Origin: Escherichia phage vB_EcoM_TH18
Reading direction: 5' to 3' (one strand)
Sequence record: ON075799
Length of the DNA stretch: 64,000 nt
Part shown: piece by piece, positions 1 through 64,000 of the stretch
How the letters are laid out: every line of letters begins with the position of its first letter
Position numbering within the stretch: position 1 is the stretch's first letter
Notes under the pieces: generated by a model
Databases searched by the model: none
What the model was told of the DNA's origin: nothing
Seen by the model: only the letters and a program-made list of their open reading frames with translations
Position numbers and translations under genes: made by a program

Positions 1-17
1 ACCAATCTGCAATAATT

Positions 18-94
18 TGGTGTGACGGACAGGATTCGAACCTGTGACCACCTAGTCTTCAGCAAGGCACTCTACCAACTGAGTTACCGTCACA
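18..94 (-). tRNA. tRNA-Phe (anticodon GAA)
   Basis: Hand-folded cloverleaf on minus strand: 7-bp acceptor, D-stem actc/gagt, anticodon loop CTGAAGA, T-loop GGTTCGAATCC, CCA encoded. Confidence 0.75.
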
Positions 95-98
95 TAAT

Positions 99-175
99 TG
101 GTGGGCGATGAGGGACTCGAACCCCCAAAATTCAGGTTCTAAGCCTGACATGTATACCAATTCCATCAATCGCCC
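99..175 (-). tRNA. tRNA, anticodon UAG (Leu-like decoding) but short variable loop; atypical
   Basis: Minus strand: acceptor gggcgat/atcgccc, anticodon stem tcagg/cctga with loop CTTAGAA, T-arm with TTCGAGT loop, CCA encoded; type-I length (77 nt) despite Leu-type anticodon. Confidence 0.55.
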
Positions 176-189
176 ATCTATATTAACAG

Positions 190-381
190 TTATGGTTTTC
201 CACGATACACAGAAATAGTTTTCCCATTAGCATTGATAACATAAGCGGTCTGATCCTCAGACAAAAACACTTTTTGATCAATGCCGGAAATAGCTATAGA
301 CTTTTGATGAGCACAATACCCAACAATTTTCCCACAAAAAATTTGTTCATCATTTGGAGAGACGACTTTAACTGTTAACAT
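190..381 (-). CDS. hypothetical small protein (63 aa; ORF 190-462 trimmed to internal ATG)
   Basis: Internal ATG at 381 preceded by AGAGGA; the longer ORF would overlap tRNA-Pro. Confidence 0.4.
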   Translation of the reverse strand: MLTVKVVSPNDEQIFCGKIVGYCAHQKSIAISGIDQKVFLSEDQTAYVINANGKTISVYRGKP

Positions 382-423
382 GGTATCCTCTGTACATTTC
401 TGCTTTGATATGTTTATGTTTGT

Positions 424-501
424 TGGTCTGTCCGGTTGGATTTGAACCAACGACCTGGTCATCCCAAGTGACCCGCGCTACCCAAGCTGCGCTACGGACA
501 G
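424..501 (-). tRNA. tRNA-Pro (anticodon UGG)
   Basis: Minus strand: acceptor ctgtccg/cggacag, D-stem gcgc/gcgc, anticodon stem ggtca/tgacc loop CTTGGGA, T-loop TTCAAAT, CCA encoded. Confidence 0.75.
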
Positions 502-585
502 AGAAATGTAGATTTTAATTGTCCCAGAATCTACTAACTGGTATCGCTGGCTAGGTGATATCTGTGACTTGATTAAGTCAAGAAT

Positions 586-677
586 TGGCGGTTCCTGAAG
601 GATTCGAACCTTCGGTGGGGAGATTCATTCCCAACGGCTTAACAGGCCGTCACCATCGACCACTCGGTCAAAGAACC
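586..677 (-). tRNA. tRNA, type II-like (long variable arm), anticodon loop CTGTTAA (GUU?); identity uncertain
   Basis: Minus strand: acceptor ggttctt/aggaacc, anticodon stem acggc/gccgt, extra stem-loop ggga-atgaatc-tccc, T-arm gaagg-TTCGAAT-ccttc, CCA encoded; 92 nt. Confidence 0.5.
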
Positions 678-686
678 TGAATATTT

Positions 687-763
687 TGGTGGATCTGGTT
701 GGGGTCGAACCAACAATCTCTCGATTAAAAGTCGAGTGACTTAAACCATTTGGCTACAAATCC
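687..763 (-). tRNA. tRNA-Lys (anticodon UUU)
   Basis: Minus strand: acceptor ggatttg/cagatcc, anticodon stem ctcga/tcgag loop CTTTTAA, T-arm gttgg-TTCGACC-ccaac, CCA encoded. Confidence 0.7.
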
Positions 764-780
764 GTTAAATTATCTTTAAA

Positions 781-810
781 ATAGCTAATTACTCGCACAT
801 AATTAGCTAT
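781..810. repeat. perfect 10-bp-stem hairpin (atagctaatt / aattagctat) in inter-tRNA spacer
   Basis: Exact inverted repeat with 10-nt loop read directly from sequence. Confidence 0.6.
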
Positions 811-996
811 ACGCAACAACTCTCCAAGGAGAGCACACTAATGATCGATTACGATTATATGACTAAATTTAGACCATCATAAGTGTTTGGCTTACGCCAG
901 TAAAGAGCGGACTGCTCTGGGGTATCGGTAAGATGGTTGCAGCCATCTACCGAAAAATCACACCAAGCAACTAAACAAGCTACATTAAAGATAACT

Positions 997-1085
997 TGGA
1001 GGAGGCTGACAGAATCGAACTGTCACCATATCTCTACAGCGGGACTGGGTTCAAACCAGCTTGTGCACCATGCACCCCAGCCTCC
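997..1085 (-). tRNA. tRNA-Ser (anticodon UGA)
   Basis: Minus strand: acceptor ggaggct/agcctcc, anticodon loop TTTGAAC, long variable arm, T-arm gacag-TTCGATT-ctgtc, CCA encoded; 89 nt. Confidence 0.7.
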
Positions 1086-1156
1086 AAAGATAGCCTCTGC
1101 CGAGGATATACACCCAACAAAGGAGGCGCTCAGGTCAGAAGAAATCTGAGCCTTAA

Positions 1157-1250
1157 TGGAGGAAGATGCCAGACTTGAACTGGCACACCCATTTCTGGGT
1201 TACTATCTCCTTAGCAGGGAGATCCCTTACCAAATTAGGGTTAATCTTCC
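1157..1250 (-). tRNA. tRNA-Ser (anticodon GCU)
   Basis: Minus strand: acceptor ggaagat/atcttcc, anticodon stem tctcc/ggaga loop CTGCTAA, long variable arm, T-arm gccag-TTCAAGT-ctggc, CCA encoded. Confidence 0.7.
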
Positions 1251-1271
1251 AATACCTTAGTAATTAAAAAC

Positions 1272-1361
1272 TGGTGGAGAAGGAGAGAATCGAACTCTCA
1301 AGCCGTTTTACCAGTCAGCACATTTCCAATGTGCTTTCGTCGCCAATCGATTTGCTTCTCC
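1272..1361 (-). tRNA. tRNA-Ser (anticodon GGA)
   Basis: Minus strand: acceptor ggagaag/cttctcc, anticodon stem gcaca/tgtgc loop TTGGAAA, long variable arm, T-arm gagag-TTCGATT-ctctc, CCA encoded. Confidence 0.65.
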
Positions 1362-1370
1362 GTTTTAACT

Positions 1371-1446
1371 TGGCAGGGGATGGTTGATTCGAACAACCGA
1401 TCACGGGGTCAAAGCCCGTTGCATTAGGCCACTATGCTAATCCCCT
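1371..1446 (-). tRNA. tRNA-Gln (anticodon UUG)
   Basis: Minus strand: acceptor aggggat/atcccct, D-stem gcat/atgc, anticodon stem acggg/cccgt loop CTTTGAC, T-loop TTCGAAT, CCA encoded. Confidence 0.7.
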
Positions 1447-1452
1447 TTTGCA

Positions 1453-1527
1453 CGAGAGTGAGGAATAGAACCTCTTAGTCACTGGTTTTGGAGGCCAGCC
1501 TTCACCCAGTGAAGTTACGCTACTCTC
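1453..1527 (-). tRNA. tRNA-Trp (anticodon CCA)
   Basis: Minus strand: anticodon loop CTCCAAA, T-arm with TTCTATT loop, acceptor gagagt/actctc; CCA not encoded. Confidence 0.6.
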
Positions 1528-1535
1528 ATTAAAAA

Positions 1536-2093
1536 CTATTTTCGAAAAGGACTTATGAAAAATGCCAACATCACTCTCTCTCTTGAAAAAGCTCTGTCTT
1601 CAGGAACCACACTCTTCAGTTTCCAACCGACATAAATTCGCCAGTAAAATTGTTTTCCAAACAATCTAAAAGACGGGACAAACGCGAATACACCCCACGC
1701 ATTGTCATTCCACATCAACAAATAGCCTTGTTGGTTATCCTCCACATCAGAGCTTACATGGAGGTTTCCTTTCCACTTTGTCACAGATGTGATTTCACGT
1801 CCAAGTACGTGATAGGAGAAATTGTAGGCTTTATTTCTCCACAACCAAGCAACTCGTTGTAGGTAAACACCAAAACTTCCTATTTTACGGACTTCTTCCC
1901 ATCTCTCTATGTGTCCTCTATCACCGTCTATAGGATTATCATATGTCTCCATCCACCTGAAAATATAAGGCAGATGCCCTGTCTTCTCATTATAGAACGG
2001 AACAACAAAAGGAGCCAGAATAACACAGAGAACCGACATAACTGGGTCAAGAGGTGCTAACAGGATCCACGATAAATATTTTAAGTATCTCAT
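1536..2093 (-). CDS. hypothetical protein (185 aa, aromatic-rich, hydrophobic N-terminus)
   Basis: Long ORF between tRNA sub-clusters; no recognisable motif. Confidence 0.5.
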   Translation of the reverse strand: MRYLKYLSWILLAPLDPVMSVLCVILAPFVVPFYNEKTGHLPYIFRWMETYDNPIDGDRGHIERWEEVRKIGSFGVYLQRVAWLWRNKAYNFSYHVLGREITSVTKWKGNLHVSSDVEDNQQGYLLMWNDNAWGVFAFVPSFRLFGKQFYWRIYVGWKLKSVVPEDRAFSRERVMLAFFISPFRK

Positions 2094-2320
2094 GCAGGAT
2101 CAAGCCTAGATATAATGTACTGGTTTAAATCTGAATATGGGAAGATACTTTCAAAGATAACCTGTTTAAATCTGAAGCCGCACAAACCGAAAAGTACCTT
2201 CTGACACTCACCAAAAGAGCAATCTTTACCAACTTTTATCACAACCGTATCGGCAATCTGCACACTTTCTATCTCTTTAGATTCATGATGCCGTACTATG
2301 ATTACTTTAGAAACCATCAT
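2090..2320 (-). CDS. hypothetical protein (76 aa)
   Basis: ORF whose stop overlaps the start of the downstream gene by 4 bp (translational coupling pattern). Confidence 0.4.
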   Translation of the reverse strand: MMVSKVIIVRHHESKEIESVQIADTVVIKVGKDCSFGECQKVLFGLCGFRFKQVIFESIFPYSDLNQYIISRLDPA

Positions 2321-2445
2321 ACTCGTCCATATTAAAGCCTTCTACTAAAGATAGTAGATGTCTAGGGTTGGACCGCAAACGCAACCCCATGGAATTTGTT
2401 ACGGTCTTCAGTTGACCCAAGCGGATTTCATTGACATCTTTTAAC

Positions 2446-2520
2446 TGGAGCATCCAGAGGGTATCGAACCCTCGACTTCAGCTTGGAAGGCTGTAGTTTT
2501 CCCAATTAAACTATGGATGC
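2446..2520 (-). tRNA. tRNA-Gly (anticodon UCC)
   Basis: Minus strand: acceptor gcatcca/tggatgc, D-stem gttt/aaac, anticodon loop CTTCCAA, T-arm gaggg-TTCGATA-ccctc, CCA encoded. Confidence 0.7.
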
Positions 2521-2525
2521 ATATT

Positions 2526-2601
2526 TGGTGGGAGTGGTAGGCTCTGCCCCTACGTCCTCTCGATTATCGGTCGAGCGATCTACTAACTGATCTACACTCC
2601 C
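2526..2601 (-). tRNA. tRNA-Ile-like (anticodon GAU), atypical T-loop
   Basis: Minus strand: acceptor gggagtg/cactccc, D-stem gatc/gatc, anticodon stem ctcga/tcgag loop CCGATAA, T-stem gtagg/cctac but loop GGCAGAG lacks TTC; CCA encoded. Confidence 0.5.
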
Positions 2602-2665
2602 AAACTGTACTGGCCCAACAACCACGATTGGAGGGTATCGTCACACATCAAAGCCAGTACAGTTT
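2602..2665. repeat. 13-bp-stem hairpin (aaactgtactggc / gccagtacagttt, 38-nt loop) filling the spacer between two tRNAs
   Basis: Exact inverted repeat read from sequence; no T-loop, so not a tRNA. Confidence 0.55.
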
Positions 2666-2669
2666 TAGT

Positions 2670-2759
2670 TGGTGTGCCGTGATAGAGTCGAACTACCCGA
2701 GTCCCTTTCGAGACAGGAGATTTACAGTCTCCCCCGCTACCCCTACGGTCTAACGACAC
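2670..2759 (-). tRNA. tRNA-Tyr (anticodon GUA), type II
   Basis: Minus strand: acceptor gtgtcgt/acggcac (one G-U), anticodon stem ggaga/tctcc loop CTGTAAA, long variable region, T-arm ggtag-TTCGACT-ctatc, CCA encoded; D-arm irregular. Confidence 0.6.
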
Positions 2760-2760
2760 A

Positions 2761-3108
2761 TTAACCTTGTTTGAATTGAACAATATCCGTCGAGAACGGT
2801 TTAGCTGCCTTAATAGGTGCTTTTTCTGAGTTATCTTTTTCGAGTAACTCTTCGTTTTCCTCATCAAAGTAATCAGAAAGCATCTGCTCACCTTTCTCAA
2901 TAACATAACGAGCTATATTTTCTCTGATATTGTCTTTTGTATTCACATTCTTCATCAAATCCCTAAGAACCTGATGAGCTTCAGGAATCATTGCAATCAG
3001 ATTCGTTTTTAAATCTAGGATATTTTTCTCTAACTGAATTGCATTAGATTCCTCTTTCAGAGGACGACCTTTTCCTCTTCTACGTTTTGTAAGCTGCTTA
3101 GTAGCCAT
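2761..3108 (-). CDS. hypothetical protein (115 aa from internal ATG; acidic C-terminal half)
   Basis: ORF 2761-3333 trimmed to the Met at 3108 because the upstream part overlaps tRNA-Cys. Confidence 0.45.
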   Translation of the reverse strand: MATKQLTKRRRGKGRPLKEESNAIQLEKNILDLKTNLIAMIPEAHQVLRDLMKNVNTKDNIRENIARYVIEKGEQMLSDYFDEENEELLEKDNSEKAPIKAAKPFSTDIVQFKQG

Positions 3109-3193
3109 TTTAAAACCCCACTTAATGATATTATCAAATAAAAACATATCTGTCAAGTGGTATTTTAACATATTTACCAAGAAATTGAAAGTT

Positions 3194-3270
3194 TGGAGCA
3201 CGGTGTCGGACTTGAACCGACATATATCTGTTTTGCAGACAGATCCGTAACCAAATTCCAGCAACCGTGC
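3194..3270 (-). tRNA. tRNA-Cys (anticodon GCA)
   Basis: Minus strand: acceptor gcacggt/accgtgc, anticodon stem tctgt/acaga loop CTGCAAA, T-arm with TTCAAGT loop, CCA encoded. Confidence 0.7.
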
Positions 3271-3356
3271 AATAAGTACCCCAGGTAGAGAACCTATAGA
3301 GTGGGTCTTACGAGCCGCGCTGACGATTCTCAAGTTGGGGTTAATCTGGTCGAGGA

Positions 3357-3433
3357 GACAGGATTCGAACCTGTGACCTACGGCTTAGAAGGCCGCTGCT
3401 CTATCCAACTGAGCTACACCCCGAAAATAAGAA
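3357..3433 (-). tRNA. tRNA-Arg (anticodon UCU)
   Basis: Minus strand: canonical D-arm tagctcagttggatagagc, anticodon stem gcggc/gccgt loop CTTCTAA, T-arm acagg-TTCGAAT-cctgt, CCA encoded. Confidence 0.7.
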
Positions 3434-3623
3434 TGCTTTATAGTGTATGGTTACTCAACCTCACTCCAACTTCCACAGTTGGTGCTCTACGAGCATGACT
3501 ACGTTTGAAATCAACGTTGCGCACCGATAGCTTTCTCACGCATTGTATGCCTCATTCCCAACAAATGCTGATCAGACATTTATATCGAATAATATAAGCT
3601 AATACACTATAAAACAAACTTGT

Positions 3624-3720
3624 GGCTGGGTGATGGAATCGAACCACCTATGTATTCAACGGCTTCCCCGTCTATTTTCAGGATTATAAATCCTCGCCCT
3701 TGCCAAAGGGCTTACCCAGC
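3624..3720 (-). tRNA. tRNA-like gene, unusually long (about 97 nt); anticodon loop TTTATAA (UAU?) with about 30-nt insertion before the T-arm
   Basis: Minus strand: acceptor gctgggt/acccagc, D-stem gccc/gggc, 4-bp anticodon stem agga/tcct, extra hairpin acgg-ggaag-ccgt, T-arm ggtgg-TTCGATT-ccatc; CCA not encoded. Confidence 0.4.
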
Positions 3721-3722
3721 AT

Positions 3723-3797
3723 TGGTGCTCGCAGCAGGTTTCGAACCTGCAACCCCCTGCTTACAAGGCAGGTGCTCTACCGTTGAGCTATACGAGC
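3723..3797 (-). tRNA. tRNA-Thr (anticodon UGU)
   Basis: Minus strand: acceptor gctcgta/tgcgagc, D-stem gctc/gagc, anticodon stem cctgc/gcagg loop CTTGTAA, T-arm gcagg-TTCGAAA-cctgc, CCA encoded. Confidence 0.75.
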
Positions 3798-4162
3798 AAT
3801 AAGACATTGCTTCCGATTAACAGCCTTGAGGCTTTACAGACCATATCTTGTGAGCCATAACCTGTGCCAAGGATTTCAGATGATAAACGAAATTTTATCT
3901 TTCAAGAGTCAACTTTCAAGTTTCATCTTTTACATTTAACCATTGACCTTTATTGTATGAACTTTTACTTAGTGGAAACAACAAGGCATCTTCGTGTGCC
4001 TCGCTGCATCTATGTCCTGTATTATCCTCATACATATACGATACATGGTGGGGGATATTTAACCTCCAACCCCCAGGAGGCAAGATGATGTAAACTTCGT
4101 TAATCAAAAGCAATGTTTTAAATTTCAAAACAAAGGAACGATAATGATATTATCAGAGCCTT

Positions 4163-4810
4163 TTAGAGAGAGTGCTCAATCTCAATTTCTGTCTTAGCGT
4201 TTGACTCAGACAACGCAAAATCAACGTTAGACAAGAAATCTTCAATCTCTTCTTCAAGAGAACGAATCTTAGAAGCCAGTTCAAGAGGATCCACAACCGA
4301 TGGTGTGTTCATCATTCGAATAGGAGCTTCCACAGTCTTAATCTGCTCTGCATCTGGCGCTTTATCACGTTGGATATATGGCGCTCTTGCATTTTCAAGT
4401 TTATCTTCCAGAGATTTTTCTTCTTTTGCCAGAAGAAGCTGTGCAGAAGCACGCTGTGCACAAAGTTTGTTTAACAACTCTTGTTTAAAGCAAATCGTCC
4501 GTTTGCGTTCGATTGCCTCAGCAACTGTCATAGACACATTACCAATTTTGACAATTGTCTCAGCATTAGACTTAACAATTTTTGCTTTCAGTTCATCACG
4601 CACTGCCAAGAGGTCTTGCAGACTTTGATAGTCGTTGATCGCAGATTTCTTAAAATCATCAACAGAGCCGATATAACCCGGAATCTTACAATTATTCTCA
4701 GTTCCTTTTGCAATCTTAATACAATCAAGATTGTAGATACGCTTATTGATCTTATCTTCAATTTTAGAGATAGAAGCAAGTGCACGAGTTACGGAAATCT
4801 TAGTAGACAT
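4163..4810 (-). CDS. hypothetical protein (215 aa, predicted coiled-coil, K/E-rich)
   Basis: Long ORF; composition only. Confidence 0.55.
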   Translation of the reverse strand: MSTKISVTRALASISKIEDKINKRIYNLDCIKIAKGTENNCKIPGYIGSVDDFKKSAINDYQSLQDLLAVRDELKAKIVKSNAETIVKIGNVSMTVAEAIERKRTICFKQELLNKLCAQRASAQLLLAKEEKSLEDKLENARAPYIQRDKAPDAEQIKTVEAPIRMMNTPSVVDPLELASKIRSLEEEIEDFLSNVDFALSESNAKTEIEIEHSL

Positions 4811-4883
4811 GCGATCTCTCCTATGTAAATCAGCTTTGATAAAGTAACTATCCAGAAAAACAAAAACTATGTCAAGAAAAATT

Positions 4884-5075
4884 TTAATCTTTTACAGCAT
4901 CTTTTATAGAATCACAAAGATCTTGAACAACATCAGATGTCGGTGACAAAATCATCTCGTCGGCTGCTGCTATAGCATCTGATGCTAAATCAACAAACGG
5001 AGTTGTTACCGCAGAAGTCACTTCAACAGCCGTTATTGTTACTTCGCTTGCAATCTTAAGCAAAGATCCTATCAT
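4884..5075 (-). CDS. hypothetical protein (63 aa)
   Basis: Small ORF downstream of the tRNA-Met gene. Confidence 0.3.
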   Translation of the reverse strand: MIGSLLKIASEVTITAVEVTSAVTTPFVDLASDAIAAADEMILSPTSDVVQDLCDSIKDAVKD

Positions 5076-5151
5076 AATCTCAACCCTCCTGAATATCCGT
5101 GATTCCCTTTATTTAACGACGCTGGCTCACGGTGGCACTCTCGTCAATAAA

Positions 5152-5475
5152 CTATTTTTTAGTTTTCTTACCGTTTTCTACAGAAATGCTTGTTTTCTGT
5201 TTCGCTTCTCGTTCGCGCTTTGTTTTCCCAGTGCGAATACGATATGAAGCAGAAATAACTTCACCACCAATGACACGAGACACAGATTCGTAATACATTT
5301 CAGTATTACCGTCTTCATCTTTGCGTTTTTTCAGAACTGCTACAGTTTGCGTTTTACCACCAAGGCGCACATCGTGCGGTGCAGAATGTGTCTGCGTGGA
5401 TTTTGATCCAAACTGAAAAGGTTGCTTTATCGCCTCGATAGCTGACACCTTTTTAGCAGACTGTTTCTTAGCCAT
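5152..5475 (-). CDS. hypothetical basic protein (107 aa from internal ATG, Lys-rich)
   Basis: Internal ATG at 5475 preceded by GGAGG; Lys-rich termini. Confidence 0.45.
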   Translation of the reverse strand: MAKKQSAKKVSAIEAIKQPFQFGSKSTQTHSAPHDVRLGGKTQTVAVLKKRKDEDGNTEMYYESVSRVIGGEVISASYRIRTGKTKREREAKQKTSISVENGKKTKK

Positions 5476-5527
5476 TAAGTTTTCTCCTCCGAAAACAATA
5501 AACATAGTTTATTTCGTGTGCCACATT

Positions 5528-5604
5528 TGGTGGCCCCTGCTGGACTTGAACCAGCGACCAAGCGATTATGAGTCACCTGCTCTATCCAACTGAGCTAAGG
5601 GGCC
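5528..5604 (-). tRNA. tRNA-Met (anticodon CAU; elongator-type or Ile2-type)
   Basis: Minus strand: acceptor ggcccct/aggggcc (G1-C72 paired), canonical D-arm, anticodon loop CTCATAA, T-arm gctgg-TTCAAGT-ccagc, CCA encoded. Confidence 0.7.
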
Positions 5605-5936
5605 GAATCTCTTAATATGAGATGATATTATCCTGTATGATCTACATTGTCAAGAGATATTTTAAAATTTTATACATCCCAGTTTTCTTCTTGATAACAA
5701 CCTTCCCCGAATCCAACTTCTTTTTCAAAATCAATACCTTTTTTCATACATTCCTCACATTAACAGATATTGTTTTCAAACTCAAAACGTAAAATACGAA
5801 CTCTGTCAATACACTGCTGTAATCTACAAAGCAACAACTCAACTTGTTTATGCGTCTCTTCAGTATACGTTTTGGTCATCTTGCTTTTCTCCGTGATCTT
5901 TTCATTGCAGCTTCTGCACGTCTTTGTTTACGATTT

Positions 5937-6185
5937 TTAGATGGTTGTTCTAAGGATCCTGATAACGTACTTTGTTGTGCTAATCCCTTCGATGGGGTAG
6001 AAATAATATAATCCCCCTTCTTCACCGAACGATGCAATATATTTCCAGGATTCAATTCCAAAACCAGTTGTAGAAAAAGCGACATCATCCGCTTCTTCAA
6101 GCGCATCATCATGTGTTTTATGGAAAGACTCATGTTCTACGTACTCCCCGTTATCAGACTTAAGAACCATTTTTAATTTAAACAT
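5937..6185 (-). CDS. hypothetical acidic protein (82 aa); overlaps an alternative-frame ORF 5876-6133
   Basis: Two overlapping minus-strand ORFs in different frames; the true product is unclear. Confidence 0.3.
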   Translation of the reverse strand: MFKLKMVLKSDNGEYVEHESFHKTHDDALEEADDVAFSTTGFGIESWKYIASFGEEGGLYYFYPIEGISTTKYVIRILRTTI

Positions 6186-6253
6186 AACAAATCACCACTA
6201 ATTTTATTTTTATCTTGTTATTAGATCTTATCAGTGGTGTTTATTTTTGTCAA

Positions 6254-6460
6254 TTAAACTATTCCAAAAGCCTTGACACCACGCTCGTATTCTGCTACTG
6301 CAAGCTCATGAGGAGAAAGGTCACATGAGGCATCCTTGCAAAGACCGACTTCGATGTAATGTTCTTCTAGTCCATCAAGGATATCTGGCTCCCACGCTTT
6401 TTTCATGTCTGGATGGACTGATGCACGATTTCTATCGTACTTCGCTACGAGATTTCTCAA
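6254..6460 (-). CDS. hypothetical protein (68 aa)
   Basis: Small ORF just downstream of the NAMPT gene on the same strand. Confidence 0.35.
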   Translation of the reverse strand: MRNLVAKYDRNRASVHPDMKKAWEPDILDGLEEHYIEVGLCKDASCDLSPHELAVAEYERGVKAFGIV

Positions 6461-6513
6461 AACATTCTCCTCAAAATAAAAACCCCTCCATGTGGAGGGG
6501 AATGATTATGGTG

Positions 6514-8229
6514 TTAAAGCTGTGATAAGGCTCTTTGGCGAATTTCTTCAAGATCCTCATCCACAAGCAGCTTACCATTAACAAAAACTGTTCTAAGCTC
6601 GTTATCATGGTCAGATACTTGGTTAATACCAAGATTATCTACCAGCTTCAACTCGCCATCATCACCACGAATAACTTTAACAAAACCTTTCGCAGATTTC
6701 TTCCCAAGATCAGTCTTAGGCTCTTTTACGACCATTACTTGTCTGCCATCAATCACAGCACCAGTAGCTTTTACAGCCATCCCAAGAGAATCACGGGTTG
6801 TATATTGCGTTGTATAAGACCCTACACCAAACACAATGTTACTGGAAGCAAACCCTCGTTCTTCAAGGCGCTCAAAGATCTCTTTAGCACGGGAGATTGT
6901 GATAGAGTCTCCGTAGATTAAACCAACATGGCTATCAAGAACTTTGTAACCCAAAGAGTTTACACTACCACCAAAGATTTCCCACAAGCATTGTACAGCA
7001 CCCTTAACTTCCTCTTTTGTCAGATAATTTGTAAATTCATCACCTGTCAAAGATTTCCAATCTACGAGGTTGCCTTCCGAATCTCGCATCCATGAAGTGT
7101 CTCTGGACATCTCGTATAAAGTGACATATTTGCCATTTTTAAACAGCACAGCATCCATGTCACAGCACTGCCCCGTTGCCCATTCTTCCTGAGAGCACAC
7201 GCGATAACCAGCAATGATGTGCTCTGGGATCCCACTGTCAGGTCGGAAGACCAGCTTGCCATCACGAGACATAATCTCATCTTTCAGGATTTTTGCTGCC
7301 TGTGTAATGATTGCCCAAAAATCATAGCTGTCAGCGACGTATGAAGCATAACCTGATGGGAAAATCTCTGTCACATAACGCTTTAAGAACTCAACTTCAG
7401 CACGAAAACGTGCTTCATCAAGCGGCATATCAGGATTTTCCTGCTGGATACGCTCAACAATAAAACCAATGTTCGTTGTCGCTACGCTATGCTCAGATGC
7501 GGGAATAGACCCAGCAACAAAGCGACCTTTCATGTTGTAATAGCGATTTGCGTAAACAATCGCTGGAATTGTATCTGTGCCCATTGAGCTAATCAGTTGC
7601 CCAAATTCGCTCTGTGCTGCGTCATGTGTTCCAGCTTCACCACGGTATGCAAAACAATGGTTCTGGAAAGGAACATGATCGTTGTTATCACATGTTTTCT
7701 TTGCCCACAGTTCTGATAGTTTACGGTATTGCCAGAAAGTCGTTGCCGTGGTAATTGTCTTCCAAGTCTCCGATGAGATCACGCTCTCAAGGAAGTTCGG
7801 CAGCCAGTAAAAATCAGGATGCGTGTTCTGAATCGTGAACATGGGAACCTGAACAGGAACAAGAGTTCCTTCAGGCAAAGCCCTAATTTCAATTGGGAGA
7901 TAACCAAGGTCATGCAATTTCTCAAAACCCCAAGTTTCAACAGCATCCTTCCCAATGCTCAAATCACAAATCTCTTTGTAATCCTGAATCGCCTTTTCTT
8001 TCGGTAAAGCGAAGAAATTATTATTAAACATGTCGATCAGGAACCACTTGATAAATCCCTGAAGACCTGCAAACATCACACGATGGTCATCATCTGCAAA
8101 GTGTACAAAGTGTTTCACATTGCGTGGGGTCATGTTGTCTTGAACAAACTGTGAACGTCTATCGTACATCGAGATGTGACTTGGTTTATAAAAATCTGCG
8201 AACAGCAATGGACTTTCTTTGTGAAGCAT
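6514..8229 (-). CDS. nadV: nicotinamide phosphoribosyltransferase (NAMPT/NadV-like)
   Basis: 571-aa ORF; remembered NAMPT-family signatures including the RPDSG motif and GSYT segment. Confidence 0.8.
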   Translation of the reverse strand: MLHKESPLLFADFYKPSHISMYDRRSQFVQDNMTPRNVKHFVHFADDDHRVMFAGLQGFIKWFLIDMFNNNFFALPKEKAIQDYKEICDLSIGKDAVETWGFEKLHDLGYLPIEIRALPEGTLVPVQVPMFTIQNTHPDFYWLPNFLESVISSETWKTITTATTFWQYRKLSELWAKKTCDNNDHVPFQNHCFAYRGEAGTHDAAQSEFGQLISSMGTDTIPAIVYANRYYNMKGRFVAGSIPASEHSVATTNIGFIVERIQQENPDMPLDEARFRAEVEFLKRYVTEIFPSGYASYVADSYDFWAIITQAAKILKDEIMSRDGKLVFRPDSGIPEHIIAGYRVCSQEEWATGQCCDMDAVLFKNGKYVTLYEMSRDTSWMRDSEGNLVDWKSLTGDEFTNYLTKEEVKGAVQCLWEIFGGSVNSLGYKVLDSHVGLIYGDSITISRAKEIFERLEERGFASSNIVFGVGSYTTQYTTRDSLGMAVKATGAVIDGRQVMVVKEPKTDLGKKSAKGFVKVIRGDDGELKLVDNLGINQVSDHDNELRTVFVNGKLLVDEDLEEIRQRALSQL

Positions 8230-8292
8230 GATCTCAACCCTCCAACCTAAAAGCGTATTTTTTCACTAAAACGTATCTTTGTCAAGATGTAA

Positions 8293-9102
8293 TTAAAAAT
8301 TTTCTGTCCAGTCGTAGTACGCATAGATTTCGTCAACGCCACCGTTGAGAATAAATTCTTTCCCACGAGAGAAAATCCCATGCGTGACATACAAGATAAC
8401 ACGTTTAGCACCAGCAGCTTTCAAGGCTTGAGCTAAGTTTGTAAACGTAAACCCACCATCGCAGATATCATCAACAATCAGGCACATCTTCCCATCGACA
8501 TCACCAAACACTGTTGTGCCTGTGATTGCCCCTGTTCCCACATCACGGATTTTACCAGCTTCAACCACAGATAGTTCCAAGGCATCAGCTACCTTCTGGG
8601 TCTTCTTGCGTGCACCTGCATCTGGAGCAACCAACACAAGCGATTCGTCCGTAAGCAGATCAAAATCAAACTTCATGTTCAAGAACAATTCAGTCTGAGA
8701 ACGAATTTTCACGTTATCAAGCAGTGCTGCGGATACGTCACTGTGTGGGTCATCGACGATGACTTTGTGGAAACCCAGCGAGTTAATCATTGTGGCAAAG
8801 ACTTTCACCGACAGAGCTTCACCAGGGTTCATAACTCGGTCTTGTCGAGCATACGGGATGTACGGCAGGTGTAAAACCTTTTCCACACCAACATCCAAAT
8901 TGCCAAGACGATTGACTGCATCAACAAGCAACGCAAGACACATCACATCTTGGGAGTGCTTAATGCGAGCGAAGATATCCACAAAACCAATCGAACCCTT
9001 AGGGATATAGTGCATATCGATCTTCACCTGCTCCTCACCACCACTGAAGGTAAAATGGTCAACTGGAACATGCAACTTGTTCAAACTCAAACGAATATTC
9101 AT
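8293..9102 (-). CDS. prs: ribose-phosphate pyrophosphokinase-like (PRPP synthetase)
   Basis: 269 aa; PRPP-binding loop VDDICDGGFTF (type I phosphoribosyltransferase fold); next to NAMPT. Confidence 0.75.
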   Translation of the reverse strand: MNIRLSLNKLHVPVDHFTFSGGEEQVKIDMHYIPKGSIGFVDIFARIKHSQDVMCLALLVDAVNRLGNLDVGVEKVLHLPYIPYARQDRVMNPGEALSVKVFATMINSLGFHKVIVDDPHSDVSAALLDNVKIRSQTELFLNMKFDFDLLTDESLVLVAPDAGARKKTQKVADALELSVVEAGKIRDVGTGAITGTTVFGDVDGKMCLIVDDICDGGFTFTNLAQALKAAGAKRVILYVTHGIFSRGKEFILNGGVDEIYAYYDWTENF

Positions 9103-9500
9103 GATTTATCTCCTCTAGCACGATTGACGATAATATAATTTCTTGGTTTCACGTTACCATCAGAATCCTGAAATCCTGATCTGACACGCCTGACATAACC
9201 AAAGCTCTCCATCCGAGACAGAAATTCAGACACTTTGGTTCGTGAGTTTTCGTTCCACCCCAACAGACCACACAAGGATTGCTGTGACGGAAAGAATACC
9301 AGTTCCCCACCCAAGGGGTTCCGACTCTTGAAATACTCGTATCTCCACAACAAGCGTATCAGTCTTTGCAGATCGCTTGGTGATAACCGTTCATCAAAAA
9401 CCCACTCTGTCGGCACAGCGATGTACGACCCAGCTTTCGGATTTACATGGAAACCCCCAACATTCGATTTCAAGGCAAACTCCGGTGTGTAATTCAACAC
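9099..9500 (-). CDS. hypothetical protein (133 aa), first gene of the leftward operon
   Basis: ORF whose stop overlaps the prs start by 4 bp; sits immediately left of the AT-rich control region. Confidence 0.5.
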   Translation of the reverse strand: MLNYTPEFALKSNVGGFHVNPKAGSYIAVPTEWVFDERLSPSDLQRLIRLLWRYEYFKSRNPLGGELVFFPSQQSLCGLLGWNENSRTKVSEFLSRMESFGYVRRVRSGFQDSDGNVKPRNYIIVNRARGDKS

Positions 9501-9540
9501 CGAGAATGCTACTCATAACACCACACAATGTCAACCCCTC

Positions 9541-9859
9541 CCATATGTCCCCATTTCAGGGACATTATGATCTAATATAATATATATTATATAATATAAT
9601 TTAATATAATACTACGTATTATATATATTATAATATATATATATAATTTATATAAAATACACTAAGTCTTGAAGAATGTCAAGACTTGATTTTAAATATT
9701 TTTGTTGATATGATTCGATTGAGTCGAATCGTATGGTTCGATGATTTCGAATCATAGAGTTCATGTTGTTTTGCCTGAAATCGTGAGTCGATGAGACTCT
9801 TCAGGCAATACGTGAGTGTGTAAGATGCTCACTGCGCTGATAGCTTGTGATCATCTAAC
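9541..9859. promoter_or_regulatory. divergent intergenic control region: about 80-bp near-pure A/T tract (9585-9660) plus short palindromes and TCGA-containing repeats
   Basis: Composition and repeats read directly; lies between the leftward (tRNA/NAD) and rightward (small-gene) transcription units. Confidence 0.5.
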
Positions 9860-9978
9860 CCTCATGAGCCATTCTGAGATAAACCCACATCAACAAACCC
9901 CACAGGTTTGTCTCTGTGTGTTAATCTCAATCATGGATTCGGGTTGTCACAAGTCACTATGTGACTCTGTGTGGGGAT
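9860..9978. repeat. 119-bp inverted repeat, copy A (identical to the reverse complement of 63882-64000)
   Basis: Base-by-base comparison of the reverse complement of the window end with 9860-9978: 119/119 identical. Confidence 0.9.
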
Positions 9979-10094
9979 TTCGAATGTGTACCGGAGCATG
10001 GCGCACAGGACTGGTTCATCTGTCCGTCTCAACTGGGGCGCGGCGGGGGTTAAGGTTTAGTTTTACGTTTTGTGTGGGTGTGGAGGAGAGTTTT

Positions 10095-10373
10095 ATGGCC
10101 TACGATGAAAATTCTATCCGGGTGCTGTCACCTGATGATATCAAACAACGATTTGACTGGGTACGCATCGGGGATTTGGTTCACGAATATAACTTACCTG
10201 TGGATTGGGTCAGACGTGGCTTTGAAGCGTGCTGGAGGTTAAACATCGAGCCTGATTATTTTATCAACAAGTACATCCTCAAGCAGGATGTTGAACCTGT
10301 ACCTGATTTCGAGGTTGTTTTTAAAGAGATTGTTATGGAGTCTCGATTCAAGGATCAGGTATGCTCCAGGTAG
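10095..10373 (+). CDS. hypothetical protein (92 aa)
   Basis: ATG at 10095 preceded by GGAGGAGAG; the upstream part of ORF 9816-10373 is the repeated non-coding sequence. Confidence 0.45.
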   Translation: MAYDENSIRVLSPDDIKQRFDWVRIGDLVHEYNLPVDWVRRGFEACWRLNIEPDYFINKYILKQDVEPVPDFEVVFKEIVMESRFKDQVCSR

Positions 10374-10491
10374 TCTCAAAAACGCACCTGTGAATCAGAT
10401 TTGCAAATGTAGTCCACAGATAGGTAAAAACATCAACGCAAATCGATTCTCCGCTGGATCTACAGAGTAAATTTTCAATTTTCGGAGAAAA

Positions 10492-10866
10492 ATGATGAAA
10501 CGTACCATGACAGACAAAGAGCGCGAAATTGCCCTCCAGTTAGCAAGAGAAAAAAGAGAGCAACAAAAGCGAGAATGGGCTGCGCTGGCAGAAGCGGGAA
10601 AAATACGCCAACATTTCGCTGACGCTAATCACTGGGCAAGGCTCCGTAGTCAATACGGGATTACATCTCCGTACAAATTAGCTCCGGCAGAAAGTGATCA
10701 TGGCATGAAAATTCTTAGACGAACGATCAGACTGACCGGAGGATTCGAGTGGTTCAATGAGTCTTTCGGTATGGACATCAAGCAGTTTGTCAGAATGAAC
10801 CCTACGTGGTCTGCATACGCTATTCAGGGGGTAATCCTTGAAGAGTGGGATGATTATCAGAATTGA
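10492..10866 (+). CDS. hypothetical protein (124 aa)
   Basis: ORF with GGAGA ribosome-binding site; followed by hairpin and T-run. Confidence 0.5.
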   Translation: MMKRTMTDKEREIALQLAREKREQQKREWAALAEAGKIRQHFADANHWARLRSQYGITSPYKLAPAESDHGMKILRRTIRLTGGFEWFNESFGMDIKQFVRMNPTWSAYAIQGVILEEWDDYQN

Positions 10867-10908
10867 TTTTTGTTGTGTTTCTGGTAATCAACTGGTATGT
10901 TTATTACA

Positions 10909-10944
10909 GGGAGTGATAACCACTCCCGTGTTACTTGTTTTATA
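10909..10944 (+). terminator. hairpin gggagtg-ataac-cactccc followed by T-rich tract
   Basis: Stem-loop and downstream T-rich sequence read from the sequence. Confidence 0.45.
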
Positions 10945-10959
10945 CAGGAGTATTAATAT

Positions 10960-11583
10960 ATGTCTTGGCCTTTTTTGATTTATCTTATTGATGTTCTTAG
11001 CACAGACGGGAAGTATGAAGGTTGGGGATTCTTGTTGTTTCTGTGTGTTATTGTATACATGCTGATGCGTATTCTTCCAAAGATCCTCGAAGAACCTAAG
11101 CTGGATATCTATCCAGGACAAAACCTTGTTTTAGCACAAGACTGGTCACGATTTAAAGCCGGAGATGTTCTTGTTGTGAAGGATACTGCGGGTGGTGATG
11201 TTCTTCTTCGCCACGGGGAGGAATCACTTGGTTCTTGGGTGAGTAAGAGCATTTTACGAAAAGTGTGTAAACTTGATGAAAAACAAGGATATATCCCACA
11301 GCAAGATGCGATGGAAACACCGCGAAAGTTAACTGTGATTGCTATGGTTGTCTGTGTGATGGGTATTCTATACGCCAACTTCATGCCGCAGAAAGAGACT
11401 TCTTACAAGATGCTTGCTGCGTATGTTGGTCAAAACATTGTAGAATCTCCAAGGACTCAACAACTTGCGGATAGCACAATCAAGTATCTGGATGCCCAAA
11501 TCAAGAAGTACACTCAAGAATTAGGTGATACTTCAGGAGTGGCGAGTAAGGATTCTAAGCCTGGTGAGAAGGTGAAAGAGTGA
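10960..11583 (+). CDS. membrane protein (207 aa, two hydrophobic segments)
   Basis: AGGAG ribosome-binding site; hydrophobic stretches at the N-terminus and mid-protein. Confidence 0.55.
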   Translation: MSWPFLIYLIDVLSTDGKYEGWGFLLFLCVIVYMLMRILPKILEEPKLDIYPGQNLVLAQDWSRFKAGDVLVVKDTAGGDVLLRHGEESLGSWVSKSILRKVCKLDEKQGYIPQQDAMETPRKLTVIAMVVCVMGILYANFMPQKETSYKMLAAYVGQNIVESPRTQQLADSTIKYLDAQIKKYTQELGDTSGVASKDSKPGEKVKE

Positions 11584-11945
11584 TGGGAAAGTCATTTGAA
11601 ACAAAACGAATAGCGTTGGACTTTGATGATACTTTCACGCTAGAGCCTGAGAGATGGTCACAATTTGTTGCTCTATTTGCAGCAAAGGATTCAGGTTGGT
11701 GTGTTAAATTTGTTACTTATCGCTTCGATTCAGATGATAACTCTGATATCCAGTTTTGGGCTGAAAAACTAGGTATCGGAATAATTTATTGCAATGGTGT
11801 CCAGAAAGCACAAGTTTGTGCGGAACTTGGCTGGATCCCAGATGTGTGGATAGACGATTTTCCTGTTCTCATCCCTGTGAAACAACAACTACAGGGTATG
11901 CTTTTAGGGATAGAAAATAACGAAGAAAAACATAATGTTAAGTAG
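11580..11945 (+). CDS. HAD-superfamily hydrolase-like small protein (121 aa)
   Basis: DxDxT motif (ALDFDDTFT) and late WIDD motif; 4-bp overlap with the upstream gene. Confidence 0.45.
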   Translation: MMGKSFETKRIALDFDDTFTLEPERWSQFVALFAAKDSGWCVKFVTYRFDSDDNSDIQFWAEKLGIGIIYCNGVQKAQVCAELGWIPDVWIDDFPVLIPVKQQLQGMLLGIENNEEKHNVK

Positions 11946-12130
11946 TTTAAGGGGGAGTGTTGAGAAGCATTGCGTATTACAAATTCAAATGTTGGGAGAA
12001 ACTCTATGATTTGAGCTACCTTATTTTTGGGAATCTCCCTGTCACTGAAGACATTAAACACAAAATGTATCTTTCATACATGAAATACCGTCTCCACGAA
12101 AGAAAGAGTGGTTGATGAGAATGTTATAAT

Positions 12131-12160
12131 GCCCTGTAGAGAGTGTCTACAGGGCTTTAA
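12131..12160 (+). terminator. hairpin gccctgtag-agagtgt-ctacagggc
   Basis: 9-bp perfect stem; only a weak T-run follows. Confidence 0.35.
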
Positions 12161-12182
12161 TGCTTAATCACAGGACTTACCA

Positions 12183-13013
12183 ATGACAAGTATTTTACAC
12201 ACGACAGGTATTTTACCACACTATCAGAAGGAATATTCTTTCCCTGATTTATCTGGGGATATGTTGCAAATATACGACAAAGTGCAAGGCGAAGTGTCGG
12301 AGCTACAATTTAGTTCAGACCCTGATGATGAGCAAGAGTTTGATAAACAGATTTGTCGTGTAGAAAACGAGCTTATAGAGCTACAATCATTAGCCAAATC
12401 AACAGATATCGAAGACTTAAGGCGACACGTTGAGAATCTTGAAAATTTAGTGTTCGGGCTTTCGCAAGCTATTATAAACATTGGTGAAATTGCTAAAATT
12501 GCCTCTGACAAGTTGCCAGACAACACAGAAGATATTGAAGAAGCGTTGCAGAATATCTGCTATGAAGGAAGTTCTGCTCTCGGTTGTGAATGTAATCTAG
12601 GAAATGCTCTTGAAGAGCGTGGGTGGAACCTGTTCCAAAAAACTTTTGTTTATCGTGTTATTGGTGGTGAGTTTCCTCGGCTCATACAACTTAATGCCCT
12701 TTTTGGAAACAGCCAGGGTGATAATATTGCATTAGGTATTGATGGCTGGTTCTGTTTAAGAGGTAAAGAATTAGCATTTTGTTGTGGCGATGATGTGTTA
12801 ATTCTCAATGCTTATAAACCAGGTGTTGAAATAACAACAAAATTAAATGGTAAGTCCACTAAATTTCACACCAGAGAGTTGGAAGATATTTTCATGGACA
12901 TATTTGATCCTACAGAAGACGAAATTCTTATGTATGAAATGACCAGTGGAAAAAGATATGATATTTTGTCGTGGAGAAATATTTTTGGCAAGAAGAGAAA
13001 GCCTGTAGCGTGA
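12183..13013 (+). CDS. hypothetical protein (276 aa)
   Basis: Long ORF, no recognisable motif. Confidence 0.55.
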   Translation: MTSILHTTGILPHYQKEYSFPDLSGDMLQIYDKVQGEVSELQFSSDPDDEQEFDKQICRVENELIELQSLAKSTDIEDLRRHVENLENLVFGLSQAIINIGEIAKIASDKLPDNTEDIEEALQNICYEGSSALGCECNLGNALEERGWNLFQKTFVYRVIGGEFPRLIQLNALFGNSQGDNIALGIDGWFCLRGKELAFCCGDDVLILNAYKPGVEITTKLNGKSTKFHTRELEDIFMDIFDPTEDEILMYEMTSGKRYDILSWRNIFGKKRKPVA

Positions 13014-13036
13014 TATTTTATCACTGATATTTGTTT

Positions 13037-13064
13037 TCCCTGTGATATTTTTGTCACAGGGAAA
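13037..13064. repeat. 10-bp-stem hairpin ttccctgtga / tcacagggaa
   Basis: Perfect inverted repeat immediately after the 12183-13013 gene. Confidence 0.5.
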
Positions 13065-13273
13065 GTTTCAATAGTGGATATTTTCTTGATACTTTAAATT
13101 CCTACCAGAAATTTAAATTCTGTAAATTTAGAAAACTATTACTTATAGGCGTTTCGACACAATTTTGTTATGAAAGCCTTGTTTTTATATAAAAACCTGT
13201 TTTAGCATGGGTGGTAGGATCACACTCCATACTACCTTTATTCCTACAGATGAGCATCTCCATGTTCGAAAAC

Positions 13274-13458
13274 TCGGTTCTCGATCGAAAATTCATTTTC
13301 CAGATCGTATTTGCTCCTTACGGAGAAAATTTTTTAGGGCTACAAGTTTCAGTTCTCGATCGGTTTTTCGATTTCAAAATCGTATTTGTTTTTTCTTGCG
13401 AAATTTTTCGCACGCTCAGTTCTCGATCGAGTTTTCAAAATCGAAATCGTATTTGCTC
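13274..13458. repeat. iteron-like direct repeats (three units of about 42 bp containing GTTCTCGATCG ... ATCGTATTTG)
   Basis: Three imperfect direct repeats at about 13274, 13350 and 13417, plus a tgcgaaa/tttcgca palindrome between the second and third. Confidence 0.6.
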
Positions 13459-13860
13459 TATAGTGCGAAAAAATTTTTATGGGTATCATAATTCTATCAC
13501 ACACTTAAACGCAAAGCAACATAAAAATTTTTGTTGAATGATAATCATTCTCATTTGCAGAATGACAGGTAGGATCAGTGTCTTATCCTCCCCCGTTGAC
13601 CATCGTCGCCGTAGTTTGAAGTTTATAGCCGTTCTCGGCTTATCTCTTTGTTAGAGATAGATTACCATAATTGATAAAGAAAGCAAGCGTTAATTGTAAT
13701 CTTTACGTTTCTTTACAAATTTATTTTAGACAAACTACCGGCGATCGACCTTCCAACCAGCGCCCTGGTATGTTAGCCCCGCCTTTACGCCGTGGGGATG
13801 GCGTTGCCTCTTCTGTATGTTAGGCATTATAAGCCCAATCCCTGGGCTTGTCAAACATTT

Positions 13861-14124
13861 TTATTTATTTTCTTGCCAGGTTAGGACACCTAACCAGAAA
13901 TGGCAATCACCTTTCGCCCATTGTGGTATATTGCTTTCTTTCCCACCTTCCCGCGCCCAGGAATAACCGCCCGTGTAACTTTGTAATTGATAACTATCCT
14001 CGACCTTATAATCTGACAGGTTGAGAACTGTTTCTACCTTTAAGCCTGTTGCGCTCGCTACCTGGTGGATAGTTCCCCCTTGCCAGCCTAACGCGTGCAT
14101 AAGGTGCATTGTGGTAGTGGTCAT
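13861..14124 (-). CDS. hypothetical protein (87 aa), possible helix-turn-helix regulator, divergently transcribed
   Basis: AGAGGA ribosome-binding site; own sigma70-like promoter; segment GTIHQVASATGLKVETV weakly resembles a helix-turn-helix. Confidence 0.35.
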   Translation of the reverse strand: MTTTTMHLMHALGWQGGTIHQVASATGLKVETVLNLSDYKVEDSYQLQSYTGGYSWAREGGKESNIPQWAKGDCHFWLGVLTWQENK

Positions 14125-14156
14125 TTTTTCTATTCCTCTGTTAGTTGGTTGTCAGA

Positions 14157-14185
14157 ATTGTATCTATAACCAACCAGGTTAGCAA
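14157..14185 (-). promoter_or_regulatory. sigma70-like promoter (TTGCTA-17-TACAAT) for gene 13861-14124
   Basis: -35 and -10 hexamers with 17-bp spacer on the minus strand. Confidence 0.5.
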
Positions 14186-14220
14186 GATAAATAAAAGAGA
14201 AAAATTTTTTAAAAATACTA

Positions 14221-14249
14221 TTGACAGCTAGATAGTATAGGTCTACTAT
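14221..14249 (+). promoter_or_regulatory. sigma70 promoter (TTGACA-17-TACTAT) with AT-rich upstream element
   Basis: Consensus -35, 17-bp spacer; the upstream A/T tract is nearly identical to the one at 19246-19263. Confidence 0.6.
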
Positions 14250-14303
14250 GTGCACATCAAGGCGATACACCGCCACCAACCAACCTAAAAGGGGTAAATC
14301 AAT

Positions 14304-14927
14304 ATGAAAACCATTGTTAACGCTGAGAATGTATCTTTCGATAAGTTGAACGACGCACAAAAAGAAAAAGCCATTGATCTTATTCGTGAGCGTGAAAGAG
14401 AAAGCGCCGATAATTTCTTTGCGGATAGTGTCATTGAAGACTATAAGAATGACATTTTACCAGAGTACGGGATCGATGACGCGGTTATCTATTGGTCAGG
14501 ATTCTGGTCGCAAGGCGACGGCGCATCTATCAGCACTGATCGCGTGGATATTGAAAAATTTTTAAGAAAAGTTAAATCTTTAACAAAATTTAGAGGTATC
14601 CGCAAACTATTTGATCTTGGTGAATATAGTCAGTTATACGCAAGCATTGAGCGGGATAATTACAGCCGCTACCATCATGAAAATACTGTTTCCGGTTACG
14701 TTGAAACTATGTATTGTGGTGATTTAACGGCAAAACAGGAAGATCTAGCCAATCAGCTTGAAAACTTGTTAACTGAAACGATCCGCGATCTGTCTTGTAA
14801 ACTTTACAGAGATTTAGAATCAGCCTATGATGACCAGTTTACAGATGAAGCCATCACCGAATCAATTGAAGCCAATGATTATCGTTTTGATATTGATGAA
14901 GATGGAGAAGTTTACGCTATCGCTTAA
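14304..14927 (+). CDS. hypothetical acidic protein (207 aa)
   Basis: Ribosome-binding site AAAGGGGTAAAT; strongly D/E-rich. Confidence 0.6.
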   Translation: MKTIVNAENVSFDKLNDAQKEKAIDLIRERERESADNFFADSVIEDYKNDILPEYGIDDAVIYWSGFWSQGDGASISTDRVDIEKFLRKVKSLTKFRGIRKLFDLGEYSQLYASIERDNYSRYHHENTVSGYVETMYCGDLTAKQEDLANQLENLLTETIRDLSCKLYRDLESAYDDQFTDEAITESIEANDYRFDIDEDGEVYAIA

Positions 14928-15014
14928 AAGTACTTGCATTCAGTTTTAAAATAGTATTATACTACTAAAACAGGACGGGGAACTGCTCCCCGTCACATTC
15001 AGGAGATCATCAAA

Positions 15015-15227
15015 ATGGCTAATATTCGCACCTTGTTAAAAAATGCAAAGCAAGTTTTATTTTCCGATCACGATTATTTCAATAAAGACATTACAGGCGT
15101 AAAGAATATCAAAGACGTAAAAAATGTCATGGGTATCTATTGCAATATGAAGCGAGTAGGCACATTTGGCAATAAAGTATTATATCAGGCAGGTGACTAT
15201 AATTTTACTTTGACAATTATTTCATAA
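15015..15227 (+). CDS. hypothetical protein (70 aa)
   Basis: AGGAG ribosome-binding site; preceded by hairpin gacgggga-actgc-tccccgtc. Confidence 0.5.
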   Translation: MANIRTLLKNAKQVLFSDHDYFNKDITGVKNIKDVKNVMGIYCNMKRVGTFGNKVLYQAGDYNFTLTIIS

Positions 15228-15292
15228 AACCACTTGCAAAGTTATATAGCTCTGTTATACTACCAACATTGACAAACGAGAGGTAAATAAAA

Positions 15293-15649
15293 ATGGCAAT
15301 CCAGGCAATCATGTTAGAACTTACAGATTTCCGTAATACTGTAAAAAATTTATCTAAGAAACAGGTTGACAATATCATCAACGGATACCGTAGCAAGATT
15401 AAAGATCTTCCGCTTAAACGCGATCAACATGCGGCTAATATGATGTTTAATGCTATGATTAAAAAGATGATCCAATGTGATCTTTCTCTGGCTTATGAAT
15501 ACGCTGGCGATCTCTTTGCAACGTATAACAAGCCCGTGCTAGGTATGAGCACCACGGAAGAATTACACGCCTTAAATCTGCGGCAAGATGCTTGGGATAA
15601 TATGCACCGCGTTATGGTGTGGGTAGAAAGCGGTAAAATTTATCAATAA
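15293..15649 (+). CDS. hypothetical protein (118 aa)
   Basis: Promoter TTGCAA-16-TATACT at 15235-15262 and ribosome-binding site GAGAGGTAAAT. Confidence 0.55.
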   Translation: MAIQAIMLELTDFRNTVKNLSKKQVDNIINGYRSKIKDLPLKRDQHAANMMFNAMIKKMIQCDLSLAYEYAGDLFATYNKPVLGMSTTEELHALNLRQDAWDNMHRVMVWVESGKIYQ

Positions 15650-15703
15650 AAGTAGTTGACTTTTAGTTATGCCGTGATAGAATACACGGCATAGATAAGA
15701 GAA
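15650..15703 (+). promoter_or_regulatory. 54-bp repeated promoter/operator element, copy 1 (TTGACT ... TAGAAT with the -10 inside an 8-bp-stem palindrome)
   Basis: Direct repeat of 19883-19936 with one mismatch. Confidence 0.6.
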
Positions 15704-15725
15704 ACTACTTATCAGAGTTTAAAAG

Positions 15726-15944
15726 ATGAAAAATATTACGGGTAAAACCGAACTATTAAAGGCGCTTTCTGTTGGTGAGTCAGCTTTATGGGTATGTGAA
15801 AAAGATCGCCTACCATCGCGAGAGATGGCCTTATTTAAGGCTTTATCTCTGAAGCTGAAAATTAAATTATCCCAAAAATTAGCGGTTGTTGCCGCACCGA
15901 GGGAAACCGCTTTCAGTGTTGTAATGGTTAAACGGTTGGAGTAG
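15726..15944 (+). CDS. hypothetical protein (72 aa)
   Basis: Small ORF immediately downstream of repeated promoter copy 1. Confidence 0.5.
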   Translation: MKNITGKTELLKALSVGESALWVCEKDRLPSREMALFKALSLKLKIKLSQKLAVVAAPRETAFSVVMVKRLE

Positions 15945-16030
15945 AAAAAAATTAAAAATTATCTTGACAAGCAAAACAGCAAAAATTAAACTTACACACA
16001 GTTAAACAAACAATATTGACGAGGTAAATC

Positions 16031-16402
16031 ATGAAACAGTTAACCGCTTCCCAAAAAACAATGATCCGTGAGTATGTTTTAAATTCTCTTTCTTTTGATC
16101 TTGAATCTGATCTCAAACAAGATCAGATTCAAGAATTAAAAAACCGCTTTGAATCTGAATACTGGTACGATAGCAACAAGAAACGCTATCAAAATGATAA
16201 AGTACAAGGCCTTAAAAACTGGCTACAAGGCTTGCCAAGCGGTGTTGATATTGATTTCACTTATTACGATATTGAGCAACGCCTTAAGGATTTTGGAATC
16301 ATCACCGACACGACCAGAGAAAGCACCATTGAAAAATATGTTTCTGAGTGGTGGGATCTAGTAGCGCCGTTTTATGTGGGTCTGATCGTAAACTTAAAAT
16401 AA
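16031..16402 (+). CDS. hypothetical protein (123 aa)
   Basis: Promoter TTGACA-17-TAAACT at 15964-15992; ribosome-binding site GAGGTAAAT. Confidence 0.55.
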   Translation: MKQLTASQKTMIREYVLNSLSFDLESDLKQDQIQELKNRFESEYWYDSNKKRYQNDKVQGLKNWLQGLPSGVDIDFTYYDIEQRLKDFGIITDTTRESTIEKYVSEWWDLVAPFYVGLIVNLK

Positions 16403-16479
16403 TTCTTGAAAACTGTTTTAAATTGGCTTAAATTAAAGGGGTGAATTTAATCACCCCCAACATGAAAGAGGTTAATCAA

Positions 16480-16791
16480 ATGAATACTTATTTTTCTACT
16501 CGTTCACTTGCACGCATTGCAGCGAAAGAAACAGGCGGTAAAGTTTTAGACAATGGCAAAGATTCACCGATCGGTAAACGTTGGCAGGTTATCCCCGGTT
16601 ATGTTGTCGAAGCCTCCCAGGATACAGCAAAACAACGCGCGGAGATGGAAAATAAACCAGTAGTTACCTTATCCATCGGCAAGCGTAGCAATGTAGCGAA
16701 TAAAGCCCGTAAGGCGCTTTATTACGCCATCAATTACGCAAGAAATAATAAAACTGTACCAGTTTATCATAAGCGTTCATTTAAGAAATAA
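16480..16791 (+). CDS. hypothetical basic protein (103 aa)
   Basis: Ribosome-binding site AAAGAGGTTAAT before the ATG at 16480. Confidence 0.55.
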   Translation: MNTYFSTRSLARIAAKETGGKVLDNGKDSPIGKRWQVIPGYVVEASQDTAKQRAEMENKPVVTLSIGKRSNVANKARKALYYAINYARNNKTVPVYHKRSFKK

Positions 16792-16861
16792 TTTTTAATT
16801 AGATAAAAAAGCGCCCTAGGAAATGGGCGCTAAACAAAAACACTTAAAGAGGTAAATTATT

Positions 16862-17212
16862 ATGACTAATATTGCAGAAGCTTTTCAAAAAGCTATCGAA
16901 AATAAAAACGCTGAGTTGTCTTTAACTTCTCTGGATTTTACGGATGTGTACGGTAACACTTATTTTGTTTATGAGCTTGCTTTTACTTGTCCTGAGTTAA
17001 AAACATGGGAAACGTTGCATAAATCTCGCGAGCTGCAATATGGTTATGGCGATCATGTTCTTCATGTTGCAATGAAAGACCTTTCAACTATCGCCGAGGT
17101 AAAATCTGAGGCCGCATATATTACCCGTTGGGCGCATGACAACGGCTTAAAAATTAGTGTCAACAAGCGCACCAATTGCCGGAAAAAAGATTTAAAACAG
17201 TTTATCGCTTGA
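16862..17212 (+). CDS. hypothetical protein (116 aa)
   Basis: Ribosome-binding site AAGAGGTAAAT. Confidence 0.55.
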
Positions 17213-17237
17213 TCCTGTTAATCATCTTGGTGGTTGT

Positions 17238-17588
17238 ATGATTCAGTTTTATATAATCATCGCGGCGCTTGCAATTTACTTAGGATTGCACAAAAAAGTA
17301 TTCAGGTTAATTCTCTGGTTTTATTACGAGTACAGGATCAGAATGGTTTTCCATTATATTGAATACTCTTTCCACGGTGAGAGATACCACACAAGGAGAT
17401 CCGGCCCATTAAATGATCTTGAGGGAAACGGTTTAATCTGTGAGGTTAAAAAGCGTGGCGGGAAAATTCTTTACCACAAAGAGGGCACTTTTGATTATAT
17501 TGATGAGGTGATTAATTTTAGGCAACAAGCCGTAAAAGATCACGCAAGCAAAATAATCAACGGCAGCTATAAACGCAAAGCGGGGTAA
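17238..17588 (+). CDS. hypothetical protein with N-terminal transmembrane segment (116 aa)
   Basis: Hydrophobic N-terminus IIIAALAIYLGL. Confidence 0.5.
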   Translation: MIQFYIIIAALAIYLGLHKKVFRLILWFYYEYRIRMVFHYIEYSFHGERYHTRRSGPLNDLEGNGLICEVKKRGGKILYHKEGTFDYIDEVINFRQQAVKDHASKIINGSYKRKAG

Positions 17589-17589
17589 T

Positions 17590-17772
17590 ATGCGGAATTT
17601 TGAAAAAATTGTTAAAGCTAATCGCCTGGAATACGGGGAAACAGACGAAAAACGGGAACGGGTAGGCAAACGCCACAAGCCTAAAAAGGTTCCTAAATTG
17701 TGGTGCCCTGATAAATACGACCACAAATTAAAACAACGCATCGCTGAAAAACAGCGATTAAATGCAAGATAA
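17590..17772 (+). CDS. hypothetical basic protein (60 aa)
   Basis: Lys/Arg-rich ORF followed directly by a terminator. Confidence 0.45.
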   Translation: MRNFEKIVKANRLEYGETDEKRERVGKRHKPKKVPKLWCPDKYDHKLKQRIAEKQRLNAR

Positions 17773-17779
17773 CAGACAA

Positions 17780-17803
17780 GGCCGGAACTATCCGGCCTTT
17801 TTA
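17780..17803 (+). terminator. rho-independent terminator (ggccggaactatccggcc + TTTTT)
   Basis: GC-rich hairpin immediately followed by a T-run. Confidence 0.7.
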
Positions 17804-17991
17804 GCACCTAGTAGCGCCTGTAACGATTAAAAAGGCCAACGGTGGCATGATGCACCACAAAATAAAATAGCTCGTTAGAGAGTGTTTTAGAGGCCTTAAA
17901 ATCGATCCGAAAAATATCTATAAAAATGCTTGCAATGCTTTCCCGCTATCGTTATAGTGTTCCCAACAAGCAAGCAAACGAGGTAACGGCA

Positions 17992-18129
17992 ATGATTGAG
18001 ATTCTTAAAAATCCTATTTTGTGTGGTATGGTTGTTTCTGTGTCACTTCCGATCGTGCTGTTAGTCGTTAGCGAAATAGATGATTTTATTTTCAATAAAA
18101 GACTTGCCAACAAGTCAAAAACAAATTAA
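17992..18129 (+). CDS. small membrane protein (45 aa)
   Basis: Promoter TTGCAA-17-TATAGT upstream; ribosome-binding site CGAGGTAA; hydrophobic core. Confidence 0.35.
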   Translation: MIEILKNPILCGMVVSVSLPIVLLVVSEIDDFIFNKRLANKSKTN

Positions 18130-18166
18130 TATAGTACCAACATACTAACTAGCGAGGTGATTTAAT

Positions 18167-18385
18167 ATGTTTGGTTTTATTGTTCTATCTTGTTCTCTTT
18201 CTGTTACTGCTGCAAAGGTAGAATGTAACTACACTGTAAAAGAGACTTTTAATGATGAAAAGTCTTGCAATGTATACGAAAATAATTATAAACTAGGAGA
18301 CGGGGAGCAGTTCGGGATCTGTGATGAATTAAAGGACGGTATCAAGAAAGGCGATAAGCGCCCGATCTTGGTCCTGAAAAAATAA
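18167..18385 (+). CDS. small secreted or periplasmic protein (72 aa, signal-peptide-like N-terminus, 4 Cys)
   Basis: N-terminal hydrophobic segment ending in AAK; ribosome-binding site GCGAGGTGAT. Confidence 0.5.
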   Translation: MFGFIVLSCSLSVTAAKVECNYTVKETFNDEKSCNVYENNYKLGDGEQFGICDELKDGIKKGDKRPILVLKK

Positions 18386-18426
18386 TTTTTCTAATCATGT
18401 TGATCAATTTTTAAGAGGTGAATAAA

Positions 18427-18714
18427 ATGTTTGAAGTTTTCGCGGGTATGTGTTTTTATACAGCTTTGGCAATTCGTCAGTGTGATGATTATATCGTTGA
18501 ATCATACGATGATCAGCTGACTTGCGAAATAGTCGCTAATGACTACGGCAAAAAAGATCGCTGGATTAATCCGGCTTGCATACCATCCCCAGAGGTAGAA
18601 GCCATGCCGGAAGGGGAAGAGGTATCAGATCCAGTTGTGGCGGTATCCTCCTTTTTCGTTGACAACCTGGACGCCCAAGAATTGATCGACATGTATGTAA
18701 AAAATCAAAAATAA
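18427..18714 (+). CDS. hypothetical protein (95 aa)
   Basis: Ribosome-binding site AAGAGGTGAAT before the ATG at 18427. Confidence 0.5.
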   Translation: MFEVFAGMCFYTALAIRQCDDYIVESYDDQLTCEIVANDYGKKDRWINPACIPSPEVEAMPEGEEVSDPVVAVSSFFVDNLDAQELIDMYVKNQK

Positions 18715-18716
18715 CG

Positions 18717-18754
18717 CTTGACGTTGATTTGTGCCGCTTTATAATAGGCGGCAT
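18717..18754 (+). promoter_or_regulatory. sigma70 promoter TTGACG-17-(T)ATAAT with the -10 inside the palindrome tgccgc...gcggca
   Basis: Hexamers plus a 6-bp inverted repeat flanking the -10. Confidence 0.5.
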
Positions 18755-18804
18755 AGGCAAGCGAAAGCGGATATAAATCTTAAACAAGTTAAGAGAGGTA
18801 AATC

Positions 18805-19125
18805 ATGGAACAAGCGAATAAATTTTTCTTTCTGGCTGGGATCGTGGATAATGTGAAATGTGATTTCAAGCGTGAAAATGATAAGACGTTACTCACTTTC
18901 TGCGATATGCTTGATCATGAGAATGCCGACACGTTACGAATCGAGATCCGCACGATAACCAATATCGACAATTTAAGCCGTTTAATTTATAAATCTCATT
19001 CTATAGCCTACAACCTGGAAACATCAACAAGCTGCCTCCAACAAGGAGAGAGCTTGCCCATTCTAAATAGTGCCGATGTATTTGGCGCGGTTGTTGCAAT
19101 TGTAAATGATGTTTTTTCTCGTTGA
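18805..19125 (+). CDS. hypothetical protein (106 aa)
   Basis: Ribosome-binding site AGAGAGGTAAAT. Confidence 0.5.
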   Translation: MEQANKFFFLAGIVDNVKCDFKRENDKTLLTFCDMLDHENADTLRIEIRTITNIDNLSRLIYKSHSIAYNLETSTSCLQQGESLPILNSADVFGAVVAIVNDVFSR

Positions 19126-19263
19126 TTGGTGTTAATATTATGTTAGAGAATATTGTGTTCTTGTGTGGTGTCGTTCTTGCTGTTGTGGTTGGCCTCCTGG
19201 CGACGATGGCGAATATTGTGATCTCAAACAACCTGGCAGGGTAAAAATTTTTAAAAATAGTAT

Positions 19264-19291
19264 TGACATACTTGCGGCATATGGTATTATT
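19264..19291 (+). promoter_or_regulatory. sigma70 promoter (TTGACA-16/17-TATTAT) with repeated AT-rich upstream element
   Basis: The upstream A/T tract plus -35 nearly duplicates 14199-14226. Confidence 0.6.
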
Positions 19292-19341
19292 TACCACATG
19301 AAGGGGCAAGATTGACTTGCCTCACTAACGAAAGGTAAATA

Positions 19342-19611
19342 ATGATGAACATTTCTAAAACTACTTTTAACTTTGCTAAAAAGCGCGGTATTGAGCTTGA
19401 GCTGATCGAAGCGGATGATCGCTTGGTCCTGGCTTTTTATGAGGCTAAAAATGAATGTGAATGGATGTTCTCTTATAATGTTAATCATGATTGCCTAACA
19501 TGGCGCGGCAATATCTATCTTTCAAACGAAGTAAAAGAGGAGTTACCCGCCACGATCACGACTGAGAAAAAACTACGTGAGGTTATTGATTTCATCTCTA
19601 AAAATATCTAA
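19342..19611 (+). CDS. hypothetical protein (89 aa)
   Basis: Ribosome-binding site GAAAGGTAAAT. Confidence 0.5.
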   Translation: MMNISKTTFNFAKKRGIELELIEADDRLVLAFYEAKNECEWMFSYNVNHDCLTWRGNIYLSNEVKEELPATITTEKKLREVIDFISKNI

Positions 19612-19658
19612 GATTACATGAAAAGGGGCGAAAGCCCCTACCGAAGAAGGTAATAAAA

Positions 19659-19883
19659 ATGGATAAAGTAACAAAGATTGAGCATGAGGTAATTGACTTG
19701 GCACGGGCCAACAAGCCATTTGATAAGATTTATTCTAAGGAGAATAAAGAGATCTTGAAAGACCTAACGCAAGGTCAAAAAGATGGCTTGCGCCGCTTAT
19801 ATCGTGAGGCGTATGACTATTTTCGTTGGTGGGAAATAGAAGAGGCTAACGCGAAAATAGAAGGCCTAGAAAATTTAGTATAA
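19659..19883 (+). CDS. hypothetical protein (74 aa)
   Basis: Ribosome-binding site GAAGGTAAT; preceded by hairpin gggcgaaagcccc. Confidence 0.5.
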   Translation: MDKVTKIEHEVIDLARANKPFDKIYSKENKEILKDLTQGQKDGLRRLYREAYDYFRWWEIEEANAKIEGLENLV

Positions 19884-19936
19884 AAGTAGTTGACTTTTAG
19901 TTATGCCGTGATAGAATGCACGGCATAGATAAGAGA
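19883..19936 (+). promoter_or_regulatory. 54-bp repeated promoter/operator element, copy 2
   Basis: Direct repeat of 15650-15703 with one mismatch. Confidence 0.6.
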
Positions 19937-19978
19937 GACGGCACAAGCCATTGATTAAACTTAAAGAGGTAAATTATT

Positions 19979-20380
19979 ATGAATACTTACAAAACTGTTT
20001 TTAATTTCGACAATTTCAAAGCTATCTGCGACGACCAGATCGGCAAGTGCCGTAAAGAAAAAGGATTCTATAAATCTTATAAGTTGATTGCGGTTGTTGA
20101 TGAAGAGATCACCGAAGTGGCAACGCTCAACCTGTACCACACTAACGCTACTAATTACGCTTGCTTATGGATGCACTGGGCCAATATTAAAGGTTGGGAT
20201 CATGGCTATGTTGGCGGGAAAGCAAGCGGATACGGTTACAACAGGGAGGAGGCCGCGATCCATGTCGCAGCTAATAAACTCGGTATCACTGGCAACTGGT
20301 TTAACGGTGAACAATTGTTAGATGCAATGGCACGTAATTTTGATATGAAAGGCGCGAAGGTTATCTGCTGCAACGCGTGA
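19979..20380 (+). CDS. hypothetical protein (133 aa)
   Basis: Ribosome-binding site AAAGAGGTAAAT. Confidence 0.55.
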   Translation: MNTYKTVFNFDNFKAICDDQIGKCRKEKGFYKSYKLIAVVDEEITEVATLNLYHTNATNYACLWMHWANIKGWDHGYVGGKASGYGYNREEAAIHVAANKLGITGNWFNGEQLLDAMARNFDMKGAKVICCNA

Positions 20381-20427
20381 TCACTCAATAGCGGGGAATA
20401 TTCCCCGCTTATAGATAGGGCATAATC

Positions 20428-20886
20428 ATGATTTACGATCTTAAATATTACGACGAATTGAGTATTGCAGCACAATTAACCGCCCGTGTCAATATTATAG
20501 CAGACCTGGAAAATCACCATAGAAAGCGCATAGTCCAGACTATAGCCAGTTTTAAAAATGATCCTCATAAAGTGATTAATGACACGAAGCACATTCAACG
20601 CCTCATAAACGGCGCAAAGACGCTTTATAGTGTACGTCATTACGGGGATGATTACCTTATAAAGTTTATTCGTGATAATCGTTTGATCTTTACCCCTGGT
20701 GGTAGCTATATAACCTATAGCGACGGCTTTATGATGATTATTGGAGGTAAGGAATACACCCCCACGGCCTCACAACAAAAAGCATTGAGAGAGCTTTATA
20801 TAGCCATTAATGAGCGTGGTCAATCATATCATGATTGGTTATATAGAATGCACCACAAAATAAAAATTTTTATGATTCCCGCTTGA
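20428..20886 (+). CDS. hypothetical protein (152 aa)
   Basis: ORF preceded by hairpin ggggaatattcccc. Confidence 0.55.
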   Translation: MIYDLKYYDELSIAAQLTARVNIIADLENHHRKRIVQTIASFKNDPHKVINDTKHIQRLINGAKTLYSVRHYGDDYLIKFIRDNRLIFTPGGSYITYSDGFMMIIGGKEYTPTASQQKALRELYIAINERGQSYHDWLYRMHHKIKIFMIPA

Positions 20887-20964
20887 CACCTACATAAAAA
20901 CGCCTTATTATCTATCTCATAAGGCGGGGAGCGGTTCCCCGCCACACTTAAGAGGTAAATAATC

Positions 20965-21354
20965 ATGCGTAACCTGGTTCATGTTTCCAACGTTGAAAAA
21001 TTCCAATCTTTACAGGCTATCGTAAACGATACAGCGCCTTTTATCGTTAAAGGCTTGATTGCCAGAATGCAACAGAAAAAACCTGAAATCTGGGCTAATT
21101 ATTGCCTTGATAATGATGATCAGGCTGCCGCTTTCATGGTTGGCGAACTGCTGGGAAGTGTAGGGAACATGCTACCGGAAAACATCGCAGAAGAGATCAC
21201 CTACCGTTATAATATGGCGATAACTTATCAGGAAGTCGCACAATTTAACCTGATGGATGACGACGAACAACAGGATCAGGAAATTTTCTGGGAGTATGCC
21301 GACCGCCAAGCCGTTTTTGATGAGCGGTTAGAGATGTACTATAACGAATGGTAA
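20965..21354 (+). CDS. hypothetical acidic protein (129 aa)
   Basis: Promoter TTGACA-17-TATTAT at 20883-20911; ribosome-binding site TAAGAGGTAAAT. Confidence 0.55.
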   Translation: MRNLVHVSNVEKFQSLQAIVNDTAPFIVKGLIARMQQKKPEIWANYCLDNDDQAAAFMVGELLGSVGNMLPENIAEEITYRYNMAITYQEVAQFNLMDDDEQQDQEIFWEYADRQAVFDERLEMYYNEW

Positions 21355-21359
21355 TAAAC

Positions 21360-21389
21360 AGGCCGCTAATATGCGGCCTTTAATTTTTC
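21360..21389 (+). terminator. rho-independent terminator (aggccgc-taatat-gcggcct + T-run)
   Basis: Hairpin followed by TTTAATTTTT. Confidence 0.65.
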
Positions 21390-21450
21390 TATTGACAATA
21401 TCGCACTAACCTTTAAAATGTTCTTTGTTAAGTATCTTTAAAGGTGTAAC

Positions 21451-21630
21451 ATGTTCCAATCAATCATTGATATTCTATCAGTCGCTAATAACGTGATGAA
21501 CGTAATTACAATGATTAAACTTGTTGCGTGGTTTGTTTCCGGGGATTATCGCTATATTAAATGGCGCAAGCCAACCATAAAAGACGTAGTGAAGATCTCA
21601 TTTGAAGCAATGACAGAATATTATCTATAA
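21451..21630 (+). CDS. hypothetical small protein (59 aa; below the ORF-track cutoff)
   Basis: Promoter TTGACA-16-TAAAAT at 21393-21420, ribosome-binding site AAAGGTG, and an open frame translated by hand. Confidence 0.35.
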   Translation: MFQSIIDILSVANNVMNVITMIKLVAWFVSGDYRYIKWRKPTIKDVVKISFEAMTEYYL

Positions 21631-21986
21631 CGATTATTTTTTGTTGACATCCAAAAGATTTTTCAATACCATTGATCACATAAGGGCGGCAATGATGCTG
21701 CCCACAACTGAAAGAGAAATCACCATGGCGCTTAAAAAACTAACAAGTAATACACGTTGGGATGAAATCGGCGGGGAAGTATACATTTTTACCCGTAAAC
21801 CAGGTGACCAAAAATGATCAAAGGCTTTTACTTGCCACCCTGCAACCATAGACCTGATAAAAAGGGAAGGTTTACGCGAAGCAGTAGCAAGAAGTTTACT
21901 GATCCCTTATAAAAAATAGTTTGAAATTAATTTCACTATTGATAAAATATTATATAAAACTTTAACCTAAAAAGGGGTAAATTAAT

Positions 21987-22187
21987 ATGAAACGTTTTAC
22001 TTATGGTGTGGTTGATGGTTATGTATCTAACCGTTTTTACAATACCGAGCGTGGTGCTAAAAATGCGGCTACCCGTGAACATGGCAATAGTGTAAATTTA
22101 CAAGTTGGCTATATTAGCAAAATTAGCGGTATGTTTATTCCGGTTGCTCAACGCGGCATGTATTGCATAAACTGGATGCCAATGTAA
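21987..22187 (+). CDS. hypothetical protein (66 aa)
   Basis: Ribosome-binding site AAAAGGGGTAAAT. Confidence 0.5.
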   Translation: MKRFTYGVVDGYVSNRFYNTERGAKNAATREHGNSVNLQVGYISKISGMFIPVAQRGMYCINWMPM

Positions 22188-22202
22188 AAAGGAGTAATAA
22201 AA

Positions 22203-22394
22203 ATGGATGTATCACAAGTTAGAAAGGTATTAGCAGCGTTACGCTATCACAATCATAGCAAGGTGAAGAATGATCCTGATTATGTTGATTCAAGTCTGGA
22301 GGAAGACACCTTGCAAGCTATAAGCCATATGCAGGAATTGCTTAAGCGTATGACAGAGAAGAACAGATCTGACTATATAGGTGACGAGATCTAA
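22203..22394 (+). CDS. hypothetical protein (63 aa)
   Basis: Ribosome-binding site AAAGGAGTAAT. Confidence 0.5.
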   Translation: MDVSQVRKVLAALRYHNHSKVKNDPDYVDSSLEEDTLQAISHMQELLKRMTEKNRSDYIGDEI

Positions 22395-22490
22395 TCTTTA
22401 CAATCTCGCCTATTGACACCGGATCACGCTTACATTATTATCTATCTTGTAGGGCAAGCAATACCGCAAGCCCACAAAGAGGACAATAAA

Positions 22491-22859
22491 ATGAGCAAAT
22501 CAGCAATTAAAGCACTTGAAAAAGCGCAAAAAGTGATCGCTACTTCCACCACTGGCGCAAGTATTAATCTGATCGCTTACTTGGAAGATGAAACTATCCG
22601 TAAAAATTGGCGTAATACTGATTTGCTGGCTTGCTTATTGATTAATAGTGTTGCTAATGCTTTCCAGTGTGAAACAGCCGAGAGCCTGGAAGAAAACTTG
22701 TTTGACAATATGGATCAAGCCATTGAAACCTATATCCAATCAAATCTGGATAGCTGGAACAGTAAAACATGGCCCGACAGCTTACGCGATACAACTGACC
22801 AACTGATCCGCCTTGCGGTGATGGTTGAACGCGATAACGTTTACAGCCGCACAAAGTAA
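22491..22859 (+). CDS. hypothetical protein (122 aa from internal ATG)
   Basis: Promoter TTGACA-17-TATTAT at 22415-22443; ribosome-binding site AAGAGGA before the ATG at 22491. Confidence 0.55.
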   Translation: MSKSAIKALEKAQKVIATSTTGASINLIAYLEDETIRKNWRNTDLLACLLINSVANAFQCETAESLEENLFDNMDQAIETYIQSNLDSWNSKTWPDSLRDTTDQLIRLAVMVERDNVYSRTK

Positions 22860-22867
22860 GATAGTAC

Positions 22868-22897
22868 AAAGGGCGCTTAATGCGCCCTTTCTTTTTG
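22868..22897 (+). terminator. rho-independent terminator (aagggcgc-ttaa-tgcgccctt + T-run); end of the plus-strand module
   Basis: Hairpin followed by TCTTTTTG. Confidence 0.7.
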
Positions 22898-22929
22898 CCC
22901 TAACAAACATGATAAGTTTTATCTATCAA

Positions 22930-23230
22930 AACACCACACAGAAAGAAAGTGAATAAAACGCGGTATCGAGCTAAACGAGGGTGGGCAATACAACGGCAAG
23001 GCTAAACAATTAAGGCTGTTATAACGCGATTTAGGCCGCTTAAAATCGATCCCCACCACAAACAACACCCACAAAATGACCAAAACGACACAACATGACT
23101 TAAATGATAACCATTCCCAACAACATAAGCATTTTTATGCAATTTGAGTGAATATCTATTTAAATGATAATGACTCTCAACAACAAACTAACACGACCGA
23201 AGCGATTCAATCGCCTACCACAAAATTAAT
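22930..23230. repeat. C/A-rich, G-poor tract with repeated CACCACA(C)A motifs and a 28-bp imperfect direct repeat (about 23098 and 23158)
   Basis: Motifs read from sequence; reverse-complement orientation of the TGTGTGG motifs at 24044-25283. Confidence 0.5.
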
Positions 23231-23284
23231 CACTTGTAAAGAGTAATTTGAAAAAAGCTGCGTAGGTGGCGCGACCGTAGGGAG

Positions 23285-23361
23285 CGACACAATAACGCAG
23301 TAGTAGCCCCTCACCCCTCCTTCCAGTCGCCCCCGGTATCGGGGCAGCGTTATTGTGTCGC
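23285..23361. repeat. 15-bp perfect inverted repeat (gcgacacaataacgc / gcgttattgtgtcgc) around a 47-nt C-rich loop
   Basis: Exact reverse-complement match read from the sequence. Confidence 0.8.
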
Positions 23362-23373
23362 TAAGCGACAACG

Positions 23374-23437
23374 CGTTAACAATTTTGCAAGATTTTATTA
23401 ATACTTTAACTGTTATAATTTTATTGCAAAATTGTTA
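23374..23437. repeat. 16-bp perfect inverted repeat (gttaacaattttgcaa / ttgcaaaattgttaac), 32-bp spacer
   Basis: Exact reverse-complement match read from the sequence. Confidence 0.8.
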
Positions 23438-23444
23438 ACCTACT

Positions 23445-23555
23445 GCGTTATTGTGTCACGTAGTGATTAGTTACATATGTAACTAACAGCTATCACTGCA
23501 AAATTGTGTCACGTAGTGATTAGCTGAGAATCAGCTAACCCGTAAAACGGGCTAA
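23445..23555. repeat. direct repeat ATTGTGTCACGTAGTGATTAG (two copies), each followed by a palindrome (ttagttacatatgtaactaa; agctgagaatcagct), then cccgtaaaacggg
   Basis: Exact repeats and palindromes read from the sequence. Confidence 0.75.
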
Positions 23556-23799
23556 ATTGTGTCCGGTACGGATGAGATAATCTCTCATTAATCCCCGATT
23601 ATTACGCAGTAAATCACCATGAATCACCTGTTTTTAACCCTGTTATTGTGTTCTTGCCCAGGGATAACCGCTTACTATGCGGTTAAATGCTGTATAGTCG
23701 CTACGCGATTAAGCGCGATGCGCTTAACCTGCAAAGCAGGCTTCTAAGTGCCTGAAATGCCAGATCAATTTGGTCACTGCGTGATCATGATTGCGACAA

Positions 23800-23995
23800 T
23801 AATTTGCTTATGATTTGCTATTTATTTGTTTGTAGTTGGTTATAGTTGTTATGGTTTGTTTGTTAATAGTTGCTATAATTTTGCTTTATTTGATTTTATT
23901 TGTTAAACACCCTTTTATCATTCCTCTTACATTTTCGCAATATTTATTTTTGTTATCGTTTTCCCTCATTTCATTTCGTTATTGAAAACAAGAAT
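23800..23995. repeat. AT-rich tract of short phased T/G-rich repeats (GTTAT, TTTGTT)
   Basis: Composition; possible DNA-unwinding or bending element. Confidence 0.4.
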
Positions 23996-24043
23996 TATTA
24001 TCAATGCGCCTTAACAGGCTGACAGGTCTGTTAGTGGGCTAGC

Positions 24044-25283
24044 TCTCTGTGTGGTTATGTGTCGGCTGTTATTGTTAGCTTGCTTATTGTTGTGTGGTGT
24101 ATGTACCAGTTAACTAGTACATTGTGTGGTGCGCATAACGTGTATTATGTTAAATCGCTAAGCCCACAAATCAGGTGACTTGTCAATAACAATAAGTGCT
24201 GTGTGCGGTAGGTCTGACCTATCAGTGTGCCCCTTTGTTGTGTGGTGCTTCCAATGGCTGGTCTGCCTGCTGTCTGTGCTGCGTCAGGAATCGAGGGGAC
24301 TCGATCGCAATAGCTGTAAGATATTTTGTAAAGATTCGTAGTTTTTCTTGACACCCACAATCGTCTGCCTAACCCTTCAGAGATAAATACTTCAGAGATT
24401 TATCTGGGCTTTTTACCCTTCAGGTATAGAGACGTGTGTTTTATCCCTCACTTCTGAGATAAAGCCGTAGATATTTTCACTCTTCACATCATGTGCAAGT
24501 TAATACATGTATGTCTTTACAGACGGGGTGGGGTAACAATCAGGAAGTGGTCTGGCAGTGATAACGCACTGGATAAAAGCTCTGTGTGGATTGTCGATGA
24601 TATTTGTGTGTGTGGGAAATGCTGATAGGCAAGAGATAAGACACTTGTCTCCGGCAGGGGTGGGGTGTGGAAAAGAAATGGGCCTGTCCGACCCATTGTG
24701 TTACAGAGATGAAACGCCTATCTCACCATTGACCAGGTAAGCCAATATCAAGGCCAAATTCGTGACATTCATCCCAGTCAAGACTTTGATTCCAGTTTGT
24801 AACTGTTTGCTCTGTGTGGTGGGTGTGTGATGCTCTCTGTGACTGCTTGGGCATCTTTTTTGTCTGGGATTTCCCGAAGAGAGGTGTGTTGTCATTAAGT
24901 CTTCCGGCAGCCTTTTCACCCTTTTTGACTTGTCTCCCACGGGCATTCCACTGCTCCAGTGTCCTGTAACACATAAAATGATTCTCCTGTAATATCTGGT
25001 GTGGGAATGATAGTGGAGAATGTCAGTCGTGTCAAGTAGGTTGCTCAGAGGCGCTATTATAAAAATTTTTTGGTGGCTTTCTGGGGCTTGTTGTGGGACT
25101 GTAAACAAGCTGTGGAGCCAGATGTGACGGGGCTTTCAGCCATGTTGTGTGTTGATAGCAAATAAGGATAAAATAATCAATATAAATGCGGATAAATGTT
25201 GTTTTATTGCGGTTGTGTGACTAGTGTGTCAATTCTTGATAGGCTATGTCTTGTACATATTTTGTACAATTGTGTGGTGTGTG
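24044..25283. repeat. dispersed same-orientation TGTGTGG(T)(G) motif, at least 7 copies
   Basis: Copies at about 24044, 24087, 24121, 24235, 24580, 24810 and 25268; no convincing ORFs in the region. Confidence 0.6.
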
Positions 25284-25365
25284 GAGTTTGGGTGGCAATT
25301 CCCCAGACGGGGTAGGGTAGGTTATGGTGGGGAGCAGGGGCATGGTTAGCCCCATATGATCAGGG

Positions 25366-25683
25366 TTATGCGTCTGTTTGTTTGAACTGGTCTTTTGAAC
25401 GTATTATATAGCTGCATCCGTATTTTCTTAGCCAGACAAGTTCCCATGGACTATCACTCAGGTTCTTCCTGTTTATCTCTTTTAGCTGGGCAACCGCATC
25501 GTCCCATGATGTGACTTCGAGATAACCGATAAGACAGTCCTCTCCAAAATCTCCGTAATCAAATGTGCATCTGACCTTGGCGATAAACTCTGTTTGTGGG
25601 CTTGTTGGTTTTACAAAAGCCCGGTGAAAGATTTGTTCTGTGCAGTGCTCATTAACCCATCTGATTTGTGTGGTCATAATCAC
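25366..25683 (-). CDS. hypothetical protein (105 aa); last gene of the leftward block
   Basis: ORF; hairpin ggggctaaccatgcccc downstream. Confidence 0.5.
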   Translation of the reverse strand: MIMTTQIRWVNEHCTEQIFHRAFVKPTSPQTEFIAKVRCTFDYGDFGEDCLIGYLEVTSWDDAVAQLKEINRKNLSDSPWELVWLRKYGCSYIIRSKDQFKQTDA

Positions 25684-25686
25684 CCC

Positions 25687-26310
25687 TCATCGTATAATTT
25701 CGCCTCGGAAAACTGTCTCTTGCTCCTGAAGATGCCTTGTCATGTAGTCTTTGATCCGATCATCAACCCATTTAATACGTTCTGGGTTGGTGTGGCAATT
25801 AGCGTTGGTACTTTCCAACCAGTAAGCCGCCTGGTCCGTGGCGAATGGAAAATTCAATGGACGACCCGCAGCTACGAATTGTGCTTGCATCTCCCGAAGT
25901 AAGTTATCCCTTTCTCGCCATGACCAGCGCCATTCTGCATAAGCCTTCAGATTGTTTTTCAGGCCTGTCTGTGTTGAAAACTTATACCCTAAATATTTGT
26001 CAGGGTCATTAAGCCATTTCTGGTAAGCCGTGTAAAACTCATACAGTTTTTCACTTGAAACTTTTATCTTTGTTGCCTGTGTGGGTGGCAGAGGCAGATA
26101 TCTCCAGTGTGTTGGTTCACACACAATACGCGTGTCATCGTGGTAAGCATACTGAAACACACCTTGCCCAATATGAGCACCAACAAACATTTCTTTAGTG
26201 TCTGAACAGAACACCAGAACATCTACAAAATCTTGTGGTAACTTATCGGAACACATTGCCCATGTATCTTGATGATAGGTTTTTAATTCCGCAAAAAATT
26301 TATTTTCCAT
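25687..26310 (-). CDS. hypothetical protein (207 aa from internal ATG)
   Basis: Internal ATG at 26310 with GAGGG ribosome-binding site; avoids overlap with the upstream gene. Confidence 0.5.
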   Translation of the reverse strand: MENKFFAELKTYHQDTWAMCSDKLPQDFVDVLVFCSDTKEMFVGAHIGQGVFQYAYHDDTRIVCEPTHWRYLPLPPTQATKIKVSSEKLYEFYTAYQKWLNDPDKYLGYKFSTQTGLKNNLKAYAEWRWSWRERDNLLREMQAQFVAAGRPLNFPFATDQAAYWLESTNANCHTNPERIKWVDDRIKDYMTRHLQEQETVFRGEIIR

Positions 26311-26312
26311 AC

Positions 26313-26558
26313 CTACACCCTCAAAAATAAGGAAAACAGACAGGCAATCCCACCGAATACACTGACGCAACTTAGAAGAATACCCCTGAGCCTTTTCCAA
26401 CCTTTAACAGAGGCACTTTCCCAGAGTCCACTGACTGCCAATACGAAATTGGCAATCCCAAGAAAGGCTAGTAGTAAATTTAATAGTATATCCATTATCG
26501 GCATCACCCAAACCACATTACTATCCCCAGTACCACGAAAAGAAACCCAAGTAAACAA
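26313..26558 (-). CDS. small membrane protein (81 aa or shorter)
   Basis: Two hydrophobic segments. Confidence 0.4.
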   Translation of the reverse strand: MFTWVSFRGTGDSNVVWVMPIMDILLNLLLAFLGIANFVLAVSGLWESASVKGWKRLRGILLSCVSVFGGIACLFSLFLRV

Positions 26559-26860
26559 AAGGAGGTCATTCTCTCTTTCTTTTTAAACTCTTTTGTTGGG
26601 TTGTAATTTTCCTGTTTTAATACAAGGTTCTCATCATACCAAGTAATCCGTTGCCCGTTCAGGTTATAATACCGCTTATGAAGCTGCACAGCTTTTTTGG
26701 CAATATCTCCTGTTGGGTATGGGTTTGAGTACATGGCATCGCCATCATCTGAAACTACTGTTTGATTTATCGCATTACCATCGTAGTACACTTCCCAGCA
26801 GGATTTAGTTATAACCCCATCAACCATGTCTTCTATGTGGTATATATTGTACTTGCTCAT
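26504..26860 (-). CDS. hypothetical protein with C-terminal transmembrane anchor (118 aa)
   Basis: Hydrophobic C-terminus. Confidence 0.45.
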   Translation of the reverse strand: MSKYNIYHIEDMVDGVITKSCWEVYYDGNAINQTVVSDDGDAMYSNPYPTGDIAKKAVQLHKRYYNLNGQRITWYDENLVLKQENYNPTKEFKKKERMTSFCLLGFLFVVLGIVMWFG

Positions 26861-27210
26861 ACGTACTCTTTTATCTCCTGGATTGCATCTTTCGATAGCC
26901 AGTTATCAACAGGAATACTACTGAAATCCTTGTGCCCCTCCCTATGGTCAAGGGGACATATATCCTCTGGCACTTTAAAATGAATGCCTTCGATATCGTA
27001 ATAGTTTCCGTCTATAAGGGTATAGACGTGTCCTTGTATCCTGCTATAGCATATTTGTGCTTGTGGAAAAATGTGTTTAAGTACTAATGCCACCTGGTAG
27101 CACTTTCCATTCTGACCAACCCACACACTATCTACTTGTGGTGGGAAAATATCTCTGATTTTTCTTATCAAAGATGTTATATGGTTCTCTACACAACCTG
27201 CCATACTCAT
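26857..27210 (-). CDS. hypothetical protein (117 aa)
   Basis: ORF with 4-bp overlap coupling to the downstream gene. Confidence 0.5.
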   Translation of the reverse strand: MSMAGCVENHITSLIRKIRDIFPPQVDSVWVGQNGKCYQVALVLKHIFPQAQICYSRIQGHVYTLIDGNYYDIEGIHFKVPEDICPLDHREGHKDFSSIPVDNWLSKDAIQEIKEYV

Positions 27211-27503
27211 CGCCTTGTTTTTAGCAGTGCCTTGAAAAATTTTCTCGCTGCTTTTTCTGCTTGCCCCTTACGAGAAAACTCATTCTCTCTGAATCTCCAT
27301 TTCCCAGTGTCCTCGTCCTTCCAGACTTCTGTGTCAAGGAAATCAAGGATAGTCATCTTGTCTATGTACATAGTGCTTGGAATCATTCCAATATCCTCAT
27401 CTGTAAACCAGTATTTTATAACTCCGTTATAGACTTCTCGGAGGTACTCTCTACGATCATTACCAGAAATCATATTTTTCCCTGATAGCTGCTCCCAGTC
27501 CAA
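27207..27503 (-). CDS. hypothetical protein (98 aa)
   Basis: ORF only. Confidence 0.45.
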   Translation of the reverse strand: MDWEQLSGKNMISGNDRREYLREVYNGVIKYWFTDEDIGMIPSTMYIDKMTILDFLDTEVWKDEDTGKWRFRENEFSRKGQAEKAARKFFKALLKTRR

Positions 27504-27645
27504 TACCGATAGCTAATAATACTGCCACAGTGATCAACCAAAAGAGATAAGCATTGCCAAAAATGGTTGTTGGAAACACAACAATGAACAAAACAAGCAG
27601 TACGACAGGAACCCCGATACACAAATTCTTCAGCACTTCCTTCAT
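27460..27645 (-). CDS. small membrane protein (61 aa)
   Basis: Two hydrophobic segments. Confidence 0.4.
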   Translation of the reverse strand: MKEVLKNLCIGVPVVLLVLFIVVFPTTIFGNAYLFWLITVAVLLAIGIGLGAAIREKYDFW

Positions 27646-27647
27646 AA

Positions 27648-27968
27648 TTACAAACTATCCTCTTTCTTTGGTAAAGGTTTAAAGCATGGCGGTAATTCAC
27701 CACCTAACGACCAACGTAGAAGATAATTATATCCTGGAAGTCTCTTGATACCGCCTTCTCCTTTATACACCCACGGAACAAGCGTAGATTCAAATTTTCT
27801 CTTGCCTGTCTTTGACTCATACAATAGCCACATACCTTTGGTATTGGTTCCTGTATCCGTCCAGTTTATCTGCCACTCTGATGTTCCCACTAATTCGAAA
27901 TTGTCTGTTTCTTTCTTTTTCTTAAACCATCCAAACATTACTCTATCCTTACTGATACATATCGCCAT
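27648..27968 (-). CDS. hypothetical protein (106 aa)
   Basis: ORF only. Confidence 0.45.
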   Translation of the reverse strand: MAICISKDRVMFGWFKKKKETDNFELVGTSEWQINWTDTGTNTKGMWLLYESKTGKRKFESTLVPWVYKGEGGIKRLPGYNYLLRWSLGGELPPCFKPLPKKEDSL

Positions 27969-28095
27969 GTTCTTTTGTAATATTCTACAGTTTCCTTCAG
28001 TTTGTCAAGAGGTACTTTGGTTTTCAACACCCACCAGTTTCCCAAGTATTCGGCAGAACATGCACTCATCCTGCCACATATGGTATACGTTGCCA

Positions 28096-28296
28096 CTACA
28101 TCCTCCACGTTAGTTTCTGAGCGATCTCTAACAAGGCATCTATCTTGTGCATATACTCTTTCCTTTTCTCACTACCAGGAGGGAATTGGTCTCTCGTTTG
28201 CATCAAGGTTTTTATCTCTTCAGACAGATGATTAAGGATTTCAACGCGCTCACGTTTTCGACCTAGTTGCTCAATTTCTTTATCACGACAATTCAT
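28096..28296 (-). CDS. hypothetical protein (66 aa)
   Basis: ORF, divergent from the plus-strand gene at 28376. Confidence 0.4.
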   Translation of the reverse strand: MNCRDKEIEQLGRKRERVEILNHLSEEIKTLMQTRDQFPPGSEKRKEYMHKIDALLEIAQKLTWRM

Positions 28297-28375
28297 AATA
28301 CACCCTACAGTGTTGTCAAACTATGAGAGTATGATAATATATGGTGCAACAACTTACAATAGCAGGAGACGATTT

Positions 28376-28657
28376 ATGACTGTAAAAATCCCTAAAGGTG
28401 GCAGACCAGATAGAAATGCATGTGACATGCGTGTAAGGGTAGGGAGAATGTGTCTAATTTATGGAATAACTTATCCACCAATGGTGCGACTTAATGGTAA
28501 AATATGTAAGGTCATCGACATACCAAAAGATAACACAACACGCTTCTTGTGCAAGGTCAAAGATGAAGAGAAGGTTTTTAACATCCCACACAAAAACCTA
28601 ACAGTTTTGGATCTTAATGACAACATTGTTATCTCTAAATACCGTTGTATAAGCTAA
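28376..28657 (+). CDS. hypothetical protein (93 aa); lone plus-strand gene inside the minus-strand block
   Basis: Own promoter TTGTCA-16-TAATAT (about 28312-28345), AGGAG ribosome-binding site, and a bidirectional terminator downstream. Confidence 0.45.
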   Translation: MTVKIPKGGRPDRNACDMRVRVGRMCLIYGITYPPMVRLNGKICKVIDIPKDNTTRFLCKVKDEEKVFNIPHKNLTVLDLNDNIVISKYRCIS

Positions 28658-28660
28658 CAT

Positions 28661-28684
28661 AAAAGCCCCGCATGGGGCTTTTAT
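28661..28684. terminator. bidirectional rho-independent terminator (AAAA-gcccc-gcat-ggggc-TTTT)
   Basis: Hairpin flanked by an A-run and a T-run, between convergent genes. Confidence 0.7.
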
Positions 28685-28686
28685 GT

Positions 28687-29490
28687 TTATTCAAAATCAT
28701 CAACACCACTATCGGTAAGGTTTTCTCTGCTTGAAGGTTTTGTCGAAAGAACTTGCTCAAGCAGAGAGGAAAATTTCTGCAAATTACTTACAGAAGAAGT
28801 ACCTGCTGCCATGGCAAGCATATCCACTTCTTTTTCGGTAGGTTGAGCCCAGTCTAGAAACATCTCTTTCATGTACAACGTTGATGACCCTATTGGTGTG
28901 GCGAGGTCAACCCTATCAGCATAGATCCAGAAAAGAACCTCTTTCTCTATACATACACACAAAGCAGCACCCAACGAGTATCCTGTAACGATGGATGGAT
29001 ATCTTGCAACGAGGATCTCGACATTCAGGTCATCCCAGTGAAATACAACACCCAAATACTTCATACCCACAATGTCTTCCACTGCGGGTTTTAGCTCCTC
29101 ATGGGAAGAAAGGGAGTCATAGTTAATATTCTTTATGAATTTAAGAACGTCTTGGCGGTTGTAGGCACAATCGTTATCACCTTGCTTCCAATAACCCCAA
29201 AATGAAGTCGATAAATTCAACCAAAAACTTGCAGTTGTCCCTAATGTCTCAGCCAGTTTTTCAGCCACATCTTCTGATACTTCTTCCATGTTATAAAGGA
29301 TGGTTCTCAACTTATTTACCGGTATACCAGATTTGTCGGCAAGATCATCCACACACCAACCTAATGGATCTAGATATTCGTGGATAATAACCTCACCTGG
29401 TGATACTGGTGCTCTTTCTTTTAACATTCTTGCTCCTCTATCTATATCAGAAAACCCTGCAAAGCAGCAGGGTTCTGTCACTCTTAACAC
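28687..29490 (-). CDS. HigA/XRE-type helix-turn-helix domain protein with about 170-aa C-terminal domain of unknown function
   Basis: N-terminal segment SPGEVIIHEYLDPLGW...IPVNKLRTILYN...AEKLAETLGTTASFWLNLST matches the remembered HigA-antitoxin helix-turn-helix pattern. Confidence 0.55.
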   Translation of the reverse strand: MLRVTEPCCFAGFSDIDRGARMLKERAPVSPGEVIIHEYLDPLGWCVDDLADKSGIPVNKLRTILYNMEEVSEDVAEKLAETLGTTASFWLNLSTSFWGYWKQGDNDCAYNRQDVLKFIKNINYDSLSSHEELKPAVEDIVGMKYLGVVFHWDDLNVEILVARYPSIVTGYSLGAALCVCIEKEVLFWIYADRVDLATPIGSSTLYMKEMFLDWAQPTEKEVDMLAMAAGTSSVSNLQKFSSLLEQVLSTKPSSRENLTDSGVDDFE

Positions 29491-29687
29491 TTAGGTGAGC
29501 ATTTATCGCACGAACATGAAATTCCGTGGAAACACAATCCTGTCCCGTCTTTCTTGACCCCTGTTCCACCACACTGGGGACAACTATCGTGTAAACATTT
29601 TGTTTTTGTTGTCTCCTCTTTATCTTTATTAAAGAGGTTTTTCATAATCATTTTCTGTTGTTCAATCGTAAACATTTGCGTCCCCAA
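29484..29687 (-). CDS. Cys-rich small protein (67 aa, zinc-finger-like)
   Basis: C-x2-C and repeated Cys pairs (CPQCGG ... CFHGISCSCDKCSPKC). Confidence 0.45.
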   Translation of the reverse strand: MGTQMFTIEQQKMIMKNLFNKDKEETTKTKCLHDSCPQCGGTGVKKDGTGLCFHGISCSCDKCSPKC

Positions 29688-29968
29688 AATCTTTCAAGTG
29701 CTTCTGCCTCTTCCATGTTCGGGAAGATACCGTAGAAACAGAACTTACCTTTAGAGAAGTACGGAATAAATACCCGCCCATCACTGGTTTCAAACATCTT
29801 ATCAAAATTTGGTAGCTTCAGGTGTGATTTTATAGCCTCTTTAATACTTTTATCCCATTGATGCTGCCATTTACAGGCTTTTAGGTATTCACTAATATTG
29901 TAAGAACCTACTCTCCTCAAAATACTGGTGAGAAACTTTTTGTTTTTACGAATAATCTTCTTTTTCAC
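29648..29968 (-). CDS. hypothetical protein (106 aa); paralog of 29946-30251
   Basis: Shares N-terminal MKKK(I/L)xRxNKxFL(T/S) with the adjacent gene. Confidence 0.5.
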   Translation of the reverse strand: MKKKIIRKNKKFLTSILRRVGSYNISEYLKACKWQHQWDKSIKEAIKSHLKLPNFDKMFETSDGRVFIPYFSKGKFCFYGIFPNMEEAEALERFWGRKCLRLNNRK

Positions 29969-30251
29969 TCAAAAGCCTCATTTCTTCAAACTGCTCTGGT
30001 GTCAATAAACTTGTTCCTACACGACTGCCATTACCACACATAAGAGGTACGGCAATCATATGGCTATCCTTTTCTGCATTACCTAAATCAAGGTACTCCC
30101 CATAACGTTTGATAAGTCGAATGCTCATTTTTGAATTAGCTAAAGCCCTTGTGTTATAGAGATAATCCTCAAGGTACAAATGTAGATCGTTTGCCACCTT
30201 TAAAGATTTTGATAAGAATAATTTATTACGCCGTGCCAGTTTTTTCTTCAT
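29946..30251 (-). CDS. hypothetical protein (101 aa); paralog of 29648-29968
   Basis: Tandem duplicate by N-terminal similarity. Confidence 0.5.
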   Translation of the reverse strand: MKKKLARRNKLFLSKSLKVANDLHLYLEDYLYNTRALANSKMSIRLIKRYGEYLDLGNAEKDSHMIAVPLMCGNGSRVGTSLLTPEQFEEMRLLSEKEDYS

Positions 30252-30444
30252 ACACCCCTCGCTTGTGCCTGTACATTGCCAGAGGCCATACAGAACTCAC
30301 TATAAAGCATTTCCATGCCCAACCCCATGCAGTTTTTGGTGCATAGACCTGTTCAAGTGTTTTACTATTCTCCATCTCTGCGGTATGCACAAACCATACC
30401 GCAATATACAATGTAACTGTAATGTAGATAAAGCTATTAATCAT
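30226..30444 (-). CDS. small membrane protein (72 aa)
   Basis: Hydrophobic segments. Confidence 0.4.
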   Translation of the reverse strand: MINSFIYITVTLYIAVWFVHTAEMENSKTLEQVYAPKTAWGWAWKCFIVSSVWPLAMYRHKRGVYEEKTGTA

Positions 30445-31498
30445 TCATCTTATCCCAACACATTTGTTGCGCTGTCATCAAGACGTCAGCAGCAAAATCA
30501 AGGTCTGTTGACTTCGGTAAATGCGTGCTCTTGTACAGAGTGTTACGAATATAATCATCCTTCTCTTCTGCCCAAGCCAAGAGCTTCTCCAAAGACCATG
30601 CACCATTCCTGATTGCAAGAAGCTCCTGAGCATCAGGTCTTTTTACTAAGACTTTACCTTCTGCTAGGATCTCCTCAGCCATACGCATCAATCTTACCAA
30701 ATGGAGAGCATGTTTGCAATCGTACCCGTACTTTTCTTCTAAGTCATGCCGAACCAGATTTCTGTTTTTAACCCATGCCCAGTAGTTCTTATGTTTTTCC
30801 TTTGCTTGTTTATGCTCCTCTGCCAGATATTTAACAATTAAAATTGGCTTACGTCTCTTATCCTCGTCAGAGAACTGCTCGTAAGGAACTTTACGAATAG
30901 AACCATCAGAGTTAAACAAGCCAGCATTGTCGTGTGTTCCGATCACGCCATAGATATTATCACCCATGGGTAAAAAGACACACAACTTGTTAAGATCATC
31001 CAACATTTTCTGGAAGTCTTTGTGTTTTGTAAGATTATCATCCATCCACGAGTGTGTCAAGCGCATGAACTCTTTTTGTGTTGGTTGCTCTTTAGGTTGC
31101 GGGTTATTAATCCATTTATTATGGCCTTTGATACGCTTAAGTTGCGCCATCGCATACCCAGAAAAAGTAAAAGCAACTTTGCTGGATAGGAGTTTTGGCG
31201 CTTGCTCGCGTAGGTACTCGTAAACATCTGAAGTTTGCAGAATGTCACCTCTATCAACAAACATAAGCTCGATGATGTTTGGGTTCATATCAACGAACAA
31301 CTTCATGTAGTTTGTTAGCTCATACAGCTTACCATCCTCTTCATCAATAAGGGTCATTTCTCTGTCAACGAAAAATGGGGTAAGAATGCTTTTAGGCTCT
31401 GCACAATAAATTCCGCGAATATCCACATCGGATGTTGGTAAGTTAGTTCCATATGCAATGCTGCCGGAGTAACAGCGCATTAGTTCTAGTTTCTTCAT
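30437..31498 (-). CDS. nucleotidyltransferase-fold protein (Pol-beta superfamily, GS...DxD motif), 353 aa
   Basis: N-terminal YSGSIAYGTNLPTSDVDIRGIY matches the minimal nucleotidyltransferase signature; substrate unknown. Confidence 0.5.
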   Translation of the reverse strand: MKKLELMRCYSGSIAYGTNLPTSDVDIRGIYCAEPKSILTPFFVDREMTLIDEEDGKLYELTNYMKLFVDMNPNIIELMFVDRGDILQTSDVYEYLREQAPKLLSSKVAFTFSGYAMAQLKRIKGHNKWINNPQPKEQPTQKEFMRLTHSWMDDNLTKHKDFQKMLDDLNKLCVFLPMGDNIYGVIGTHDNAGLFNSDGSIRKVPYEQFSDEDKRRKPILIVKYLAEEHKQAKEKHKNYWAWVKNRNLVRHDLEEKYGYDCKHALHLVRLMRMAEEILAEGKVLVKRPDAQELLAIRNGAWSLEKLLAWAEEKDDYIRNTLYKSTHLPKSTDLDFAADVLMTAQQMCWDKMND

Positions 31499-31857
31499 TC
31501 TCGTACCTTTGTGCTTTTTCTTACATTATCCCAAAAATCAAGGATATTTTGGTATCGGATCTTGTCTTCCATATATTCAGCCTCATCACGAAGATCGCAT
31601 ACATGGTCTATTAAGGCACACACTTCATTATAGTGTTCTGTATCACTTGTGATGTGCTTAATCATACAAGATCCTGCTTTCCACTTTGAAAGTGAGTATC
31701 TCAGATTATCATCTTTCTCTGTGGGGGACGCGTCAACTAATATTTTTGCCTTATTGCCTTTTATCTTTTGTACCACCCCTCTGCGCAATTCATTATTACC
31801 CCAATAGATAAATACTGTATCGCCAACAAACAGTTTTGTTCCGCTTGCGTCTCTCAT
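31495..31857 (-). CDS. hypothetical protein (120 aa)
   Basis: ORF coupled to the downstream gene. Confidence 0.5.
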   Translation of the reverse strand: MRDASGTKLFVGDTVFIYWGNNELRRGVVQKIKGNKAKILVDASPTEKDDNLRYSLSKWKAGSCMIKHITSDTEHYNEVCALIDHVCDLRDEAEYMEDKIRYQNILDFWDNVRKSTKVRE

Positions 31858-31858
31858 T

Positions 31859-32203
31859 TTAAGACCCTAGTAAGAAGAAATAATAAATGGTTATTGCTGC
31901 AAAGTAAGTAATCCCGCTCAATAACCCAAACCAACATTGCTTGGCAGTATAAACTTTCTCTGACAAAAGATTATTCCCTGCTACAATATGCCTACACAAC
32001 CAAACTCCCATCAAGAATCCACCTATTAAGCCACCCGTCGGAGGTGTTAACATGGTGATCATTGCAAGACCTTCAAGCAAAGAGAATATTAAAAAACATG
32101 GGAATGCTTTTCTTTTACATTTAAAACCTTTTCCATCGACACAAACTTTGGCTAGGCTTGCTATGCAAAAGACCGTCCAAAGCACATACAATGTATAAAC
32201 CAT
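31859..32203 (-). CDS. membrane protein (114 aa)
   Basis: Multiple hydrophobic segments. Confidence 0.5.
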   Translation of the reverse strand: MVYTLYVLWTVFCIASLAKVCVDGKGFKCKRKAFPCFLIFSLLEGLAMITMLTPPTGGLIGGFLMGVWLCRHIVAGNNLLSEKVYTAKQCWFGLLSGITYFAAITIYYFFLLGS

Positions 32204-32267
32204 AATCCACTTAACCTTCGAATGTTAACCTCTCCTATTCTATCAGAGAGGTTTCAAAAATGATCTA

Positions 32268-32765
32268 CTACTCACCTTTTAGCTTAAAACTTTTCAACGT
32301 TTTGATAAAGTCTTTCTCTGCTGGTGTGTAAGTGTGAACTAAACCTGTTTCTTCACAGGTGTAGGTATCATTAACCTCCATTGCATGTTGAGGGATAAAT
32401 GTACCTTCAGGAACAGGCTTATATTCTGGGTTGTAGATAAACTCCGGCAGCACAACAGCCACAGCAGTCATTGCTCCATTCAAGGCTTCCTCTTCTTCAC
32501 GCCACCAAGCATATGGATAAGTTTTGAGAGGCATAAGTTGAGCAAGAAAATCTTGGAGTACTGACTGATAACCACCATTTAAAATAATGATGGTCTTATC
32601 TTTTTCTCTCCAACATTTCAACCAGTGGTGTGCGGTTAACTCCTCTGGCGCTCCTGCTGGTTGGTCATACCATGTCATGAGTTCCGCAATAGCATGTGCC
32701 GATTGGATACCTGCATGGATACCGGAGATATACTGATTAACAACACAATACATTCTTGTTTTCAT
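32268..32765 (-). CDS. hypothetical protein, possible PTH2-like peptidyl-tRNA hydrolase fold (165 aa)
   Basis: Weak motif resemblance (GIHAGIQSAHAIAE versus remembered PTH2 GKxAAQCSHAA); needs a profile search. Confidence 0.35.
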   Translation of the reverse strand: MKTRMYCVVNQYISGIHAGIQSAHAIAELMTWYDQPAGAPEELTAHHWLKCWREKDKTIIILNGGYQSVLQDFLAQLMPLKTYPYAWWREEEEALNGAMTAVAVVLPEFIYNPEYKPVPEGTFIPQHAMEVNDTYTCEETGLVHTYTPAEKDFIKTLKSFKLKGE

Positions 32766-33043
32766 TTTTCTTTCTTCCTAAAGATTATTCTATCTTCACT
32801 AAAAATTTCCTGTAACCCAGCAGCTATCAGTGCAAATATTGCTACCCACCATACAACTAACAGGAGTACCCCAACAAGCAAATCTCTACCTGTGATCTGT
32901 TGCTCAACCCTGTAGGTAATAATAAAGAAAGCTACGGATACTAAAGCACCAACAAAGAAGTAGATAAACACTTCAGTCATTATCTCTTTTCTCCAAGTAC
33001 CTTTTTTACCATAAGGGCCACAACGTAAATTCCCACAAGACAA
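32762..33043 (-). CDS. membrane protein (93 aa)
   Basis: Hydrophobic segments. Confidence 0.45.
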   Translation of the reverse strand: MSCGNLRCGPYGKKGTWRKEIMTEVFIYFFVGALVSVAFFIITYRVEQQITGRDLLVGVLLLVVWWVAIFALIAAGLQEIFSEDRIIFRKKEK

Positions 33044-33291
33044 ATCCAGAATGTGAAAATAATAGGTAAAAGCATTACCGCAAGCGTTATAAACAGTGGT
33101 CCTGCAACAGTGACGAATGCTGTTCCAAGCAACAACAAAAATACTACATATCTAACCGTTTCATCCACCTTCTTAAGATACACACCTAAACACACAGAAG
33201 ACAATAGGAATGATAGAATGGACAGCAACAGATACCAATTATCAATGAAAATGACAATTGGACTAGCAACATTTTCTAACCACCACATCAT
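32980..33291 (-). CDS. membrane protein (103 aa)
   Basis: Hydrophobic segments. Confidence 0.45.
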   Translation of the reverse strand: MMWWLENVASPIVIFIDNWYLLLSILSFLLSSVCLGVYLKKVDETVRYVVFLLLLGTAFVTVAGPLFITLAVMLLPIIFTFWICLVGIYVVALMVKKVLGEKR

Positions 33292-33305
33292 ATATTCATA
33301 CCTCT

Positions 33306-34562
33306 TTAGAATAACATATCCCTGCTAATTGCTTTACGAATAGCATCAATACGGGCTACTCGCACAGCTTCACCAATCTCTTTACCCTTCTTACCTTTTT
33401 CCAGAAGAGGGTTTGTGATAGCTTTAGAATCAACTTTTGTCATAGCGTCATAGGCTTCCAACAAAATATGACCTTGAAGGTAAGGTTTATGCCTAAAATC
33501 ACCACCTCTTCCTTTAGCATCACAATAACATGCATCTGCAAGTGTGTAAACCTTCATTTTCTGATCAGCTTGTCCAGCAGCTTCAAATATTTTCATGATG
33601 CTTTTTGGTTTCAAACCGTTGTTACCATCTGTGGGAGAGATGGCGTGCACTTTTGTGTGATTTTCTGCAACATATTTTGCCGTGTCACGATAGATATTAT
33701 AAATCTTTAACCTTTCGCACAAAGATTGGATAACATCCGCACCAGCTTTTTCATGACCATGCAAATTACCATTGTTCTTGTAAGTTACAGCTTTGCCAAA
33801 ATCATGGCAAAGCACAGCAAACTTGGTCAGTGGATCAGCTTCTAATTCATCGGCAACCCGTAACGCTAGAATTGTATGAGTGTAAGCATCCCCTTCTGGG
33901 TGGTGTTCTTTAGGTTGTTGTACACGACGCAGGGCTTCCAGTTCAGGAAGCTCGCCAATACGTCCCATATTGACAGCAAAAGATCTGAAATAATCACTCT
34001 TTAAGGCTTTCAACATTTCATTCCATTTACGCTCGGCGCTTATTTCTGCCAAAGAGTGTCGGTTGTCATAAGCCAGTTTAAAAGTCTCTGGGTGGATATG
34101 CCATTCTTCCCCAAGCTGGGCTTTAAATCTAAACAGGCGTAGAATACGTAACGGGTCTTCAATAAATGCCTGTGATGTATGACGTAATGTTTTAAGTCCT
34201 AAATCAACCTGGCCACCAAAAGGATCAATAATCTCACCACTGTCAACATCCATCGCCATGGAGTTGATGGTTAGATCTCTACGTGCCAAATCCTCTTCCA
34301 GAGTTACATCTGGGCTAAAGCATACCTCAAATCCTTTATGGCCTTCGCCTGTTTTTCTTTCTGTGCGTGCAAGAGCGTACTCTTCTTTTGTTTCTGGGTG
34401 AAGATAAACTGGAAAAGATGCGCCAACTTGTGTGAACCCTCTTTTCAACATCTCTTCATGCGTAGCTCCAACAACAACATAATCACGGTCTGATAATTCA
34501 CGACCCAATAATTTATCTCTAACCGCCCCACCTACCAAATATACCTTCATTTCTTCACCCAC
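33306..34562 (-). CDS. cca: tRNA nucleotidyltransferase (CCA-adding enzyme) with HD domain
   Basis: YLVGGAVRD and RRDLTINS motifs of class II nucleotidyltransferases; C-terminal HD-like histidines; 418 aa. Confidence 0.85.
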   Translation of the reverse strand: MGEEMKVYLVGGAVRDKLLGRELSDRDYVVVGATHEEMLKRGFTQVGASFPVYLHPETKEEYALARTERKTGEGHKGFEVCFSPDVTLEEDLARRDLTINSMAMDVDSGEIIDPFGGQVDLGLKTLRHTSQAFIEDPLRILRLFRFKAQLGEEWHIHPETFKLAYDNRHSLAEISAERKWNEMLKALKSDYFRSFAVNMGRIGELPELEALRRVQQPKEHHPEGDAYTHTILALRVADELEADPLTKFAVLCHDFGKAVTYKNNGNLHGHEKAGADVIQSLCERLKIYNIYRDTAKYVAENHTKVHAISPTDGNNGLKPKSIMKIFEAAGQADQKMKVYTLADACYCDAKGRGGDFRHKPYLQGHILLEAYDAMTKVDSKAITNPLLEKGKKGKEIGEAVRVARIDAIRKAISRDMLF

Positions 34563-34873
34563 ATGTTCATATAATTAACAATATCTTTTATGGTTCTCTT
34601 GCCGTCCAGTGGATAAACCATGTCATCGCTCATCCCACCGTGTTTTAGCATTGCTACCAGCCTAGTATATACCCCTTTTGGTCTTTTGCAAGTTCTTTTC
34701 TTCCATTTATGACCGTCTGGGGAGTACTCCTTATCTTCAAGAGAGATATGAAGTATATCTCCTATAAACTCTTTTGCCTGTGTGCTGTAAAGTGGACGGT
34801 AGAATATGTAGAATTTCATCGCTTGCTCCTTTGTTGTAATAACAATACCAGTGCAAGCCACCTGTGTCAACAC
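34547..34873 (-). CDS. hypothetical protein (108 aa or shorter)
   Basis: ORF only. Confidence 0.45.
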   Translation of the reverse strand: MLTQVACTGIVITTKEQAMKFYIFYRPLYSTQAKEFIGDILHISLEDKEYSPDGHKWKKRTCKRPKGVYTRLVAMLKHGGMSDDMVYPLDGKRTIKDIVNYMNMWVKK

Positions 34874-34908
34874 ATAAAGAAAAACCCGCTAAAAAGCGGG
34901 TTAATCTC

Positions 34909-35190
34909 TTACCATGTTACAAATATGTTTATAGATGTGCCTTGTTTTGTTGGTTGATAGCTAATAATATCCACCATGAAACCACCACCACGAAGATCGC
35001 CAACAATATGAGGCAGGTAATCACCCATTTCCTCCGGGAACTGTAGTGACATACCCATTCCAAATAGACCTTTCTTTGCACATTGGCTTATCCCGTTTAC
35101 TATCTGGTCGTACAGTTCCACCAGAGATTTTGGGGTATCCTTCTTTGACTTGTTCGCTATCTCTCTCATTTTGCTGGCGACATTTGCCAT
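34909..35190 (-). CDS. hypothetical protein (93 aa)
   Basis: AAGAGG ribosome-binding site; overlaps the 3' end of the methyltransferase ORF in another frame. Confidence 0.45.
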   Translation of the reverse strand: MANVASKMREIANKSKKDTPKSLVELYDQIVNGISQCAKKGLFGMGMSLQFPEEMGDYLPHIVGDLRGGGFMVDIISYQPTKQGTSINIFVTW

Positions 35191-35701
35191 CTTTACCTCT
35201 TAAAAAATAGAAAGGCTTCAAATTAAGGGTGTTCTTTTTGTCCCACACATACCATGCATACCCGCTTCCATCTGTCTTACCATCCTCTGTAAAAGATGGT
35301 CTTTGAGAAAGTACAAGCAGAGATGTTGGGGGATTATCTTGCCACCACTCCCACCTTTTCATACTTTCAAGAAAACCAAGACGTAGAAGCATGATAACGA
35401 CATCAGCATCACGTAGAGCTTTCTCAACAAACTCTTGAGCCAGTGAGTATGGAGGGTTAGAGATTATGATGTCTGTGTGATTATACTCTGTTGTCAGATA
35501 ATCAACACCTTGGCGTATTTCTCCCCAAGCACTTCCGATTGGTAGAAAATTATAAATCCTACCGGAAGCTCTGCACGGCTCCATATATTTCTTTTTCATA
35601 TCTATGGGGATGACTTCCAACAGGGCTTCAACAGCCCATACTGGGGTTTCATACGTGTCGTACTCTCTCCGATCACCCTTCCTTTTCAGAGGTGCTACCA
35701 T
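35021..35701 (-). CDS. DNA amino-methyltransferase (N6-adenine or N4-cytosine), NPPY motif
   Basis: IISNPPY catalytic motif and upstream SAM-binding-like segment; C-terminal 50 aa low-complexity, possible frameshift. Confidence 0.6.
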   Translation of the reverse strand: MVAPLKRKGDRREYDTYETPVWAVEALLEVIPIDMKKKYMEPCRASGRIYNFLPIGSAWGEIRQGVDYLTTEYNHTDIIISNPPYSLAQEFVEKALRDADVVIMLLRLGFLESMKRWEWWQDNPPTSLLVLSQRPSFTEDGKTDGSGYAWYVWDKKNTLNLKPFYFLRGKDGKCRQQNERDSEQVKEGYPKISGGTVRPDSKRDKPMCKERSIWNGYVTTVPGGNG

Positions 35702-36648
35702 CAGTTACCAACCTTTTCGATAGTTTCTTTCAAAATATCTTCGGAAACACTAAGAATTTGATTCAGTAGAATGTCTCTTTTGTGTGGTATTACTCTGGTC
35801 TCATTCTCACCATATTGCAGGTTGTTTAATTGCGCAAGAATTTCTTTTAGCTCGTCAACGTTAAAACCATCAAAATCACGGTCGTTCAAAGTTGACATAT
35901 TGAAACTAAAATTCTCGCCACCAACGGTAATGTTCATAAGCATTTCTTGTACCTCACCCTTAGGAACGGCATCTATGTTTTTGGGTGTGACATTCTTAAC
36001 CACTGTTGTTTTTGTGGTTTTTAGGCCAGTTACATACCGCAAACCTTGCTGTTCTCTTCGGATATTCTCTTTATCCAGTAAAGCGGCTTCAGTGCGTACC
36101 AAAATATCTTCTTCTGTCAGCCAAACTTCCCCACCACCTTTAATGGTTTCCATTTCTTCAGGTGTTAGCACATCCTTATAGAAATGATCGAAGACACGAT
36201 CAAAGTAGTCTTTTTGGAACACAGCTTGGCGGTAAATGTTGGATCCGTCCCCGCCTATCCAACCCTGATAGTTATGGAACATAAAAATTGTCAATGGTGA
36301 GACAGTTCTGCGCTCACATGCCAACCATAATACTGTTCCTGCTGAACACACTTGGCCTTCTGCATGAACAATAACCATGGCCTGACTTTCTCGGATGGCG
36401 CTAACGTATGCCATAGCAATAGCAACATCCCCACCCAATGTATTTATAATAATGCGTACTGTATCCTCTGGATTGGCTGCACGAATTGTTTGTAATCGCT
36501 CTTGGTGGTCTTCCAACCAATGCATCTCATTAACGTATATGACATGATTATTAGCATGAGCACGATATGTAAAAACGTTAGCAGTCTCTACACGGTTAAC
36601 ATTAAAACCATTATTCAGTTTTTGCATTACAACCTTCTCCGTTTTCAA
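35701..36648 (-). CDS. ClpP/S14-like serine protease family protein (315 aa)
   Basis: INTLGGDV and GQVCSAGT segments resemble ClpP active-site regions. Confidence 0.5.
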   Translation of the reverse strand: MKTEKVVMQKLNNGFNVNRVETANVFTYRAHANNHVIYVNEMHWLEDHQERLQTIRAANPEDTVRIIINTLGGDVAIAMAYVSAIRESQAMVIVHAEGQVCSAGTVLWLACERRTVSPLTIFMFHNYQGWIGGDGSNIYRQAVFQKDYFDRVFDHFYKDVLTPEEMETIKGGGEVWLTEEDILVRTEAALLDKENIRREQQGLRYVTGLKTTKTTVVKNVTPKNIDAVPKGEVQEMLMNITVGGENFSFNMSTLNDRDFDGFNVDELKEILAQLNNLQYGENETRVIPHKRDILLNQILSVSEDILKETIEKVGN

Positions 36649-37108
36649 TGAGGATGCCCCTCAAAATATGACTATTACTCAAAAGCCAATCTATGTTTAT
36701 GCCACACTCCTCATCAACAATAACTTTGTCGCTGTACATGGAGCACCGGATAACTCTACGGGCATATTCAGCCGCTATAGCTGCTTGGTGTATAATTGTA
36801 AACCTATCGAGATCTTTTTTAGCAAGATAAATGAACTTAGATTTGCCATTCATACAGATAAGGTGCTCTAGCAACTCAATTCTGTTAGAGAACATCAATT
36901 CGGCATCCCTCTTAGCAGCACTTTCAGAATAAAACATACTAGCCAAGAAGCCTTTATTAACAATTCTCAAAGAATTAGCTACTGTGATCATATATCTATT
37001 ATAAAGCTCAGTAGCCATCTCTTCAAACACGTCAGGCTCTACAACCCCACAATTCTGTAACTTTACCAAGGTATCGTTTGTTAAGACACTGTAGACAGTA
37101 CTTTTCAT
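36611..37108 (-). CDS. hypothetical protein (165 aa)
   Basis: ORF only. Confidence 0.5.
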   Translation of the reverse strand: MKSTVYSVLTNDTLVKLQNCGVVEPDVFEEMATELYNRYMITVANSLRIVNKGFLASMFYSESAAKRDAELMFSNRIELLEHLICMNGKSKFIYLAKKDLDRFTIIHQAAIAAEYARRVIRCSMYSDKVIVDEECGINIDWLLSNSHILRGILIENGEGCNAKTE

Positions 37109-37114
37109 TGTCCC

Positions 37115-37444
37115 CTACCTAGCAATTAAATATCGTATCTTTCCGTCATCTTCCTGATACCCGACATCTACAACATAGTATTCTCCAACATCAGGAATCA
37201 ACAACTTATCCCCAACTTCATACTCTTTTTGGGTATGATACACCATTGACTCTGTAAAATATTTGTACTTATTTGTATCGTTAATGTTGCATGAAACTTC
37301 CATTTCTCCGCTCTTGTTGAGGATAAGAATATCCTCACCATTCTTTTTTCCAACCACATAACCGCCAGCCAATGTCTTGACCAAGCACAGTGTTTTATTG
37401 AGTTTGTCTTGGAACTTTGGCAAAAGAGTCCTCCATCTTGTCAA
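37115..37444 (-). CDS. hypothetical protein (109 aa)
   Basis: ORF only. Confidence 0.5.
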   Translation of the reverse strand: MTRWRTLLPKFQDKLNKTLCLVKTLAGGYVVGKKNGEDILILNKSGEMEVSCNINDTNKYKYFTESMVYHTQKEYEVGDKLLIPDVGEYYVVDVGYQEDDGKIRYLIAR

Positions 37445-38039
37445 GGAAAGTTTTTAGGAGTTTTATTCTTTCTGGTGTGTTAAGATTAAGAGTTTTAATC
37501 CCTTTCATTTTGGCAAGGTTGACAGCAGTGGCTGTACCTCCTTTCGGGTTTCCGTTCTTATCTTCTTTTGCAAAGTAAAGCACAAAGGAAGATGGCTTTG
37601 GGTTGTTAATATTCACTCCCAATACTTGATGCACATTCCTGGAATGTAGAGCAAATGCTGCTCTGTTTCTCAGCAATGCTTGTGGGTTTGGATGCACCTT
37701 TTGTACTAACTCATTTCGGTATTCCATTTGCTCGATATACAGATGGTTAATATATTGTAAGTCATAATCCCAGTTATCGTACAAATCAGCTTCTTTATCA
37801 CCAAAACCTTTCCATGGTATGTAAATTTCTGCGAGTCTGTTACCATACAACATCTTTGTTTTATCGTCAAGGCTATTGAAATATCGCTGCATCCCTCTCT
37901 GGAACGCTGCATCGGCTCCTTCTGCCTTACCGCTCCGCAATGTAAACCCTAACCCAGCCAGTCTAAAAGCAGCGTCTTCCATGACGCTGATAACTTCTGG
38001 GGGTGTTTCACGAGAACCTACCCCAGTATAATAACGCAT
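37395..38039 (-). CDS. DprA/Smf-like Rossmann (SLOG) domain protein (214 aa)
   Basis: GVGSRETP ... SGKAEGADAAFQRG resembles the remembered DprA GSR...SGxAxGxDxAAH pattern. Confidence 0.45.
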   Translation of the reverse strand: MRYYTGVGSRETPPEVISVMEDAAFRLAGLGFTLRSGKAEGADAAFQRGMQRYFNSLDDKTKMLYGNRLAEIYIPWKGFGDKEADLYDNWDYDLQYINHLYIEQMEYRNELVQKVHPNPQALLRNRAAFALHSRNVHQVLGVNINNPKPSSFVLYFAKEDKNGNPKGGTATAVNLAKMKGIKTLNLNTPERIKLLKTFLDKMEDSFAKVPRQTQ

Positions 38040-38047
38040 AAACCCCC

Positions 38048-38833
38048 TTATGATGCCATTGGTGTGTAAATACCTTTATCTCTGTCTTTCAACAATCCCT
38101 TGGCGATCTCCTTGACAACACCACCACGGACTACATCCTGTAGTTGATTAAATTGAACAATACCCACACCAGAAATATTATGTCTGTGGAGAAAATCTTC
38201 AACCCATTCCAAACCAGAGACACCACGTATATCTTTTTGACTTTCATCCCCCATGATGACAAGAGTGCAATTATCTGAAATGCGAGTTACAATACTCAGC
38301 ATTTCTTCTGGAGTGCTTTGTTGTGCCTCGTCAATCAGCAGGAAGCTGTTTTCATCAAACGATCTTCCTCTAATACTTTCCAACTCTTGCACCTCGATAC
38401 GTCCATGCAATCCATCTTTCAATGAATTGTAATACGCCCCATCACCCATTCTTTTACGAATTGTGTCGAGCATATTTCTTACGTAAGGATATAGTTTCTC
38501 CAGAGTAGAACCAGGTTTGAAGCCTGAGGTCTTTCCCGTTTGCACATATGGTCTTGCCACAATGATTTTATCTATCTCATTTTTCCTGAGAAGATCAGCA
38601 GCATATGCAGAGGCGAGATATGTCTTTCCTGTTCCAAAGATCCCTTTTGCTATAATGATGTTACAGGTCTTAAGTTTTTGGAGGTAATCTTGTTGCTTTC
38701 TATTCATGGCAACAAGTGCTGGGGCGCTGTTTCTATCTTCATCAAACTTAGGATTGTATTTCATCTTTCTTTCAGCGCGTGCTTTCTTCCTTGCGGCAAG
38801 TTTCAAAGCACGCGTCTCTTTACTTCTTCCCAT
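38048..38833 (-). CDS. phoH: PhoH-like ATPase
   Basis: Walker A GTGKTYLA and overall PhoH-like layout; 261 aa. Confidence 0.8.
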   Translation of the reverse strand: MGRSKETRALKLAARKKARAERKMKYNPKFDEDRNSAPALVAMNRKQQDYLQKLKTCNIIIAKGIFGTGKTYLASAYAADLLRKNEIDKIIVARPYVQTGKTSGFKPGSTLEKLYPYVRNMLDTIRKRMGDGAYYNSLKDGLHGRIEVQELESIRGRSFDENSFLLIDEAQQSTPEEMLSIVTRISDNCTLVIMGDESQKDIRGVSGLEWVEDFLHRHNISGVGIVQFNQLQDVVRGGVVKEIAKGLLKDRDKGIYTPMAS

Positions 38834-38845
38834 CAGAGGGTCTCC

Positions 38846-39550
38846 TTAAGAGTTCAGAACAGATTTAGCTTTATTATAGTATGCAGTTCTTTCAGACAGA
38901 TGGTTTGTCCCACCATTCACAAGTTTTGTTATTTTTACAATATCATCAGCATCACAAGCTGCATTAATATTCCTAGATTGCCAGTACCAACCAGCACTTA
39001 ATACAGCATATTCCGGCTGCTCAAGAAGCTCTGGGTGATTAATCAAATCTATGCCTAGAGCTTTGCCACAATCTCTGTAATTGGCATAACCTGTAATCTG
39101 GATAAGGCCTCTTCCTTTATACTTTGCCCCATCACCATCTTTTTCCGGTGTATTGCCGAGTTTTTTTGCTAGGCTACCTGTGTCATACTTGTCAAAATAG
39201 GAATCATTCCCAAGTTCCCTAACATATTTAAATTCAGCAGATTCAACCCCTATCTGGGATAGGAAACCAGCTATCCTGTTTGTGGTGTTTATATTTGTCT
39301 TTGAGAATAGCTCATTCAGAGGCTCAAGAAATTTAGAATTTCTGTTGGCTTTCGCACCTGTAGGAAAGATCTTATCTAGTTGCGATTGTGTTAGTAGTGT
39401 ATTCCCCCCGTTTGTTGAGTTAGCTTTCTGTATGCATTTTTCCAATGCGGATTTAGTGGCGGGGCCATATATTCCATCAGCCCCTGATTTTCCTACACTA
39501 AAACCACCATTTATCAGCATACGTTGAATTTCGGCTATCGCAGAGTTCAT
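38846..39550 (-). CDS. endolysin: peptidoglycan-binding domain plus GH19 (chitinase-like) catalytic domain
   Basis: N-terminal peptidoglycan-binding repeat (GADGIYGPATKSAL); GRGLIQITGYANY GH19-like motif. Confidence 0.7.
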   Translation of the reverse strand: MNSAIAEIQRMLINGGFSVGKSGADGIYGPATKSALEKCIQKANSTNGGNTLLTQSQLDKIFPTGAKANRNSKFLEPLNELFSKTNINTTNRIAGFLSQIGVESAEFKYVRELGNDSYFDKYDTGSLAKKLGNTPEKDGDGAKYKGRGLIQITGYANYRDCGKALGIDLINHPELLEQPEYAVLSAGWYWQSRNINAACDADDIVKITKLVNGGTNHLSERTAYYNKAKSVLNS

Positions 39551-39565
39551 TTTCCCTCTTCTGTG

Positions 39566-40024
39566 TTAGCCCTCTCCAATTGCCTCACTAAAAGCTGTTT
39601 GAAAACTGGAAGCAACTCCAGCAAGTTTAATCGTAATTCTTTCTTGATAAATTGCATACGCTAGCTCATCTGGCGAGAGAGCTTCTTTCAAATGACCAGC
39701 CATTACACCCATTACTTTCTCAAGTGTATCTTCAGATAACATCTTCTTGAGCCGTTTCTGGGCTGTGTTTAACTCTTTCTCAAGAGTTGGATTAGAGTCT
39801 TTCTTAGCTTGCGCTTTCATCATCTTCATGGAATCAATCATTAACTGAGTGTCCTCAGTCACCTGATTAATCAATCTTGGGAAGATCAATTCTGCGAAAA
39901 TATAGGCCAACTCTTGATGAGTTTTAAGGAGTAAACTATCAATCGCTAGTTTTGGTGCGTACAAGTTTTCTTCATTAATGATATCTGCCATGATATTATC
40001 CTCTACGGGTTGCTCGTGCTGCAT
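39566..40024 (-). CDS. hypothetical protein (152 aa)
   Basis: ORF only. Confidence 0.5.
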   Translation of the reverse strand: MQHEQPVEDNIMADIINEENLYAPKLAIDSLLLKTHQELAYIFAELIFPRLINQVTEDTQLMIDSMKMMKAQAKKDSNPTLEKELNTAQKRLKKMLSEDTLEKVMGVMAGHLKEALSPDELAYAIYQERITIKLAGVASSFQTAFSEAIGEG

Positions 40025-40142
40025 TATCAGCCATTACCTGAAACAATTCCTCTTCGGTAATTTTTCTTTTCTTGCGTTTTCCACTGCGCAGCGCCAGCGC
40101 AAGCTCTTTTTCATATGCTTTTCGTAGAGTTTTCTTACTCAT

Positions 40143-40616
40143 TTAAATCTCCTCTTTCCACAAACCATCTTTTTTAACCCACATTTTTTGGTTATCAGAA
40201 CCCCTGAACCTTTTGGTTGTAGGCTTAGACATATCATACTTACCATCTATAACAATGTCAACAAGATTTTTAATACTTTCAGGTATTTCTTCAAATAAAT
40301 ATCCTGTCCACAGCCAAATGTCTTTATCATCTCCGTAAACTGACCGTACCTTTAAAATAATCTTTATAACACCATCAATATTTTGTGGATCAAGTGGTTC
40401 CCCACCTAAAATTGAGAGTCCTTTTATTTGCTTACGTGCCAAATCCTTTATAATTCTATCTAAGTGTTCGTCTGTAAACATTTCACCATAGCTATATGAC
40501 CAAGCTCTTTGGTTAAAGCATCCGCGACAACAATGACCACATCCGCTAACCCAGAGGGAGCATCGCACTCCCTCCCCGTTGATCATATCTGTTGGTTCAT
40601 AACCGCAGAAATTCAT
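40143..40616 (-). CDS. nrdG: anaerobic ribonucleotide reductase activating protein (radical SAM)
   Basis: CxxxCxxC-type cluster (CGHCCRGC) near the N-terminus; 157 aa; adjacent to nrdD. Confidence 0.8.
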   Translation of the reverse strand: MNFCGYEPTDMINGEGVRCSLWVSGCGHCCRGCFNQRAWSYSYGEMFTDEHLDRIIKDLARKQIKGLSILGGEPLDPQNIDGVIKIILKVRSVYGDDKDIWLWTGYLFEEIPESIKNLVDIVIDGKYDMSKPTTKRFRGSDNQKMWVKKDGLWKEEI

Positions 40617-40993
40617 GTATGTTTCACTCTCTCTACAACTTCTTGCATCTTACCCTTGTTATAAGGACGGCTGTTTGGAGCAGACAAATATCCAGACACA
40701 CGTCTAATCACACTTATTGTTTCTTCATCATGATTGCCACAAGAAGGGCACTCGAATCCCTTAGCTGTGGCCTTGAACTCACCAGAGAAACCACACTCGT
40801 AACATCTATCTACAGGCTGATTTATACCAAAATAAGGGATGTGTTCATATCCATAATCCACTAAGGCTTCCAACGCTTGCATGTTGTTTCTTAGATTAGG
40901 AACTTCCACATAACCTATGTTACCACCATTGCTTATCTCAGCAAACCCACATTCATAATCCCATTTGGAGAATGGATCAGACGTTTTCCACAC
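40613..40993 (-). CDS. nrdD: anaerobic ribonucleoside-triphosphate reductase NrdD, C-terminal segment (exon 3; frame open upstream to about 41116)
   Basis: Zn ribbon CYECGF...CPSCG and glycyl-radical motif RRVSGYL; upstream in-frame YLTNSFH. Confidence 0.75.
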   Translation of the reverse strand: MWKTSDPFSKWDYECGFAEISNGGNIGYVEVPNLRNNMQALEALVDYGYEHIPYFGINQPVDRCYECGFSGEFKATAKGFECPSCGNHDEETISVIRRVSGYLSAPNSRPYNKGKMQEVVERVKHT

Positions 40994-41092
40994 TGGTTGA
41001 TGAAACGAGTTTGTCAGATAATCTCTTTCGATTAATCCTGGGTATGCTTCTTTAAGTTTTGTGGCAAATTTATAACACAGAGATTCTGCCGA

Positions 41093-41379
41093 TGTACCGC
41101 TGCTTTCGCAGTATTTTCACGGACTAGACTATATCACGATCTTGTGACCACTCACAAGACCCTCCACATTTCGCCATTCAAGGCTACTCTACTCGCTTCT
41201 TCACATCAGGTGAAGCTGATGCTATGCTTTCGATAGTCGTTAGAGACAATCTCTTGCCTACGGGGTTAGCTCTGCCCCAACAGGGTTTAGCCTTTCTTAC
41301 CAGCTTATTGTTTATTCAGCTATGCCCGTTTAGTGGAGTTATTCGACAACCATCACTGGTTGAAGGCCCAATTGTGTTT
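41093..41379 (-). other. intervening sequence B in nrdD (about 290 nt, no ORF); candidate group I intron
   Basis: Conserved NrdD motifs FSLYGTP and SAESLC...YLTNSFH are separated by non-coding sequence with stops in frame; boundaries approximate. Confidence 0.45.
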
Positions 41380-41871
41380 AGGCGTGCCATATAGGCTAAA
41401 TGCTAAACCACTTCGCTCTTTAAAATCAGCACAAATATCCTTCATATATTTCAAGATATTCATTGCCATCTCTTTACGAACTGGTTCGCCATACAAAATT
41501 TCAACTGCTTCATAAAGACCCACATAGCCAATACTGATTGATGCGTAGCCATTAAAGAAGAGTTTACTAATCTTTTCATCAGGTCCGAGCCGTGCAATAG
41601 CCCCCTCCATAAACATTGTGGGATTCTGGGATGCTTTTACATCCATCAATCTACCGACTCTAACCATGTGCGCTTTATACGCCATTTCCATGTGCTTTTC
41701 AAGCAATTCGGTAAACAGAGTTTTCTTAGATTTTGCTTCTGCTGCAATCATAGGTAAGTTTAGAGAGACAACACCAAGATTGAATCTACCATCATATTTC
41801 TCACCATGTTCTGTTGCATAATAAGATAAGAAACTTCTACACATTATGTTCGAAGTGGTTCGCAAGGCCAC
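41353..41871 (-). CDS. nrdD: NrdD, middle segment (exon 2)
   Basis: Contains MCRSFL and NLGVVSLNLP motifs as remembered from class III RNR. Confidence 0.7.
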   Translation of the reverse strand: MALRTTSNIMCRSFLSYYATEHGEKYDGRFNLGVVSLNLPMIAAEAKSKKTLFTELLEKHMEMAYKAHMVRVGRLMDVKASQNPTMFMEGAIARLGPDEKISKLFFNGYASISIGYVGLYEAVEILYGEPVRKEMAMNILKYMKDICADFKERSGLAFSLYGTPKHNWAFNQ

Positions 41872-42120
41872 TCCCGCACCACTACGTGCTGCTGCATGTC
41901 ACCATGCAGACCAGACCATATCTTCATGCTTAAAGCATGTCTGCCGTTTGGGGTGTCATCAGCTTACACTCTACATCCCTACATTCATCAGGATTGGTCG
42001 TTAGGCATTTACGGTTGATACCGATTTAGCACGGGATTCCCTCCATAGAGGATTCCCCCGTTTAGGCAGATTTTACATGAGCAGTTATAGTTTACCCATG
42101 CTTGTAACACGCCCGTCTGA
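41845..42120 (-). other. intervening sequence A in nrdD (about 275 nt, no ORF); candidate group I intron
   Basis: Lies between the motifs GDPNYD...KKVTGS (exon 1) and MCRSFL (exon 2); stops in all frames; boundaries approximate. Confidence 0.45.
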
Positions 42121-43260
42121 AGAACCTGTTACCTTTTTATTCAACGGTACAGATATGAAATCTGGATAAATCCTTTCAACACAACACTCCATGGCTAATT
42201 GCTTTAAGTCGTAGTTGGGATCGCCAGGTTTCATGTTTACACCATCTTCCAAGAAGAAGATAACTTTTGGAAAAACAGGTGTGACTTTGTCTTTGCCAAG
42301 TCCGTTTTTGTGAACAAGAAGATAATTCTTTGTAATCATTCTCCCAAAATAGGAAGTATCAAGCCCAAGACTCAAGGTGATAAATGGGCATTGACCGTTA
42401 GCACTCATCAAGGTATTTACCTGATAAAGCAATGTCTGCATAGCATCGTAAACATCTTTTTCCGTCATCTGCATAGCTACACCTTCTGGGTCTGGCAGCC
42501 ATTGCTCCTGACAAAATTTTAGATTTTTATCGTAACTTGCCTTGGCATATTGTTTTAATCCTTCATCAATATGGGTGTATGACTGACCACCATATTGAAC
42601 CGAAGAAACTGATTGGGATATCTGGCTAAGAATGGTACAGGCAACACCTATCGATTTCGGCTTTTCTATTTTTGCATTGCCAATTTTAAAACCGTTCTCC
42701 AACATATCCCTATAATTTACAAGACTGCAATTAGTTAATGGGCTTATCAAATAATCTAAGTCATGTATATGACCATAACCATTTGTATGCCATTCAGCCA
42801 ATTCTTTTGGTAGAATTTGAGTTAGTGAGACGTGCTTGCTAAGGATACCCGCGAGAAGATCACGATGGCTACTAACCACCCCACTTGGTTTATTAGCGTT
42901 TTCTTTAGTAAATTCATCGGCAGTTTGTTCTAAGAATCCCGTAATATCTGCAAACAGTTTTCCTTTACCTTCCCTAACGTTATCACGCGTTTTACGATAT
43001 TCAATATACGCCCGTGCAGCGTTCTTGAGGTCAAGATCCATTAGTGAATCTTCCACAATGCGGTGAATATCACAAACAGCCACTTTCTCTTGCGGTGGTT
43101 CTGATTTTTCCAGAGTTTCATAGGCTTGCTCGCCAACTGCACACGCCAGAGGATATGATTTCTCACCATAACCAGCAGCAATTAAAGCGGCTTCTGCCGC
43201 TTTAATAACTTTCACACCATCATAATCTTCTTCACGCCCATCACGTTTAACAACTTTCAT
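42085..43260 (-). CDS. nrdD: NrdD, N-terminal segment (exon 1, ATP-cone plus catalytic core start)
   Basis: N-terminal MKVVKRDGREEDYD ATP-cone-like start; GDPNYD motif near the end. Confidence 0.75.
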   Translation of the reverse strand: MKVVKRDGREEDYDGVKVIKAAEAALIAAGYGEKSYPLACAVGEQAYETLEKSEPPQEKVAVCDIHRIVEDSLMDLDLKNAARAYIEYRKTRDNVREGKGKLFADITGFLEQTADEFTKENANKPSGVVSSHRDLLAGILSKHVSLTQILPKELAEWHTNGYGHIHDLDYLISPLTNCSLVNYRDMLENGFKIGNAKIEKPKSIGVACTILSQISQSVSSVQYGGQSYTHIDEGLKQYAKASYDKNLKFCQEQWLPDPEGVAMQMTEKDVYDAMQTLLYQVNTLMSANGQCPFITLSLGLDTSYFGRMITKNYLLVHKNGLGKDKVTPVFPKVIFFLEDGVNMKPGDPNYDLKQLAMECCVERIYPDFISVPLNKKVTGSSDGRVTSMGKL

Positions 43261-43263
43261 TGT

Positions 43264-43566
43264 TTATTCCCCCAGTTCAGTATTAATAAACGCAATAAAT
43301 TCATCTGCCGTGCCAACATATACAGTATCGACACCGCACTCATAAAAAATCCGTGGGACTGTTTTTGGGATAACAGGAGAGCATTTTAAGACCAATTCCT
43401 CTTTGGTGAAATCTTCTCCTAATTTCTTATAGATAAAGTTAAGTCCTTTTTGTTTTGCAAACTCTTTTGCTCTTACACAATGAGGGCAATTATCTTTCCC
43501 ATAAATTACAAACGTGCATTCTTTAAAGTTCATCTTAAAAATCCCAGATTTCTTCTTCTGCATCAT
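43264..43566 (-). CDS. glutaredoxin/NrdH-like redoxin (CPHC active site)
   Basis: CPHC dithiol motif near the N-terminus; 100 aa; between nrdB and nrdD. Confidence 0.7.
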   Translation of the reverse strand: MMQKKKSGIFKMNFKECTFVIYGKDNCPHCVRAKEFAKQKGLNFIYKKLGEDFTKEELVLKCSPVIPKTVPRIFYECGVDTVYVGTADEFIAFINTELGE

Positions 43567-44623
43567 TCACCGTTGTGTTAACACGATAGTCTGTGTTGGA
43601 CATTTCTTGGTTAGCCGTCTGCTGCAATGCAGGATTCATCCATACTTGCATTAACGGTAAAGGGTCTTTGGAAGGAGGGTTGAAGTCCCTATCAAATCCA
43701 AAATGGTCATAGATAGGAGCACAATTATAATCAACCCACTCTTTCAGCAATGATTCGTTAAGGCCAATGATTGCCCTACCATCACTGAAGATATAGTGAC
43801 TCCAACTATACTCTTTAAATCTAACTTCGTCAAGAATTTCTTTCAATTCATGTTTGATGGCATTAAAGCTGTTCAACCATACAGGATCTTCTAACAGAAT
43901 TTCAATAATTGCAAAGTCGTTTTTTGTATGGAGAATCTCATCAAGCATTATTTTTTGCACAAGCTGTGCAACTTGAACAAAAATCCCCTGTTCCGCTAGA
44001 GCAAATGTGCACGCAAAACTGGATATGAACTCTATGGCCTCTAGGCCAAGCAGAGCAAACATAGCTCTCAGAATACCTCTACGGATATCTTCTTTATCTA
44101 TAGAAGCAGGATCCAGTCTGTATTTAGCACCAAGAACTTCTAGTTCACGCATATATTTGACAATGACACCAGATCTGTTTAAAACTTCTTGGTTGTTTTG
44201 TACTTCTTCAATAATTTCTCGTGCATTTGGCAAACACTGTCTGACAATTTCTGAGTATGTCAAAGCATGAAGCACTTCGATTTCTGCCTGTTTCATCATC
44301 AAAGCGTATAATTCACTGTTTGTGATGAATGGGGCAAATAAACAGATAATTGATTGCGCTGCAACACTATCAGCTTCCCATTGCCACATCAAAGTTTGCA
44401 CCATAACATCATAGGTTGATTTACTGCATGTAGCAAAATCTGAAATTGATTGTACTAAATCAACTTCGTCTTCTGACCAGTCTTGCTCTTTTTGTTTTTT
44501 ATACAAATCGAAAAGTTTTGGGTATTTTTTATTAATGGAGTCATACATCCCCATCTGCTGACCAAGAAACAGAGGGTAATCCCCAGTTTTATGTGCTGTG
44601 TTTTCTGTATTGAATAATGCCAT
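43535..44623 (-). CDS. nrdB: ribonucleotide reductase small subunit (class Ia beta)
   Basis: 362 aa, immediately downstream of nrdA, with Glu/His-containing helices typical of a di-iron site. Confidence 0.8.
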   Translation of the reverse strand: MALFNTENTAHKTGDYPLFLGQQMGMYDSINKKYPKLFDLYKKQKEQDWSEDEVDLVQSISDFATCSKSTYDVMVQTLMWQWEADSVAAQSIICLFAPFITNSELYALMMKQAEIEVLHALTYSEIVRQCLPNAREIIEEVQNNQEVLNRSGVIVKYMRELEVLGAKYRLDPASIDKEDIRRGILRAMFALLGLEAIEFISSFACTFALAEQGIFVQVAQLVQKIMLDEILHTKNDFAIIEILLEDPVWLNSFNAIKHELKEILDEVRFKEYSWSHYIFSDGRAIIGLNESLLKEWVDYNCAPIYDHFGFDRDFNPPSKDPLPLMQVWMNPALQQTANQEMSNTDYRVNTTVNDAEEEIWDF

Positions 44624-44663
44624 TTAAACCTCGATGAAAAAGGGGCTTTCGCCCCTTAATAAA

Positions 44664-46979
44664 TTACAATGCACAACTCTCGCAGTACGGATCTTCAACT
44701 GAACTGTCTGCAATCAAAGGATAGTTCTTTTTAGTTTCTTCCTCAGCTTGTCTCTTCGCGTGAAGTTCCGCTGTCAAGGAATCACCAGCACCAACCTTAG
44801 AATTTAGATAGTACCACGTTTTCATACCCACTTTTGTTGCTTTGATAAGATACCCTAGCTGCTCTTTCATAGAAATCTTACCATCTTTTTGTTTGGTGTA
44901 ATCAAGGTAGAGATCTGCACTGATCGTCTGCCCAGTAAATTTCTGGAATAGAGCATAGATATCTATCATGTCATTTGTTGGTGTATCCCAAGCAGATGTG
45001 TAGTAATCTTTTAATTCTTCATAATCAGGGACAATAAAAAGAACCTGACCTTGAGGTGATTTTTTAAAGATCACATGATCACGAACAGGGTATATACCAT
45101 TTGTTGTGTTTGTTGCCAAAGACGAACTTTCGTTCGGCATGTAGGCTTCCAGCACACTGTTCCTTATTCCACCAAAATCAATAATCTCCTTGCGTAATGA
45201 CTCCCAATCCTGTTTGAGTGTGGGATCCTCCACCACACTATCAATCGCCTTATTATAGGTATCGATCGGTAGCCAGCCAGACGGGTATTTTGTTTTACCA
45301 ATCCACTCACAAACACCACGTTCTTTAGCTAACCGCAGACTTGCCTTATGAAGGCTGTAGCTGTGCAATTCAGCTAAATCATGTACCAACTGTTTGCTCT
45401 CAGGAGAACCATAAGGAACTCTATGTGTCGCAATATAATGTGCCACGTTTGTGATGCCAACACCAATAGACCTGCGTTTTTTAACTGTACTCTCCATATT
45501 TTCATACGGATAGGTCATGATATCCATCACGTTGTCAATCATGAGTACGGTATAGTATGCCACATCTTCATATTCTTCTGGTTTAACTCTGCCAGCAACC
45601 AACGAGGCCAAGAAGCACAAAGCAACTTCACCATCTTCAGCATCATACTTGAAGAGGTTACGCATATCTGAATAACCTTTTGTTGGGAGTGATATCTCAC
45701 AACACAGATTGCTTGAATAAATAATTTCCTTAAATGGGGTGTGTCTATTCATCTCGTCAGTCCAGTAAACATAAAGTCTACCAGTTTCTGTACGCTGGGT
45801 AATTATCTCTATTGCCAAATCTCTTGCCTTAATCCAAGTTTTTGGAATAGAAGCATCTTTGGCAATCTTATCAACTTCAGAGTCAAACTCCTCCATTGTC
45901 ATAGTGAACATCCCATCATGGAGTTGTGGGGCATCTTTATAAGATACCAGCATCCAATCCAAGTTTTTCGCAACACGATTGACAAAAGATTTGTTAATAC
46001 CAACGGAATAATCCATTGTGTTAATTCGCTTAGATGTCACAGTCATAGGGTTACGTAAGCGAATTAATTCATCAATTTGTGGATCAAGAGCTAAGAAAGA
46101 AACTGTTGCTGAACCACCTCTGGACTGTTGCCTATTCTCTTTTACCCCAGCATCAATACCACGATAGTAAGGTAGTTTGCCCATATGCTTGATTGTGTTC
46201 CCTCTAACACCATCACCAATAGAGCGAGATGCTAGATAATAACCAATACCAGCTTGATTAACAGTCATCGTATATGCAACTTCTCGTGCAACACCGATGG
46301 ATTTAGCTGTATCGTCTGCCTTGATTACACAACATGAAGCATATCCTGTTTTTCCGGTACGAAGCCCGTTAAGGTATGGTGTCGGGGCGTTAATCTTAAG
46401 ATCAGACAAATATGTGTACAATTTTGTCACATCTTTAATACGACGAGCCTTGGGCATATTCTTCATAACTGCCATTGCCATCCCCATAAACATCATCTGC
46501 GGGGATTCAAAAAGGATGTCATTAACAGCGTCCTTAATACCGTACTTATCACGGAACTGTTTCAATACAGCATACCCATAAGACAGGTCTTTACTATGGT
46601 CGATAACAGCTTCTAATGCTGTTAGTTCCAAACCTGTGTATTTCATATCTTCCCAATAGCCTGAATCAACCATACGGTGATAGAAATTTGGCAAACTAGG
46701 AATTTTTGTGAACCCACCAAAGGCTTCTTTATAAATCTGCCCGACTAAAACTCTACCAGCCATCCGTGCATGTGCTTCATCTTTACGGCTAATACACGCA
46801 TCTATAATAGCTTGGTTAACTTCTTTTGTTGTGCAACCATCATATAATCTTCTATATGCGTCAAGAGCAATGTGTGACCAGTTGCCGTTGCCATCATCAC
46901 CAAAAATGGCAGCTTTGTTAAGACGCTCAGGATCGAACACTACCTCTGACCCATCGCTTTTAATAACTTTAGTAATCAA
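44664..46979 (-). CDS. nrdA: ribonucleotide reductase large subunit (class Ia alpha)
   Basis: 771 aa; N-terminal ATP-cone-like start (VIKSDGSEVVFDPERL), NxCxE-like active-site segment (SNLCCEIS). Confidence 0.85.
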   Translation of the reverse strand: MITKVIKSDGSEVVFDPERLNKAAIFGDDGNGNWSHIALDAYRRLYDGCTTKEVNQAIIDACISRKDEAHARMAGRVLVGQIYKEAFGGFTKIPSLPNFYHRMVDSGYWEDMKYTGLELTALEAVIDHSKDLSYGYAVLKQFRDKYGIKDAVNDILFESPQMMFMGMAMAVMKNMPKARRIKDVTKLYTYLSDLKINAPTPYLNGLRTGKTGYASCCVIKADDTAKSIGVAREVAYTMTVNQAGIGYYLASRSIGDGVRGNTIKHMGKLPYYRGIDAGVKENRQQSRGGSATVSFLALDPQIDELIRLRNPMTVTSKRINTMDYSVGINKSFVNRVAKNLDWMLVSYKDAPQLHDGMFTMTMEEFDSEVDKIAKDASIPKTWIKARDLAIEIITQRTETGRLYVYWTDEMNRHTPFKEIIYSSNLCCEISLPTKGYSDMRNLFKYDAEDGEVALCFLASLVAGRVKPEEYEDVAYYTVLMIDNVMDIMTYPYENMESTVKKRRSIGVGITNVAHYIATHRVPYGSPESKQLVHDLAELHSYSLHKASLRLAKERGVCEWIGKTKYPSGWLPIDTYNKAIDSVVEDPTLKQDWESLRKEIIDFGGIRNSVLEAYMPNESSSLATNTTNGIYPVRDHVIFKKSPQGQVLFIVPDYEELKDYYTSAWDTPTNDMIDIYALFQKFTGQTISADLYLDYTKQKDGKISMKEQLGYLIKATKVGMKTWYYLNSKVGAGDSLTAELHAKRQAEEETKKNYPLIADSSVEDPYCESCAL

Positions 46980-47254
46980 ACATTCTCCTTCTCTTCTACA
47001 TCATATCTAGCCAAAAATAAAGCAGCTTCATCATTAAGATCTTCTTTTAAAGAGTCTCTATCATCTGCAAGGATATTAATTACTTTTCCTGTGTATGCGT
47101 CATAATAAACATCATCATACATCTTGCTATCATCTGTAAGATCATTAAAATATAACCACCCAGCATAATGATATTTATCATCAAAACCGCGATCTTTCCA
47201 TTTGGTCTTTTCTCGTGCCATTAATCCCCCAGACCAAACATATCGCCAAGCCAT
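46976..47254 (-). CDS. hypothetical protein (92 aa)
   Basis: ORF coupled to nrdA. Confidence 0.45.
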   Translation of the reverse strand: MAWRYVWSGGLMAREKTKWKDRGFDDKYHYAGWLYFNDLTDDSKMYDDVYYDAYTGKVINILADDRDSLKEDLNDEAALFLARYDVEEKENV

Positions 47255-47697
47255 GATTCATCTTTAGAATCAAAGTTAATATCTAAACTCTGCTTTCTTT
47301 CTCCACGCTTTGTGTATTTTCTGACATTGACTTTTTCTGTCACAGGAAGATCATACGGAAGATCAATAACAAATTCCATATCCTTTTCTGAATACATTTC
47401 TACATCAAGAATATCTATGCCATTATAAATTCCTGCGTATGGATAATCATTCCTCATATCACCTACAAAAATTGTTGTTTTTCTATAGGTTGATGGGTAG
47501 TTGGCACAACGAACATTCTTGTTGTGTAGCATTGTAATATGTTTAGGAAGTCCATCAGCATCACTGACTTGGAATCCAATAGCATACAACGCAGCACGAA
47601 GTTGATTTTCTTCTTTAATATTAAAACCGGGGATTGTGCGAAGAAAGTCCAGCGTCACAGAAATATGCTGTGTAGGTTTACGTTTTGTTTTTTTCAT
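47221..47697 (-). CDS. hypothetical protein (158 aa)
   Basis: ORF; promoter-like TTGACA-17-TATTAT upstream at about 47750-47785 on the minus strand. Confidence 0.5.
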   Translation of the reverse strand: MKKTKRKPTQHISVTLDFLRTIPGFNIKEENQLRAALYAIGFQVSDADGLPKHITMLHNKNVRCANYPSTYRKTTIFVGDMRNDYPYAGIYNGIDILDVEMYSEKDMEFVIDLPYDLPVTEKVNVRKYTKRGERKQSLDINFDSKDESWLGDMFGLGD

Positions 47698-47781
47698 ATA
47701 TTCTCCACCACATTTGCAAACTAGGGGACAAATAGCCCCCTATACATCATGCAAACATAATATGTATTTTTATTAAATTTG

Positions 47782-49671
47782 TCAACCTGCCACAACATTG
47801 TTGGGAACTAGTTGGCGGTATTGTACCCACCCACGTAGATTTCCTGACCACATGTTTCCCTTTCTATCCATATGCGTCACGCCGTCACTTGCCTGTCCAT
47901 CCCACCACAATGAAGCCTCATTCTCCAACATAGGTGTTGCAACATGCTCAAAAGGAGAGGCGTGTACCTTATCACCACTTGTTAACTTTTTATAGATATC
48001 AAGGGCTTTATCCTTAGTGTTGTTAAGCACGCGATAAGAGACTTGTGCACAACAAGACACAGAAATAGCAATTGCCTCATCAACACGTAGCATCACAGGT
48101 TCGTTGTTTTCGTCTAAAACACAATACCCCTGAAATTCTCCAACACCCTCACCAACCTCAACTGTGTAGAGGTGCGCTACATATGGGGTGTGCCACTGCC
48201 CAGGTTCTAATGGTTCAGGTACAGACTCATCCACAGCTTGTTTCATGAGAGATGCTAGTTTATGGATCGTCGGGTCCGCATCTCCATCTTCGCGCAGATG
48301 GAAAAAATTATTCCAATCCGTAGCAGTAACAACAGTTTTCATCCTCTGGAACGGTTCCAGTAAGCGATTTGCCACCTGCTTGTGGTATCCAGCTTGTGAG
48401 TATGCTTCGGCAAAACGTGATGCACTTAAAGCCGCCAATTGCCACCAATCCTCTGGGGAATATCCAGCATCTATTTCAGCATTGTGATTACCATCATCTT
48501 GCATACCAGGTTTATTCTTACCAAATTGAACAGGCATGGCAGGATTTTTTCGTACTTGCTCAATCATCTTAGAGATTGGAATTGCTCTGCTACTCATGGC
48601 ATTCCTGCTAAACAGTCTATGCGTCATAAGTTCACAGTTCCCACTGATAAATACGACACCTTCCCTTCGAACAACCACGTAGGAGGTGTCTACACTTACA
48701 CAATACACCTTCCCTACATAGTCCTCATACTCGAAGATATCTTTATCCTGCCTTAGACTAATGTAGTTCGTAACTTTAAATGAGCATTTATACAGAGAGC
48801 CATACTTACGAATATTCACAGAGTCACCATTCAGGTGAGCTAACACCTGAATTTGGTTAATCAGTGTTTTGGATGTGGTGTTATACTCCATGTTGTCAAT
48901 ATTGCCGTCTGAGAGTAGCAATGCTCTCTTAAATAAGCGGTACTGCTCCTTATTTAACCCTCTGATATATTTTGGTAATTTTTTCTCCCCTTCTCCAGTG
49001 TAACATGCTTCTGTTAATGGGTTTTTATTAAAACTGATAACTATATCGTCCCCATATATAGAGGTGCTATATTCGTATCCACACTCTTCAAGGATACGTG
49101 TAACTTCCTGTACCTTCCGAGACTTTTTAAAGTGGAAGTTTGCCTTATTCCCCTTTTCTGGGGTATGCCCATCAGCAGCAAACCAAACACAAAATTCAAT
49201 CTCCGCATCAGAAAGGTCACACTTTGCATCCATTACCCCAGACTGCTCGATACGTAATGTTCCATAGTCTCCTACAAGTTCCTCAGCAAGAATCGTCTTA
49301 CTTACAAATTTACCCCCAGTGGTCCTTTTTTTTTTCGTAAGGACTCGATGCTTGTCTGTAACAAGCATGGGGAACTTCTTCTTGTTCAGAGATACCATCC
49401 GATGACGACCTTCGTTCTCTATGTGTGCGGATGGGGTTACAAAGCTAATAGCTCCTGTTGTATCATCATACTGTGCTACCTTAGCATTGAGTGCAAATAC
49501 TTCCCTGAAAGATCTGAACTCTGGCAATTCCGAGTTAATCTGACTGAGTATCTCTGTCTTCTCGTCAAAGCAGTGAATAATGCGAGGGTATTCCAACTCA
49601 AAAGTGGTAATTCTGATACCTTGTGGGGAAATACTGTCAGCTACGATATGTACAGAAATCTGATTATTCAT
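47782..49671 (-). CDS. thyX: flavin-dependent thymidylate synthase (ThyX)-like protein interrupted by an intein
   Basis: C-extein begins CELMTHRLFSRNAMSSR, matching the ThyX HRxxSxNxxSxR signature; 629-aa precursor. Confidence 0.55.
   Translation of the reverse strand: MNNQISVHIVADSISPQGIRITTFELEYPRIIHCFDEKTEILSQINSELPEFRSFREVFALNAKVAQYDDTTGAISFVTPSAHIENEGRHRMVSLNKKKFPMLVTDKHRVLTKKKRTTGGKFVSKTILAEELVGDYGTLRIEQSGVMDAKCDLSDAEIEFCVWFAADGHTPEKGNKANFHFKKSRKVQEVTRILEECGYEYSTSIYGDDIVISFNKNPLTEACYTGEGEKKLPKYIRGLNKEQYRLFKRALLLSDGNIDNMEYNTTSKTLINQIQVLAHLNGDSVNIRKYGSLYKCSFKVTNYISLRQDKDIFEYEDYVGKVYCVSVDTSYVVVRREGVVFISGNCELMTHRLFSRNAMSSRAIPISKMIEQVRKNPAMPVQFGKNKPGMQDDGNHNAEIDAGYSPEDWWQLAALSASRFAEAYSQAGYHKQVANRLLEPFQRMKTVVTATDWNNFFHLREDGDADPTIHKLASLMKQAVDESVPEPLEPGQWHTPYVAHLYTVEVGEGVGEFQGYCVLDENNEPVMLRVDEAIAISVSCCAQVSYRVLNNTKDKALDIYKKLTSGDKVHASPFEHVATPMLENEASLWWDGQASDGVTHMDRKGNMWSGNLRGWVQYRQLVPNNVVAG
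48637..49572 (-). mobile_element. intein with LAGLIDADG homing-endonuclease domain (about 312 aa) inside the thyX-like gene
   Basis: N-terminal Cys (CFDEKTEIL), TxxH block (LVTDKHRVLT), two LAGLIDADG-like motifs (FCVWFAADGHT; RALLLSDGNID), C-terminal ...FISGN then Cys. Confidence 0.6.
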
Positions 49672-49991
49672 TATAAAGCCCCTTCCAGTTTCTTTAGAAA
49701 GTCATCTTTAAAACTATCTACCAGTTTCATATATTCTTCTGCAATCATATCCTCAATAATCCCACGGCGTTCAGAATATTTTTTATCGAAGGAGATCATT
49801 TCTTCGATTTCTTCTGCGGTGAAGATTTTTAAGTGCATATCGTTAATAATTTTAGTAACAAATTCCTCTGTGATACCCAGATCTTCAATTGTGATCCCTG
49901 TTCCTTCAAGGCCAAGGATAGGGATGATTTTACCTGCACGAGCAATCATTTCAGTCTTAAGGTATTCAAAAGATTCTTTTTTCAACATCAT
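49671..49991 (-). CDS. hypothetical protein (106 aa)
   Basis: ORF only. Confidence 0.45.
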   Translation of the reverse strand: MMLKKESFEYLKTEMIARAGKIIPILGLEGTGITIEDLGITEEFVTKIINDMHLKIFTAEEIEEMISFDKKYSERRGIIEDMIAEEYMKLVDSFKDDFLKKLEGAL

Positions 49992-50185
49992 CTTCCTCTC
50001 TTTTTTATCTTGAACTTTGTTTGTGGATCCATGCCAGCTTTAAAAACAAGATATCTTGTAAGAATATCGTTACACATATCGCTGGTAGCTTTAAAAGATA
50101 TTAAGAAGTCTCCACTCTCTGTGAAAACTTCTACCCAATCTCCATATTTTACTACAAAATCACCTTTTGTGCATCGTCTAATCAT
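49988..50185 (-). CDS. hypothetical protein (65 aa)
   Basis: ORF only. Confidence 0.4.
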   Translation of the reverse strand: MIRRCTKGDFVVKYGDWVEVFTESGDFLISFKATSDMCNDILTRYLVFKAGMDPQTKFKIKKRGR

Positions 50186-50787
50186 GCTATATCTAAAACA
50201 AAATCACGTATTGTATACCAATCATCTGTTTCAAGGTCTAGGGATGTCTTTAATTCTTCAGACTGATCGTAAGGTGTTTTAAATTTAATTTTAATAACCT
50301 CTGGACCAAACTGATTAAGGAACTCATTCCTATCATCAATAATAACATCAACATCTACCCCAGCTTTATGCTTTGTTGCATAGAAAGCATGACCGGAACC
50401 AGGCTCTAGGCTGAAAAACTCTTCTGTTTCTCTTTTTAGAAAGCGCACTTTAGATGAAAAATGACCTTTCATGCAATAAGAGACAAAATGATTAAAATGA
50501 CCAGCTTTAGCCCATGCAGCCACGGCTTCCACTGCACCGGGGAGAGGTTTCAACTTATCGTAAAGATAAGGATCCTCCCAAAATTCATAAGGACTAAGCT
50601 GATGCACCTTCGCAGGTGGGAAATACTTAGAAACATTGTAATACAGCATACCTTGTGGATTAGGTGGTGGTAATGATAAATCCATTTTAACACCATAAAC
50701 CTTTTCCAACCACTCAATCCAAGGTGTTCCAGAGTCAACAAATGTCAAATCCACATCAATTCCGATCTTAAGCCTGTTCATCCTCAC
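50182..50787 (-). CDS. HAD-family 5'(3')-deoxyribonucleotidase-like hydrolase
   Basis: N-terminal DxDxT motif (IGIDVDLTF); 201 aa. Confidence 0.55.
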   Translation of the reverse strand: MRMNRLKIGIDVDLTFVDSGTPWIEWLEKVYGVKMDLSLPPPNPQGMLYYNVSKYFPPAKVHQLSPYEFWEDPYLYDKLKPLPGAVEAVAAWAKAGHFNHFVSYCMKGHFSSKVRFLKRETEEFFSLEPGSGHAFYATKHKAGVDVDVIIDDRNEFLNQFGPEVIKIKFKTPYDQSEELKTSLDLETDDWYTIRDFVLDIA

Positions 50788-51392
50788 TTCACCTCACCAA
50801 GACCAGTTACTGAAAAAACGAACCACTTATGGATTGATTTGGCACACTCTTCCATCTTACCATCAATATTCTCGAAATCTCTTTCGTACCCTCGGATCCC
50901 GTCTAAACAGAGCCAATTACGACTATCATTGCCCCAGTCGCAACCTTCTCTGTGAATACGTGCCAAGAAGAATTTACCGCCAGTTTCATAGGCATAGTTG
51001 GAAAGCTCAAGAATCTCTTCTTTAAAACCACCATCTGAAAAAACAACCAACCACGCTTCTTGATAATTTTTCTTTAAGTTCTCTACAGCAGCTTTGCCAA
51101 ATGCATTCTCACCGAAAATTGGTTTAATCACATTCTCTGAACAATGGATCATCCATTCTCGTGGTGAAACATGCTTTCCATCAATTTGCAGGTAAGGGCA
51201 CGGTTTTTCTTTGTATCTACGGTCATAAAGACTGTTCCATAAATCTTTTGAAACTCCAGAAGACCTAACAGCAACTTCAAAAAGCAATTTCTTCACTTCT
51301 TCGTGAAAAACACCAGAAATATTCTCACACAAATAAGAGCAAATAGCGTCTTTTCCAGCACCAGGTGGTGCATTTAAAACAAGAATATGCAT
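50784..51392 (-). CDS. P-loop nucleotide kinase (dNMP kinase-like)
   Basis: Walker A NAPPGAGKD at the N-terminus; 202 aa; nucleotide-metabolism context. Confidence 0.55.
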   Translation of the reverse strand: MHILVLNAPPGAGKDAICSYLCENISGVFHEEVKKLLFEVAVRSSGVSKDLWNSLYDRRYKEKPCPYLQIDGKHVSPREWMIHCSENVIKPIFGENAFGKAAVENLKKNYQEAWLVVFSDGGFKEEILELSNYAYETGGKFFLARIHREGCDWGNDSRNWLCLDGIRGYERDFENIDGKMEECAKSIHKWFVFSVTGLGEVK

Positions 51393-51406
51393 TCAATCTC
51401 CAACAA

Positions 51407-52381
51407 TCAGATGATATTGACAAGAGTATTAGCCATCTCTTCTTTGGTGCGGATATTACGTCTATCACGCATAACAGATCCGCAACATTCGCAACGGTAA
51501 GCCTGGAATTTTGATAAATATGTTGTCCCTACCTTACCATCCATAACTGACAAATTATCAGAATTGCATCTTACGCAACGAAGCCCCACATTATCATCCG
51601 GCTCATTAAAAAGCGTAACGTTAGGATGTTTTTTCATAAAAGGTCTTACTTTAAGGTAAATACCTTCCAGTGTTGGAATATCACCAATATTATAGTACTC
51701 CATTTCCTCAAACGCCTTAACATCTCCGTGGCAGCATCGTTTCCACAAAGAGATCCCTTCGTGGTGTCTTTTACGAGCTTCCAGTTGAAAGTAGTTACAC
51801 GCAGCTTCTAAGGAGTTAGAAGGTAATGAAAAAGCATTCTTTAACTCAGCAAGAGTATCAATAACAATATATGGCGAGGGGGGGTTCATACCATGAAAAG
51901 CAAATCTTTGGTTTGCCCAACCCTTATCAAATTTAGCATTATGTGCAATAAAAATATCACACTCATCCAGAATATGCCACAAATCTTCCACAAGCTCTCT
52001 GTCATTATGGATATCTGTTTTAAATGTTTCGTAGTCAGGTAATTTACGACTTAATATTGCGGGGTTGTCTAACCACTTTCCTGCCCATGTTAACATATAT
52101 GGTTCGCTCTCTACGTGGGACGGAGAGATGTTTTCTTTAACTCTTCTAAAAACCCAAGCCAATGTTGGTGCTACTTCCACATCACCAAGAAAAATCTTTG
52201 CCCCTGGTTTTTTAGTTAGGACTTCGACAATCTGTTTTGATGCCCCAGCATTCTGAGCGTGAGCTTTAAGAACTAACCTGATATGGGACTCTTTGCTTTC
52301 TTTTCCCAGATACCGACGAGCTATTTCTCTGTTGCTCAAGCCTTTAGATTTTAACTCTAGAATTTCTTCTGCACTAAGCAT
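51407..52381 (-). CDS. DEDD-family 3'-5' exonuclease (DnaQ-like) with N-terminal helix-turn-helix and C-terminal zinc ribbon
   Basis: FLGDVEV (Exo I-like), IAHNAKFDKGW (Exo II-like), C-terminal CxxC...CxxC; N-terminal GLSNREIARRYLG. Confidence 0.55.
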   Translation of the reverse strand: MLSAEEILELKSKGLSNREIARRYLGKESKESHIRLVLKAHAQNAGASKQIVEVLTKKPGAKIFLGDVEVAPTLAWVFRRVKENISPSHVESEPYMLTWAGKWLDNPAILSRKLPDYETFKTDIHNDRELVEDLWHILDECDIFIAHNAKFDKGWANQRFAFHGMNPPSPYIVIDTLAELKNAFSLPSNSLEAACNYFQLEARKRHHEGISLWKRCCHGDVKAFEEMEYYNIGDIPTLEGIYLKVRPFMKKHPNVTLFNEPDDNVGLRCVRCNSDNLSVMDGKVGTTYLSKFQAYRCECCGSVMRDRRNIRTKEEMANTLVNII

Positions 52382-52593
52382 TACACCTCTCTAACAAACT
52401 CGATGATATCGTTAACAGCAAAATCACGGACATCACCCTTGTCGATATCGTATGCCCTCATTAACCATTGGGGTTTTTTGTGATAAGGGGTCGTTCCAAA
52501 CCACAATTTTGGGTCTAAAACATTCCTGTACCCACACTTACCTTTCCAGTTTTTATAATAAAAACGTAGAGGGTTATTCAAATCTTCAGCCAA
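52381..52593 (-). CDS. hypothetical protein (70 aa)
   Basis: ORF only. Confidence 0.4.
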   Translation of the reverse strand: MAEDLNNPLRFYYKNWKGKCGYRNVLDPKLWFGTTPYHKKPQWLMRAYDIDKGDVRDFAVNDIIEFVREV

Positions 52594-52873
52594 ACTTCTC
52601 CTCCGTCTGCCTCACAAATTCCTTCAAATACAAGATGATACTATCCTGCTTCTTAGCAGTTGAAGGAATGTCTAATCCAAGGTCTTGTTTTGCTCTTTCG
52701 ATAATCTTTTCATTAGAGCATCTTCTTAAGAATTTTAGCATGTCATCCTTATATGAGGGATGTAATGGGTAACTGCTAAAATCCCTCTCAAGATAATCTG
52801 CAAGGTTTCTTAATGCTGTAGACAAAGATGTTTCTGTGTGAAGTGACACATACTTCATCCAAGCCTTCAACAC
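52586..52873 (-). CDS. hypothetical protein (95 aa)
   Basis: ORF only. Confidence 0.4.
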   Translation of the reverse strand: MLKAWMKYVSLHTETSLSTALRNLADYLERDFSSYPLHPSYKDDMLKFLRRCSNEKIIERAKQDLGLDIPSTAKKQDSIILYLKEFVRQTEEKFG

Positions 52874-53097
52874 GTAACCTTCGAAAGTGTTAACACACTG
52901 ACTAAGGACTCCACGGCATTTTCCTTCAAAATGGTCATGATCAAGACAAGGGTTGCGAAGTGGCTCACCTAAAACAGGATCAAGACCATTCTGGTCTAAG
53001 ATCAGATATTCTCTAAACTCAGCTATTTGCTTAGGATTTTTTAACCAGAGACTATCGTTGAGAGGGACGCTTACTGCTTTCTTCCTTGGCTTACGTT

Positions 53098-53727
53098 TTA
53101 CTTTCTGTTGTTTTTGTCTTTTTCTTGGGATAATTCCTCCAAGAATTTTTTACCTATTAGGTAAGCATCAGCATAATCGGATTTACCAGCAGCCAATGTA
53201 ATACCATCTAACCAACCAGGACAAACACAATCAACAGCTCGTATCATGTGTGATTTTTCCATCTTTACTTTACGAGATGAGTATACCTTTTTCCCAGTCT
53301 TTTTGTCAAGTCTTTCTTTAACTATTTCTCTATCTTTTTCTGGGAGTAAGTTTCTGGCAAAAGACTTTAGAGAAGTTGGTGGTATTTTATGTATATTATC
53401 AAGCCACTCAGGTGATTTATCACATAAGGCATAGACAATGCAATGGAACAAACCTGCCAAATCACGCGTCGCATTCCCTACAGATCCGAAACTCAAATCC
53501 TCCATCACATACTTATCTATCTTGTACTTATCAACTAATTCCAAGATCTTTTGAACTATGTGTCTGATTTGTTCGTAGACTGTATCGTAATAAACGACAT
53601 CTTTATTTTTCTTAGACCTGCTGGAGTTAGATCCTGTTCTAATCATCTCTCTATATATGGGAACACCATGCTCCCATATAACAACAGCGCAGTGGGAGAT
53701 TGACTGGTCAACCGACATCAGTCGCAT
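53098..53727 (-). CDS. hypothetical protein, possible RuvC-like (RNase H fold) nuclease
   Basis: Weak resemblance only (acidic residues spaced as in RuvC-like resolvases); needs a profile search. Confidence 0.3.
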   Translation of the reverse strand: MRLMSVDQSISHCAVVIWEHGVPIYREMIRTGSNSSRSKKNKDVVYYDTVYEQIRHIVQKILELVDKYKIDKYVMEDLSFGSVGNATRDLAGLFHCIVYALCDKSPEWLDNIHKIPPTSLKSFARNLLPEKDREIVKERLDKKTGKKVYSSRKVKMEKSHMIRAVDCVCPGWLDGITLAAGKSDYADAYLIGKKFLEELSQEKDKNNRK

Positions 53728-54037
53728 CTAAACCCCCGCCAAAATCTTCAACAGCCTGATCTTTAAATAAAACTAAACCACATTCTAAATCACCATGCAA
53801 CACACTTGTCAGAAGAACTAGTCTTTCTCCTTCTACCAACTCACAATCTTCTAAAATCTGTGCAGCAAACATTTTATCCTTGTTTATAAAATCATCCTTA
53901 AAAAGGATATGATCACCATTCTCATCTTCTACTAATTTCCACTGCCCTGTACCAACCAAGAACTTCGGTTTCAAAGACGATACAGAAAGTGCTTGGGAGT
54001 CCCTCATCACAGCTTCTATAATCATCACATCTATCAT
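53708..54037 (-). CDS. hypothetical protein (109 aa)
   Basis: ORF only. Confidence 0.4.
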   Translation of the reverse strand: MIDVMIIEAVMRDSQALSVSSLKPKFLVGTGQWKLVEDENGDHILFKDDFINKDKMFAAQILEDCELVEGERLVLLTSVLHGDLECGLVLFKDQAVEDFGGGLDATDVG

Positions 54038-55167
54038 AGTACCCCTACCCTTTTCAATTCTGTTGCTAGTGTTGTTTTATCATTGGGGTGTCTTTTCATG
54101 TAAACCATCTGGAAAATTACAGATGCCCATTGACCAGCACTCATCTTTTTAAGGCTTCCATCCCAAGATGTAAATTCAACCCCGTTTGGAAACCATGCCT
54201 TATACTGGTCAACAATTGCTTCCCACATCTCTTTTTCTGTTCCAAGATGCCCGATCAAATTGAAAGCCGCAGTATCCCCAAATCTTCCGTTTATATCAAA
54301 GCACTGGTATGGCTTAATATTGTCAGAAATATCACCACAAAGCATCTGATAACCGAAGAACTTTTTGCCCCAGCCTTTAATCTTACTACCTTCCATCCAT
54401 ATTTCACCCATTGAGTCATCAATCAGCATTGGGGTTGGATGTTTCCACTGCTTCTCCCCGTTATCGCGCATCGTATCAAATAGCAGACCTGGTGTTCCTT
54501 TCTGATCCTTATCGAAGGATGCTATCAAGAAATTAAACTTACCTGTCTTCTTATAATTTTCCCACCCTGTGTACATTAGTACGGATAAGTAATCATCTGC
54601 TTCAACACCATTGATGACTTTTGCATTGTACTTCTTCTTAACGTAATCTCGCGTTTCCTGTAAAAGCAACGGCCTGAGTAGATCTTCCCTATTACCTTTA
54701 TATCTTTCTGGGGCAGGAAGCATAAGACGGAAATTATTCTCGCCACCAAGAACACCAACACCTTGCTTGCTGCTAATTTCAAGATGATCAAAAATAGCAT
54801 TAATCTTCATTTTTAGGAGATGCAAGCAATTCTCAACAGGCTCTGGTGTTTGGATATCCTCAACAAGGAAGTCTTCCCTCGTCCATGGTGTAAATGATTT
54901 TCCTGCGGCCTTCGCTTTCATTTCCATATTAGCATTTTGGTCTTTTAGCCAACCGCCTACAACTTTTTTTGTTGATCCCCAAAACTCTGTGCGATTACGA
55001 AACTCTTTAGATTTCCCAGATTTAATATGCGTCGCTCGGATGGTTCTTTTTTCAGAGCCAGCAGCCGATACGTAACATGTTTGATCTAAATCCAAGACAA
55101 TTACACAATCATTTGTGATTTTATCTTTCCAGTTTTTATCGTATGGATACCCCACAACACCTCTCAA
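54034..55167 (-). CDS. 5'-3' exonuclease / flap endonuclease (FEN-like)
   Basis: GVEADDYLS and LCGDISDNIKPY motifs as remembered from 5' nuclease domains; 377 aa. Confidence 0.65.
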   Translation of the reverse strand: MRGVVGYPYDKNWKDKITNDCVIVLDLDQTCYVSAAGSEKRTIRATHIKSGKSKEFRNRTEFWGSTKKVVGGWLKDQNANMEMKAKAAGKSFTPWTREDFLVEDIQTPEPVENCLHLLKMKINAIFDHLEISSKQGVGVLGGENNFRLMLPAPERYKGNREDLLRPLLLQETRDYVKKKYNAKVINGVEADDYLSVLMYTGWENYKKTGKFNFLIASFDKDQKGTPGLLFDTMRDNGEKQWKHPTPMLIDDSMGEIWMEGSKIKGWGKKFFGYQMLCGDISDNIKPYQCFDINGRFGDTAAFNLIGHLGTEKEMWEAIVDQYKAWFPNGVEFTSWDGSLKKMSAGQWASVIFQMVYMKRHPNDKTTLATELKRVGVL

Positions 55168-55601
55168 GTATTACCTAAATAATCTTTCAAATAGCTAACG
55201 TCAAGTTCCCATTCCTGACGCTTACTTCTCTCACGATACAAAGCAAATGCATCTTCAACATATTTTTCGGCTACATGTTGGGGGATGTTGTTGACTTTCA
55301 TGAAATGCTTCAAAGCTATATGCCCTCTACCTCGTAAACTAGCCAAACCGATATGTTTAACTTCGTGACACGATGGACATAGTGCAATAAGACCTTTCAG
55401 GGTGATCTTACCATCTTCAAAATCCCACACCTCGTGGCATTCAACAGGGTGTTTATGCCCTTTCCCTCCGCAGATTTCACATTTGTAACCTGCCTCTACA
55501 TAACATTTCTTTCTTACCTTGTCCCATTCTGATTTTGATAAGTAAGAACGTAGATTGTTGAACCATGCCGTTTTAGGTACTAGCTCAATAGTTAATTTCA
55601 T
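55164..55601 (-). CDS. HNH endonuclease
   Basis: CEICGG...H...CPSCHEVKH: paired CxxC zinc ligands with His-Me finger pattern. Confidence 0.55.
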   Translation of the reverse strand: MKLTIELVPKTAWFNNLRSYLSKSEWDKVRKKCYVEAGYKCEICGGKGHKHPVECHEVWDFEDGKITLKGLIALCPSCHEVKHIGLASLRGRGHIALKHFMKVNNIPQHVAEKYVEDAFALYRERSKRQEWELDVSYLKDYLGNT

Positions 55602-55779
55602 TCTTATTTCTCCCGAAGTACATATGCAAAATTCTCATCCAACTAGGCATTGGTAAAAGAGCCAGTAGAGAACATATCATTAATGCCTTCAAATCATAAT
55701 CTTGGCAAACAAGCCATCCAATGCTTACCAAACATAAAGACAGGATAAAACTTAACAACATTATTAACATATTTTTCAT
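55585..55779 (-). CDS. small membrane protein (64 aa)
   Basis: Hydrophobic segments. Confidence 0.35.
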   Translation of the reverse strand: MKNMLIMLLSFILSLCLVSIGWLVCQDYDLKALMICSLLALLPMPSWMRILHMYFGRNKNEINY

Positions 55780-55799
55780 AACAATCTATGTTCTATGTT

Positions 55800-56033
55800 T
55801 TAATGAAAGGTTCTTTTTGATGGGCAGCTTCCAGCACCTTCTTTAACCACTGCTTCTGTTCTATGCCCGTCGCTATAGATACAGACTTTGGAATCACCAT
55901 CACGATATTCTGCCTCAAGGCTCAAGGTGTTTGTGGTAGAAATTGCTAGAGGACTAAACAGAAGTGATGAGAAGAGGATAATGTTTTTAGCTTTCATTTT
56001 TACCACCTTTGAAAAAGCCCGATGAAAGCTCAT
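55800..56033 (-). CDS. small secreted protein (77 aa, signal peptide)
   Basis: N-terminal signal-like segment KNIILFSSLLFSPLAIS. Confidence 0.4.
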   Translation of the reverse strand: MSFHRAFSKVVKMKAKNIILFSSLLFSPLAISTTNTLSLEAEYRDGDSKVCIYSDGHRTEAVVKEGAGSCPSKRTFH

Positions 56034-56051
56034 CGGGCATACGGTATATTA

Positions 56052-56942
56052 TTACTTACCTGTAGGTAATGTTACAAACGGGGCTTGTGCTCCACTAGTC
56101 ATATACACAGGTGTTACACCATTCCATTTATTAATTGCTTCAAGCTGCATAATCTCTGGATTTTTACGCAGGGCAGCACCACGTAATTCAATAGACTCTG
56201 CATCACCTTTGGCAATCAGAATTTTGGCATCTGCCTCGCCTTGTGCCTGTAGACGTTTAGACTCAGCCTCACCACGAGCAGCCTCGATACGTTTCTGAGC
56301 TTCAGCTTTCACTTGCTGAATTTCGTTTTCACGAAGCAGTGCTTTTTGGGTTGCTTCGATCTTAGCATTGATGGAAGCCGTCACCTGTGGTGGATACACC
56401 AGATCGTCTGTATAAGACAGCTTCACAAGCACAATACCAACAGGATCAAGTTTTTGTTTCAGATGCTTGGTTACACGCTCAAGCAGTTGTGTTTTTCCAT
56501 CTCCAGCTAGTGTACCGATATCCATTGAACCAGCTTCCTTGATCAAGGCATCAGAGATATTCTGGCGAATATTTACCTCTGTAATTTCTTGCACACCTTT
56601 ACGGTACGTCTGGAAAATAGTTGTTACTTTAGAACGATCAACATAATATTCAACACCAATTTTCGCAGAAACTGTCATAGAGTCTTTTGTCTGGAAATTG
56701 AATGGTTGATCATAGTTATGCAACTGGTTAAAAGTCGGGAACTGATAAATCTCTTCGTTCCAAGTCAGCCAGTATTTACCTACCCCAACTTCTTGTTGTT
56801 GGACACCTTTTTCATCGCCGTACAGGTCAACTTTAACGCCAACGTAACCTGCTGGAACGGTTGCACGCTCACAACCTGTCAGACCAATTGCAGAGACTGC
56901 AAGAATACCTGCAAAAATAACTCGTTTAATAGATTTAAACAT
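56052..56942 (-). CDS. SPFH/band-7 domain lipoprotein (HflC/HflK-like)
   Basis: Lipobox LTGC after a signal peptide; Ala/Glu-rich coiled-coil tail typical of SPFH proteins. Confidence 0.7.
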   Translation of the reverse strand: MFKSIKRVIFAGILAVSAIGLTGCERATVPAGYVGVKVDLYGDEKGVQQQEVGVGKYWLTWNEEIYQFPTFNQLHNYDQPFNFQTKDSMTVSAKIGVEYYVDRSKVTTIFQTYRKGVQEITEVNIRQNISDALIKEAGSMDIGTLAGDGKTQLLERVTKHLKQKLDPVGIVLVKLSYTDDLVYPPQVTASINAKIEATQKALLRENEIQQVKAEAQKRIEAARGEAESKRLQAQGEADAKILIAKGDAESIELRGAALRKNPEIMQLEAINKWNGVTPVYMTSGAQAPFVTLPTGK

Positions 56943-56955
56943 TAAAACAATCTCC

Positions 56956-57168
56956 TTACTTTTTACGTTTCCCAGTCTTCTTCTTAGAAGACTTGCCTAA
57001 GAATACCTTACGCCCCCAGACAAAAATAATCATCGGAGACACAAGCAACATTGCAAATCCACACACTACCATCAGTGTGTCTTTTGCAGACAGCATTGTT
57101 GGCACTACAAATCCAATAATGACACAGATAAAAACAAGAATACCAACGCAATTTAAATACGTCTTCAC
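56956..57168 (-). CDS. small membrane protein, possible NfeD-like partner of the SPFH protein
   Basis: 70 aa, two transmembrane segments, Lys-rich tail; immediately upstream of the SPFH gene. Confidence 0.4.
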   Translation of the reverse strand: MKTYLNCVGILVFICVIIGFVVPTMLSAKDTLMVVCGFAMLLVSPMIIFVWGRKVFLGKSSKKKTGKRKK

Positions 57169-57170
57169 AA

Positions 57171-57488
57171 TTATCCCTCACTACCAAACAAAATATCCAC
57201 CTCAGCCATTTGTTCGATCTTCTCTTCAAGATCTTTACGTTTCTTTCCTGCTTGGTATTGTCGATCAAACAGAGCATTGATCATGGCATTAATAAATTTA
57301 GGATCGTAGCCGTGACTTTCTTTTTCTACTGAAACGATATCTTTAAGCATGTCACCTGCGTCTTTTTGCATGATGCGAGCTTCAACACCTTCCAAGATAA
57401 CTTTTTTCAGTCGATCGCACTCGACAGGATCAGAAGGTAAAGTATTTTTCAGTTCAATTTTTGTTTTAGGCATACGTGGCATTTTCAT
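57171..57488 (-). CDS. hypothetical protein (105 aa)
   Basis: ORF with strong upstream promoter. Confidence 0.5.
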   Translation of the reverse strand: MKMPRMPKTKIELKNTLPSDPVECDRLKKVILEGVEARIMQKDAGDMLKDIVSVEKESHGYDPKFINAMINALFDRQYQAGKKRKDLEEKIEQMAEVDILFGSEG

Positions 57489-57512
57489 CTCCTCTGTCTA
57501 CGTATAAATTTA

Positions 57513-57540
57513 ATTATAAAATTTTTATATGGTTTGTCAA
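57513..57540 (-). promoter_or_regulatory. sigma70 promoter (TTGACA-16-TATAAT) on the minus strand
   Basis: Consensus hexamers read on the reverse complement. Confidence 0.6.
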
Positions 57541-57546
57541 GGGGTG

Positions 57547-57753
57547 TTAAAGAAAATCTACACCAACCAAATCACCATCACAACGAGCAATATTATCTGC
57601 CACACTGCTAAGTTCATAGACATAGCAAGTATGAGCATATTTCTTAGCTCCACCCCAACGACGCTTCACAACAAAGCGTACAACACACTTCTGAAACAGT
57701 GTTTCTGTACCACCGCGTTGTTCTATCTTCTTGATAATATCTTCGATATTCAC
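57547..57753 (-). CDS. hypothetical protein (68 aa)
   Basis: ORF only. Confidence 0.4.
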   Translation of the reverse strand: MNIEDIIKKIEQRGGTETLFQKCVVRFVVKRRWGGAKKYAHTCYVYELSSVADNIARCDGDLVGVDFL

Positions 57754-57808
57754 TTTTCACCACACTTCCAAAACAAGCCCCTCATAAGGGGCTATTGTTA
57801 TAGATTGA

Positions 57809-58498
57809 TTATACTTTAATAATTGGTTCAACAAAGGTAATTGGTTTCATAATTTTACCATTGCCATCCATAAAAGCAACACGTTCACCGACCTGAGCAT
57901 GGATTACAGAATTATAACGCCCTTTTGAACGGCGTTCAATCTCTTTACATTCAAACTCCAACATCTCAAGTTCTTTATCCTTGTAGTCAGGATATTTAAC
58001 AAGTAGTTGTGTGATTGTTGGGAATTTAGAGTCGTTGGAATTAAGAACCTCTTCCATATTGTATCCAAGATTGATATCCAAATTATAGCATAAAGCCACA
58101 ACTTGTTTCAAAATCTCTGCATAATCAGAGATCGTCAACTTATCTTTGTGCACCAGGTCAAGTAAGCTGCCAATTTTCAACTCAACCATGTCTGATGGGA
58201 CCATACATGACTCCCATTTTTCAGTGTCCCATTGCACCAAACGCAAAGCGTAAGAGCTTACGACAAAAAGATCACATGCTGCATCAATAACCCCTGCCTT
58301 GTCGGATGAGGATAAGGCCTCAATAAGCTCAGAAAGCTCCTCTTTAATAAGATTTGTTTGTAGTTTAATATCTGTTGACATTCCTCCACGCCCAATCCTT
58401 GCCACCTCATTCCATTGGGCAACACGATGACCATATGCAATCATGTTATCAGGCTTGCTCATGGCTTCAAGTGTGGAATACATATTTTTTAAATTCAT
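57809..58498 (-). CDS. MazG-like nucleotide pyrophosphohydrolase (putative)
   Basis: EELSELIEA ... DAACDL spacing resembles the MazG EExxE/D motif pair. Confidence 0.4.
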   Translation of the reverse strand: MNLKNMYSTLEAMSKPDNMIAYGHRVAQWNEVARIGRGGMSTDIKLQTNLIKEELSELIEALSSSDKAGVIDAACDLFVVSSYALRLVQWDTEKWESCMVPSDMVELKIGSLLDLVHKDKLTISDYAEILKQVVALCYNLDINLGYNMEEVLNSNDSKFPTITQLLVKYPDYKDKELEMLEFECKEIERRSKGRYNSVIHAQVGERVAFMDGNGKIMKPITFVEPIIKV

Positions 58499-58507
58499 CT
58501 CTTCTCC

Positions 58508-58879
58508 TTAATTTACTACATCTGATGTATGATCGCCATCTGGTTGATCACGAATTATTCTTAGAGGTAACAAAGAACCATTTTTGCCTGTGAACAGACA
58601 TTTATCTGCATAACTACCATTCTTGTACCAAGAGTATGATGTATTAACTTTATAAGTCATCCCATCAAACTGGCAAGCAACAGTGTTAATTATTGGCCTA
58701 ATAAGACAAAATGTTAAGATACCAATAACAACAAACCATGCGATAATGATCTTACGAATATTTGGTTTTACCCAATCAATAAAATCATCTAATTTATCCC
58801 GTCTGAACCTATAAGCCAGATACACACATACAGCGAACAGTACAGTAGTCAGTAGAACGAACACCCAATACCAAATCAT
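58508..58879 (-). CDS. membrane protein (123 aa)
   Basis: Two or three hydrophobic segments. Confidence 0.45.
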   Translation of the reverse strand: MIWYWVFVLLTTVLFAVCVYLAYRFRRDKLDDFIDWVKPNIRKIIIAWFVVIGILTFCLIRPIINTVACQFDGMTYKVNTSYSWYKNGSYADKCLFTGKNGSLLPLRIIRDQPDGDHTSDVVN

Positions 58880-58891
58880 AATTATTAACCT

Positions 58892-60181
58892 TTAATATAT
58901 AGGGTCCCACGTCAAAGAATCTACCTCACGAACACATTTACCAACAGGGAATTGCGGAACACCGTCATCAGTCCTTGCTTGGTAGGTAAAAGTTATATAT
59001 TTGCCGATAAGTTTTTTCATATTCTCTTGTGAGCGTTCTTCGTGTGTGCCTCTCATCTTACAGTTAAATTGTGTACCATCCTTCTCAGCACACAACAGGA
59101 CACCTTCTCCATTCTTATCCTCAAAAGAATCAATAACTCTGGCCTCACCATCCTGAAACAGTTTCCACTTTTGGAGATCAGAGGATCTTTGCCCGAACTC
59201 ATACTTTCCGTGAAAGTTTCGTATTACAACACCCTCATAACCTGATTCCATAAACTCCTTGATGAGCATTTTAACACGATCCTCACCAGACACTATTGCT
59301 CCGTGCACTACTTTAATTAGGTTATAAGGCCATGTATATTCAGAGACTTTCTGTAAATTATTAAACCTACACCCGTTTGTGTCAGAAGACATCCATGGTG
59401 TGTCATCTTCCGAAGGGATATCGAAAATATGATATTCTAAGTCTAAACTTGAATAACCACAATACTTATTAATATTTTTCTCTGGTTTCTTTGTGATAGG
59501 ATGTTCTAACCCTTCGGAGTCTTTCCAAAATTCATCACCATTGTTAATTGCTTTTTCAAATCGCTTTATGTCTGATTGATAGTCTTTTTCTATCTCAGCT
59601 TCTATCTCTTCTGGGGATCTCCATTTTTTAGCTAAGGAGACTATTTTCTGTAAACTTAATCCATGAATATACAATTCCCCATCAAACATTTTCAATCCTG
59701 TCTTTTTGGCTAGTTTAGACATCTGATCAAGCAATTGGCCTTGTACAGGATATGTTTTATTGCCACGACTATTGAATACAGGCACGCCATCATCACAAAC
59801 CAGAACAAGTGCTCTGACACCATCAAGTTTTGGTTGAACATGCAAAGGATACACTAAAGAACTTTTCCTTTTTATGGCATCATGTGCAAGCATTGGTGAG
59901 AAATCTTGTGTTTTTGTCAGGTCATTCTTGGATACACGATAGCCAAGCCTGACTTGTTTTTCCCACTTAGCTTTTGCTTCTAAAGCAGCTTGTTCTTCAT
60001 CCGTTGTTTCGTTCTTCTTTCCAATATTTTTAGCAAAGCATTTGGTACGTTTATACTGCATTTTACCGTTTTCTTTGCCAAATTCAACTACGATCTCTGA
60101 CCCTTCTGTCCACACATTCCACACTTGGTGTGATCCATCCCTGTTCAGGGCATACAATGTTGGAAGATTATTCTCAGGCAT
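58892..60181 (-). CDS. ATP-dependent DNA ligase
   Basis: Nucleotidyltransferase motifs I (KLDGVR), III (FDGELY), IV (EGVVIR) and V (KWKL). Confidence 0.7.
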   Translation of the reverse strand: MPENNLPTLYALNRDGSHQVWNVWTEGSEIVVEFGKENGKMQYKRTKCFAKNIGKKNETTDEEQAALEAKAKWEKQVRLGYRVSKNDLTKTQDFSPMLAHDAIKRKSSLVYPLHVQPKLDGVRALVLVCDDGVPVFNSRGNKTYPVQGQLLDQMSKLAKKTGLKMFDGELYIHGLSLQKIVSLAKKWRSPEEIEAEIEKDYQSDIKRFEKAINNGDEFWKDSEGLEHPITKKPEKNINKYCGYSSLDLEYHIFDIPSEDDTPWMSSDTNGCRFNNLQKVSEYTWPYNLIKVVHGAIVSGEDRVKMLIKEFMESGYEGVVIRNFHGKYEFGQRSSDLQKWKLFQDGEARVIDSFEDKNGEGVLLCAEKDGTQFNCKMRGTHEERSQENMKKLIGKYITFTYQARTDDGVPQFPVGKCVREVDSLTWDPIY

Positions 60182-60959
60182 TAAAGTCCTCGCTTGTTAC
60201 GACATGTTTTCCTTCAAGGTGATTCTCTACCAACTCAATAAGTTTTGGGTTACTAAATGCTTCAACCGCCCCACAACGCATTTGGTACACACCAAATTTA
60301 TCATACTGCTCTTGCTCAAAGTAATTGATCGCTGGGTTTATCACAACAAGTTTAATACCTCGTTTTGCGATTGCATGTAACAATTCCCAGTTAAAATCAA
60401 TAACTTGGTTAGAGCAGCCAACAAGAAGCACAAGGTCTTGGGTATTAAGGTCATCAAGCATAGTAAACATGTCCTGATAAAGTAGTGCATTCTCACCGAA
60501 GAACACCACATTCGGCTTGCACCACCAGTAATCATCAGGATCAACACTCGTATATCCAACATCCATAACGCGCTTAGGAAATTCTTCACCATTCTGTACG
60601 ACAATCTCTTTTAGGAAACCATGCACATGGAGAATATCTTTCTTTGGGATTCCAGCGCGTTCAAGTAAATCGTCAACGTTAGTTGTAAGATTACGTACTT
60701 GTCCTGGATAACGGTTATACCATTCTGCTACACGCAGATGCGCCATGTTGGGATGTACAGTCTTCAATTCTTCACGACGTTTGTTATAAAACTCGTGTGT
60801 TTTGTGGTAAAAATTACCACGAAATGCATGAATATTACATACTTCTTCAAGATCATATTCTTCCCAGAGGGCTTTACCTGACGAAGTATCTGTACGGAAT
60901 GTGCGGATACCGCTTTCTGTTGACATACCTGCACCACTGATCACAAGTAATCGACGCAT
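60174..60959 (-). CDS. Sir2-family NAD-dependent protein deacylase / ADP-ribosyltransferase (sirtuin-like)
   Basis: GAGMSTESGIRTFR, TTNVDDLLERAG, HG and KPNVVFFGE sirtuin motifs. Confidence 0.75.
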   Translation of the reverse strand: MRRLLVISGAGMSTESGIRTFRTDTSSGKALWEEYDLEEVCNIHAFRGNFYHKTHEFYNKRREELKTVHPNMAHLRVAEWYNRYPGQVRNLTTNVDDLLERAGIPKKDILHVHGFLKEIVVQNGEEFPKRVMDVGYTSVDPDDYWWCKPNVVFFGENALLYQDMFTMLDDLNTQDLVLLVGCSNQVIDFNWELLHAIAKRGIKLVVINPAINYFEQEQYDKFGVYQMRCGAVEAFSNPKLIELVENHLEGKHVVTSEDFNA

Positions 60960-60967
60960 ACAACCAC

Positions 60968-61375
60968 CTATTGTAATTTTAAAGAGTTACGTAAACGTGC
61001 TTCTTGACGGTCACGAATAAACTGCGGAACAGCATGAATGCTTTCGTTGCCATGATAATTTTCCACAACAACAGATGTTACATCATAGCAGTACTTTTCT
61101 GCTAAGTCAAGATAAGGTTTCAACTCTTTCACAGAAGTTGTTGTGTTTGAAACAATAATCTTTTCAACTCCATTTTGCATATGGAGTTCTACCTTGTCAC
61201 GACACCATTGATGAGCTTTGTGGACATTTTCTTCCTTCCACTCATACACACCTTCTTCGGTGTAATGAAATTGGTCAGCTTCACATACAGGCCAACGACC
61301 ATCATCAGACAACTCTTTAGCAAGAGTTGACTTTCCTGACCCAGAGACACCACGTAAAATAAATAACTTTTTCAT
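60968..61375 (-). CDS. P-loop polynucleotide 5'-kinase-like protein (Pnk kinase-domain-like)
   Basis: Walker A GVSGSGKST at the N-terminus; 135 aa; resembles the kinase domain of T4 Pnkp from memory. Confidence 0.5.
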   Translation of the reverse strand: MKKLFILRGVSGSGKSTLAKELSDDGRWPVCEADQFHYTEEGVYEWKEENVHKAHQWCRDKVELHMQNGVEKIIVSNTTTSVKELKPYLDLAEKYCYDVTSVVVENYHGNESIHAVPQFIRDRQEARLRNSLKLQ

Positions 61376-61385
61376 TAGTTTCCCT

Positions 61386-61718
61386 TTAGTATTGGTGACG
61401 ATAAAACTTTATACCTAGAGTGTTTCCAAAATATTCTCTCGCCAACATAAACTTGTTCACGGCAGATGGGTTAGAGCTATGTACGTGAATTTCTTTAAGA
61501 TTCATGAACTTGCCATCGTGCAATTCACGTTCAACATAGAGGAAAGCATCATAACCTTCCTCATCACCACCCAAATCATTATCAAAATGAATGGAATCAA
61601 TGTCACTATCACTCATAAATTTTAGTAATGAGTAGAAGCTGGAGAGATTCTTACACCATATGGCATTAGGGTATCCATAATCTACTGGATTTCGCAGATC
61701 ATCCAACCACAGTCTCAA
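61386..61718 (-). CDS. hypothetical protein (110 aa)
   Basis: ORF between the kinase and ligase genes. Confidence 0.45.
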   Translation of the reverse strand: MRLWLDDLRNPVDYGYPNAIWCKNLSSFYSLLKFMSDSDIDSIHFDNDLGGDEEGYDAFLYVERELHDGKFMNLKEIHVHSSNPSAVNKFMLAREYFGNTLGIKFYRHQY

Positions 61719-62647
61719 ATTGCACCTCCGAAAAAATCCTCAATAATTTCACGACGGAATTGTTCATGCAAACATTCCCAATGTTCTTTAGAATAGTTAT
61801 CACGTAAATAATTTAAAAGGTTATAATACTCTTCATCAACTTTCTTCTTAGCTTCTTCTGGGTTTCCCCAAATCATATCCCACTTGTTCTTACCGCCACG
61901 CATCAAAAATTTCTTCGCCAAATAGTGTGGCGATTTGATCTTCAAGAGAAGATCTTGCTGTCCTGTAGCAGCACGCACAACAAATCCTTCATGTTTGCAT
62001 TCTTTAGACATTTTCAGGATGTCTGAAAAGTGCATATTTATGTAAATCTCTGGTCGTTTAAAACCGAACTCTTTTGCGATAAGATCAAGAGCTTTTTCAC
62101 TAAGCATAGAAGTTAATTTGTCTTTGTGAAATCGAACACCAATCAAATACACACCAGCCTTTTCTGGTACAATGTGTGGATCTGAAGGAGAGCAAATCTC
62201 AAAGATAAATGTTGTCTTTGGTTCTTCCACACATGATAACAACATTGGCAAATTAGTACATTCTGCCATGATCATACCTTTTGCAAGTTTTGCAAAATCG
62301 GAATCTAAAGTTCCTGTTGTTGAAACAATCAGCTCACCATTGTATGAGCTTACTGCTGCCATAAAGCCATTAACTTTACGTGCTGCATTCACAACCATAT
62401 CTTTTGGAAGATCAGTACCGTTCTCTAAATGGTTGAAAATTTTAGTAAAAGGCCACACAATGATGTTGTCATCACTGTCAACAACCATACCACGGCAATC
62501 AAGCAACCGACTATCTTGACACCACAGATTTTCCCAGAAAACTTTATTGCTGTATTTCAAAACAGACAAACCTTTAAACTCACCACTGGTATAAGTCTTC
62601 TTTTTAACAAGACCTTTTGATACTAAATCTTCAACATTGAATTTCAT
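61715..62647 (-). CDS. RNA ligase-like nucleotidyltransferase (putative)
   Basis: Motif I KVNG, motif IV EGFVVR, motif V LLKIKS; 310 aa; distinct from the DNA ligase at 58892. Confidence 0.5.
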   Translation of the reverse strand: MKFNVEDLVSKGLVKKKTYTSGEFKGLSVLKYSNKVFWENLWCQDSRLLDCRGMVVDSDDNIIVWPFTKIFNHLENGTDLPKDMVVNAARKVNGFMAAVSSYNGELIVSTTGTLDSDFAKLAKGMIMAECTNLPMLLSCVEEPKTTFIFEICSPSDPHIVPEKAGVYLIGVRFHKDKLTSMLSEKALDLIAKEFGFKRPEIYINMHFSDILKMSKECKHEGFVVRAATGQQDLLLKIKSPHYLAKKFLMRGGKNKWDMIWGNPEEAKKKVDEEYYNLLNYLRDNYSKEHWECLHEQFRREIIEDFFGGAI

Positions 62648-62844
62648 TTGTTTTCACCGTCACAATTGCAGAATTGTTTATTCAATGACTCTATTATACA
62701 TGTTGATCTTCTTGCGTCAACAGACTGGCTTGTTAAATCTTTAGCAACTAACAGCTTTTCCACATCATCTTTTCTGATGGATCCATAAGCACCAGAATCC
62801 ATCGTGAAAAAGATTTTATCCTCTGTTATCTTGTGTATTTTCAT
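62644..62844 (-). CDS. hypothetical protein (66 aa)
   Basis: ORF only. Confidence 0.4.
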   Translation of the reverse strand: MKIHKITEDKIFFTMDSGAYGSIRKDDVEKLLVAKDLTSQSVDARRSTCIIESLNKQFCNCDGENK

Positions 62845-62865
62845 TCATAAAATCTCAATAATTAT

Positions 62866-63444
62866 TCAATGACCATCAGCAGTGAAAATGTCTTTTTCCA
62901 TGCACATTTGGTATGCTTCTGGTAGATCCAAAATTCTCCCATGTACATCCCAACCCACATCAAGGATCCGCCCTTTCGCACTGTAAGATCCGTGGCAATG
63001 ACCGTGCAAGAATACAGACCCATAGTGAGATTTATTCCACGCGGCAAACGGGTAATGACTCATACAAATTTTTTGTTCATAATCGTTAAATTCGTAATAA
63101 TCGCACACATCATGACCACGTTTTTTGAATGTTTTAATCGCATCAAAATTGTCATGATTGCCTTTGACAAGGACGATATGCCCCACAAGTTCATCAAGAA
63201 TTTCTTCAAGTCTTTTAATAACTTGCTTGCCATGACCGAAACAGAAATCACCAAGCACAAAAGTCACAGTGTCAGCATTTGCGCCGTGGTTAAATTTCAC
63301 TGTGAGGTCTTGGTTCATTTGTTCAACGGTTTTGTACAAATCACCACGAAAACGTTTTGAACTCTCAAAGTTCAGGATGTTTTTATGCCAGTAATGTAAA
63401 TCAGATGTTACACGGTATTTAGTTCCCATTTCTCTCTCCCACAC
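62866..63444 (-). CDS. calcineurin-like metallophosphoesterase (phosphatase)
   Basis: Motifs SDLH, GDFCFGHG, GNHD, HGHCHG. Confidence 0.8.
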   Translation of the reverse strand: MWEREMGTKYRVTSDLHYWHKNILNFESSKRFRGDLYKTVEQMNQDLTVKFNHGANADTVTFVLGDFCFGHGKQVIKRLEEILDELVGHIVLVKGNHDNFDAIKTFKKRGHDVCDYYEFNDYEQKICMSHYPFAAWNKSHYGSVFLHGHCHGSYSAKGRILDVGWDVHGRILDLPEAYQMCMEKDIFTADGH

Positions 63445-63451
63445 ACCAAAA

Positions 63452-63889
63452 TCACTGTCGCTCTAACAAATCTTCTGCTGGATAAGCATACAGCATGTAT
63501 TCCCAACCACGATGATAGTGTCTGTGTTGCCAGTTGATTAATTTTAGACACACAATGTTCACCACGTTCCTGTCCCCATGAATAAAAACACAAGTCTCAA
63601 GGATTGACTTTCCAAACTCAACATGGCTGTCAAGATACAGTTTTGTGTTGTATCTTTTTTCAGCATCCAGCATGATCTGTTTCAGTGCCTGAAATGCCTC
63701 ACAACACACAGATTTTTCATCAGAAATCATTTTGATATTCAAGCATTCACCCCCACCCAGGCAACCACGTAAATCGTGTCTGATCACCACAACATAATCG
63801 GTTTGAAACAAACCTGTTTGACACACAAAACACATCGTCGTAGTGTCATGCCCAAACACAGACAGACATGATACGACGAAGATCCCCAC
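63452..63889 (-). CDS. hypothetical protein (145 aa or shorter); first gene after the right-hand inverted repeat
   Basis: ORF begins at a GTG inside the repeat; the true start is probably an internal ATG. Confidence 0.35.
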   Translation of the reverse strand: MGIFVVSCLSVFGHDTTTMCFVCQTGLFQTDYVVVIRHDLRGCLGGGECLNIKMISDEKSVCCEAFQALKQIMLDAEKRYNTKLYLDSHVEFGKSILETCVFIHGDRNVVNIVCLKLINWQHRHYHRGWEYMLYAYPAEDLLERQ

Positions 63890-64000
63890 ACAGAGTCACA
63901 TAGTGACTTGTGACAACCCGAATCCATGATTGAGATTAACACACAGAGACAAACCTGTGGGGTTTGTTGATGTGGGTTTATCTCAGAATGGCTCATGAGG
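63882..64000. repeat. 119-bp inverted repeat, copy B (reverse complement of 9860-9978); truncated by the window edge
   Basis: 119/119 identity after reverse complementing. Confidence 0.9.

Follow-up and report, generated by a model that had tools for sequence, protein, structure and literature searches.

A predicted RNA 3′-terminal nucleotidyltransferase of the RlaP superfamily in an Avunavirus coliphage, with a probable role in filling in damaged tRNA

Cleavage of tRNA is a widespread anti-phage strategy, and phages answer it with tRNAs and repair enzymes of their own. The genome of Escherichia phage vB_EcoM_TH18 (record ON075799) raises the question of what a stand-alone nucleotidyltransferase (NTase) contributes to such an answer. 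We analysed a stretch of 64,000 nucleotides of this genome, hereafter the window, in which the NTase gene occupies positions 30437..31498 on the minus strand, as do all features located below. The original prediction had read this gene as a Pol-beta-superfamily NTase of unknown substrate. The window belongs to an Av-05-like coliphage (Vequintavirinae, Avunavirus). Two of its segments, 29000-34600 (5.6 kb) and 38000-62900 (24.9 kb), match Escherichia phages 18-1-2, 19-1-2, and 24-2-1 at 100% identity each. The former, which contains the NTase gene, shares about 91% identity with Av-05, whose orthologue is already named "nucleotidyltransferase" in RefSeq.

The gene is an ATG open reading frame of 353 codons plus stop, and the ORF listing of the window gives its N-terminus as MKKLELMRCYSGSIAYGTNLPTSDVDIRGIY. 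The listing, the translation, and matches to PF10127 and phrog_388 confirmed both the frame and the GS ... DVD signature attributed to it, and the strength of these matches puts the signature well outside what chance would give. Overlaps with both neighbours, 4 nt between its start codon and the stop of the gene upstream and 8 nt between its 3′ end and the start of the gene downstream, show that it is embedded in a tightly packed leftward operon. Small genes form a long minus-strand series here, and a match to a sigma-70-like promoter lies upstream of them.

The NTase signature G12-S13 ... D24-x-D26 lies at 31421..31465 (translation GSIAYGTNLPTSDVD). These four residues are invariant in 54 close homologues and also in 62 distant ones, down to approximately 31% identity. 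The putative third catalytic carboxylate, D55 (31334..31336), is conserved in at least 90% of the 62-homologue alignment and pairs, in profile comparisons, with a conserved aspartate of canonical RlaP, and also with an aspartate of the minimal NTase MntA. Three strictly conserved aspartates have been described for the RlaP family (bioRxiv 10.64898/2025.12.29.696909). Because of this conservation, these alignments, and the three aspartates of the family, we assign the catalytic triad to D24/D26/D55. Absence of the acidic triad on alignment had been set as the refutation of the original prediction; the triad is present and conserved.

Profile comparisons placed the protein in a family. PF10127, titled "RlaP, RNA repair pathway DNA polymerase beta family" in Pfam, matched residues 7-123 (E 2.6e-13, 50.7 bits against a Pfam cut-off of 23), covering profile positions 22-140 of 249 only, with positions 141-249 unmatched. 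The PHROGs family phrog_388 ("nucleotidyltransferase") matched residues 5-351 (E 1.3e-76). RlaP stands for "RNA ligase-associated Pol-beta", a name that comes from the genomic association of these proteins with RNA ligases. The PF10127 match and the conserved catalytic residues uphold the assignment to the Pol-beta superfamily, and we are highly confident that the NTase is a member of the RlaP family. What the present analysis establishes is the family, the conservation of catalytic residues, the fold, the genomic context, and the fusions to other domains. No solved structure in the PDB matched the protein by sequence.

The limits of the RlaP match define where in the family the phage protein stands. 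One homologue, P0251, is a natural tandem in which a canonical full-length RlaP (PF10127, 317 bits) is followed C-terminally by a phage-type NTase. We built a canonical RlaP profile from RlaPs collected with the canonical half of this protein. In hhalign, the phage-type family aligned with this profile at 97.7% (E 2e-12) over residues 4-155 only, and with NrdC.11 of phage RB43 at 99.5% (E 1e-22) over 297 columns, essentially the whole length. The Pfam matches of RB43 NrdC.11 and of RaK2 ORF005 are likewise confined to the N-terminus, and the T4 orthologue of NrdC.11 has been placed in the RlaP network (bioRxiv 10.64898/2025.12.29.696909). A domain-limited match to RlaP combined with a full-length match to NrdC.11 therefore puts the NTase alongside T4-type NrdC.11 in a clade of the RlaP superfamily that is rich in phage proteins. 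As judged from these alignments, the clade has the catalytic domain and the following helix in common with canonical RlaP, while its C-terminal module is its own.

Homologues of the NTase are numerous. A word-indexed search recovered 3072 of them in a set of 5.8 billion proteins, and an exhaustive search recovered 5480 cluster representatives. A homologue is encoded in 385 phage records, including PVP-SE1, Klebsiella Mydovirus, Certrevirus, rV5-like phages, and the RaK2/121Q jumbo phages. The jumbo-phage proteins (RaK2 ORF005, 121Q gp506) belong to the same clade, being 35% identical to the NTase from end to end and matching Pfam in the same pattern, but they reside in a different genomic neighbourhood. 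T4-type NrdC.11 proteins matched only at the N-terminus when phage records were searched by sequence. These proteins (RB43 ORF131c; cluster 5 of the sequence similarity network in the RlaP preprint) are homologous over the full length and are also phage accessory genes, yet share only some 20-27% identity with the NTase. Cellular homologues of the clade, at 29-38% identity, occur in Myxococcota, Cyanobacteria, and Planctomycetota.

Membership in this family answers part of the question of substrate. The substrate is known at the family level, and "unknown substrate" no longer holds in that sense, since bacterial members of PF10127/RlaP add nucleoside monophosphates to RNA 3′-OH ends. Two Pseudomonas RlaPs were characterised by Carruthers, Fatma, and Huang in December 2025, in a preprint that is so far unreviewed (bioRxiv 10.64898/2025.12.29.696909). 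According to this work, the enzymes extend the 3′-OH of RNA by one or two NMPs (or dNMPs), favour Mn2+, show little NTP specificity, and use neither DNA nor protein as a substrate. On a nicked tRNA mimic they favoured the 5′ half, that is the internal break, over the acceptor end, and when a tRNA lacked one nucleotide of its anticodon loop, RlaP action before ligation partly restored aminoacylation. In total RNA they labelled species of rRNA and tRNA size with any NTP. The biological model proposed in the same preprint is repair after "smart" ribotoxins. Earlier, Iyer et al. (2021; PMC7824862) found RlaP to be the most prevalent accessory NTase of jumbo phages, with a distribution that mirrors that of RNA ligases, and predicted that phage RlaPs, ahead of ligation, put back nucleotides that nucleases like RloC have taken out. 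Our literature search found no experimental work on the phage-type/NrdC.11 clade. The T4 nrdC.11 gene lies within a fragment lost from a viable genome-reduced T4 and is hence dispensable in the laboratory, which fits an accessory, counter-defence role.

We propose that the NTase catalyses template-independent addition to RNA 3′-OH ends, filling in nuclease-damaged tRNA before ligation, and we consider this reading, which is drawn from sequence and its comparison, to be probably correct. A general RNA-tailing enzyme, which would place poly(A)- or poly(N)-like tails on host or phage transcripts to mark them for decay or stabilisation and would have no role in repair, seems very unlikely to us. 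The broad labelling of rRNA- and tRNA-sized RNA by bacterial RlaPs would suit such an enzyme, as would the position of the gene in an early-type block beside host-takeover genes and the lack of an operonic link to ligases in its clade. Against this, the characterised RlaPs stop after one or two additions, the phage has a tRNA array and a full set of genes for healing and sealing, and RNA-binding or processivity domains of the poly(A) polymerase type are absent from the NTase in Pfam searches.

The fold of the protein bears on what else it might do. An AlphaFold model computed from 54 sequences reached a pLDDT of 92.3 and a pTM of 0.76. Residues 1-131 (31106..31498) form the catalytic domain with a long helix at residues 108-131, as delimited by the Pfam match at 7-123, the hhalign alignment with canonical RlaP, and the model. 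A linker and an alpha/beta insert follow at residues 132-225 (30824..31105), and residues 226-353 (30440..30823) make up a C-terminal helical bundle with a HEPN/KNTase-C-like fold. In the model, the insert (approximately residues 140-225) contains five strands, among them 145-150, 173-179, 182-187, and 220-224. It is variable among homologues, and in the exhaustive search many of these matched the NTase in two stretches with the insert skipped. The earlier description of a catalytic core followed by a helical region of about 250 residues thus stands for the core and the helices, but it missed the alpha/beta insert that separates the helix at 108-131 from the bundle at 226-352.

The comparison with canonical RlaP can be followed residue by residue up to this insert. 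PfRlaP and PaRlaP, from the rtcB-rlaP-rtcA operons of Pseudomonas, have in common with the NTase the GS motif, the S-D-x-D-x-R motif, the third aspartate, the (Y/W)(E/D)LxK and NPxxxE motifs, and the next helix. The two-lobed layout of NTase domain and helical domain also occurs in both, for the NTase as modelled, and the crystal structure of PfRlaP has the last helix of its C-terminal helical domain packed back on the NTase domain (bioRxiv 10.64898/2025.12.29.696909). However, the phage protein is about 90 residues longer, and its insert and C-terminal bundle do not align with the C-terminal half of canonical RlaP, whose profile alignment ends at residue 155; the bundle is common to NrdC.11. 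As the insert and bundle are specific to the clade, the choice of substrate could differ from that of canonical RlaP.

A conserved block of basic and acidic residues, R246-N-x-x-R250 ... D260-(T/C)-K262-H ... R269 (30692..30763), lies in the bundle. Together, R246, N247, R250, D260, K262, and R269 make up a charged surface that is conserved and probably binds NTP phosphates or RNA. The segment R246-N-L-V-R-H251 resembles the Rx4-6H motif of HEPN RNases, and a HEPN RNase site was considered and rejected here, as H251 is not conserved in the 62 homologues. In about 14 homologues, an insertion of 310-350 residues falls precisely between D260 and T/C261; a LAGLIDADG domain is present in one of these proteins. 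The size of the insertion, its location in an invariant motif, and the +1 nucleophile are typical of an intein, and an intein-type insertion hot spot marks the D260 motif as functionally critical.

The combination of a minimal Pol-beta core with a HEPN/KNTase-C-like helical domain is also found in Hailong HalB, kanamycin nucleotidyltransferase, and MNT-HEPN systems, but the phage protein has no significant sequence relationship to any of these, and their substrates differ (dATP oligomerisation, aminoglycosides, and proteins, respectively). Among the activities offered by the original prediction, tRNA metabolism is the one that our data favour, while AMPylation and the synthesis of cyclic oligonucleotides drew no specific support. 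It is highly improbable that the NTase is a HalB-like oligonucleotide synthase or maker of a nucleotide signal, deployed by the phage as a decoy against defences such as Hailong. Its structural likeness to HalB and MntA does not go beyond the generic fold of minimal NTases, by sequence profiles it belongs in PF10127 and not with HalB, and the PADLOC defence-system models yielded 0 matching families at E up to 1; the exonuclease fusions described below and the tRNA context also point elsewhere. We would give still less credence to an MNT-type protein AMPylase directed either at HEPN RNase toxins of the host, which it would neutralise, or at its own HEPN-like C-terminal domain, which it would regulate. 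Since H251 is not conserved, the NTase has no HEPN active site, bacterial RlaPs label no proteins, and in NCBIfam, where no meaningful match was found, the MntA model NF047752 scored 12.2 bits against a cut-off of 60.

Further information on the substrate came from domain fusions. In 6 of the 150 top cluster representatives, an RNase T-type DEDD 3′-5′ exonuclease is fused to the C-terminus of the NTase; the contigs with these fusions are short and uninformative. The fusion of an enzyme that extends 3′ ends with one that trims them indicates that the substrate is the 3′ end of a nucleic acid, and argues against protein or small-molecule substrates.

The genomic context of the NTase is rich in genes of tRNA metabolism. 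Immediately upstream is a small DUF7205 protein (31495..31857), conserved in Avunavirus and Mydovirus, whose gene is apparently translationally coupled to that of the NTase. Further upstream are a PTH2-fold protein resembling peptidyl-tRNA hydrolases (32268..32765) and a class II CCA-adding enzyme with an HD domain (33306..34562), both syntenic with the NTase. In the window the order is CCA-adding enzyme, PTH2-fold hydrolase, DUF7205, NTase, and an arrangement of CCA-adding enzyme, PTH2-type hydrolase, one or more small ORFs, and NTase is kept in three genera of Vequintavirinae (Avunavirus, Mydovirus, and Certrevirus). Just before the CCA gene, at 34842..34902, a hairpin resembling a terminator precedes the best match to a sigma-70-like promoter (consensus matches only), and no comparable minus-strand terminator was found downstream of the promoter match before approximately 28.8 kb. 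By these sequence matches, the hairpin and promoter are a candidate start of the unit from the CCA gene to the NTase, which fits a single early-type transcription unit.

The presence of a canonical CCA-adding enzyme in the window was correctly anticipated, and so was the distinctness of the NTase from it. Both proteins belong to the Pol-beta superfamily, are encoded in the same block, and act, or in the case of the NTase are predicted to act, on RNA 3′-OH ends. Yet the CCA-adding enzyme matches the PolyA_pol head and RNA-binding families of Pfam and has an HD domain, whereas the NTase gave no Pfam match to the PolyA_pol head domain (PF01743) or the RNA-binding domain and lacks the HD domain as well; it is not a CCA enzyme.

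This neighbourhood brings up a different site of action. The NTase could work at the tRNA acceptor (3′-CCA) end, together with the CCA-adding enzyme and the PTH2-like hydrolase, resetting ends that host toxins have truncated, blocked, or mis-extended. We regard this as unlikely, even if several observations are in its favour. The block that contains the CCA-adding and PTH2-fold proteins is the sole conserved synteny of the NTase and possibly one transcription unit, both RNA ligases are far from the NTase, and the C-terminal module peculiar to the clade could give the enzyme another preference among RNAs. RNase T trims the CCA ends of tRNA, and the RNase T-type fusions recall this turnover of tRNA 3′ ends. 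However, the CCA enzyme rebuilds CCA alone, so that a second, non-specific NTase seems redundant or even harmful; the characterised RlaPs favour the internal break of a nicked tRNA mimic over its acceptor end; and the CCA/PTH2 synteny was found in neither RaK2 nor RB43. An extension of this idea, which we likewise find doubtful, would make the whole phage-type/NrdC.11 clade functionally distinct, with the insert and the HEPN-like bundle steering the enzyme to acceptor ends. If it were true, the NTase, CCA enzyme, PTH2-like hydrolase, and DUF7205 protein would constitute a previously undescribed "tRNA 3′-end reset" module that counters host toxins acting on the acceptor end by truncation, mis-extension, or acylation.

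The neighbours of more distant homologues were also compared. RB43 nrdC.11 has a gene for a small ProQ-C-like protein upstream, in contrast to the DUF7205, PTH2, and CCA enzyme genes that accompany the NTase. A kinship between DUF7205 and this ProQ-C-like protein was examined and is unsupported (hhalign 4% probability). Around the cellular homologues, clustering of 598 flanking ORFs from 80 loci revealed no recurrent neighbour family. The second-largest "cluster" of flanking ORFs consisted of antisense ORFs overlapping the NTase gene itself.

The preferred reading, fill-in of damaged tRNA before ligation, calls for tRNAs, enzymes that heal broken ends, and a ligase, and the lineage encodes all of these. 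ARAGORN identified an array of 15 tRNA genes at the left end of the window (18..5604). A Pfam inventory of the remaining window followed by a targeted scan detected a contiguous, same-strand repair cassette close to its right end. It comprises a calcineurin-type phosphoesterase that is a candidate 3′-end healing enzyme (62866..63444; PF00149, E 4.3e-8), an Rnl1-type RNA ligase (61715..62647; PF09511, E 1.2e-17, 64.9 bits against a cut-off of 28.3), a protein with a cREC cyclic-phosphate-processing receiver domain (61386..61718; PF20274, E 1.7e-15), and a small P-loop kinase with the sequence GVSGSGKS that is a candidate RNA 5′-kinase (60968..61375; AAA_33, PF13671, E 4e-10). Pfam matches to SIR2 (60174-60959) and to an ATP-dependent DNA ligase (58892-60181) lie next to it.

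In GAP31 and other Vequintavirinae, and beyond them in myoviruses such as phi92, relatives of the Rnl1-type protein bear the annotation "RNA ligase 1". A ligase of the Rnl2 type (PF09414) occurs in Av-05, on the second record of phage 24-2-1, and in PVP-SE1, BIS47, Mydo, Hena1, and SSBI34, the last five of which all have the NTase; the Av-05 Rnl2-type protein used as a query had no match within the window. The repair cassette, the Rnl2-type ligase of the lineage, and the NTase thus provide the phage with every component for healing, filling, and sealing. In this respect the genome resembles those with canonical RlaP, which likewise encode RNA ligases and end-healing enzymes. The arrangement is different, as the NTase is in no ligase operon, with distances of approximately 30 kb to the Rnl1-type ligase in the window and 59 kb to the Rnl2-type ligase in Av-05. 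Because the ligases are distant and the cellular homologues lack recurrent neighbours, the protein is "ligase-associated" at the level of the genome and not of the operon.

Based on these findings, we postulate the following course of events. Host anticodon nucleases would cut tRNA in the phage-infected cell and may also trim its ends. The phosphoesterase and cREC proteins and the P-loop kinase would then heal the broken ends. The NTase, as a template-independent RNA 3′-terminal nucleotidyltransferase employing D24/D26/D55 and two divalent metal ions, would add one or a few NMPs to the 3′-OH of the broken RNA, refilling the nucleotides missing on the 3′ side of the tRNA break, and the Rnl1- or Rnl2-type ligase would seal the refilled tRNA. 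The CCA-adding enzyme and the PTH2-like hydrolase next to it may maintain the acceptor end. For this scheme, homologues and context are our basis for inferring that RNA is the substrate, how many nucleotides are added, and that the enzyme serves tRNA repair.

The result is incremental because the RlaP family and its presence in phages have both been published. The C-terminal module, the exonuclease fusions, the intein hot spot, and the synteny with CCA and PTH2 genes are apparently new, as to our knowledge they have not been described. For Vequintavirinae, the analysis means that the annotations "nucleotidyltransferase" and "hypothetical protein" can be replaced by "RlaP-family RNA 3′-nucleotidyltransferase (predicted)". 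It also reveals an unusually complete kit in a medium-sized coliphage, with a tRNA array, a CCA enzyme, a PTH2-like hydrolase, a predicted fill-in NTase, healing enzymes, and two RNA ligases. This locus would make a convenient E. coli model for the proposed rescue of tRNAs by RlaP from nucleases that excise nucleotides.

Several homologues of the 353-aa RlaP nucleotidyltransferase of the phage type (PF10127; window 30437-31498, minus strand) carry additional domains. In P0147, P0164, P0169, P0182, P0203, and P0230 (L089:4238-6262), the phage-type domain is naturally fused to a C-terminal 3'-5' exonuclease of the RNase T type (PF00929); their contigs are short and uninformative. A different architecture was displayed by P0251, a 631-aa tandem protein that joins a canonical full-length RlaP (PF10127, 317 bits) to a phage-type RlaP domain at aa 297-614. 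P0224 has an extra 170 aa at its N-terminus. P0082, a 403-aa ENA protein with 89% identity to the nucleotidyltransferase across 57% of the latter, bears precomputed Pfam domains of a BglG-type antiterminator (CAT_RBD and PRD), and is probably a chimeric assembly or a chimeric gene call.

Other homologues are interrupted by insertions of 310-350 aa. These lie exactly between D260 and T/C261, splitting the invariant GYD(T/C)KH motif after its aspartate, and were detected in P0121, P0122, P0125, P0126, P0132, P0134, P0155, P0183, P0193, P0201, P0227, P0250, P0257, and P0261. The insertion of P0122 contains a LAGLIDADG domain, and P0132 shows another break, close to aa 130. The insertions at D260 are probably inteins.

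Directly upstream of RB43 nrdC.11, whose product is homologous to the nucleotidyltransferase, is ORF132c (L008:3615-3995), which matches the "Phage ProQ C-terminal-like domain" (PF24203, E 3e-17) and possibly encodes a small RNA-binding partner. The equivalent position in the window is filled by the DUF7205 protein (31495-31857, minus strand), and no relationship between it and the ORF132c product was detectable. Two adjacent small ORFs of 106 and 101 aa (29648-29968 and 29946-30251, both minus strand) match phrog_12809 and share the N-terminal sequence MKKK..RKNK.FL, in what looks like a tandem gene duplication. Five genes downstream of the nucleotidyltransferase, a 267-aa protein (28687-29490, minus strand) strongly matches phrog_1381, "plasmid antitoxin with HTH domain" (HigA-like), and weakly matches HTH_3 at its N-terminus.

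Collinearity of the window with the related coliphage Av-05 extends only as far as approximately 38 kb; past this point (38000-64000 in the window) Av-05 encodes tail-fibre genes, whereas vB_EcoM_TH18 encodes nucleotide-metabolism and repair genes. The divergence stems either from a rearranged genome or from Av-05 having been assembled differently. The anaerobic ribonucleotide reductase NrdD (40613-43260, minus strand) is split into three ORFs separated by gaps, with three Pfam NRDD matches, a pattern suggestive of introns, of inserted homing endonucleases, or of fragmentation of the gene. Contiguous genes at 60968-63444 (minus strand), labelled "hypothetical" in the deposited records, form an RNA healing-and-sealing cassette composed of a Metallophos phosphoesterase, an Rnl1-type RNA ligase, a cREC cyclic-phosphate domain, and an AAA_33 P-loop kinase. 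The cassette is followed by a SIR2-family gene (60174-60959, minus strand) and an ATP-dependent DNA ligase (58892-60181, minus strand).

The window also encodes NAD+ salvage genes (6514-9102, minus strand), namely an NAPRTase and a PRPP-synthetase-like protein. In Av-05, two proteins with macro domains are also encoded close to the Rnl2 ligase. Along with the SIR2-family protein, these genes point to a counter-defence theme centred on NAD+/ADP-ribose.

What the first reader, a model, noticed from the sequence alone, without database searches (positions are those of the whole stretch)
34909..35701. DNA methyltransferase ORF with a low-complexity tail overlapping the next gene by 170 bp
The NPPY-motif methyltransferase ORF runs to 35021, but its last 50 or so residues are low-complexity and overlap, in another frame, a well-formed gene (34909-35190) that has its own AAGAGG ribosome-binding site. 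This suggests a frameshift in the methyltransferase, a programmed recoding event, or a genuine overprinted gene.
Basis: seen in the sequence. Interest (0 to 1): 0.35.

Follow-up and report, generated by a model that had tools for sequence, protein, structure and literature searches.

The report
Methyltransferase tail overprinted on neighbouring gene
A phage DNA methyltransferase has lost its old stop codon and now reads about 56 extra codons through the start of the next gene in another frame, and this double-coding stretch has been kept open in many related phages, so it is a real, conserved gene overlap rather than an error, though of a known kind.

Summary
On the minus strand a 226-aa NPPY methyltransferase (35701..35021) overlaps by 170 nt a 93-aa gene (35190..34909) that has its own AAGAGG ribosome-binding site.

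It is not a sequencing frameshift. The same 225-227-aa methyltransferase, overlapping the same small gene in the same register, occurs in four Vequintavirinae genera (Avuna-, Seuna-, Mydo-, Henunavirus) and in further metagenomic lineages. Outgroups have 166-181-aa enzymes; in FV3 the stop overlaps the small gene's start (ATGA).

Synonymous sites in the methyltransferase core are saturated between lineages. Even so, 12 of the 15 stacked lineages (13 of 16 with L020) keep the tail frame open for 54-56 codons, where 2.8-5.3 stops are expected. It closes at the same nucleotide, a T kept at a synonymous site before a conserved Asp codon. Three lineages stop earlier, but never within about the first 30 tail codons.

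The tail is predicted disordered. The small gene is the more constrained frame, and public records omit or truncate it.

A slippery U UUU UUA at the junction and a prfB-like context at the tail stop are not conserved, so programmed recoding is unsupported.

Verdict: a genuine overprinted C-terminal extension created by stop-codon loss. The tail's function is unknown; a flexible charged DNA-contact arm is my guess. Moderate interest.

The parts
35201..35701 (-). Methyltransferase core, residues 1-167, ending in the family's C-terminal PFYFL motif. N6-adenine type: NPPY motif IV, EPCRASG motif I.
   Evidence: ORF. PHROG 799 'DNA methyltransferase', E=3e-80. Profile against PDB: best match M.TaqI, E=2.6e-6. 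AF2 pLDDT about 90+ over residues 20-170. Foldseek finds type I HsdM, PacII and similar Rossmann methyltransferases. Outgroup enzymes end 0-10 residues after this motif.
35021..35200 (-). Overprinted C-terminal extension of the methyltransferase (residues 168-226 plus TGA at 35023..35021). From 35190 down it is read in the -1 register of the small gene.
   Evidence: Conserved length and end point in 12 stacked lineages plus L020. Stop avoidance. pLDDT <50.
34909..35190 (-). 93-aa gene of unknown function (PHROG 12158; the truncated annotations form PHROG 15143). The more strongly constrained of the two frames.
   Evidence: Homologues with conserved start and SD in all lineages, including FV3 where there is no long overlap. 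All 5 window/Av-05 differences in the overlap are synonymous here. AF2 gives a single alpha-alpha-beta-alpha-beta-beta domain that uses all 93 residues, pLDDT 77.
35196..35201 (-). Shine-Dalgarno AAGAGG of the small gene. It also encodes Leu-Arg-Gly of the methyltransferase (GGAGGG = Leu-Glu-Gly in most relatives).
   Evidence: Sequence.
35201..35207 (-). T TTT TTA heptamer in the methyltransferase frame (codons Tyr165-Phe166-Leu167). A -1 slip would give ...FFKR then stop. Not conserved outside Avunavirus and Mydovirus.
   Evidence: No stable structure downstream, z=0.04.
35021..35023 (-). Conserved tail stop TGA = third base of the codon before the small protein's conserved Asp57 plus the GA of that Asp codon.
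   Evidence: Codon before Asp is GGT, AAT, AGT, CTT, CGT, GTT, GCT or CAT (eight different amino acids, always T-ending) in every full-tail lineage. TAA at the same site in L020, where Asp became Asn.
34883..34902 (-). Intrinsic-terminator-like hairpin plus T-run just after the small gene. Probably the end of the ClpP-like protease / methyltransferase / small-gene transcription unit.

Best explanation
The methyltransferase and the small gene genuinely share 170 nt in two reading frames.

Origin (inferred from outgroups): the ancestral enzyme was about 170 aa and ended at or next to the small gene's start. In FV3 the stop and start still overlap as ATGA. In the common ancestor of Avuna-, Seuna-, Mydo- and Henunavirus that stop was lost. 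Ribosomes translating the methyltransferase then read on across the small gene's ribosome-binding site and its first ~56 codons, one base out of register, to a TGA that lies across the codon before Asp57 and the Asp57 codon itself.

Shown: the small gene keeps its own SD and start, and is the more strongly constrained frame. Selection also removes synonymous changes in the small gene that would create a stop in the tail frame, and it keeps the T that makes the terminal stop.

Inferred: the extension is therefore translated and visible to selection. It is a disordered, charged appendage. Its first ~30 residues (the ECRKQDARDRKxRRK-type segment; KCRQQNERDSEQVK in the window) are the part that is never lost. 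My best guess at function is a flexible nucleic-acid-contacting arm for a minimal enzyme that has a catalytic domain only and no target-recognition domain.
For: - **Not an error.** The ORF is identical in three 100%-identical records, in Av-05 at 93% identity, and in a metagenomic 90% cluster of 72 member sequences.
- **Conserved architecture.** ORFs of 226/226/227/227 aa over a 92-93-aa gene occur in PVP-SE1, SPLA5a, GAP31, 4MG, Ro1, KB57, Hena1, SNUABM_01 and nine metagenomic contigs.
- **Outgroups are short.** FV3 has 177 aa with an AAATGA stop/start overlap, P7_Pc 170 aa, ESCO5 169 aa, and many metagenomic proteins 166-171 aa.
- **Lineages are effectively independent.** Synonymous-codon identity in the methyltransferase core is 0.41.
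- **Stop avoidance.** 2.8-5.3 stops are expected per lineage and none is seen in 12 lineages; P per lineage is 0.0007-0.04 (0.0002-0.002 with the window's codon table). T at stop-creating third positions is 4/177, against 76/356 at other third positions of the same stretch (Fisher 1.4e-10). It is 20/68 against 205/425 in the non-overlapped 3' part. FV3 has 5 stops in the homologous stretch.
- **Fixed end point.** The codon before Asp always ends in T, although it encodes eight different amino acids. L020 has TAA at the same site.
- **Frame-specific substitution pattern.** The ratio of changes silent in the tail to changes silent in the small gene is 516:630 in the proximal overlap, 503:1103 in the distal overlap and 343:1323 in the non-overlap control. 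Proximal tail amino-acid identity (0.50) equals that of the small protein (0.53).
- **Truncated tails** end after 32, 40 and 54 residues, never earlier. L026 has an independent-looking, very basic ~31-aa tail over the same gene. L025 has a basic ~20-aa tail with no overlap.
- **Structure.** Tail pLDDT is <50.
Against: - There is no expression data (no ribosome profiling or proteomics), so translation of the tail is inferred only from evolutionary signatures.
- Amino-acid constraint on the tail is weak. All 5 window/Av-05 substitutions in the overlap change the tail and spare the small protein. Distal tail identity is only 0.26-0.36.
- Synonymous-codon identity is no higher in the overlap (0.58) than in the non-overlapped 3' part of the small gene (0.65).
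- Reduced third-position variation near the small gene's start could reflect translation-initiation constraints rather than tail coding.
- Three lineages tolerate shorter tails.
- The tail as a whole is roughly neutral in charge (-5 to +5), and its first 30 residues carry only -1 to +4. This weakens the DNA-binding-arm idea.
- The lineages are related and mosaic, so the statistical tests are not fully independent.
Confidence: 0.72

Rival explanations
1. Tolerated read-through junk. The stop was lost once, and the tail is translated but has no function. The open frame persists through shared ancestry and a local shortage of T-ending codons.
For: Substitutions between the window and Av-05 ignore the tail's amino acids. 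Distal tail identity is low. Third-position T is generally low in the overlap even at harmless sites, 21% against 48% in the 3' part. Three lineages have shortened tails.
Against: Synonymous sites in the neighbouring core are saturated (0.41), so ancestry cannot hold 10-14 stop-prone sites per lineage free of T in 12 lineages. Within the same stretch, T is about 9-fold rarer at stop-creating sites than at other sites (4/177 against 76/356). The terminal stop is kept by a conserved synonymous T. No stop occurs in the first ~30 codons in any lineage.
Confidence: 0.12
2. Regulatory overlap. What matters is ribosome traffic, not the tail peptide. Methyltransferase-frame ribosomes running across the small gene's SD and start, and terminating at a fixed point 56 codons in, tune translation of the small gene by occlusion, by unfolding mRNA, or by termination-reinitiation.
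For: The outgroup FV3 has classical ATGA stop/start coupling at the same junction. This would explain an open frame with weakly constrained amino acids and a fixed stop position. In Avuna- and Seunavirus an in-frame ATG of the small gene lies 2 nt before the tail stop (ATGGGTGA, ATGAATGA).
Against: The internal ATG is absent in Mydovirus and Hena1 (CTG, CAG). Three lineages end the tail elsewhere. The small gene has a strong SD of its own in all lineages. The AF2 model uses all 93 residues as one domain, so a C-terminal fragment is unlikely to fold alone.
Confidence: 0.08
3. Programmed -1 ribosomal frameshift at U UUU UUA (35207..35201). This would make a short core-only methyltransferase (...YFFKR, then stop) in addition to the long form.
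For: There is a canonical X XXY YYZ heptamer in the correct frame exactly at the core/tail junction in the window and Av-05, and U UUU UUG in Ro1 and KB57. The -1 frame stops after 3 codons.
Against: The heptamer is absent in 11 of the 15 tail-bearing lineages stacked (TTC CTG, TAC TTG, CAT TTG and others). It is explained by the Phe-Leu codons of the conserved PFYFL motif. There is no stable downstream structure (z=0.04) and no upstream SD-like stimulator at the dnaX-type spacing.
Confidence: 0.04
4. Sequencing or assembly frameshift in the T6 run, or a decaying methyltransferase pseudogene.
For: A homopolymer (T6) sits exactly at the junction. One base fewer gives ...FYF then stop, and one more gives ...FFKR then stop.
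Against: The same frame and length are found in independent genomes of four genera, most without any homopolymer there, and in many metagenomic assemblies. The core is intact with all motifs and a confident fold.
Confidence: 0.01
5. +1 recoding at the conserved tail stop (NNN UGA UUA read as NNN-GAU-UAC). This would fuse the methyltransferase plus linker to the conserved C-terminal 37 residues (DYLPHIVGDLRGGGF...) of the small protein.
For: The stop is conserved at the boundary before the small protein's most conserved segment. It is followed in the +1 frame by an Asp codon, as in prfB and antizyme. The window and Seunavirus have GGAGGA 3 nt before the last sense codon, a prfB-like spacing. 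It would explain a linker that must stay open but has free sequence.
Against: The last sense codon is not conserved or shift-prone (GGG, GAA, GAG, GCT, GCG, GGT). The SD-like element is missing in Mydo- and Henunavirus. The stop context is UGA U, not the weak UGA C. Three lineages stop earlier. The GGAGGA is fully explained by the small protein's Pro-Glu-Glu codons.
Confidence: 0.03

Closest known systems
Same-strand overlapping genes created by stop-codon loss or overprinting (phiX174 A/B/K and D/E; lambda Rz/Rz1). General mechanism as reviewed in PMC2268670 and PMC8227390.
   Same: One DNA stretch encodes two proteins in different frames. The newer frame is compositionally biased and predicted disordered. 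The older frame carries most of the purifying selection. Origin is loss of a stop between contiguous genes in different frames.
   Different: The new coding sequence here is a C-terminal extension of an existing enzyme rather than a separate new protein. The overlap covers the neighbour's ribosome-binding site and N-terminal 60%. Translation of the new frame has not been demonstrated experimentally.
Methyltransferase / small-gene junction of Vequintavirus (rV5, FV3)
   Same: Homologous ClpP-like protease, methyltransferase and small gene in the same order. Same small protein family (...DYFPHIVGDLRAGG...TW).
   Different: The FV3 methyltransferase is 177 aa and stops in an AAATGA that overlaps the small gene's ATG. 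The homologous stretch of the small gene has 5 stops in the frame that is open in the window.
Gamma-type N6-adenine DNA methyltransferases (M.TaqI, type I HsdM catalytic domain)
   Same: Motif I then NPPY order. Rossmann fold. Best sequence match in the PDB is M.TaqI residues 21-112. Foldseek top matches are HsdM and PacII.
   Different: The core is only ~167 aa, with no target-recognition domain and no HsdS partner nearby. Scores are below the Pfam and NCBIfam cut-offs for EcoRI_methylase, Dam and phage_N6A_met. It carries the overprinted tail.
Programmed ribosomal frameshifts in bacteria and phages (dnaX -1, prfB +1, tail-chaperone G/GT)
   Same: The window has a U UUU UUA heptamer at the junction, and an SD-like GGAGGA 3 nt before the last sense codon and UGA.
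   Different: Neither element is conserved across the lineages that share the overlap. There is no stimulatory structure. The zero-frame product already accounts for the conserved ORF.

Membership tests
Conserved dual-coding (overprinted) same-strand gene overlap | Two long ORFs in different frames on the same strand sharing sequence | tested here: met
   35701..35021 and 35190..34909 share 170 nt; the small gene is +1 relative to the methyltransferase.
Conserved dual-coding (overprinted) same-strand gene overlap | Both frames kept open in diverged relatives beyond what the other frame's coding would give | tested here: met
   12 stacked lineages plus L020, from 4 genera and metagenomes. P(open) is 0.0007-0.04 each, with 2.8-5.3 stops expected. 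T at stop-creating sites is 4/177 against 76/356. Core synonymous identity is 0.41.
Conserved dual-coding (overprinted) same-strand gene overlap | Amino-acid-level purifying selection on the newer frame | tested here: inconclusive
   In the proximal overlap, tail identity is 0.50 against 0.53 for the small protein, and the substitution classes shift (516:630 against 343:1323 in the control). But synonymous identity is not raised in the overlap, and 5 of 5 recent substitutions alter the tail.
Conserved dual-coding (overprinted) same-strand gene overlap | Both products actually translated | not testable with these tools
   Needs ribosome profiling or proteomics of infected cells. No such data were found in the literature searches.
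N6-adenine DNA methyltransferase, gamma type (TaqI / HsdM-like catalytic domain) | (D/N)PP(Y/F) catalytic motif IV after a glycine-containing SAM-binding motif I, on a Rossmann fold | tested here: met
   NPPY is invariant at residues 82-85 and G47 is invariant in EPCRASG. M.TaqI is matched at E=2.6e-6. The AF2 core is confident, and Foldseek finds HsdM and PacII at E~1e-5.
N6-adenine DNA methyltransferase, gamma type (TaqI / HsdM-like catalytic domain) | Separate target-recognition domain or specificity subunit | tested here: not met
   The core is ~167 aa. Matches cover only the catalytic domain of the 421-aa TaqI. The neighbouring genes are a ClpP-like protease and small unknowns.
Pfam Dam (PF05869) / NCBIfam phage_N6A_met (TIGR01712) | Score at or above the curated cut-off | tested here: not met
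   PF05869 scores 15.3 bits against a cut-off of 28.1. TIGR01712 scores 13.4 against 97.
Programmed -1 ribosomal frameshift site | X XXY YYZ heptamer in frame, conserved among relatives, with a downstream structure or upstream SD stimulator | tested here: not met
   The heptamer is present in the window and Ro1 only. The downstream 131 nt fold no better than shuffles, z=0.04.
prfB-type +1 frameshift at a stop codon | Shift-prone P-site codon that re-pairs in +1, a weak UGA C stop, and an SD-like element 3 nt upstream, all conserved | tested here: not met
   P-site codons are GGG, GAA, GAG, GCT, GCG and GGT. The stop context is UGA U. The SD-like GGAGGA occurs only in Avuna- and Seunavirus.

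The most novel reading that the evidence does not exclude
The conserved stop, at the boundary before the small protein's most conserved segment, is a recoding or handover point. A fraction of ribosomes finishing the methyltransferase tail would shift +1 (UGA UUA read as GAU UAC), or reinitiate. That would yield a methyltransferase-linker-DYLPHIVGDLRGGGF... fusion, or a C-terminal fragment. On this reading the tail is a sequence-free linker that must only stay open.
Probability: 0.03. Interest if true: 0.7.

Novelty: new member of a known kind. Interest (0 to 1): 0.35.

Why it matters
**An unusually clean natural example.** It shows how a protein gains new sequence by losing a stop codon and overprinting a neighbour. 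The ancestral state (ATGA stop/start coupling) still exists in rV5/FV3-type phages. The derived state has been held for long enough that synonymous sites are saturated. Partial reversals (shortened tails) mark out which part of the new sequence is indispensable.

**A systematic annotation error.** The 92-93-aa gene is missing from the annotations of phages 18-1-2, Ro1, KB57 and Hena1. It is cut to 39-52 aa in Av-05, PVP-SE1-like phages, GAP31, 4MG and SNUABM_01. This is why a 5.8-billion-protein database holds only seven entries for it.

**A question about the enzyme.** If the tail is functional, it bears on how a minimal methyltransferase with a catalytic domain only engages DNA.

Tried and rejected
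- **Sequencing error in the T6 run.** Rejected by conservation of the frame in genomes that lack the homopolymer.
- **-1 frameshift.** Heptamer not conserved and no downstream structure.
- **prfB-like +1 shift at the tail stop.** Context not conserved.
- **Window versus Av-05 identity profile as a test of extra constraint in the overlap.** Uninformative: the whole methyltransferase/small-gene block is 97-99% identical inside a mosaic genome.
- **Synonymous-codon identity in the overlap versus the rest of the small gene.** No excess in the overlap (0.58 against 0.65), so this gave no support for amino-acid-level constraint on the tail.
- **Function of the small protein.** No significant Pfam or NCBIfam match; PHROGs gives only families of unknown function. 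No PDB fold match at E<0.001.
- **IMG/VR scan with the small protein.** Returned only Av-05 and PVP-SE1.
- **Literature searches for this overlap or this enzyme's tail.** Nothing relevant found.
- **GE_vB_MG (L012).** An UNVERIFIED record with a broken methyltransferase; excluded.

Full report
**1. What is there**

All genes in this part of the window are on the minus strand.
- The ORF list and sequence show a 226-aa ORF at 35701..35021 with an NPPY motif.
- A 93-aa ORF lies at 35190..34909. Its ATG (35190..35188) is preceded by AAGAGG (35201..35196) at a 5-nt spacing.
- The two share 170 nt (35190..35021). The small gene is +1 relative to the methyltransferase, so each tail codon is made of the third base of one small-gene codon plus the first two bases of the next.
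- A ClpP-like protease gene ends where the methyltransferase starts.
- An intrinsic-terminator-like hairpin (34902..34883) follows the small gene.

The window is an Avunavirus (Vequintavirinae). It is 100% identical here to Escherichia phages 18-1-2, 19-1-2 and 24-2-1, and 93% identical to Av-05.

**2. Is it an error?**

No. Av-05 has the same 226-aa ORF and the same 93-aa ORF.

tblastn with the full methyltransferase aligns through the tail in Seunavirus and Mydovirus, but only to residue ~167-170 in Vequintavirus, Certrevirus, Phapecoctavirus and more distant phages.

Reading the loci directly gives:
- Tail-bearing: PVP-SE1, SPLA5a, GAP31 and 4MG (Seunavirus); Ro1 and KB57 (Mydovirus); Hena1 and pEp_SNUABM_01 (Henunavirus). 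All carry a 226-227-aa methyltransferase whose last ~56 codons overlap a homologous 92-93-aa gene in the same register.
- FV3 (Vequintavirus) has a 177-aa enzyme. Its stop overlaps the ATG of the homologous small gene (AAATGA).
- P7_Pc (Certrevirus) has a 170-aa enzyme followed by a hairpin, with no small-gene homologue there.
- ESCO5 has a 169-aa enzyme ending ...PFYFV.

A search of 5.8 billion proteins found many more proteins of 225-227 aa, a majority of 166-171 aa, and a few of intermediate length. Nine of their contigs all show the protease / methyltransferase / small-gene order with the same frame relation.

**3. Is the open tail frame more than a by-product?**

- *Background in this phage.* In its long ORFs, this alternative frame has 0.109 stops per codon, and only 0.2% of 56-codon windows are open.
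- *Resampling.* Resampling synonymous codons of each lineage's small gene with that lineage's own codon usage predicts 2.8-5.3 stops in the overlapped stretch. It leaves the stretch open in 0.07-4% of trials. Twelve lineages have none (with the window's codon table gives 0.02-0.2%).
- *Independence.* Synonymous-codon identity in the adjacent methyltransferase core averages 0.41, which is near saturation.
- *Internal control.* Within the overlapped stretch, third positions that would create a stop if T carry T in 4 of 177 cases. Those four are stops in the three lineages with shortened tails (the early stops themselves plus one further downstream). Other T-capable third positions in the same stretch carry T in 76 of 356 cases (Fisher 1.4e-10). 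In the non-overlapped 3' part the figures are 20/68 against 205/425. In FV3's homologous stretch they are 5/10.

**4. The end of the tail**

In every full-length lineage the tail stops at the same nucleotide. The stop is the T of the codon before the small protein's conserved Asp plus the GA of that Asp codon.
- That preceding codon is GGT, AAT, AGT, CTT, CGT, GTT, GCT or CAT. These encode eight different amino acids, and all end in T.
- In L020 the Asp is Asn, and the stop is TAA at the same place.
- FV3, which has no tail, has TCA GAC there.

Without this stop the frame would run into WRSSWWWFHGGYY-type sequence for 20 or more codons. That gives a plausible reason for keeping it, provided the frame is translated.

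**5. Which part of the tail matters**

A gapless stack of 15 lineages shows three with earlier stops: after 32, 40 and 54 residues counted from the FL of PFYFL. None stops sooner.

L026 is a more distant lineage. It has a very basic ~31-residue tail (KEWKNRERKRKPKKSSRKSKRKEKNTS) over the same small gene. L025 has a basic ~20-residue tail with no overlap at all.

The proximal segment is well conserved in Seuna-, Mydovirus and several metagenomic lineages (LEGQ[S/D]DECRKQDARDR+xRRK).
- Between Seuna- and Mydovirus, the small protein's V->A, N->S and E->G changes are silent in the tail.
- Mean pairwise amino-acid identity in the first 16 overlapped codons is 0.50 for the tail and 0.53 for the small protein. 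Further in it is 0.26-0.36 against 0.40-0.56.
- The ratio of substitutions silent only in the tail to those silent only in the small gene falls from 516:630 (proximal) to 503:1103 (distal) to 343:1323 (non-overlap control).

This is suggestive but not decisive. The LEG codons double as the small gene's SD (GGAGGG). Start-proximal codons may be constrained for initiation. Synonymous identity is no higher in the overlap than in the rest of the small gene. All five window/Av-05 differences in the overlap spare the small protein and change the tail.

**6. The proteins**

- *Methyltransferase.* The core matches PHROG 799. It matches no Pfam or NCBIfam family above cut-off. By profile it is closest to M.TaqI. 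AlphaFold2 gives a confident Rossmann core and a tail with pLDDT <50 apart from a weak helix at 175-186. Foldseek finds type I HsdM and PacII-type N6-adenine methyltransferases. It is a minimal enzyme with a catalytic domain only.
- *Small protein.* It has no known family or fold match. It is predicted as one compact alpha-alpha-beta-alpha-beta-beta domain that needs all 93 residues. This argues against the 39-52-aa annotations in public records. It also fits with only seven database entries for the gene.

**7. Recoding**

The junction in the window reads TA-T TTT TTA-AGA, a canonical slippery heptamer, and the -1 frame stops after FFKR. However:
- the heptamer is seen only in the Avunavirus sequences (window and Av-05, whose junction is identical) and, as TTTTTTG, in the Mydovirus sequences among the lineages examined;
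- nothing folds downstream;
- the T-run is simply the Phe-Leu codons of PFYFL.

At the tail stop, the window has GGAGGA-AAT-GGG-TGA, which recalls prfB. But the P-site codon and the SD-like element vary or vanish in other genera. I therefore treat recoding as unsupported.

**8. Conclusion**

This is a genuine, anciently conserved two-frame overlap created by loss of the methyltransferase's stop codon. That route to overlapping genes is recognised in the literature (PMC2268670, PMC8227390). The small gene is the older and more constrained frame. The methyltransferase extension is a newer, disordered, charged appendage whose reading frame and end point are maintained by selection. Its proximal ~30 residues are the likely functional part.

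Its function is not established. A flexible DNA-contacting arm for a minimal methyltransferase is my preferred guess. A role in tuning small-gene translation is the main alternative. I found no published description of this overlap in the searchable library.

Noticed in passing
window 34909-35190 (-); L001, L002, L003, L004, L010, L011, L013, L014, L015: The 92-93-aa gene is absent from the annotations of phages 18-1-2, Ro1, KB57 and Hena1. It is cut to 39-52 aa in Av-05, SPLA5a, GAP31, 4MG and SNUABM_01, evidently because gene callers disallow the long overlap. PHROG 15143 (49 aa) is built from these truncated calls.
   Followed up: yes
window 35700-36100 and 32600-33000 versus Av-05 (L002): Identity to Av-05 is mosaic. 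It is 97-99% across the methyltransferase, small gene and CCA-enzyme block. It drops to 67-82% in the 3' part of the ClpP-like protease gene and to 46-67% around 32600-33000, which suggests recombination patches.
   Followed up: no
P0033 versus Hena1 (L013) and the Certrevirus type: A metagenomic 169-aa methyltransferase is identical to Hena1 over roughly the first 115 residues. It then switches to the Certrevirus-type C-terminal half (...RRFEFWDKYPLDHLITLSK...PFYWVS), which has no tail. This looks like recombination inside the gene that swaps tail-bearing and tail-less C-terminal modules.
   Followed up: partly
L020 2180-2668: An HNH_3 homing-endonuclease-like gene is inserted directly after the small gene in one metagenomic relative.
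   Followed up: no
L014 2259-2673; L016, L017, L018, L019, L020, L024: A GmrSD_N/DUF262-domain gene lies a few genes downstream of the small gene in many relatives. This domain is typical of restriction enzymes that depend on DNA modification. No equivalent was looked for in the window.
   Followed up: no
window 33306-34562 (-): The phage encodes a 418-aa CCA-adding tRNA nucleotidyltransferase (PolyA_pol head, RNA-binding and HD domains) two genes downstream of the overlap.
   Followed up: no
window 34842-34870 (-): A strong sigma-70-like promoter match (TTGACA, 17 nt, TG-TATTGT; 10 of 12) lies directly after the terminator-like hairpin and ahead of the next gene (34873..34547). This suggests a transcription-unit boundary right after the small gene.
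   Followed up: partly
small gene 3' part, all lineages (window 34909-35020): Synonymous-codon identity between genera is unexpectedly high in the non-overlapped 3' third of the small gene (0.65, against 0.41 in the methyltransferase core). The overlap does not explain this.
   Followed up: no

What the first reader, a model, noticed from the sequence alone, without database searches (positions are those of the whole stretch)
40613..43260. Anaerobic RNR gene nrdD split into three pieces by two ORF-less intervening sequences
Conserved class III RNR motifs, as I remember them from E. coli NrdD, occur in order but in three separate reading frames: GDPNYD...KKVTGS (42085-43260), MCRSFL...FSLYGTP (41353-41871) and SAESLC...YLTNSFH...RRVSGYL (40613-41116). 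About 275 nt and 290 nt of sequence with stops in all frames lie between them. Insertions at highly conserved positions with no ORF inside are typical of small self-splicing group I introns, which are common in phage RNR genes. The alternative is a decaying pseudogene, but nrdG downstream is intact.
Basis: partly seen in the sequence, partly recalled or inferred. Interest (0 to 1): 0.6.

Follow-up and report, generated by a model that had tools for sequence, protein, structure and literature searches.

The report
Two group I introns split nrdD
The phage's anaerobic ribonucleotide reductase gene (nrdD) is interrupted by two small group I introns with no genes inside them, a classic kind of phage selfish element; one is widespread and already annotated elsewhere, and the other sits at a site I found occupied only in this phage lineage.

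Summary
nrdD (minus strand, 43260-40613) has three exons: 43260-42094, 41841-41380 and 41089-40613. They are separated by a 252-nt and a 290-nt insert. Both inserts lie exactly between codons, follow a U and end in G. Joining the exons gives a 701-aa NrdD that matches the NrdD equivalog model end to end.

Intron 1 (42093-41842) scores 79.8 bits against Rfam RF00028. Its core is 77% identical to the T4 nrdD (sunY) intron. It occupies the same SMG|CRS site as introns in phi92, JSE and Vequintavirus phages.

Intron 2 (41379-41090) gets no Rfam hit. A profile built only from DNA-polymerase and terminase introns of Herelleviridae phages finds it full length (E = 3e-51). Its helices P1-P9, including the P3/P7 pseudoknot, covary.

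Public assemblies hold near-identical relatives that lack intron 2 precisely, that lack intron 1, or that carry an intein in exon 1.

This is a new member of a known kind, of modest interest. Splicing itself was not tested.

The parts
42094..43260 (-). nrdD exon 1 (389 codons: ATP-cone and N-terminal half of NrdD; ends ...VTGSSDGRVTSMG)
   Evidence: The ORF is listed. The boundary comes from alignment to intron-less PVP-SE1, phiTE and muut genes. The last base is U (42094). Pfam ATP-cone and NRDD match.
41842..42093 (-). Intron 1: 252-nt group I intron with no ORF (subgroup IA-like, T4 sunY type), inserted directly before the codon of the Cys that aligns with T4 NrdD C290
   Evidence: RF00028 scores 79.8 bits, E = 1e-18, although that alignment wrongly runs 39 nt into exon 1. 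The core is 77% identical to the T4 nrdD intron. Homologues sit at the same site in phi92, phiWec187, HMD-6 and JSE. Covariation supports P3-P9.2. It ends in G (41842). An in-frame stop follows after 2 codons (AAA CTA TAA).
42076..42100 (-). Intron 1 P1: 5' exon CAUGGGU (42100-42094) pairs with the internal guide GCUCAUG (42082-42076), with U.G at the splice site
   Evidence: Read directly from the sequence. The same guide sequence occurs in the T4 sunY intron, where the exon reads AUGAGU.
41380..41841 (-). nrdD exon 2 (154 codons: CRSFLSYY...FSLYGTP)
   Evidence: Boundaries. The first codon TGT encodes the Cys that aligns with T4 NrdD C290. The last base is U (41380).
41090..41379 (-). Intron 2: 290-nt group I intron with no ORF (IA-like, with P7.1/P7.2; SPO1/Herelleviridae DNA-polymerase-intron type), inserted between the Pro and Ala codons of the conserved YGTP|AESL motif
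   Evidence: There is no Rfam hit even at E <= 10. A profile of 7 Herelleviridae introns, built without the window sequence, hits 41378-41091 with E = 3e-51. On alignment A1, 86.8% of cells pair against 33-41% in slid controls, and 41 of 65 pairs have double changes. The MFE fold recovers P1, P2, P3, P4, P5, P8 and P9. A relative that is 95-97% identical (L049) lacks exactly these 290 nt. An in-frame stop follows after 8 codons.
41366..41383 (-). Intron 2 P1: exon GCCU plus intron AA (41383-41378) pairs with UUGGGC (41371-41366), with U.G at the splice site
   Evidence: P1 covaries with the exon in relatives: EFLK1 has CGGU|AA with UUGCCG, and EF24C has CCCU|AA with UUGGGG.
41127..41238 (-). 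Intron 2 P7 pseudoknot (GACUA 41238-41234 with UAGUC 41131-41127). It encloses P7.1/P7.2 (41222-41173), the P3 3' strand GUGGAG (41167-41162), P8 (41161-41138) and J8/7 GUGAUA
   Evidence: P7 pairs in 100% of cells with one compensated pair. P8 has 8 of 10 pairs compensated. Nt 139-196 are 57/58 identical to the Av-05 DNA-polymerase intron.
40613..41089 (-). nrdD exon 3 (158 codons plus stop: AESLCYKF..., a four-Cys motif CYEC...CPSC, the glycyl-radical motif RRVSGYL, ...VKHT*)
   Evidence: Pfam Gly_radical matches residues 578-681 of the joined protein.
40143..40616 (-). nrdG, the activase for NrdD; intact, and its start overlaps the nrdD stop (ATGA)
   Evidence: NCBIfam TIGR02491 NrdG scores 171 bits against a cut-off of 126.
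43264..43566 (-). Glutaredoxin-like gene immediately upstream of nrdD (context only)
   Evidence: Pfam Glutaredoxin, E = 4.6e-8.

Best explanation
[quoted passage not shown] The window is identical to Escherichia phages 18-1-2, 19-1-2 and 24-2-1.

Proposed mechanism. After transcription, each intron folds into the group I core: P1 (5' exon paired to an internal guide sequence), the P4-P6 domain, and the P3-P8/P7 pseudoknot with the extra P7.1/P7.2 hairpins typical of subgroup IA. A free guanosine bound in P7 attacks the bond after the exon-terminal U (42094 for intron 1, 41380 for intron 2). The released exon 3'-OH then attacks after the intron's terminal G (41842, 41090), which joins the exons. 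The mature mRNA encodes a 701-aa NrdD that works with the downstream NrdG. In-frame stop codons 2 and 8 codons into the introns would stop ribosomes before they enter the ribozyme cores.

Origins. Intron 1 belongs to the T4 sunY intron lineage. It sits at a site shared with phi92-like, Vequintavirus and JSE phages, immediately 5' of the codon for the Cys that aligns with T4 C290. Intron 2 belongs to the lineage of DNA-polymerase and terminase introns of SPO1-like (Herelleviridae) phages and of Vequintavirinae DNA-polymerase genes. It sits at a second conserved motif, YGTP|AESL.

Shown versus inferred. Shown here: the boundaries, the homology, the covarying structure, the intact joined reading frame, and the presence/absence alleles in close relatives. 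Inferred: catalysis, splicing in infected cells, and how the introns (neither with an endonuclease gene) reached or keep these sites.
For: 1. Precise insertion. Against intron-less PVP-SE1, phiTE and muut genes, the inserts fall exactly between codons. Each follows U and ends in G.

2. The joined product is a bona fide NrdD.
- NCBIfam NF006732 matches 1-700 in one stretch at 831 bits (cut-off 657).
- Pfam NRDD, Gly_radical and ATP-cone all match.
- It is colinear with PVP-SE1 NrdD at 84% identity over the 355-aa segment searched (C-terminal half).
- It aligns to T4 NrdD across both junctions, with the C290-equivalent Cys and the RRVSGYL glycyl-radical motif present.

3. Intron 1.
- RF00028 scores 79.8 bits.
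- Its core is 77% identical to the T4 sunY intron, with the same guide sequence GCUCAUG.
- Homologues sit at the identical ATGGGT|AAACT junction in phi92 (whose GenBank record annotates a 'spliced variant'), phiWec187, HMD-6 and JSE.
- 94% of pair cells are standard pairs against 32-42% in slid controls, with 20 compensated pairs. One is a P7 pair unique to the window.

4. Intron 2.
- It is colinear along its whole length with introns that split DNA-polymerase and terminase genes.
- nhmmer gives E = 3e-51 with the window sequence excluded from the profile.
- 86.8% of cells pair against 33-41% in controls, 41 of 65 pairs are compensated, and 0 of 500 shuffles reach this.
- P1 covaries with each host exon.

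5. Presence/absence alleles in proteins >= 90% identical.
- P0015 and P0010 read through ...YGTPAESLCY..., so intron 2 is absent.
- P0013 reads through ...TSMGCRSFL..., so intron 1 is absent.
- Contig L049 is 97.5% and 95% identical on the two flanks and lacks exactly the 290 nt.

6. Context. Group I introns in phage RNR genes, and splicing-competent introns in Vequintavirinae, are documented (PMC3653736, PMC2988022, PMC7344957).
Against:
- Intron 2 gets no RF00028 hit even at E <= 10. The model also misses its relative in phage LY2 and gives the EF24C terminase intron only 36.6 bits, so this looks like a blind spot of the model rather than a missing structure.
- No convincing P10 pairing was found for intron 2. 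For intron 1 the possible P10 (UGUAG/CUAUA) is not contiguous with P1.
- Protein alignment alone leaves a 1-nt ambiguity at the intron 2 junction (CCU|GCA or CC|GGCA). It is resolved only by the U(-1)/terminal-G rule and the P1 model.
- Neither intron has an endonuclease gene, and no homologue of the relatives' intron endonucleases is in the window. Mobility is therefore unexplained.
Confidence: 0.93

Rival explanations
1. The inserts are group I introns by descent, but one or both no longer splice. NrdD would then be made as separate fragments that assemble, as reported for the mobE-split NrdA of Aeromonas phage Aeh1, or the gene would be non-functional.
For: - Splicing is untested.
- Intron 1 ends in ATG in frame with exon 2, so gene callers do produce an 'MCRSFL...' protein.
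- A split RNR subunit that works without splicing has been reported (PMC3653736, PMC7344957).
- An intron in phage CB7 did not splice in RT-PCR (PMC7344957).
Against: - All core helices of both introns are intact. The window's own substitutions are compensated, for example P7 in intron 1.
- By eye, no Shine-Dalgarno-like sequence precedes the ATG at the end of intron 1 or any start near exon 3.
- Exon 3 has no start codon until 32 codons in, which would remove conserved sequence.
- The exons are conserved at 95-97% with intact frames across alleles with and without the introns.
Confidence: 0.04
2. nrdD is a decaying pseudogene, broken by frameshifts or junk insertions.
For: GenBank annotates three separate 'large subunit' CDSs with no intron. 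Some relatives, such as Klebsiella phage KpS8, lack nrdDG altogether, so the cassette is dispensable.
Against: - The inserted blocks lie exactly at codon boundaries and there is no other lesion.
- The joined product matches the NrdD equivalog end to end above its cut-off.
- Both inserts are structured, homologous ribozymes.
- nrdG is intact.
- The same exons are kept intact in many contigs.
Confidence: 0.02
3. The inserts are another kind of intervening element: a group II intron, an intein, or a translational bypass or frameshift site.
For: A close relative does carry an intein, but in exon 1 at a different site (P0011).
Against: - At 252 and 290 nt with no ORF, they are far below group II intron size, and no group II Rfam family was hit even at E <= 10.
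- Stops in all sense frames exclude inteins.
- Inserts of this length with a group I fold are not bypass elements.
Confidence: 0.01

Closest known systems
Bacteriophage T4 nrdD (sunY) group I intron, subgroup IA, which carries the I-TevII gene
   Same: Same host gene. The ribozyme core from the guide sequence to P9 is 77% identical to intron 1, and the internal guide GCUCAUG is identical. P7.1/P7.2 are present.
   Different: The T4 intron sits about 110 codons upstream, at AYE|YEV after exon AUGAGU. The window's intron sits at SMG|CRS after AUGGGU. T4 carries the I-TevII ORF downstream of P9. The window intron has no ORF and has a different 3' tail (P9.1/P9.2).
nrdD introns of phi92-like phages (Justusliebigvirus/Phapecoctavirus; GenBank notes a 'spliced variant' for phi92), Vequintavirus phages (HMD-6, JEP1 and others) and the T4-like phage JSE
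   Same: The insertion site is identical (ATGGGT|AAACT...ATAATG|TG). They are 78-89% identical to intron 1.
   Different: Many carry an HNH or other endonuclease ORF in the P6 loop (phiWec187, HMD-6, JSE). phi92 and PD06 keep a remnant there. The window has a compact P6a hairpin like T4's. None of these has a second intron downstream.
DNA-polymerase and large-terminase group I introns of SPO1-like (Herelleviridae) phages: Bacillus SPG24, BSP12 and SIOphi; Enterococcus EFLK1 and EF24C; Lactobacillus Semele
   Same: Intron 2 is colinear with them from P1 to the terminal G at 64-79% identity. They share the P2-P9 architecture and the conserved P4-P5 segment ACGGGCAUAGCUGAAUAA...AAUAAGCUG.
   Different: The host gene differs (nrdD), and so does the host range (an enterobacterial phage). 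Intron 2 has no endonuclease ORF, whereas SPG24, EFLK1 and BSP12 carry an ORF in P6: HNH in SPG24 and EFLK1, annotated 'hypothetical protein' in BSP12.
DNA-polymerase introns of Vequintavirinae (Av-05; Vequintavirus AlexBoehm, annotated as a joined CDS)
   Same: Nt 139-196 of intron 2 (P7 to the start of P7.2) are 57/58 identical to the Av-05 intron. The P1-P3 and P7-P8 regions are about 70-72% identical to both.
   Different: Their P4-P6 region is not detectably similar to that of intron 2. They carry an HNH ORF and sit in the DNA polymerase gene.
Staphylococcus phage Twort nrdE with two group I introns, and Bacillus phage SPbeta RNR genes with introns plus an intein
   Same: An RNR large-subunit gene carries more than one self-splicing element at conserved, functionally important positions (as summarised in PMC3653736).
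   Different: Those are class Ib genes in phages of Gram-positive hosts. Here it is class III nrdD in a coliphage.

Membership tests
Group I intron (intron 1, 42093-41842) | The 5' exon ends in U, which forms a U.G wobble with an internal guide sequence in P1 | tested here: met
   Exon CAUGGGU (42100-42094) pairs with GCUCAUG (42082-42076) over 7 bp, with a terminal U.G. The guide is conserved in T4 and phi92.
Group I intron (intron 1) | The last intron nucleotide is G | tested here: met
   The intron ends ...CAUAAUG (41842) and exon 2 starts UGU.
Group I intron (intron 1) | Conserved core: P3-P8 with the P3/P7 pseudoknot, the P4-P6 domain, and J8/7 with the P7 3' strand (GAUAURGUC) | tested here: met
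   RF00028 scores 79.8 bits against a gathering score of 50. On alignment A3, 94% of cells pair and 20 pairs are compensated. P7 GACCA/UGGUC is compensated relative to GACUA/UAGUC in the other four sequences.
Group I intron (intron 2, 41379-41090) | U.G pair at the 5' splice site in P1, and a 3'-terminal G | tested here: met
   GCCU|AA pairs with UUGGGC, and the intron ends ...ACAUCG. P1 covaries with the host exon in EFLK1 and EF24C.
Group I intron (intron 2) | Conserved core: P3-P8 with the P3/P7 pseudoknot, the P4-P6 domain, and J8/7 GAUAUAGUC | tested here: met
   On alignment A1, 86.8% of cells pair against 33-41% in slid controls, 41 of 65 pairs are compensated, and 0 of 500 shuffles reach this. 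P2, P3, P5, P5a, P7, P7.1, P8 and P9 each have compensated pairs. The MFE fold recovers the nested helices.
Rfam RF00028 Intron_gpI (a detection model, not a definition) | Score at or above the gathering threshold (50 bits) | tested here: not met
   This applies to intron 2 only. It gets no hit at E <= 10. The model also misses the homologous LY2 intron and gives the EF24C terminase intron 36.6 bits, E = 2e-6. This is a sensitivity limit of one covariance model for this lineage, not a failed structural criterion.
Group I intron (both introns) | Guanosine-dependent self-splicing | not testable with these tools
   This needs in vitro transcription with GTP labelling, or RT-PCR from infected cells.
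Subgroup IA group I introns | Extra hairpins P7.1 and P7.2 between the 5' strand of P7 and the 3' strand of P3 | tested here: met
   Intron 1: nt 100-119 and 125-141. Intron 2: nt 158-177 and 196-207. P7.1 is well compensated in both introns (4 of 5 and 6 of 7 pairs). P7.2 has 1 of 4 pairs compensated in intron 1. In intron 2 only 42% of P7.2 cells pair in alignment A1, where that hairpin's length varies. The T4 record calls its homologue a 'group 1A intron'. Assignment to IA2 specifically was not tested.
Mobile (homing) group I intron | An intron-encoded homing endonuclease | tested here: not met
   There are stops in all sense frames and no endonuclease-sized ORF. No homologue of nine endonucleases encoded in or next to related introns is found anywhere in the window. 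Presence/absence alleles show gain or loss, but not how it happened.
Class III anaerobic ribonucleotide reductase NrdD (joined product) | Full-length match to the NrdD equivalog, a glycyl-radical domain, the Cys aligning with T4 C290, and a C-terminal four-Cys motif | tested here: met
   NF006732 scores 831 bits (cut-off 657) and TIGR02487 scores 528 bits (cut-off 326). Pfam NRDD and Gly_radical match. The alignment to T4 NrdD (PDB 1h78) shows C390 at the T4 C290 position, RRVSGYL, and CYEC...CPSC.
Group II intron | Six-domain structure with domain V; usually over 600 nt, often with a reverse-transcriptase ORF | tested here: not met
   The inserts are 252 and 290 nt with no ORF. No group II Rfam family was hit at E <= 10.
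Intein | An in-frame protein insertion | tested here: not met
   Both inserts have stops in every sense frame. A real intein does occur in a relative's exon 1 (P0011).

The most novel reading that the evidence does not exclude
This nrdD may be a hot spot where three independent selfish elements are still moving among near-identical coliphages. The three are a LAGLIDADG intein at the position aligning with T4 N78-C79, a sunY-type intron at the position aligning with T4 C290, and a DNA-polymerase-type intron at YGTP|AESL.

On this reading, intron 2 reached a previously unoccupied nrdD site without an endonuclease of its own. That could have happened by reverse splicing or through an endonuclease acting in trans. 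Its 57/58-identical block shared with the Av-05 DNA-polymerase intron would reflect recombination with the lineage's resident DNA-polymerase intron.

Intron 1 and T4 sunY share the guide sequence GCUCAUG but occupy two different AUGRGU sites in the same gene. That would be a natural example of guide-sequence-directed site switching.
Probability: 0.3. Interest if true: 0.5.

Novelty: new member of a known kind. Interest (0 to 1): 0.3.

Why it matters
- Annotation. The three GenBank records list nrdD as three separate proteins with no intron. The correct product is one 701-aa enzyme.
- Detection. The standard Rfam model misses intron 2 and its Herelleviridae relatives, so scans that rely on RF00028 under-count phage group I introns.
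- Intron biology. The lineage offers natural alleles that are 95-97% identical and carry or lack each of two endonuclease-free introns and an intein in one gene. That is usable material for asking how ORF-less introns spread. It also shows one intron family shared between phages of Gram-positive and Gram-negative hosts.
- None of this changes the general picture that phage RNR genes are favoured intron and intein targets.

Tried and rejected
- Rfam at a permissive threshold on 40500-42400 found nothing for gap 2, only chance miRNA and lncRNA matches.
- My first guess for the intron 1 junction, after VTGS, followed the Rfam alignment's P1 and was wrong. Intron-less homologues read VTGSSDGxVTSMG|CRSF, so the Rfam match extends 39 nt into exon 1.
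- Exact intron 2 words (22- and 25-mers) and the predicted ligated junction are absent from IMG/VR.
- An 18-nt exon-intron junction word gave 5 metagenome hits. All are chance, since only the word itself matches.
- Eleven IMG/VR nrdD relatives are all uninterrupted at junction 2.
- Complete E. coli genomes hold no copy of this nrdD.
- Family members retrieved from IMG/VR with a conserved P4-P5 word are no closer than about 68-88% over partial lengths.
- No covariance model was built. The nhmmer profile already gave E = 3e-51, and a model of about 310 columns would probably exceed the calibration limit.
The intron-1-less allele and the intein allele therefore rest on protein sequences only.
- I found no convincing P10 pairing for intron 2.
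- I did not survey every phage nrdD for other elements at the YGTP|AESL site. 'New site' therefore means only that none was seen in the records inspected.

Full report
**Identity of the window.** Positions 40100-43600 are 100% identical to Escherichia phages 18-1-2, 19-1-2 and 24-2-1. These are partial-genome scaffolds filed under Vequintavirinae, Avunavirus. Those records annotate three separate 'ribonucleotide reductase of class III, large subunit' CDSs and no intron. By the neighbouring nrdA/nrdB genes, the nearest other genomes are Klebsiella and Proteus Mydovirus phages at only about 74% identity. One of them, KpS8, lacks nrdD and nrdG at this position altogether.

**Checking the observation.** A three-frame translation of the minus strand shows NrdD sequence in order, broken by two stretches with stops in every sense frame. 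Two details are wrong. First, exons 1 and 2 are in the same frame. Second, the listed piece ends are ORF ends, not exon ends.

I fixed the junctions by aligning to the closest uninterrupted genes. These are Salmonella phage PVP-SE1 (84% identity over the 355-aa C-terminal segment searched, colinear), Pectobacterium phage phiTE and Escherichia phage muut. The intron-less genes read ...VTGSSDG(K/R)V(T/S)SMG-CRSFLS... and ...FSLYGTP-AESLCY(R/K)FA.... The window reads:
- ...AGCATGGGT | AAACTATAA...CATAATG | TGTAGAAGT...
- ...GGCACGCCT | AAACACAAT...GTACATCG | GCAGAATCT...

The resulting map is:
- exon 1: 43260-42094
- intron 1: 42093-41842 (252 nt)
- exon 2: 41841-41380
- intron 2: 41379-41090 (290 nt)
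- exon 3: 41089-40613

Both inserts lie between codons, both follow a U, and both end in G. For intron 2, protein alignment alone would also allow a junction one base to the left. The U(-1)/terminal-G rule and the P1 pairing decide between them.

**The joined gene is intact.**
- The 701-aa conceptual product matches the NCBIfam NrdD equivalog NF006732 over residues 1-700 in a single stretch (831 bits, cut-off 657).
- Pfam NRDD (E = 1.8e-165), Gly_radical and ATP-cone all match.
- It aligns to the crystallised T4 NrdD across both junctions. The first codon of exon 2 encodes the Cys at the T4 C290 position. Intron 2 lies between the residues aligned with T4 P444 and A445, inside the conserved Y(G/S)TPAE(S/N)L motif. 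The RRVSGYL glycyl-radical motif and the C-terminal four-Cys motif are present.
- nrdG, which overlaps the nrdD stop, passes the NrdG equivalog cut-off.
This rules out a decaying pseudogene.

**Intron 1.**
- Rfam RF00028 matches 42132-41892 at 79.8 bits, E = 1e-18. That alignment forces its first helix onto exon sequence. The true 5' end is 42093.
- P1 is the exon CAUGGGU paired with GCUCAUG (intron nt 12-18), with U.G at the splice site. There is no P2.
- The rest follows the IA pattern: P3 UCUGCC/GGCAGA, P4-P6 with a compact P6a hairpin, P7 GACCA/UGGUC, P7.1/P7.2, P8, P9 with a GUGA loop, and two further 3' hairpins.
- I aligned it with homologues from phi92, HMD-6, JSE and T4, with their ORFs removed. 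94% of pair cells are standard pairs against 32-42% when partners are slid. 20 pairs carry changes on both sides.
- The core is 77% identical to the T4 nrdD (sunY) intron.
- Homologues at exactly the same junction (ATGGGT|AAACT) occur in phi92, phiWec187, HMD-6 and JSE. The phi92 record annotates a 'spliced variant'.
- Where an endonuclease ORF is present (phiWec187, HMD-6, JSE), it sits in the P6 loop, between window intron nt 69 and 84. phi92 and PD06 keep a remnant of it there.
Intron 1 is therefore a member of a widespread family that is already annotated.

**T4 uses a different site.** The T4 intron is not at this site. It lies about 110 codons upstream, at AYE|YEV, after the exon sequence AUGAGU. 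Both introns carry the same guide sequence GCUCAUG, and the window's target reads AUGGGU. One ribozyme lineage thus occupies two look-alike sites in the same gene. That is what guide-sequence-directed transposition would produce, but I did not test it.

The protein database supports wide use of both sites. It holds many NrdD C-terminal fragments of 310-345 aa, which start at the Cys site, and of about 420-435 aa, which start near the T4 site.

**Intron 2.**
- RF00028 finds nothing here even at E <= 10.
- The MFE fold is 2.9 sd below shuffles. It contains P1 (GCCU|AA with UUGGGC), P2 (CAACCA-GUGA-UGGUUG), P3 (CUCCAC/GUGGAG), P4 (ACGGG/CCCGU) enclosing two hairpins, a 10-bp P8, and P9 with a GAAA loop.
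- The R/S elements GACUA and GAUAUAGUC form the P7 pseudoknot, which the fold cannot show.
- In the phage collection, blastn finds the full intron only in the three identical phages. Partial matches of 68-79% fall in Bacillus, Enterococcus, Staphylococcus, Listeria and Lactobacillus phages of the Herelleviridae. There they lie in gaps that split DNA-polymerase or large-terminase genes, some annotated as group I introns.
- A more permissive local blastn shows colinearity from P1 to the 3' end. The HNH ORFs of SPG24 and EFLK1, and an unnamed ORF in BSP12, sit in P6.
- An nhmmer profile of seven such introns, built without the window sequence, hits the window at 41378-41091 over model positions 2-311 with E = 3e-51. 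It finds no other full copy in the 64 kb.
- On the 8-sequence alignment with my structure, 86.8% of cells pair against 33-41% for slid controls. 41 of 65 pairs have changes on both sides, and no shuffle reaches the observed values. P2, P3, P5, P5a, P7, P7.1, P8 and both P9 helices each have compensated pairs.
- P1 covaries with the host exon: window GCCU|AA with UUGGGC, EFLK1 CGGU|AA with UUGCCG, EF24C CCCU|AA with UUGGGG.
- RF00028 also misses the LY2 relative and scores the EF24C terminase intron only 36.6 bits. The missing Rfam hit is therefore a limit of that model for this lineage.

**Where intron 2 may come from.** The lower-ranked blastn hits include Vequintavirinae DNA-polymerase introns. 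In Av-05, the type Avunavirus, the second DNA-polymerase intron is 57/58 identical to intron 2 over nt 139-196 (P7 to the start of P7.2). Its P1-P3 region is about 73% identical, and its P4-P6 region is not detectably similar. The Vequintavirus AlexBoehm intron is 72% identical across P7-P8. By eye, the 3' tail of that DNA-polymerase intron also resembles the P9.1/P9.2 tail of intron 1. Intron 2 thus looks like a mosaic within a family that spans phages of Gram-positive and Gram-negative hosts. The likely partner for recombination, or the source, is the DNA-polymerase intron resident in the same phage lineage. This is inference.

**Presence/absence alleles.** The exon-2 and exon-3 ORF products fall in a 90%-identity cluster of 119 proteins from NCBI, ENA and Logan assemblies. 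Among the 40 members read:
- 320- and 313-aa proteins read straight through ...FSLYGTPAESLCYKF.... Intron 2 is absent. The leader RTTSNIM, derived from intron 1, is present.
- Many 163- and 170-aa proteins end ...YGTPRHNWAFNQ. Intron 2 is present, with AGA instead of AAA at its start. Two of the variants alone account for 52 contigs.
- A 263-aa protein reads through ...GRVTSMGCRSFLSYY... and ends ...YGTPRHNWAFNQ. Intron 1 is absent and intron 2 is present.
- An 865-aa protein is exon 1 with an insert of about 470 aa between PLTN and C(T/S)LVNY. The insert starts with Cys and ends ...HN before Cys. It carries LAGLIDADG domains (E = 3.8e-16) and a weak intein-splicing match. This is an intein at the position that aligns with T4 N78-C79.

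At the DNA level, a Logan contig (L049) is 97.5% and 95.0% identical to the window on either side. It lacks exactly the 290 nt of intron 2, and its flanking codons are CCA GCG rather than CCT|GCA. This is the strongest evidence that the insert is a discrete, recently gained or lost element. It also shows that intron 2 is not confined to the three marmot-derived phages.

**Mechanism.** Splicing by the standard two-step, guanosine-initiated group I pathway is inferred from family membership. So is the idea that the early in-frame stops (2 and 8 codons in) keep ribosomes out of the ribozyme cores. Related Vequintavirinae introns have been shown to splice by RT-PCR (PMC7344957). Neither intron encodes an endonuclease, and the window holds no homologue of nine endonucleases encoded in or next to related introns. 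How the introns spread is therefore open: an endonuclease acting in trans, reverse splicing, or plain recombination between co-infecting phages.

**Comparison with the literature.** Group I introns in phage RNR genes are classic. Examples are T4 nrdB and nrdD, Twort nrdE with two introns, and SPbeta with introns plus an intein. A survey found nrdD to be the RNR gene most often split in phages (PMC3653736, PMC2988022). Vequintavirinae are known to be rich in introns, inteins and HNH genes (PMC7344957, PMC3606486). I found no paper in the held library that describes the SMG|CRS nrdD intron or an intron at YGTP|AESL, but that library is incomplete.

**Verdict.** This is a new member of a known kind: intron 1 is already known, and intron 2 is a new occurrence at a site not otherwise seen in the records I inspected. 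Interest is modest (0.3). The value lies in correcting the annotation, in exposing a blind spot of RF00028, and in a natural set of near-identical alleles with and without three selfish elements.

Noticed in passing
window 21-5604 (minus strand): A cluster of 13 tRNA genes, by Rfam RF00005. This is typical of large virulent myophages. I did not examine it further.
   Followed up: no
L028 (T4 NC_000866, nrdD at 43535-46385) compared with window 42076-42100: The T4 sunY intron and window intron 1 share 77% core identity and the identical guide sequence GCUCAUG. They sit at different nrdD sites with look-alike targets: AUGAGU at AYE|YEV in T4, and AUGGGU at SMG|CRS here. This is compatible with guide-sequence-directed site switching.
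   Followed up: partly
L047:3001-3058 (Escherichia phage Av-05 DNA polymerase intron) compared with window 41241-41184: A 58-nt block (P7 to the start of P7.2) is 57/58 identical between intron 2 and the second Av-05 DNA-polymerase intron. The flanks are about 70% identical or unalignable. By eye, the 3' tail of that intron also resembles the P9.1/P9.2 tail of intron 1. This suggests modular recombination among introns of the lineage.
   Followed up: partly
Proteins P0004, P0008, P0010, P0013, P0015 and locus L049: Relatives at >= 90% protein identity carry alleles without intron 2 or without intron 1. L049 lacks exactly window 41379-41090, and the flanking codons are CCA GCG instead of CCT|GCA.
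   Followed up: yes
Protein P0011 (865 aa); the insertion point corresponds to about window 42726 (after ...ISPLTN): A relative's exon 1 carries an intein of about 470 aa with LAGLIDADG domains, at the position that aligns with T4 N78-C79. Its ORF still ends with the intron 1 read-through ...SMGKL. One gene in this lineage can therefore hold an intein plus introns.
   Followed up: partly
GenBank OK136181, OK181860, OK181862 (L001:3341-5988): nrdD is annotated as three or four independent 'large subunit' CDSs with no intron or join. RefSeq also carries the exon-2 fragment as an E. coli protein, WP_201263717.1.
   Followed up: yes
window 41090-41379; L007, L009: Rfam RF00028 fails to detect intron 2 and the LY2 intron, and scores the EF24C terminase intron below its gathering threshold (36.6 bits). 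This intron lineage is probably under-counted in automated scans.
   Followed up: partly
window 41842-41844: The last three bases of intron 1 are ATG, in frame with exon 2. Gene callers therefore emit an 'MCRSFL...' protein (P0003, P0006). I saw no Shine-Dalgarno-like sequence upstream. Whether this start is ever used on unspliced RNA is unknown.
   Followed up: no
L002:3355-3633 (phi92) and L013:2711-3000 (PD06) compared with window 42005-42030: The ORF-less intron 1 homologues of phi92 and PD06 keep 27-38 extra nt in P6 that match the ends of the HNH ORF seen in phiWec187. The window has a compact P6a hairpin like T4's. These look like different histories of endonuclease loss.
   Followed up: partly
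L046 (Klebsiella phage KpS8, 93500-99500): In this nearest-neighbour group, gene order runs nrdB, glutaredoxin, two small ORFs, endolysin, PhoH, with no nrdD or nrdG. The nrdDG pair is a variable cassette in Vequintavirinae, as PMC7344957 noted for Certrevirus.
   Followed up: partly
Records MG065639-MG065690 ('Campylobacter phage' A150, C3, A142 and others): These records, labelled as Campylobacter jejuni phages, give the same hit statistics as phi92-like and Vequintavirus coliphages for nrdD and intron 1. The host label may be wrong, or the samples mixed.
   Followed up: no
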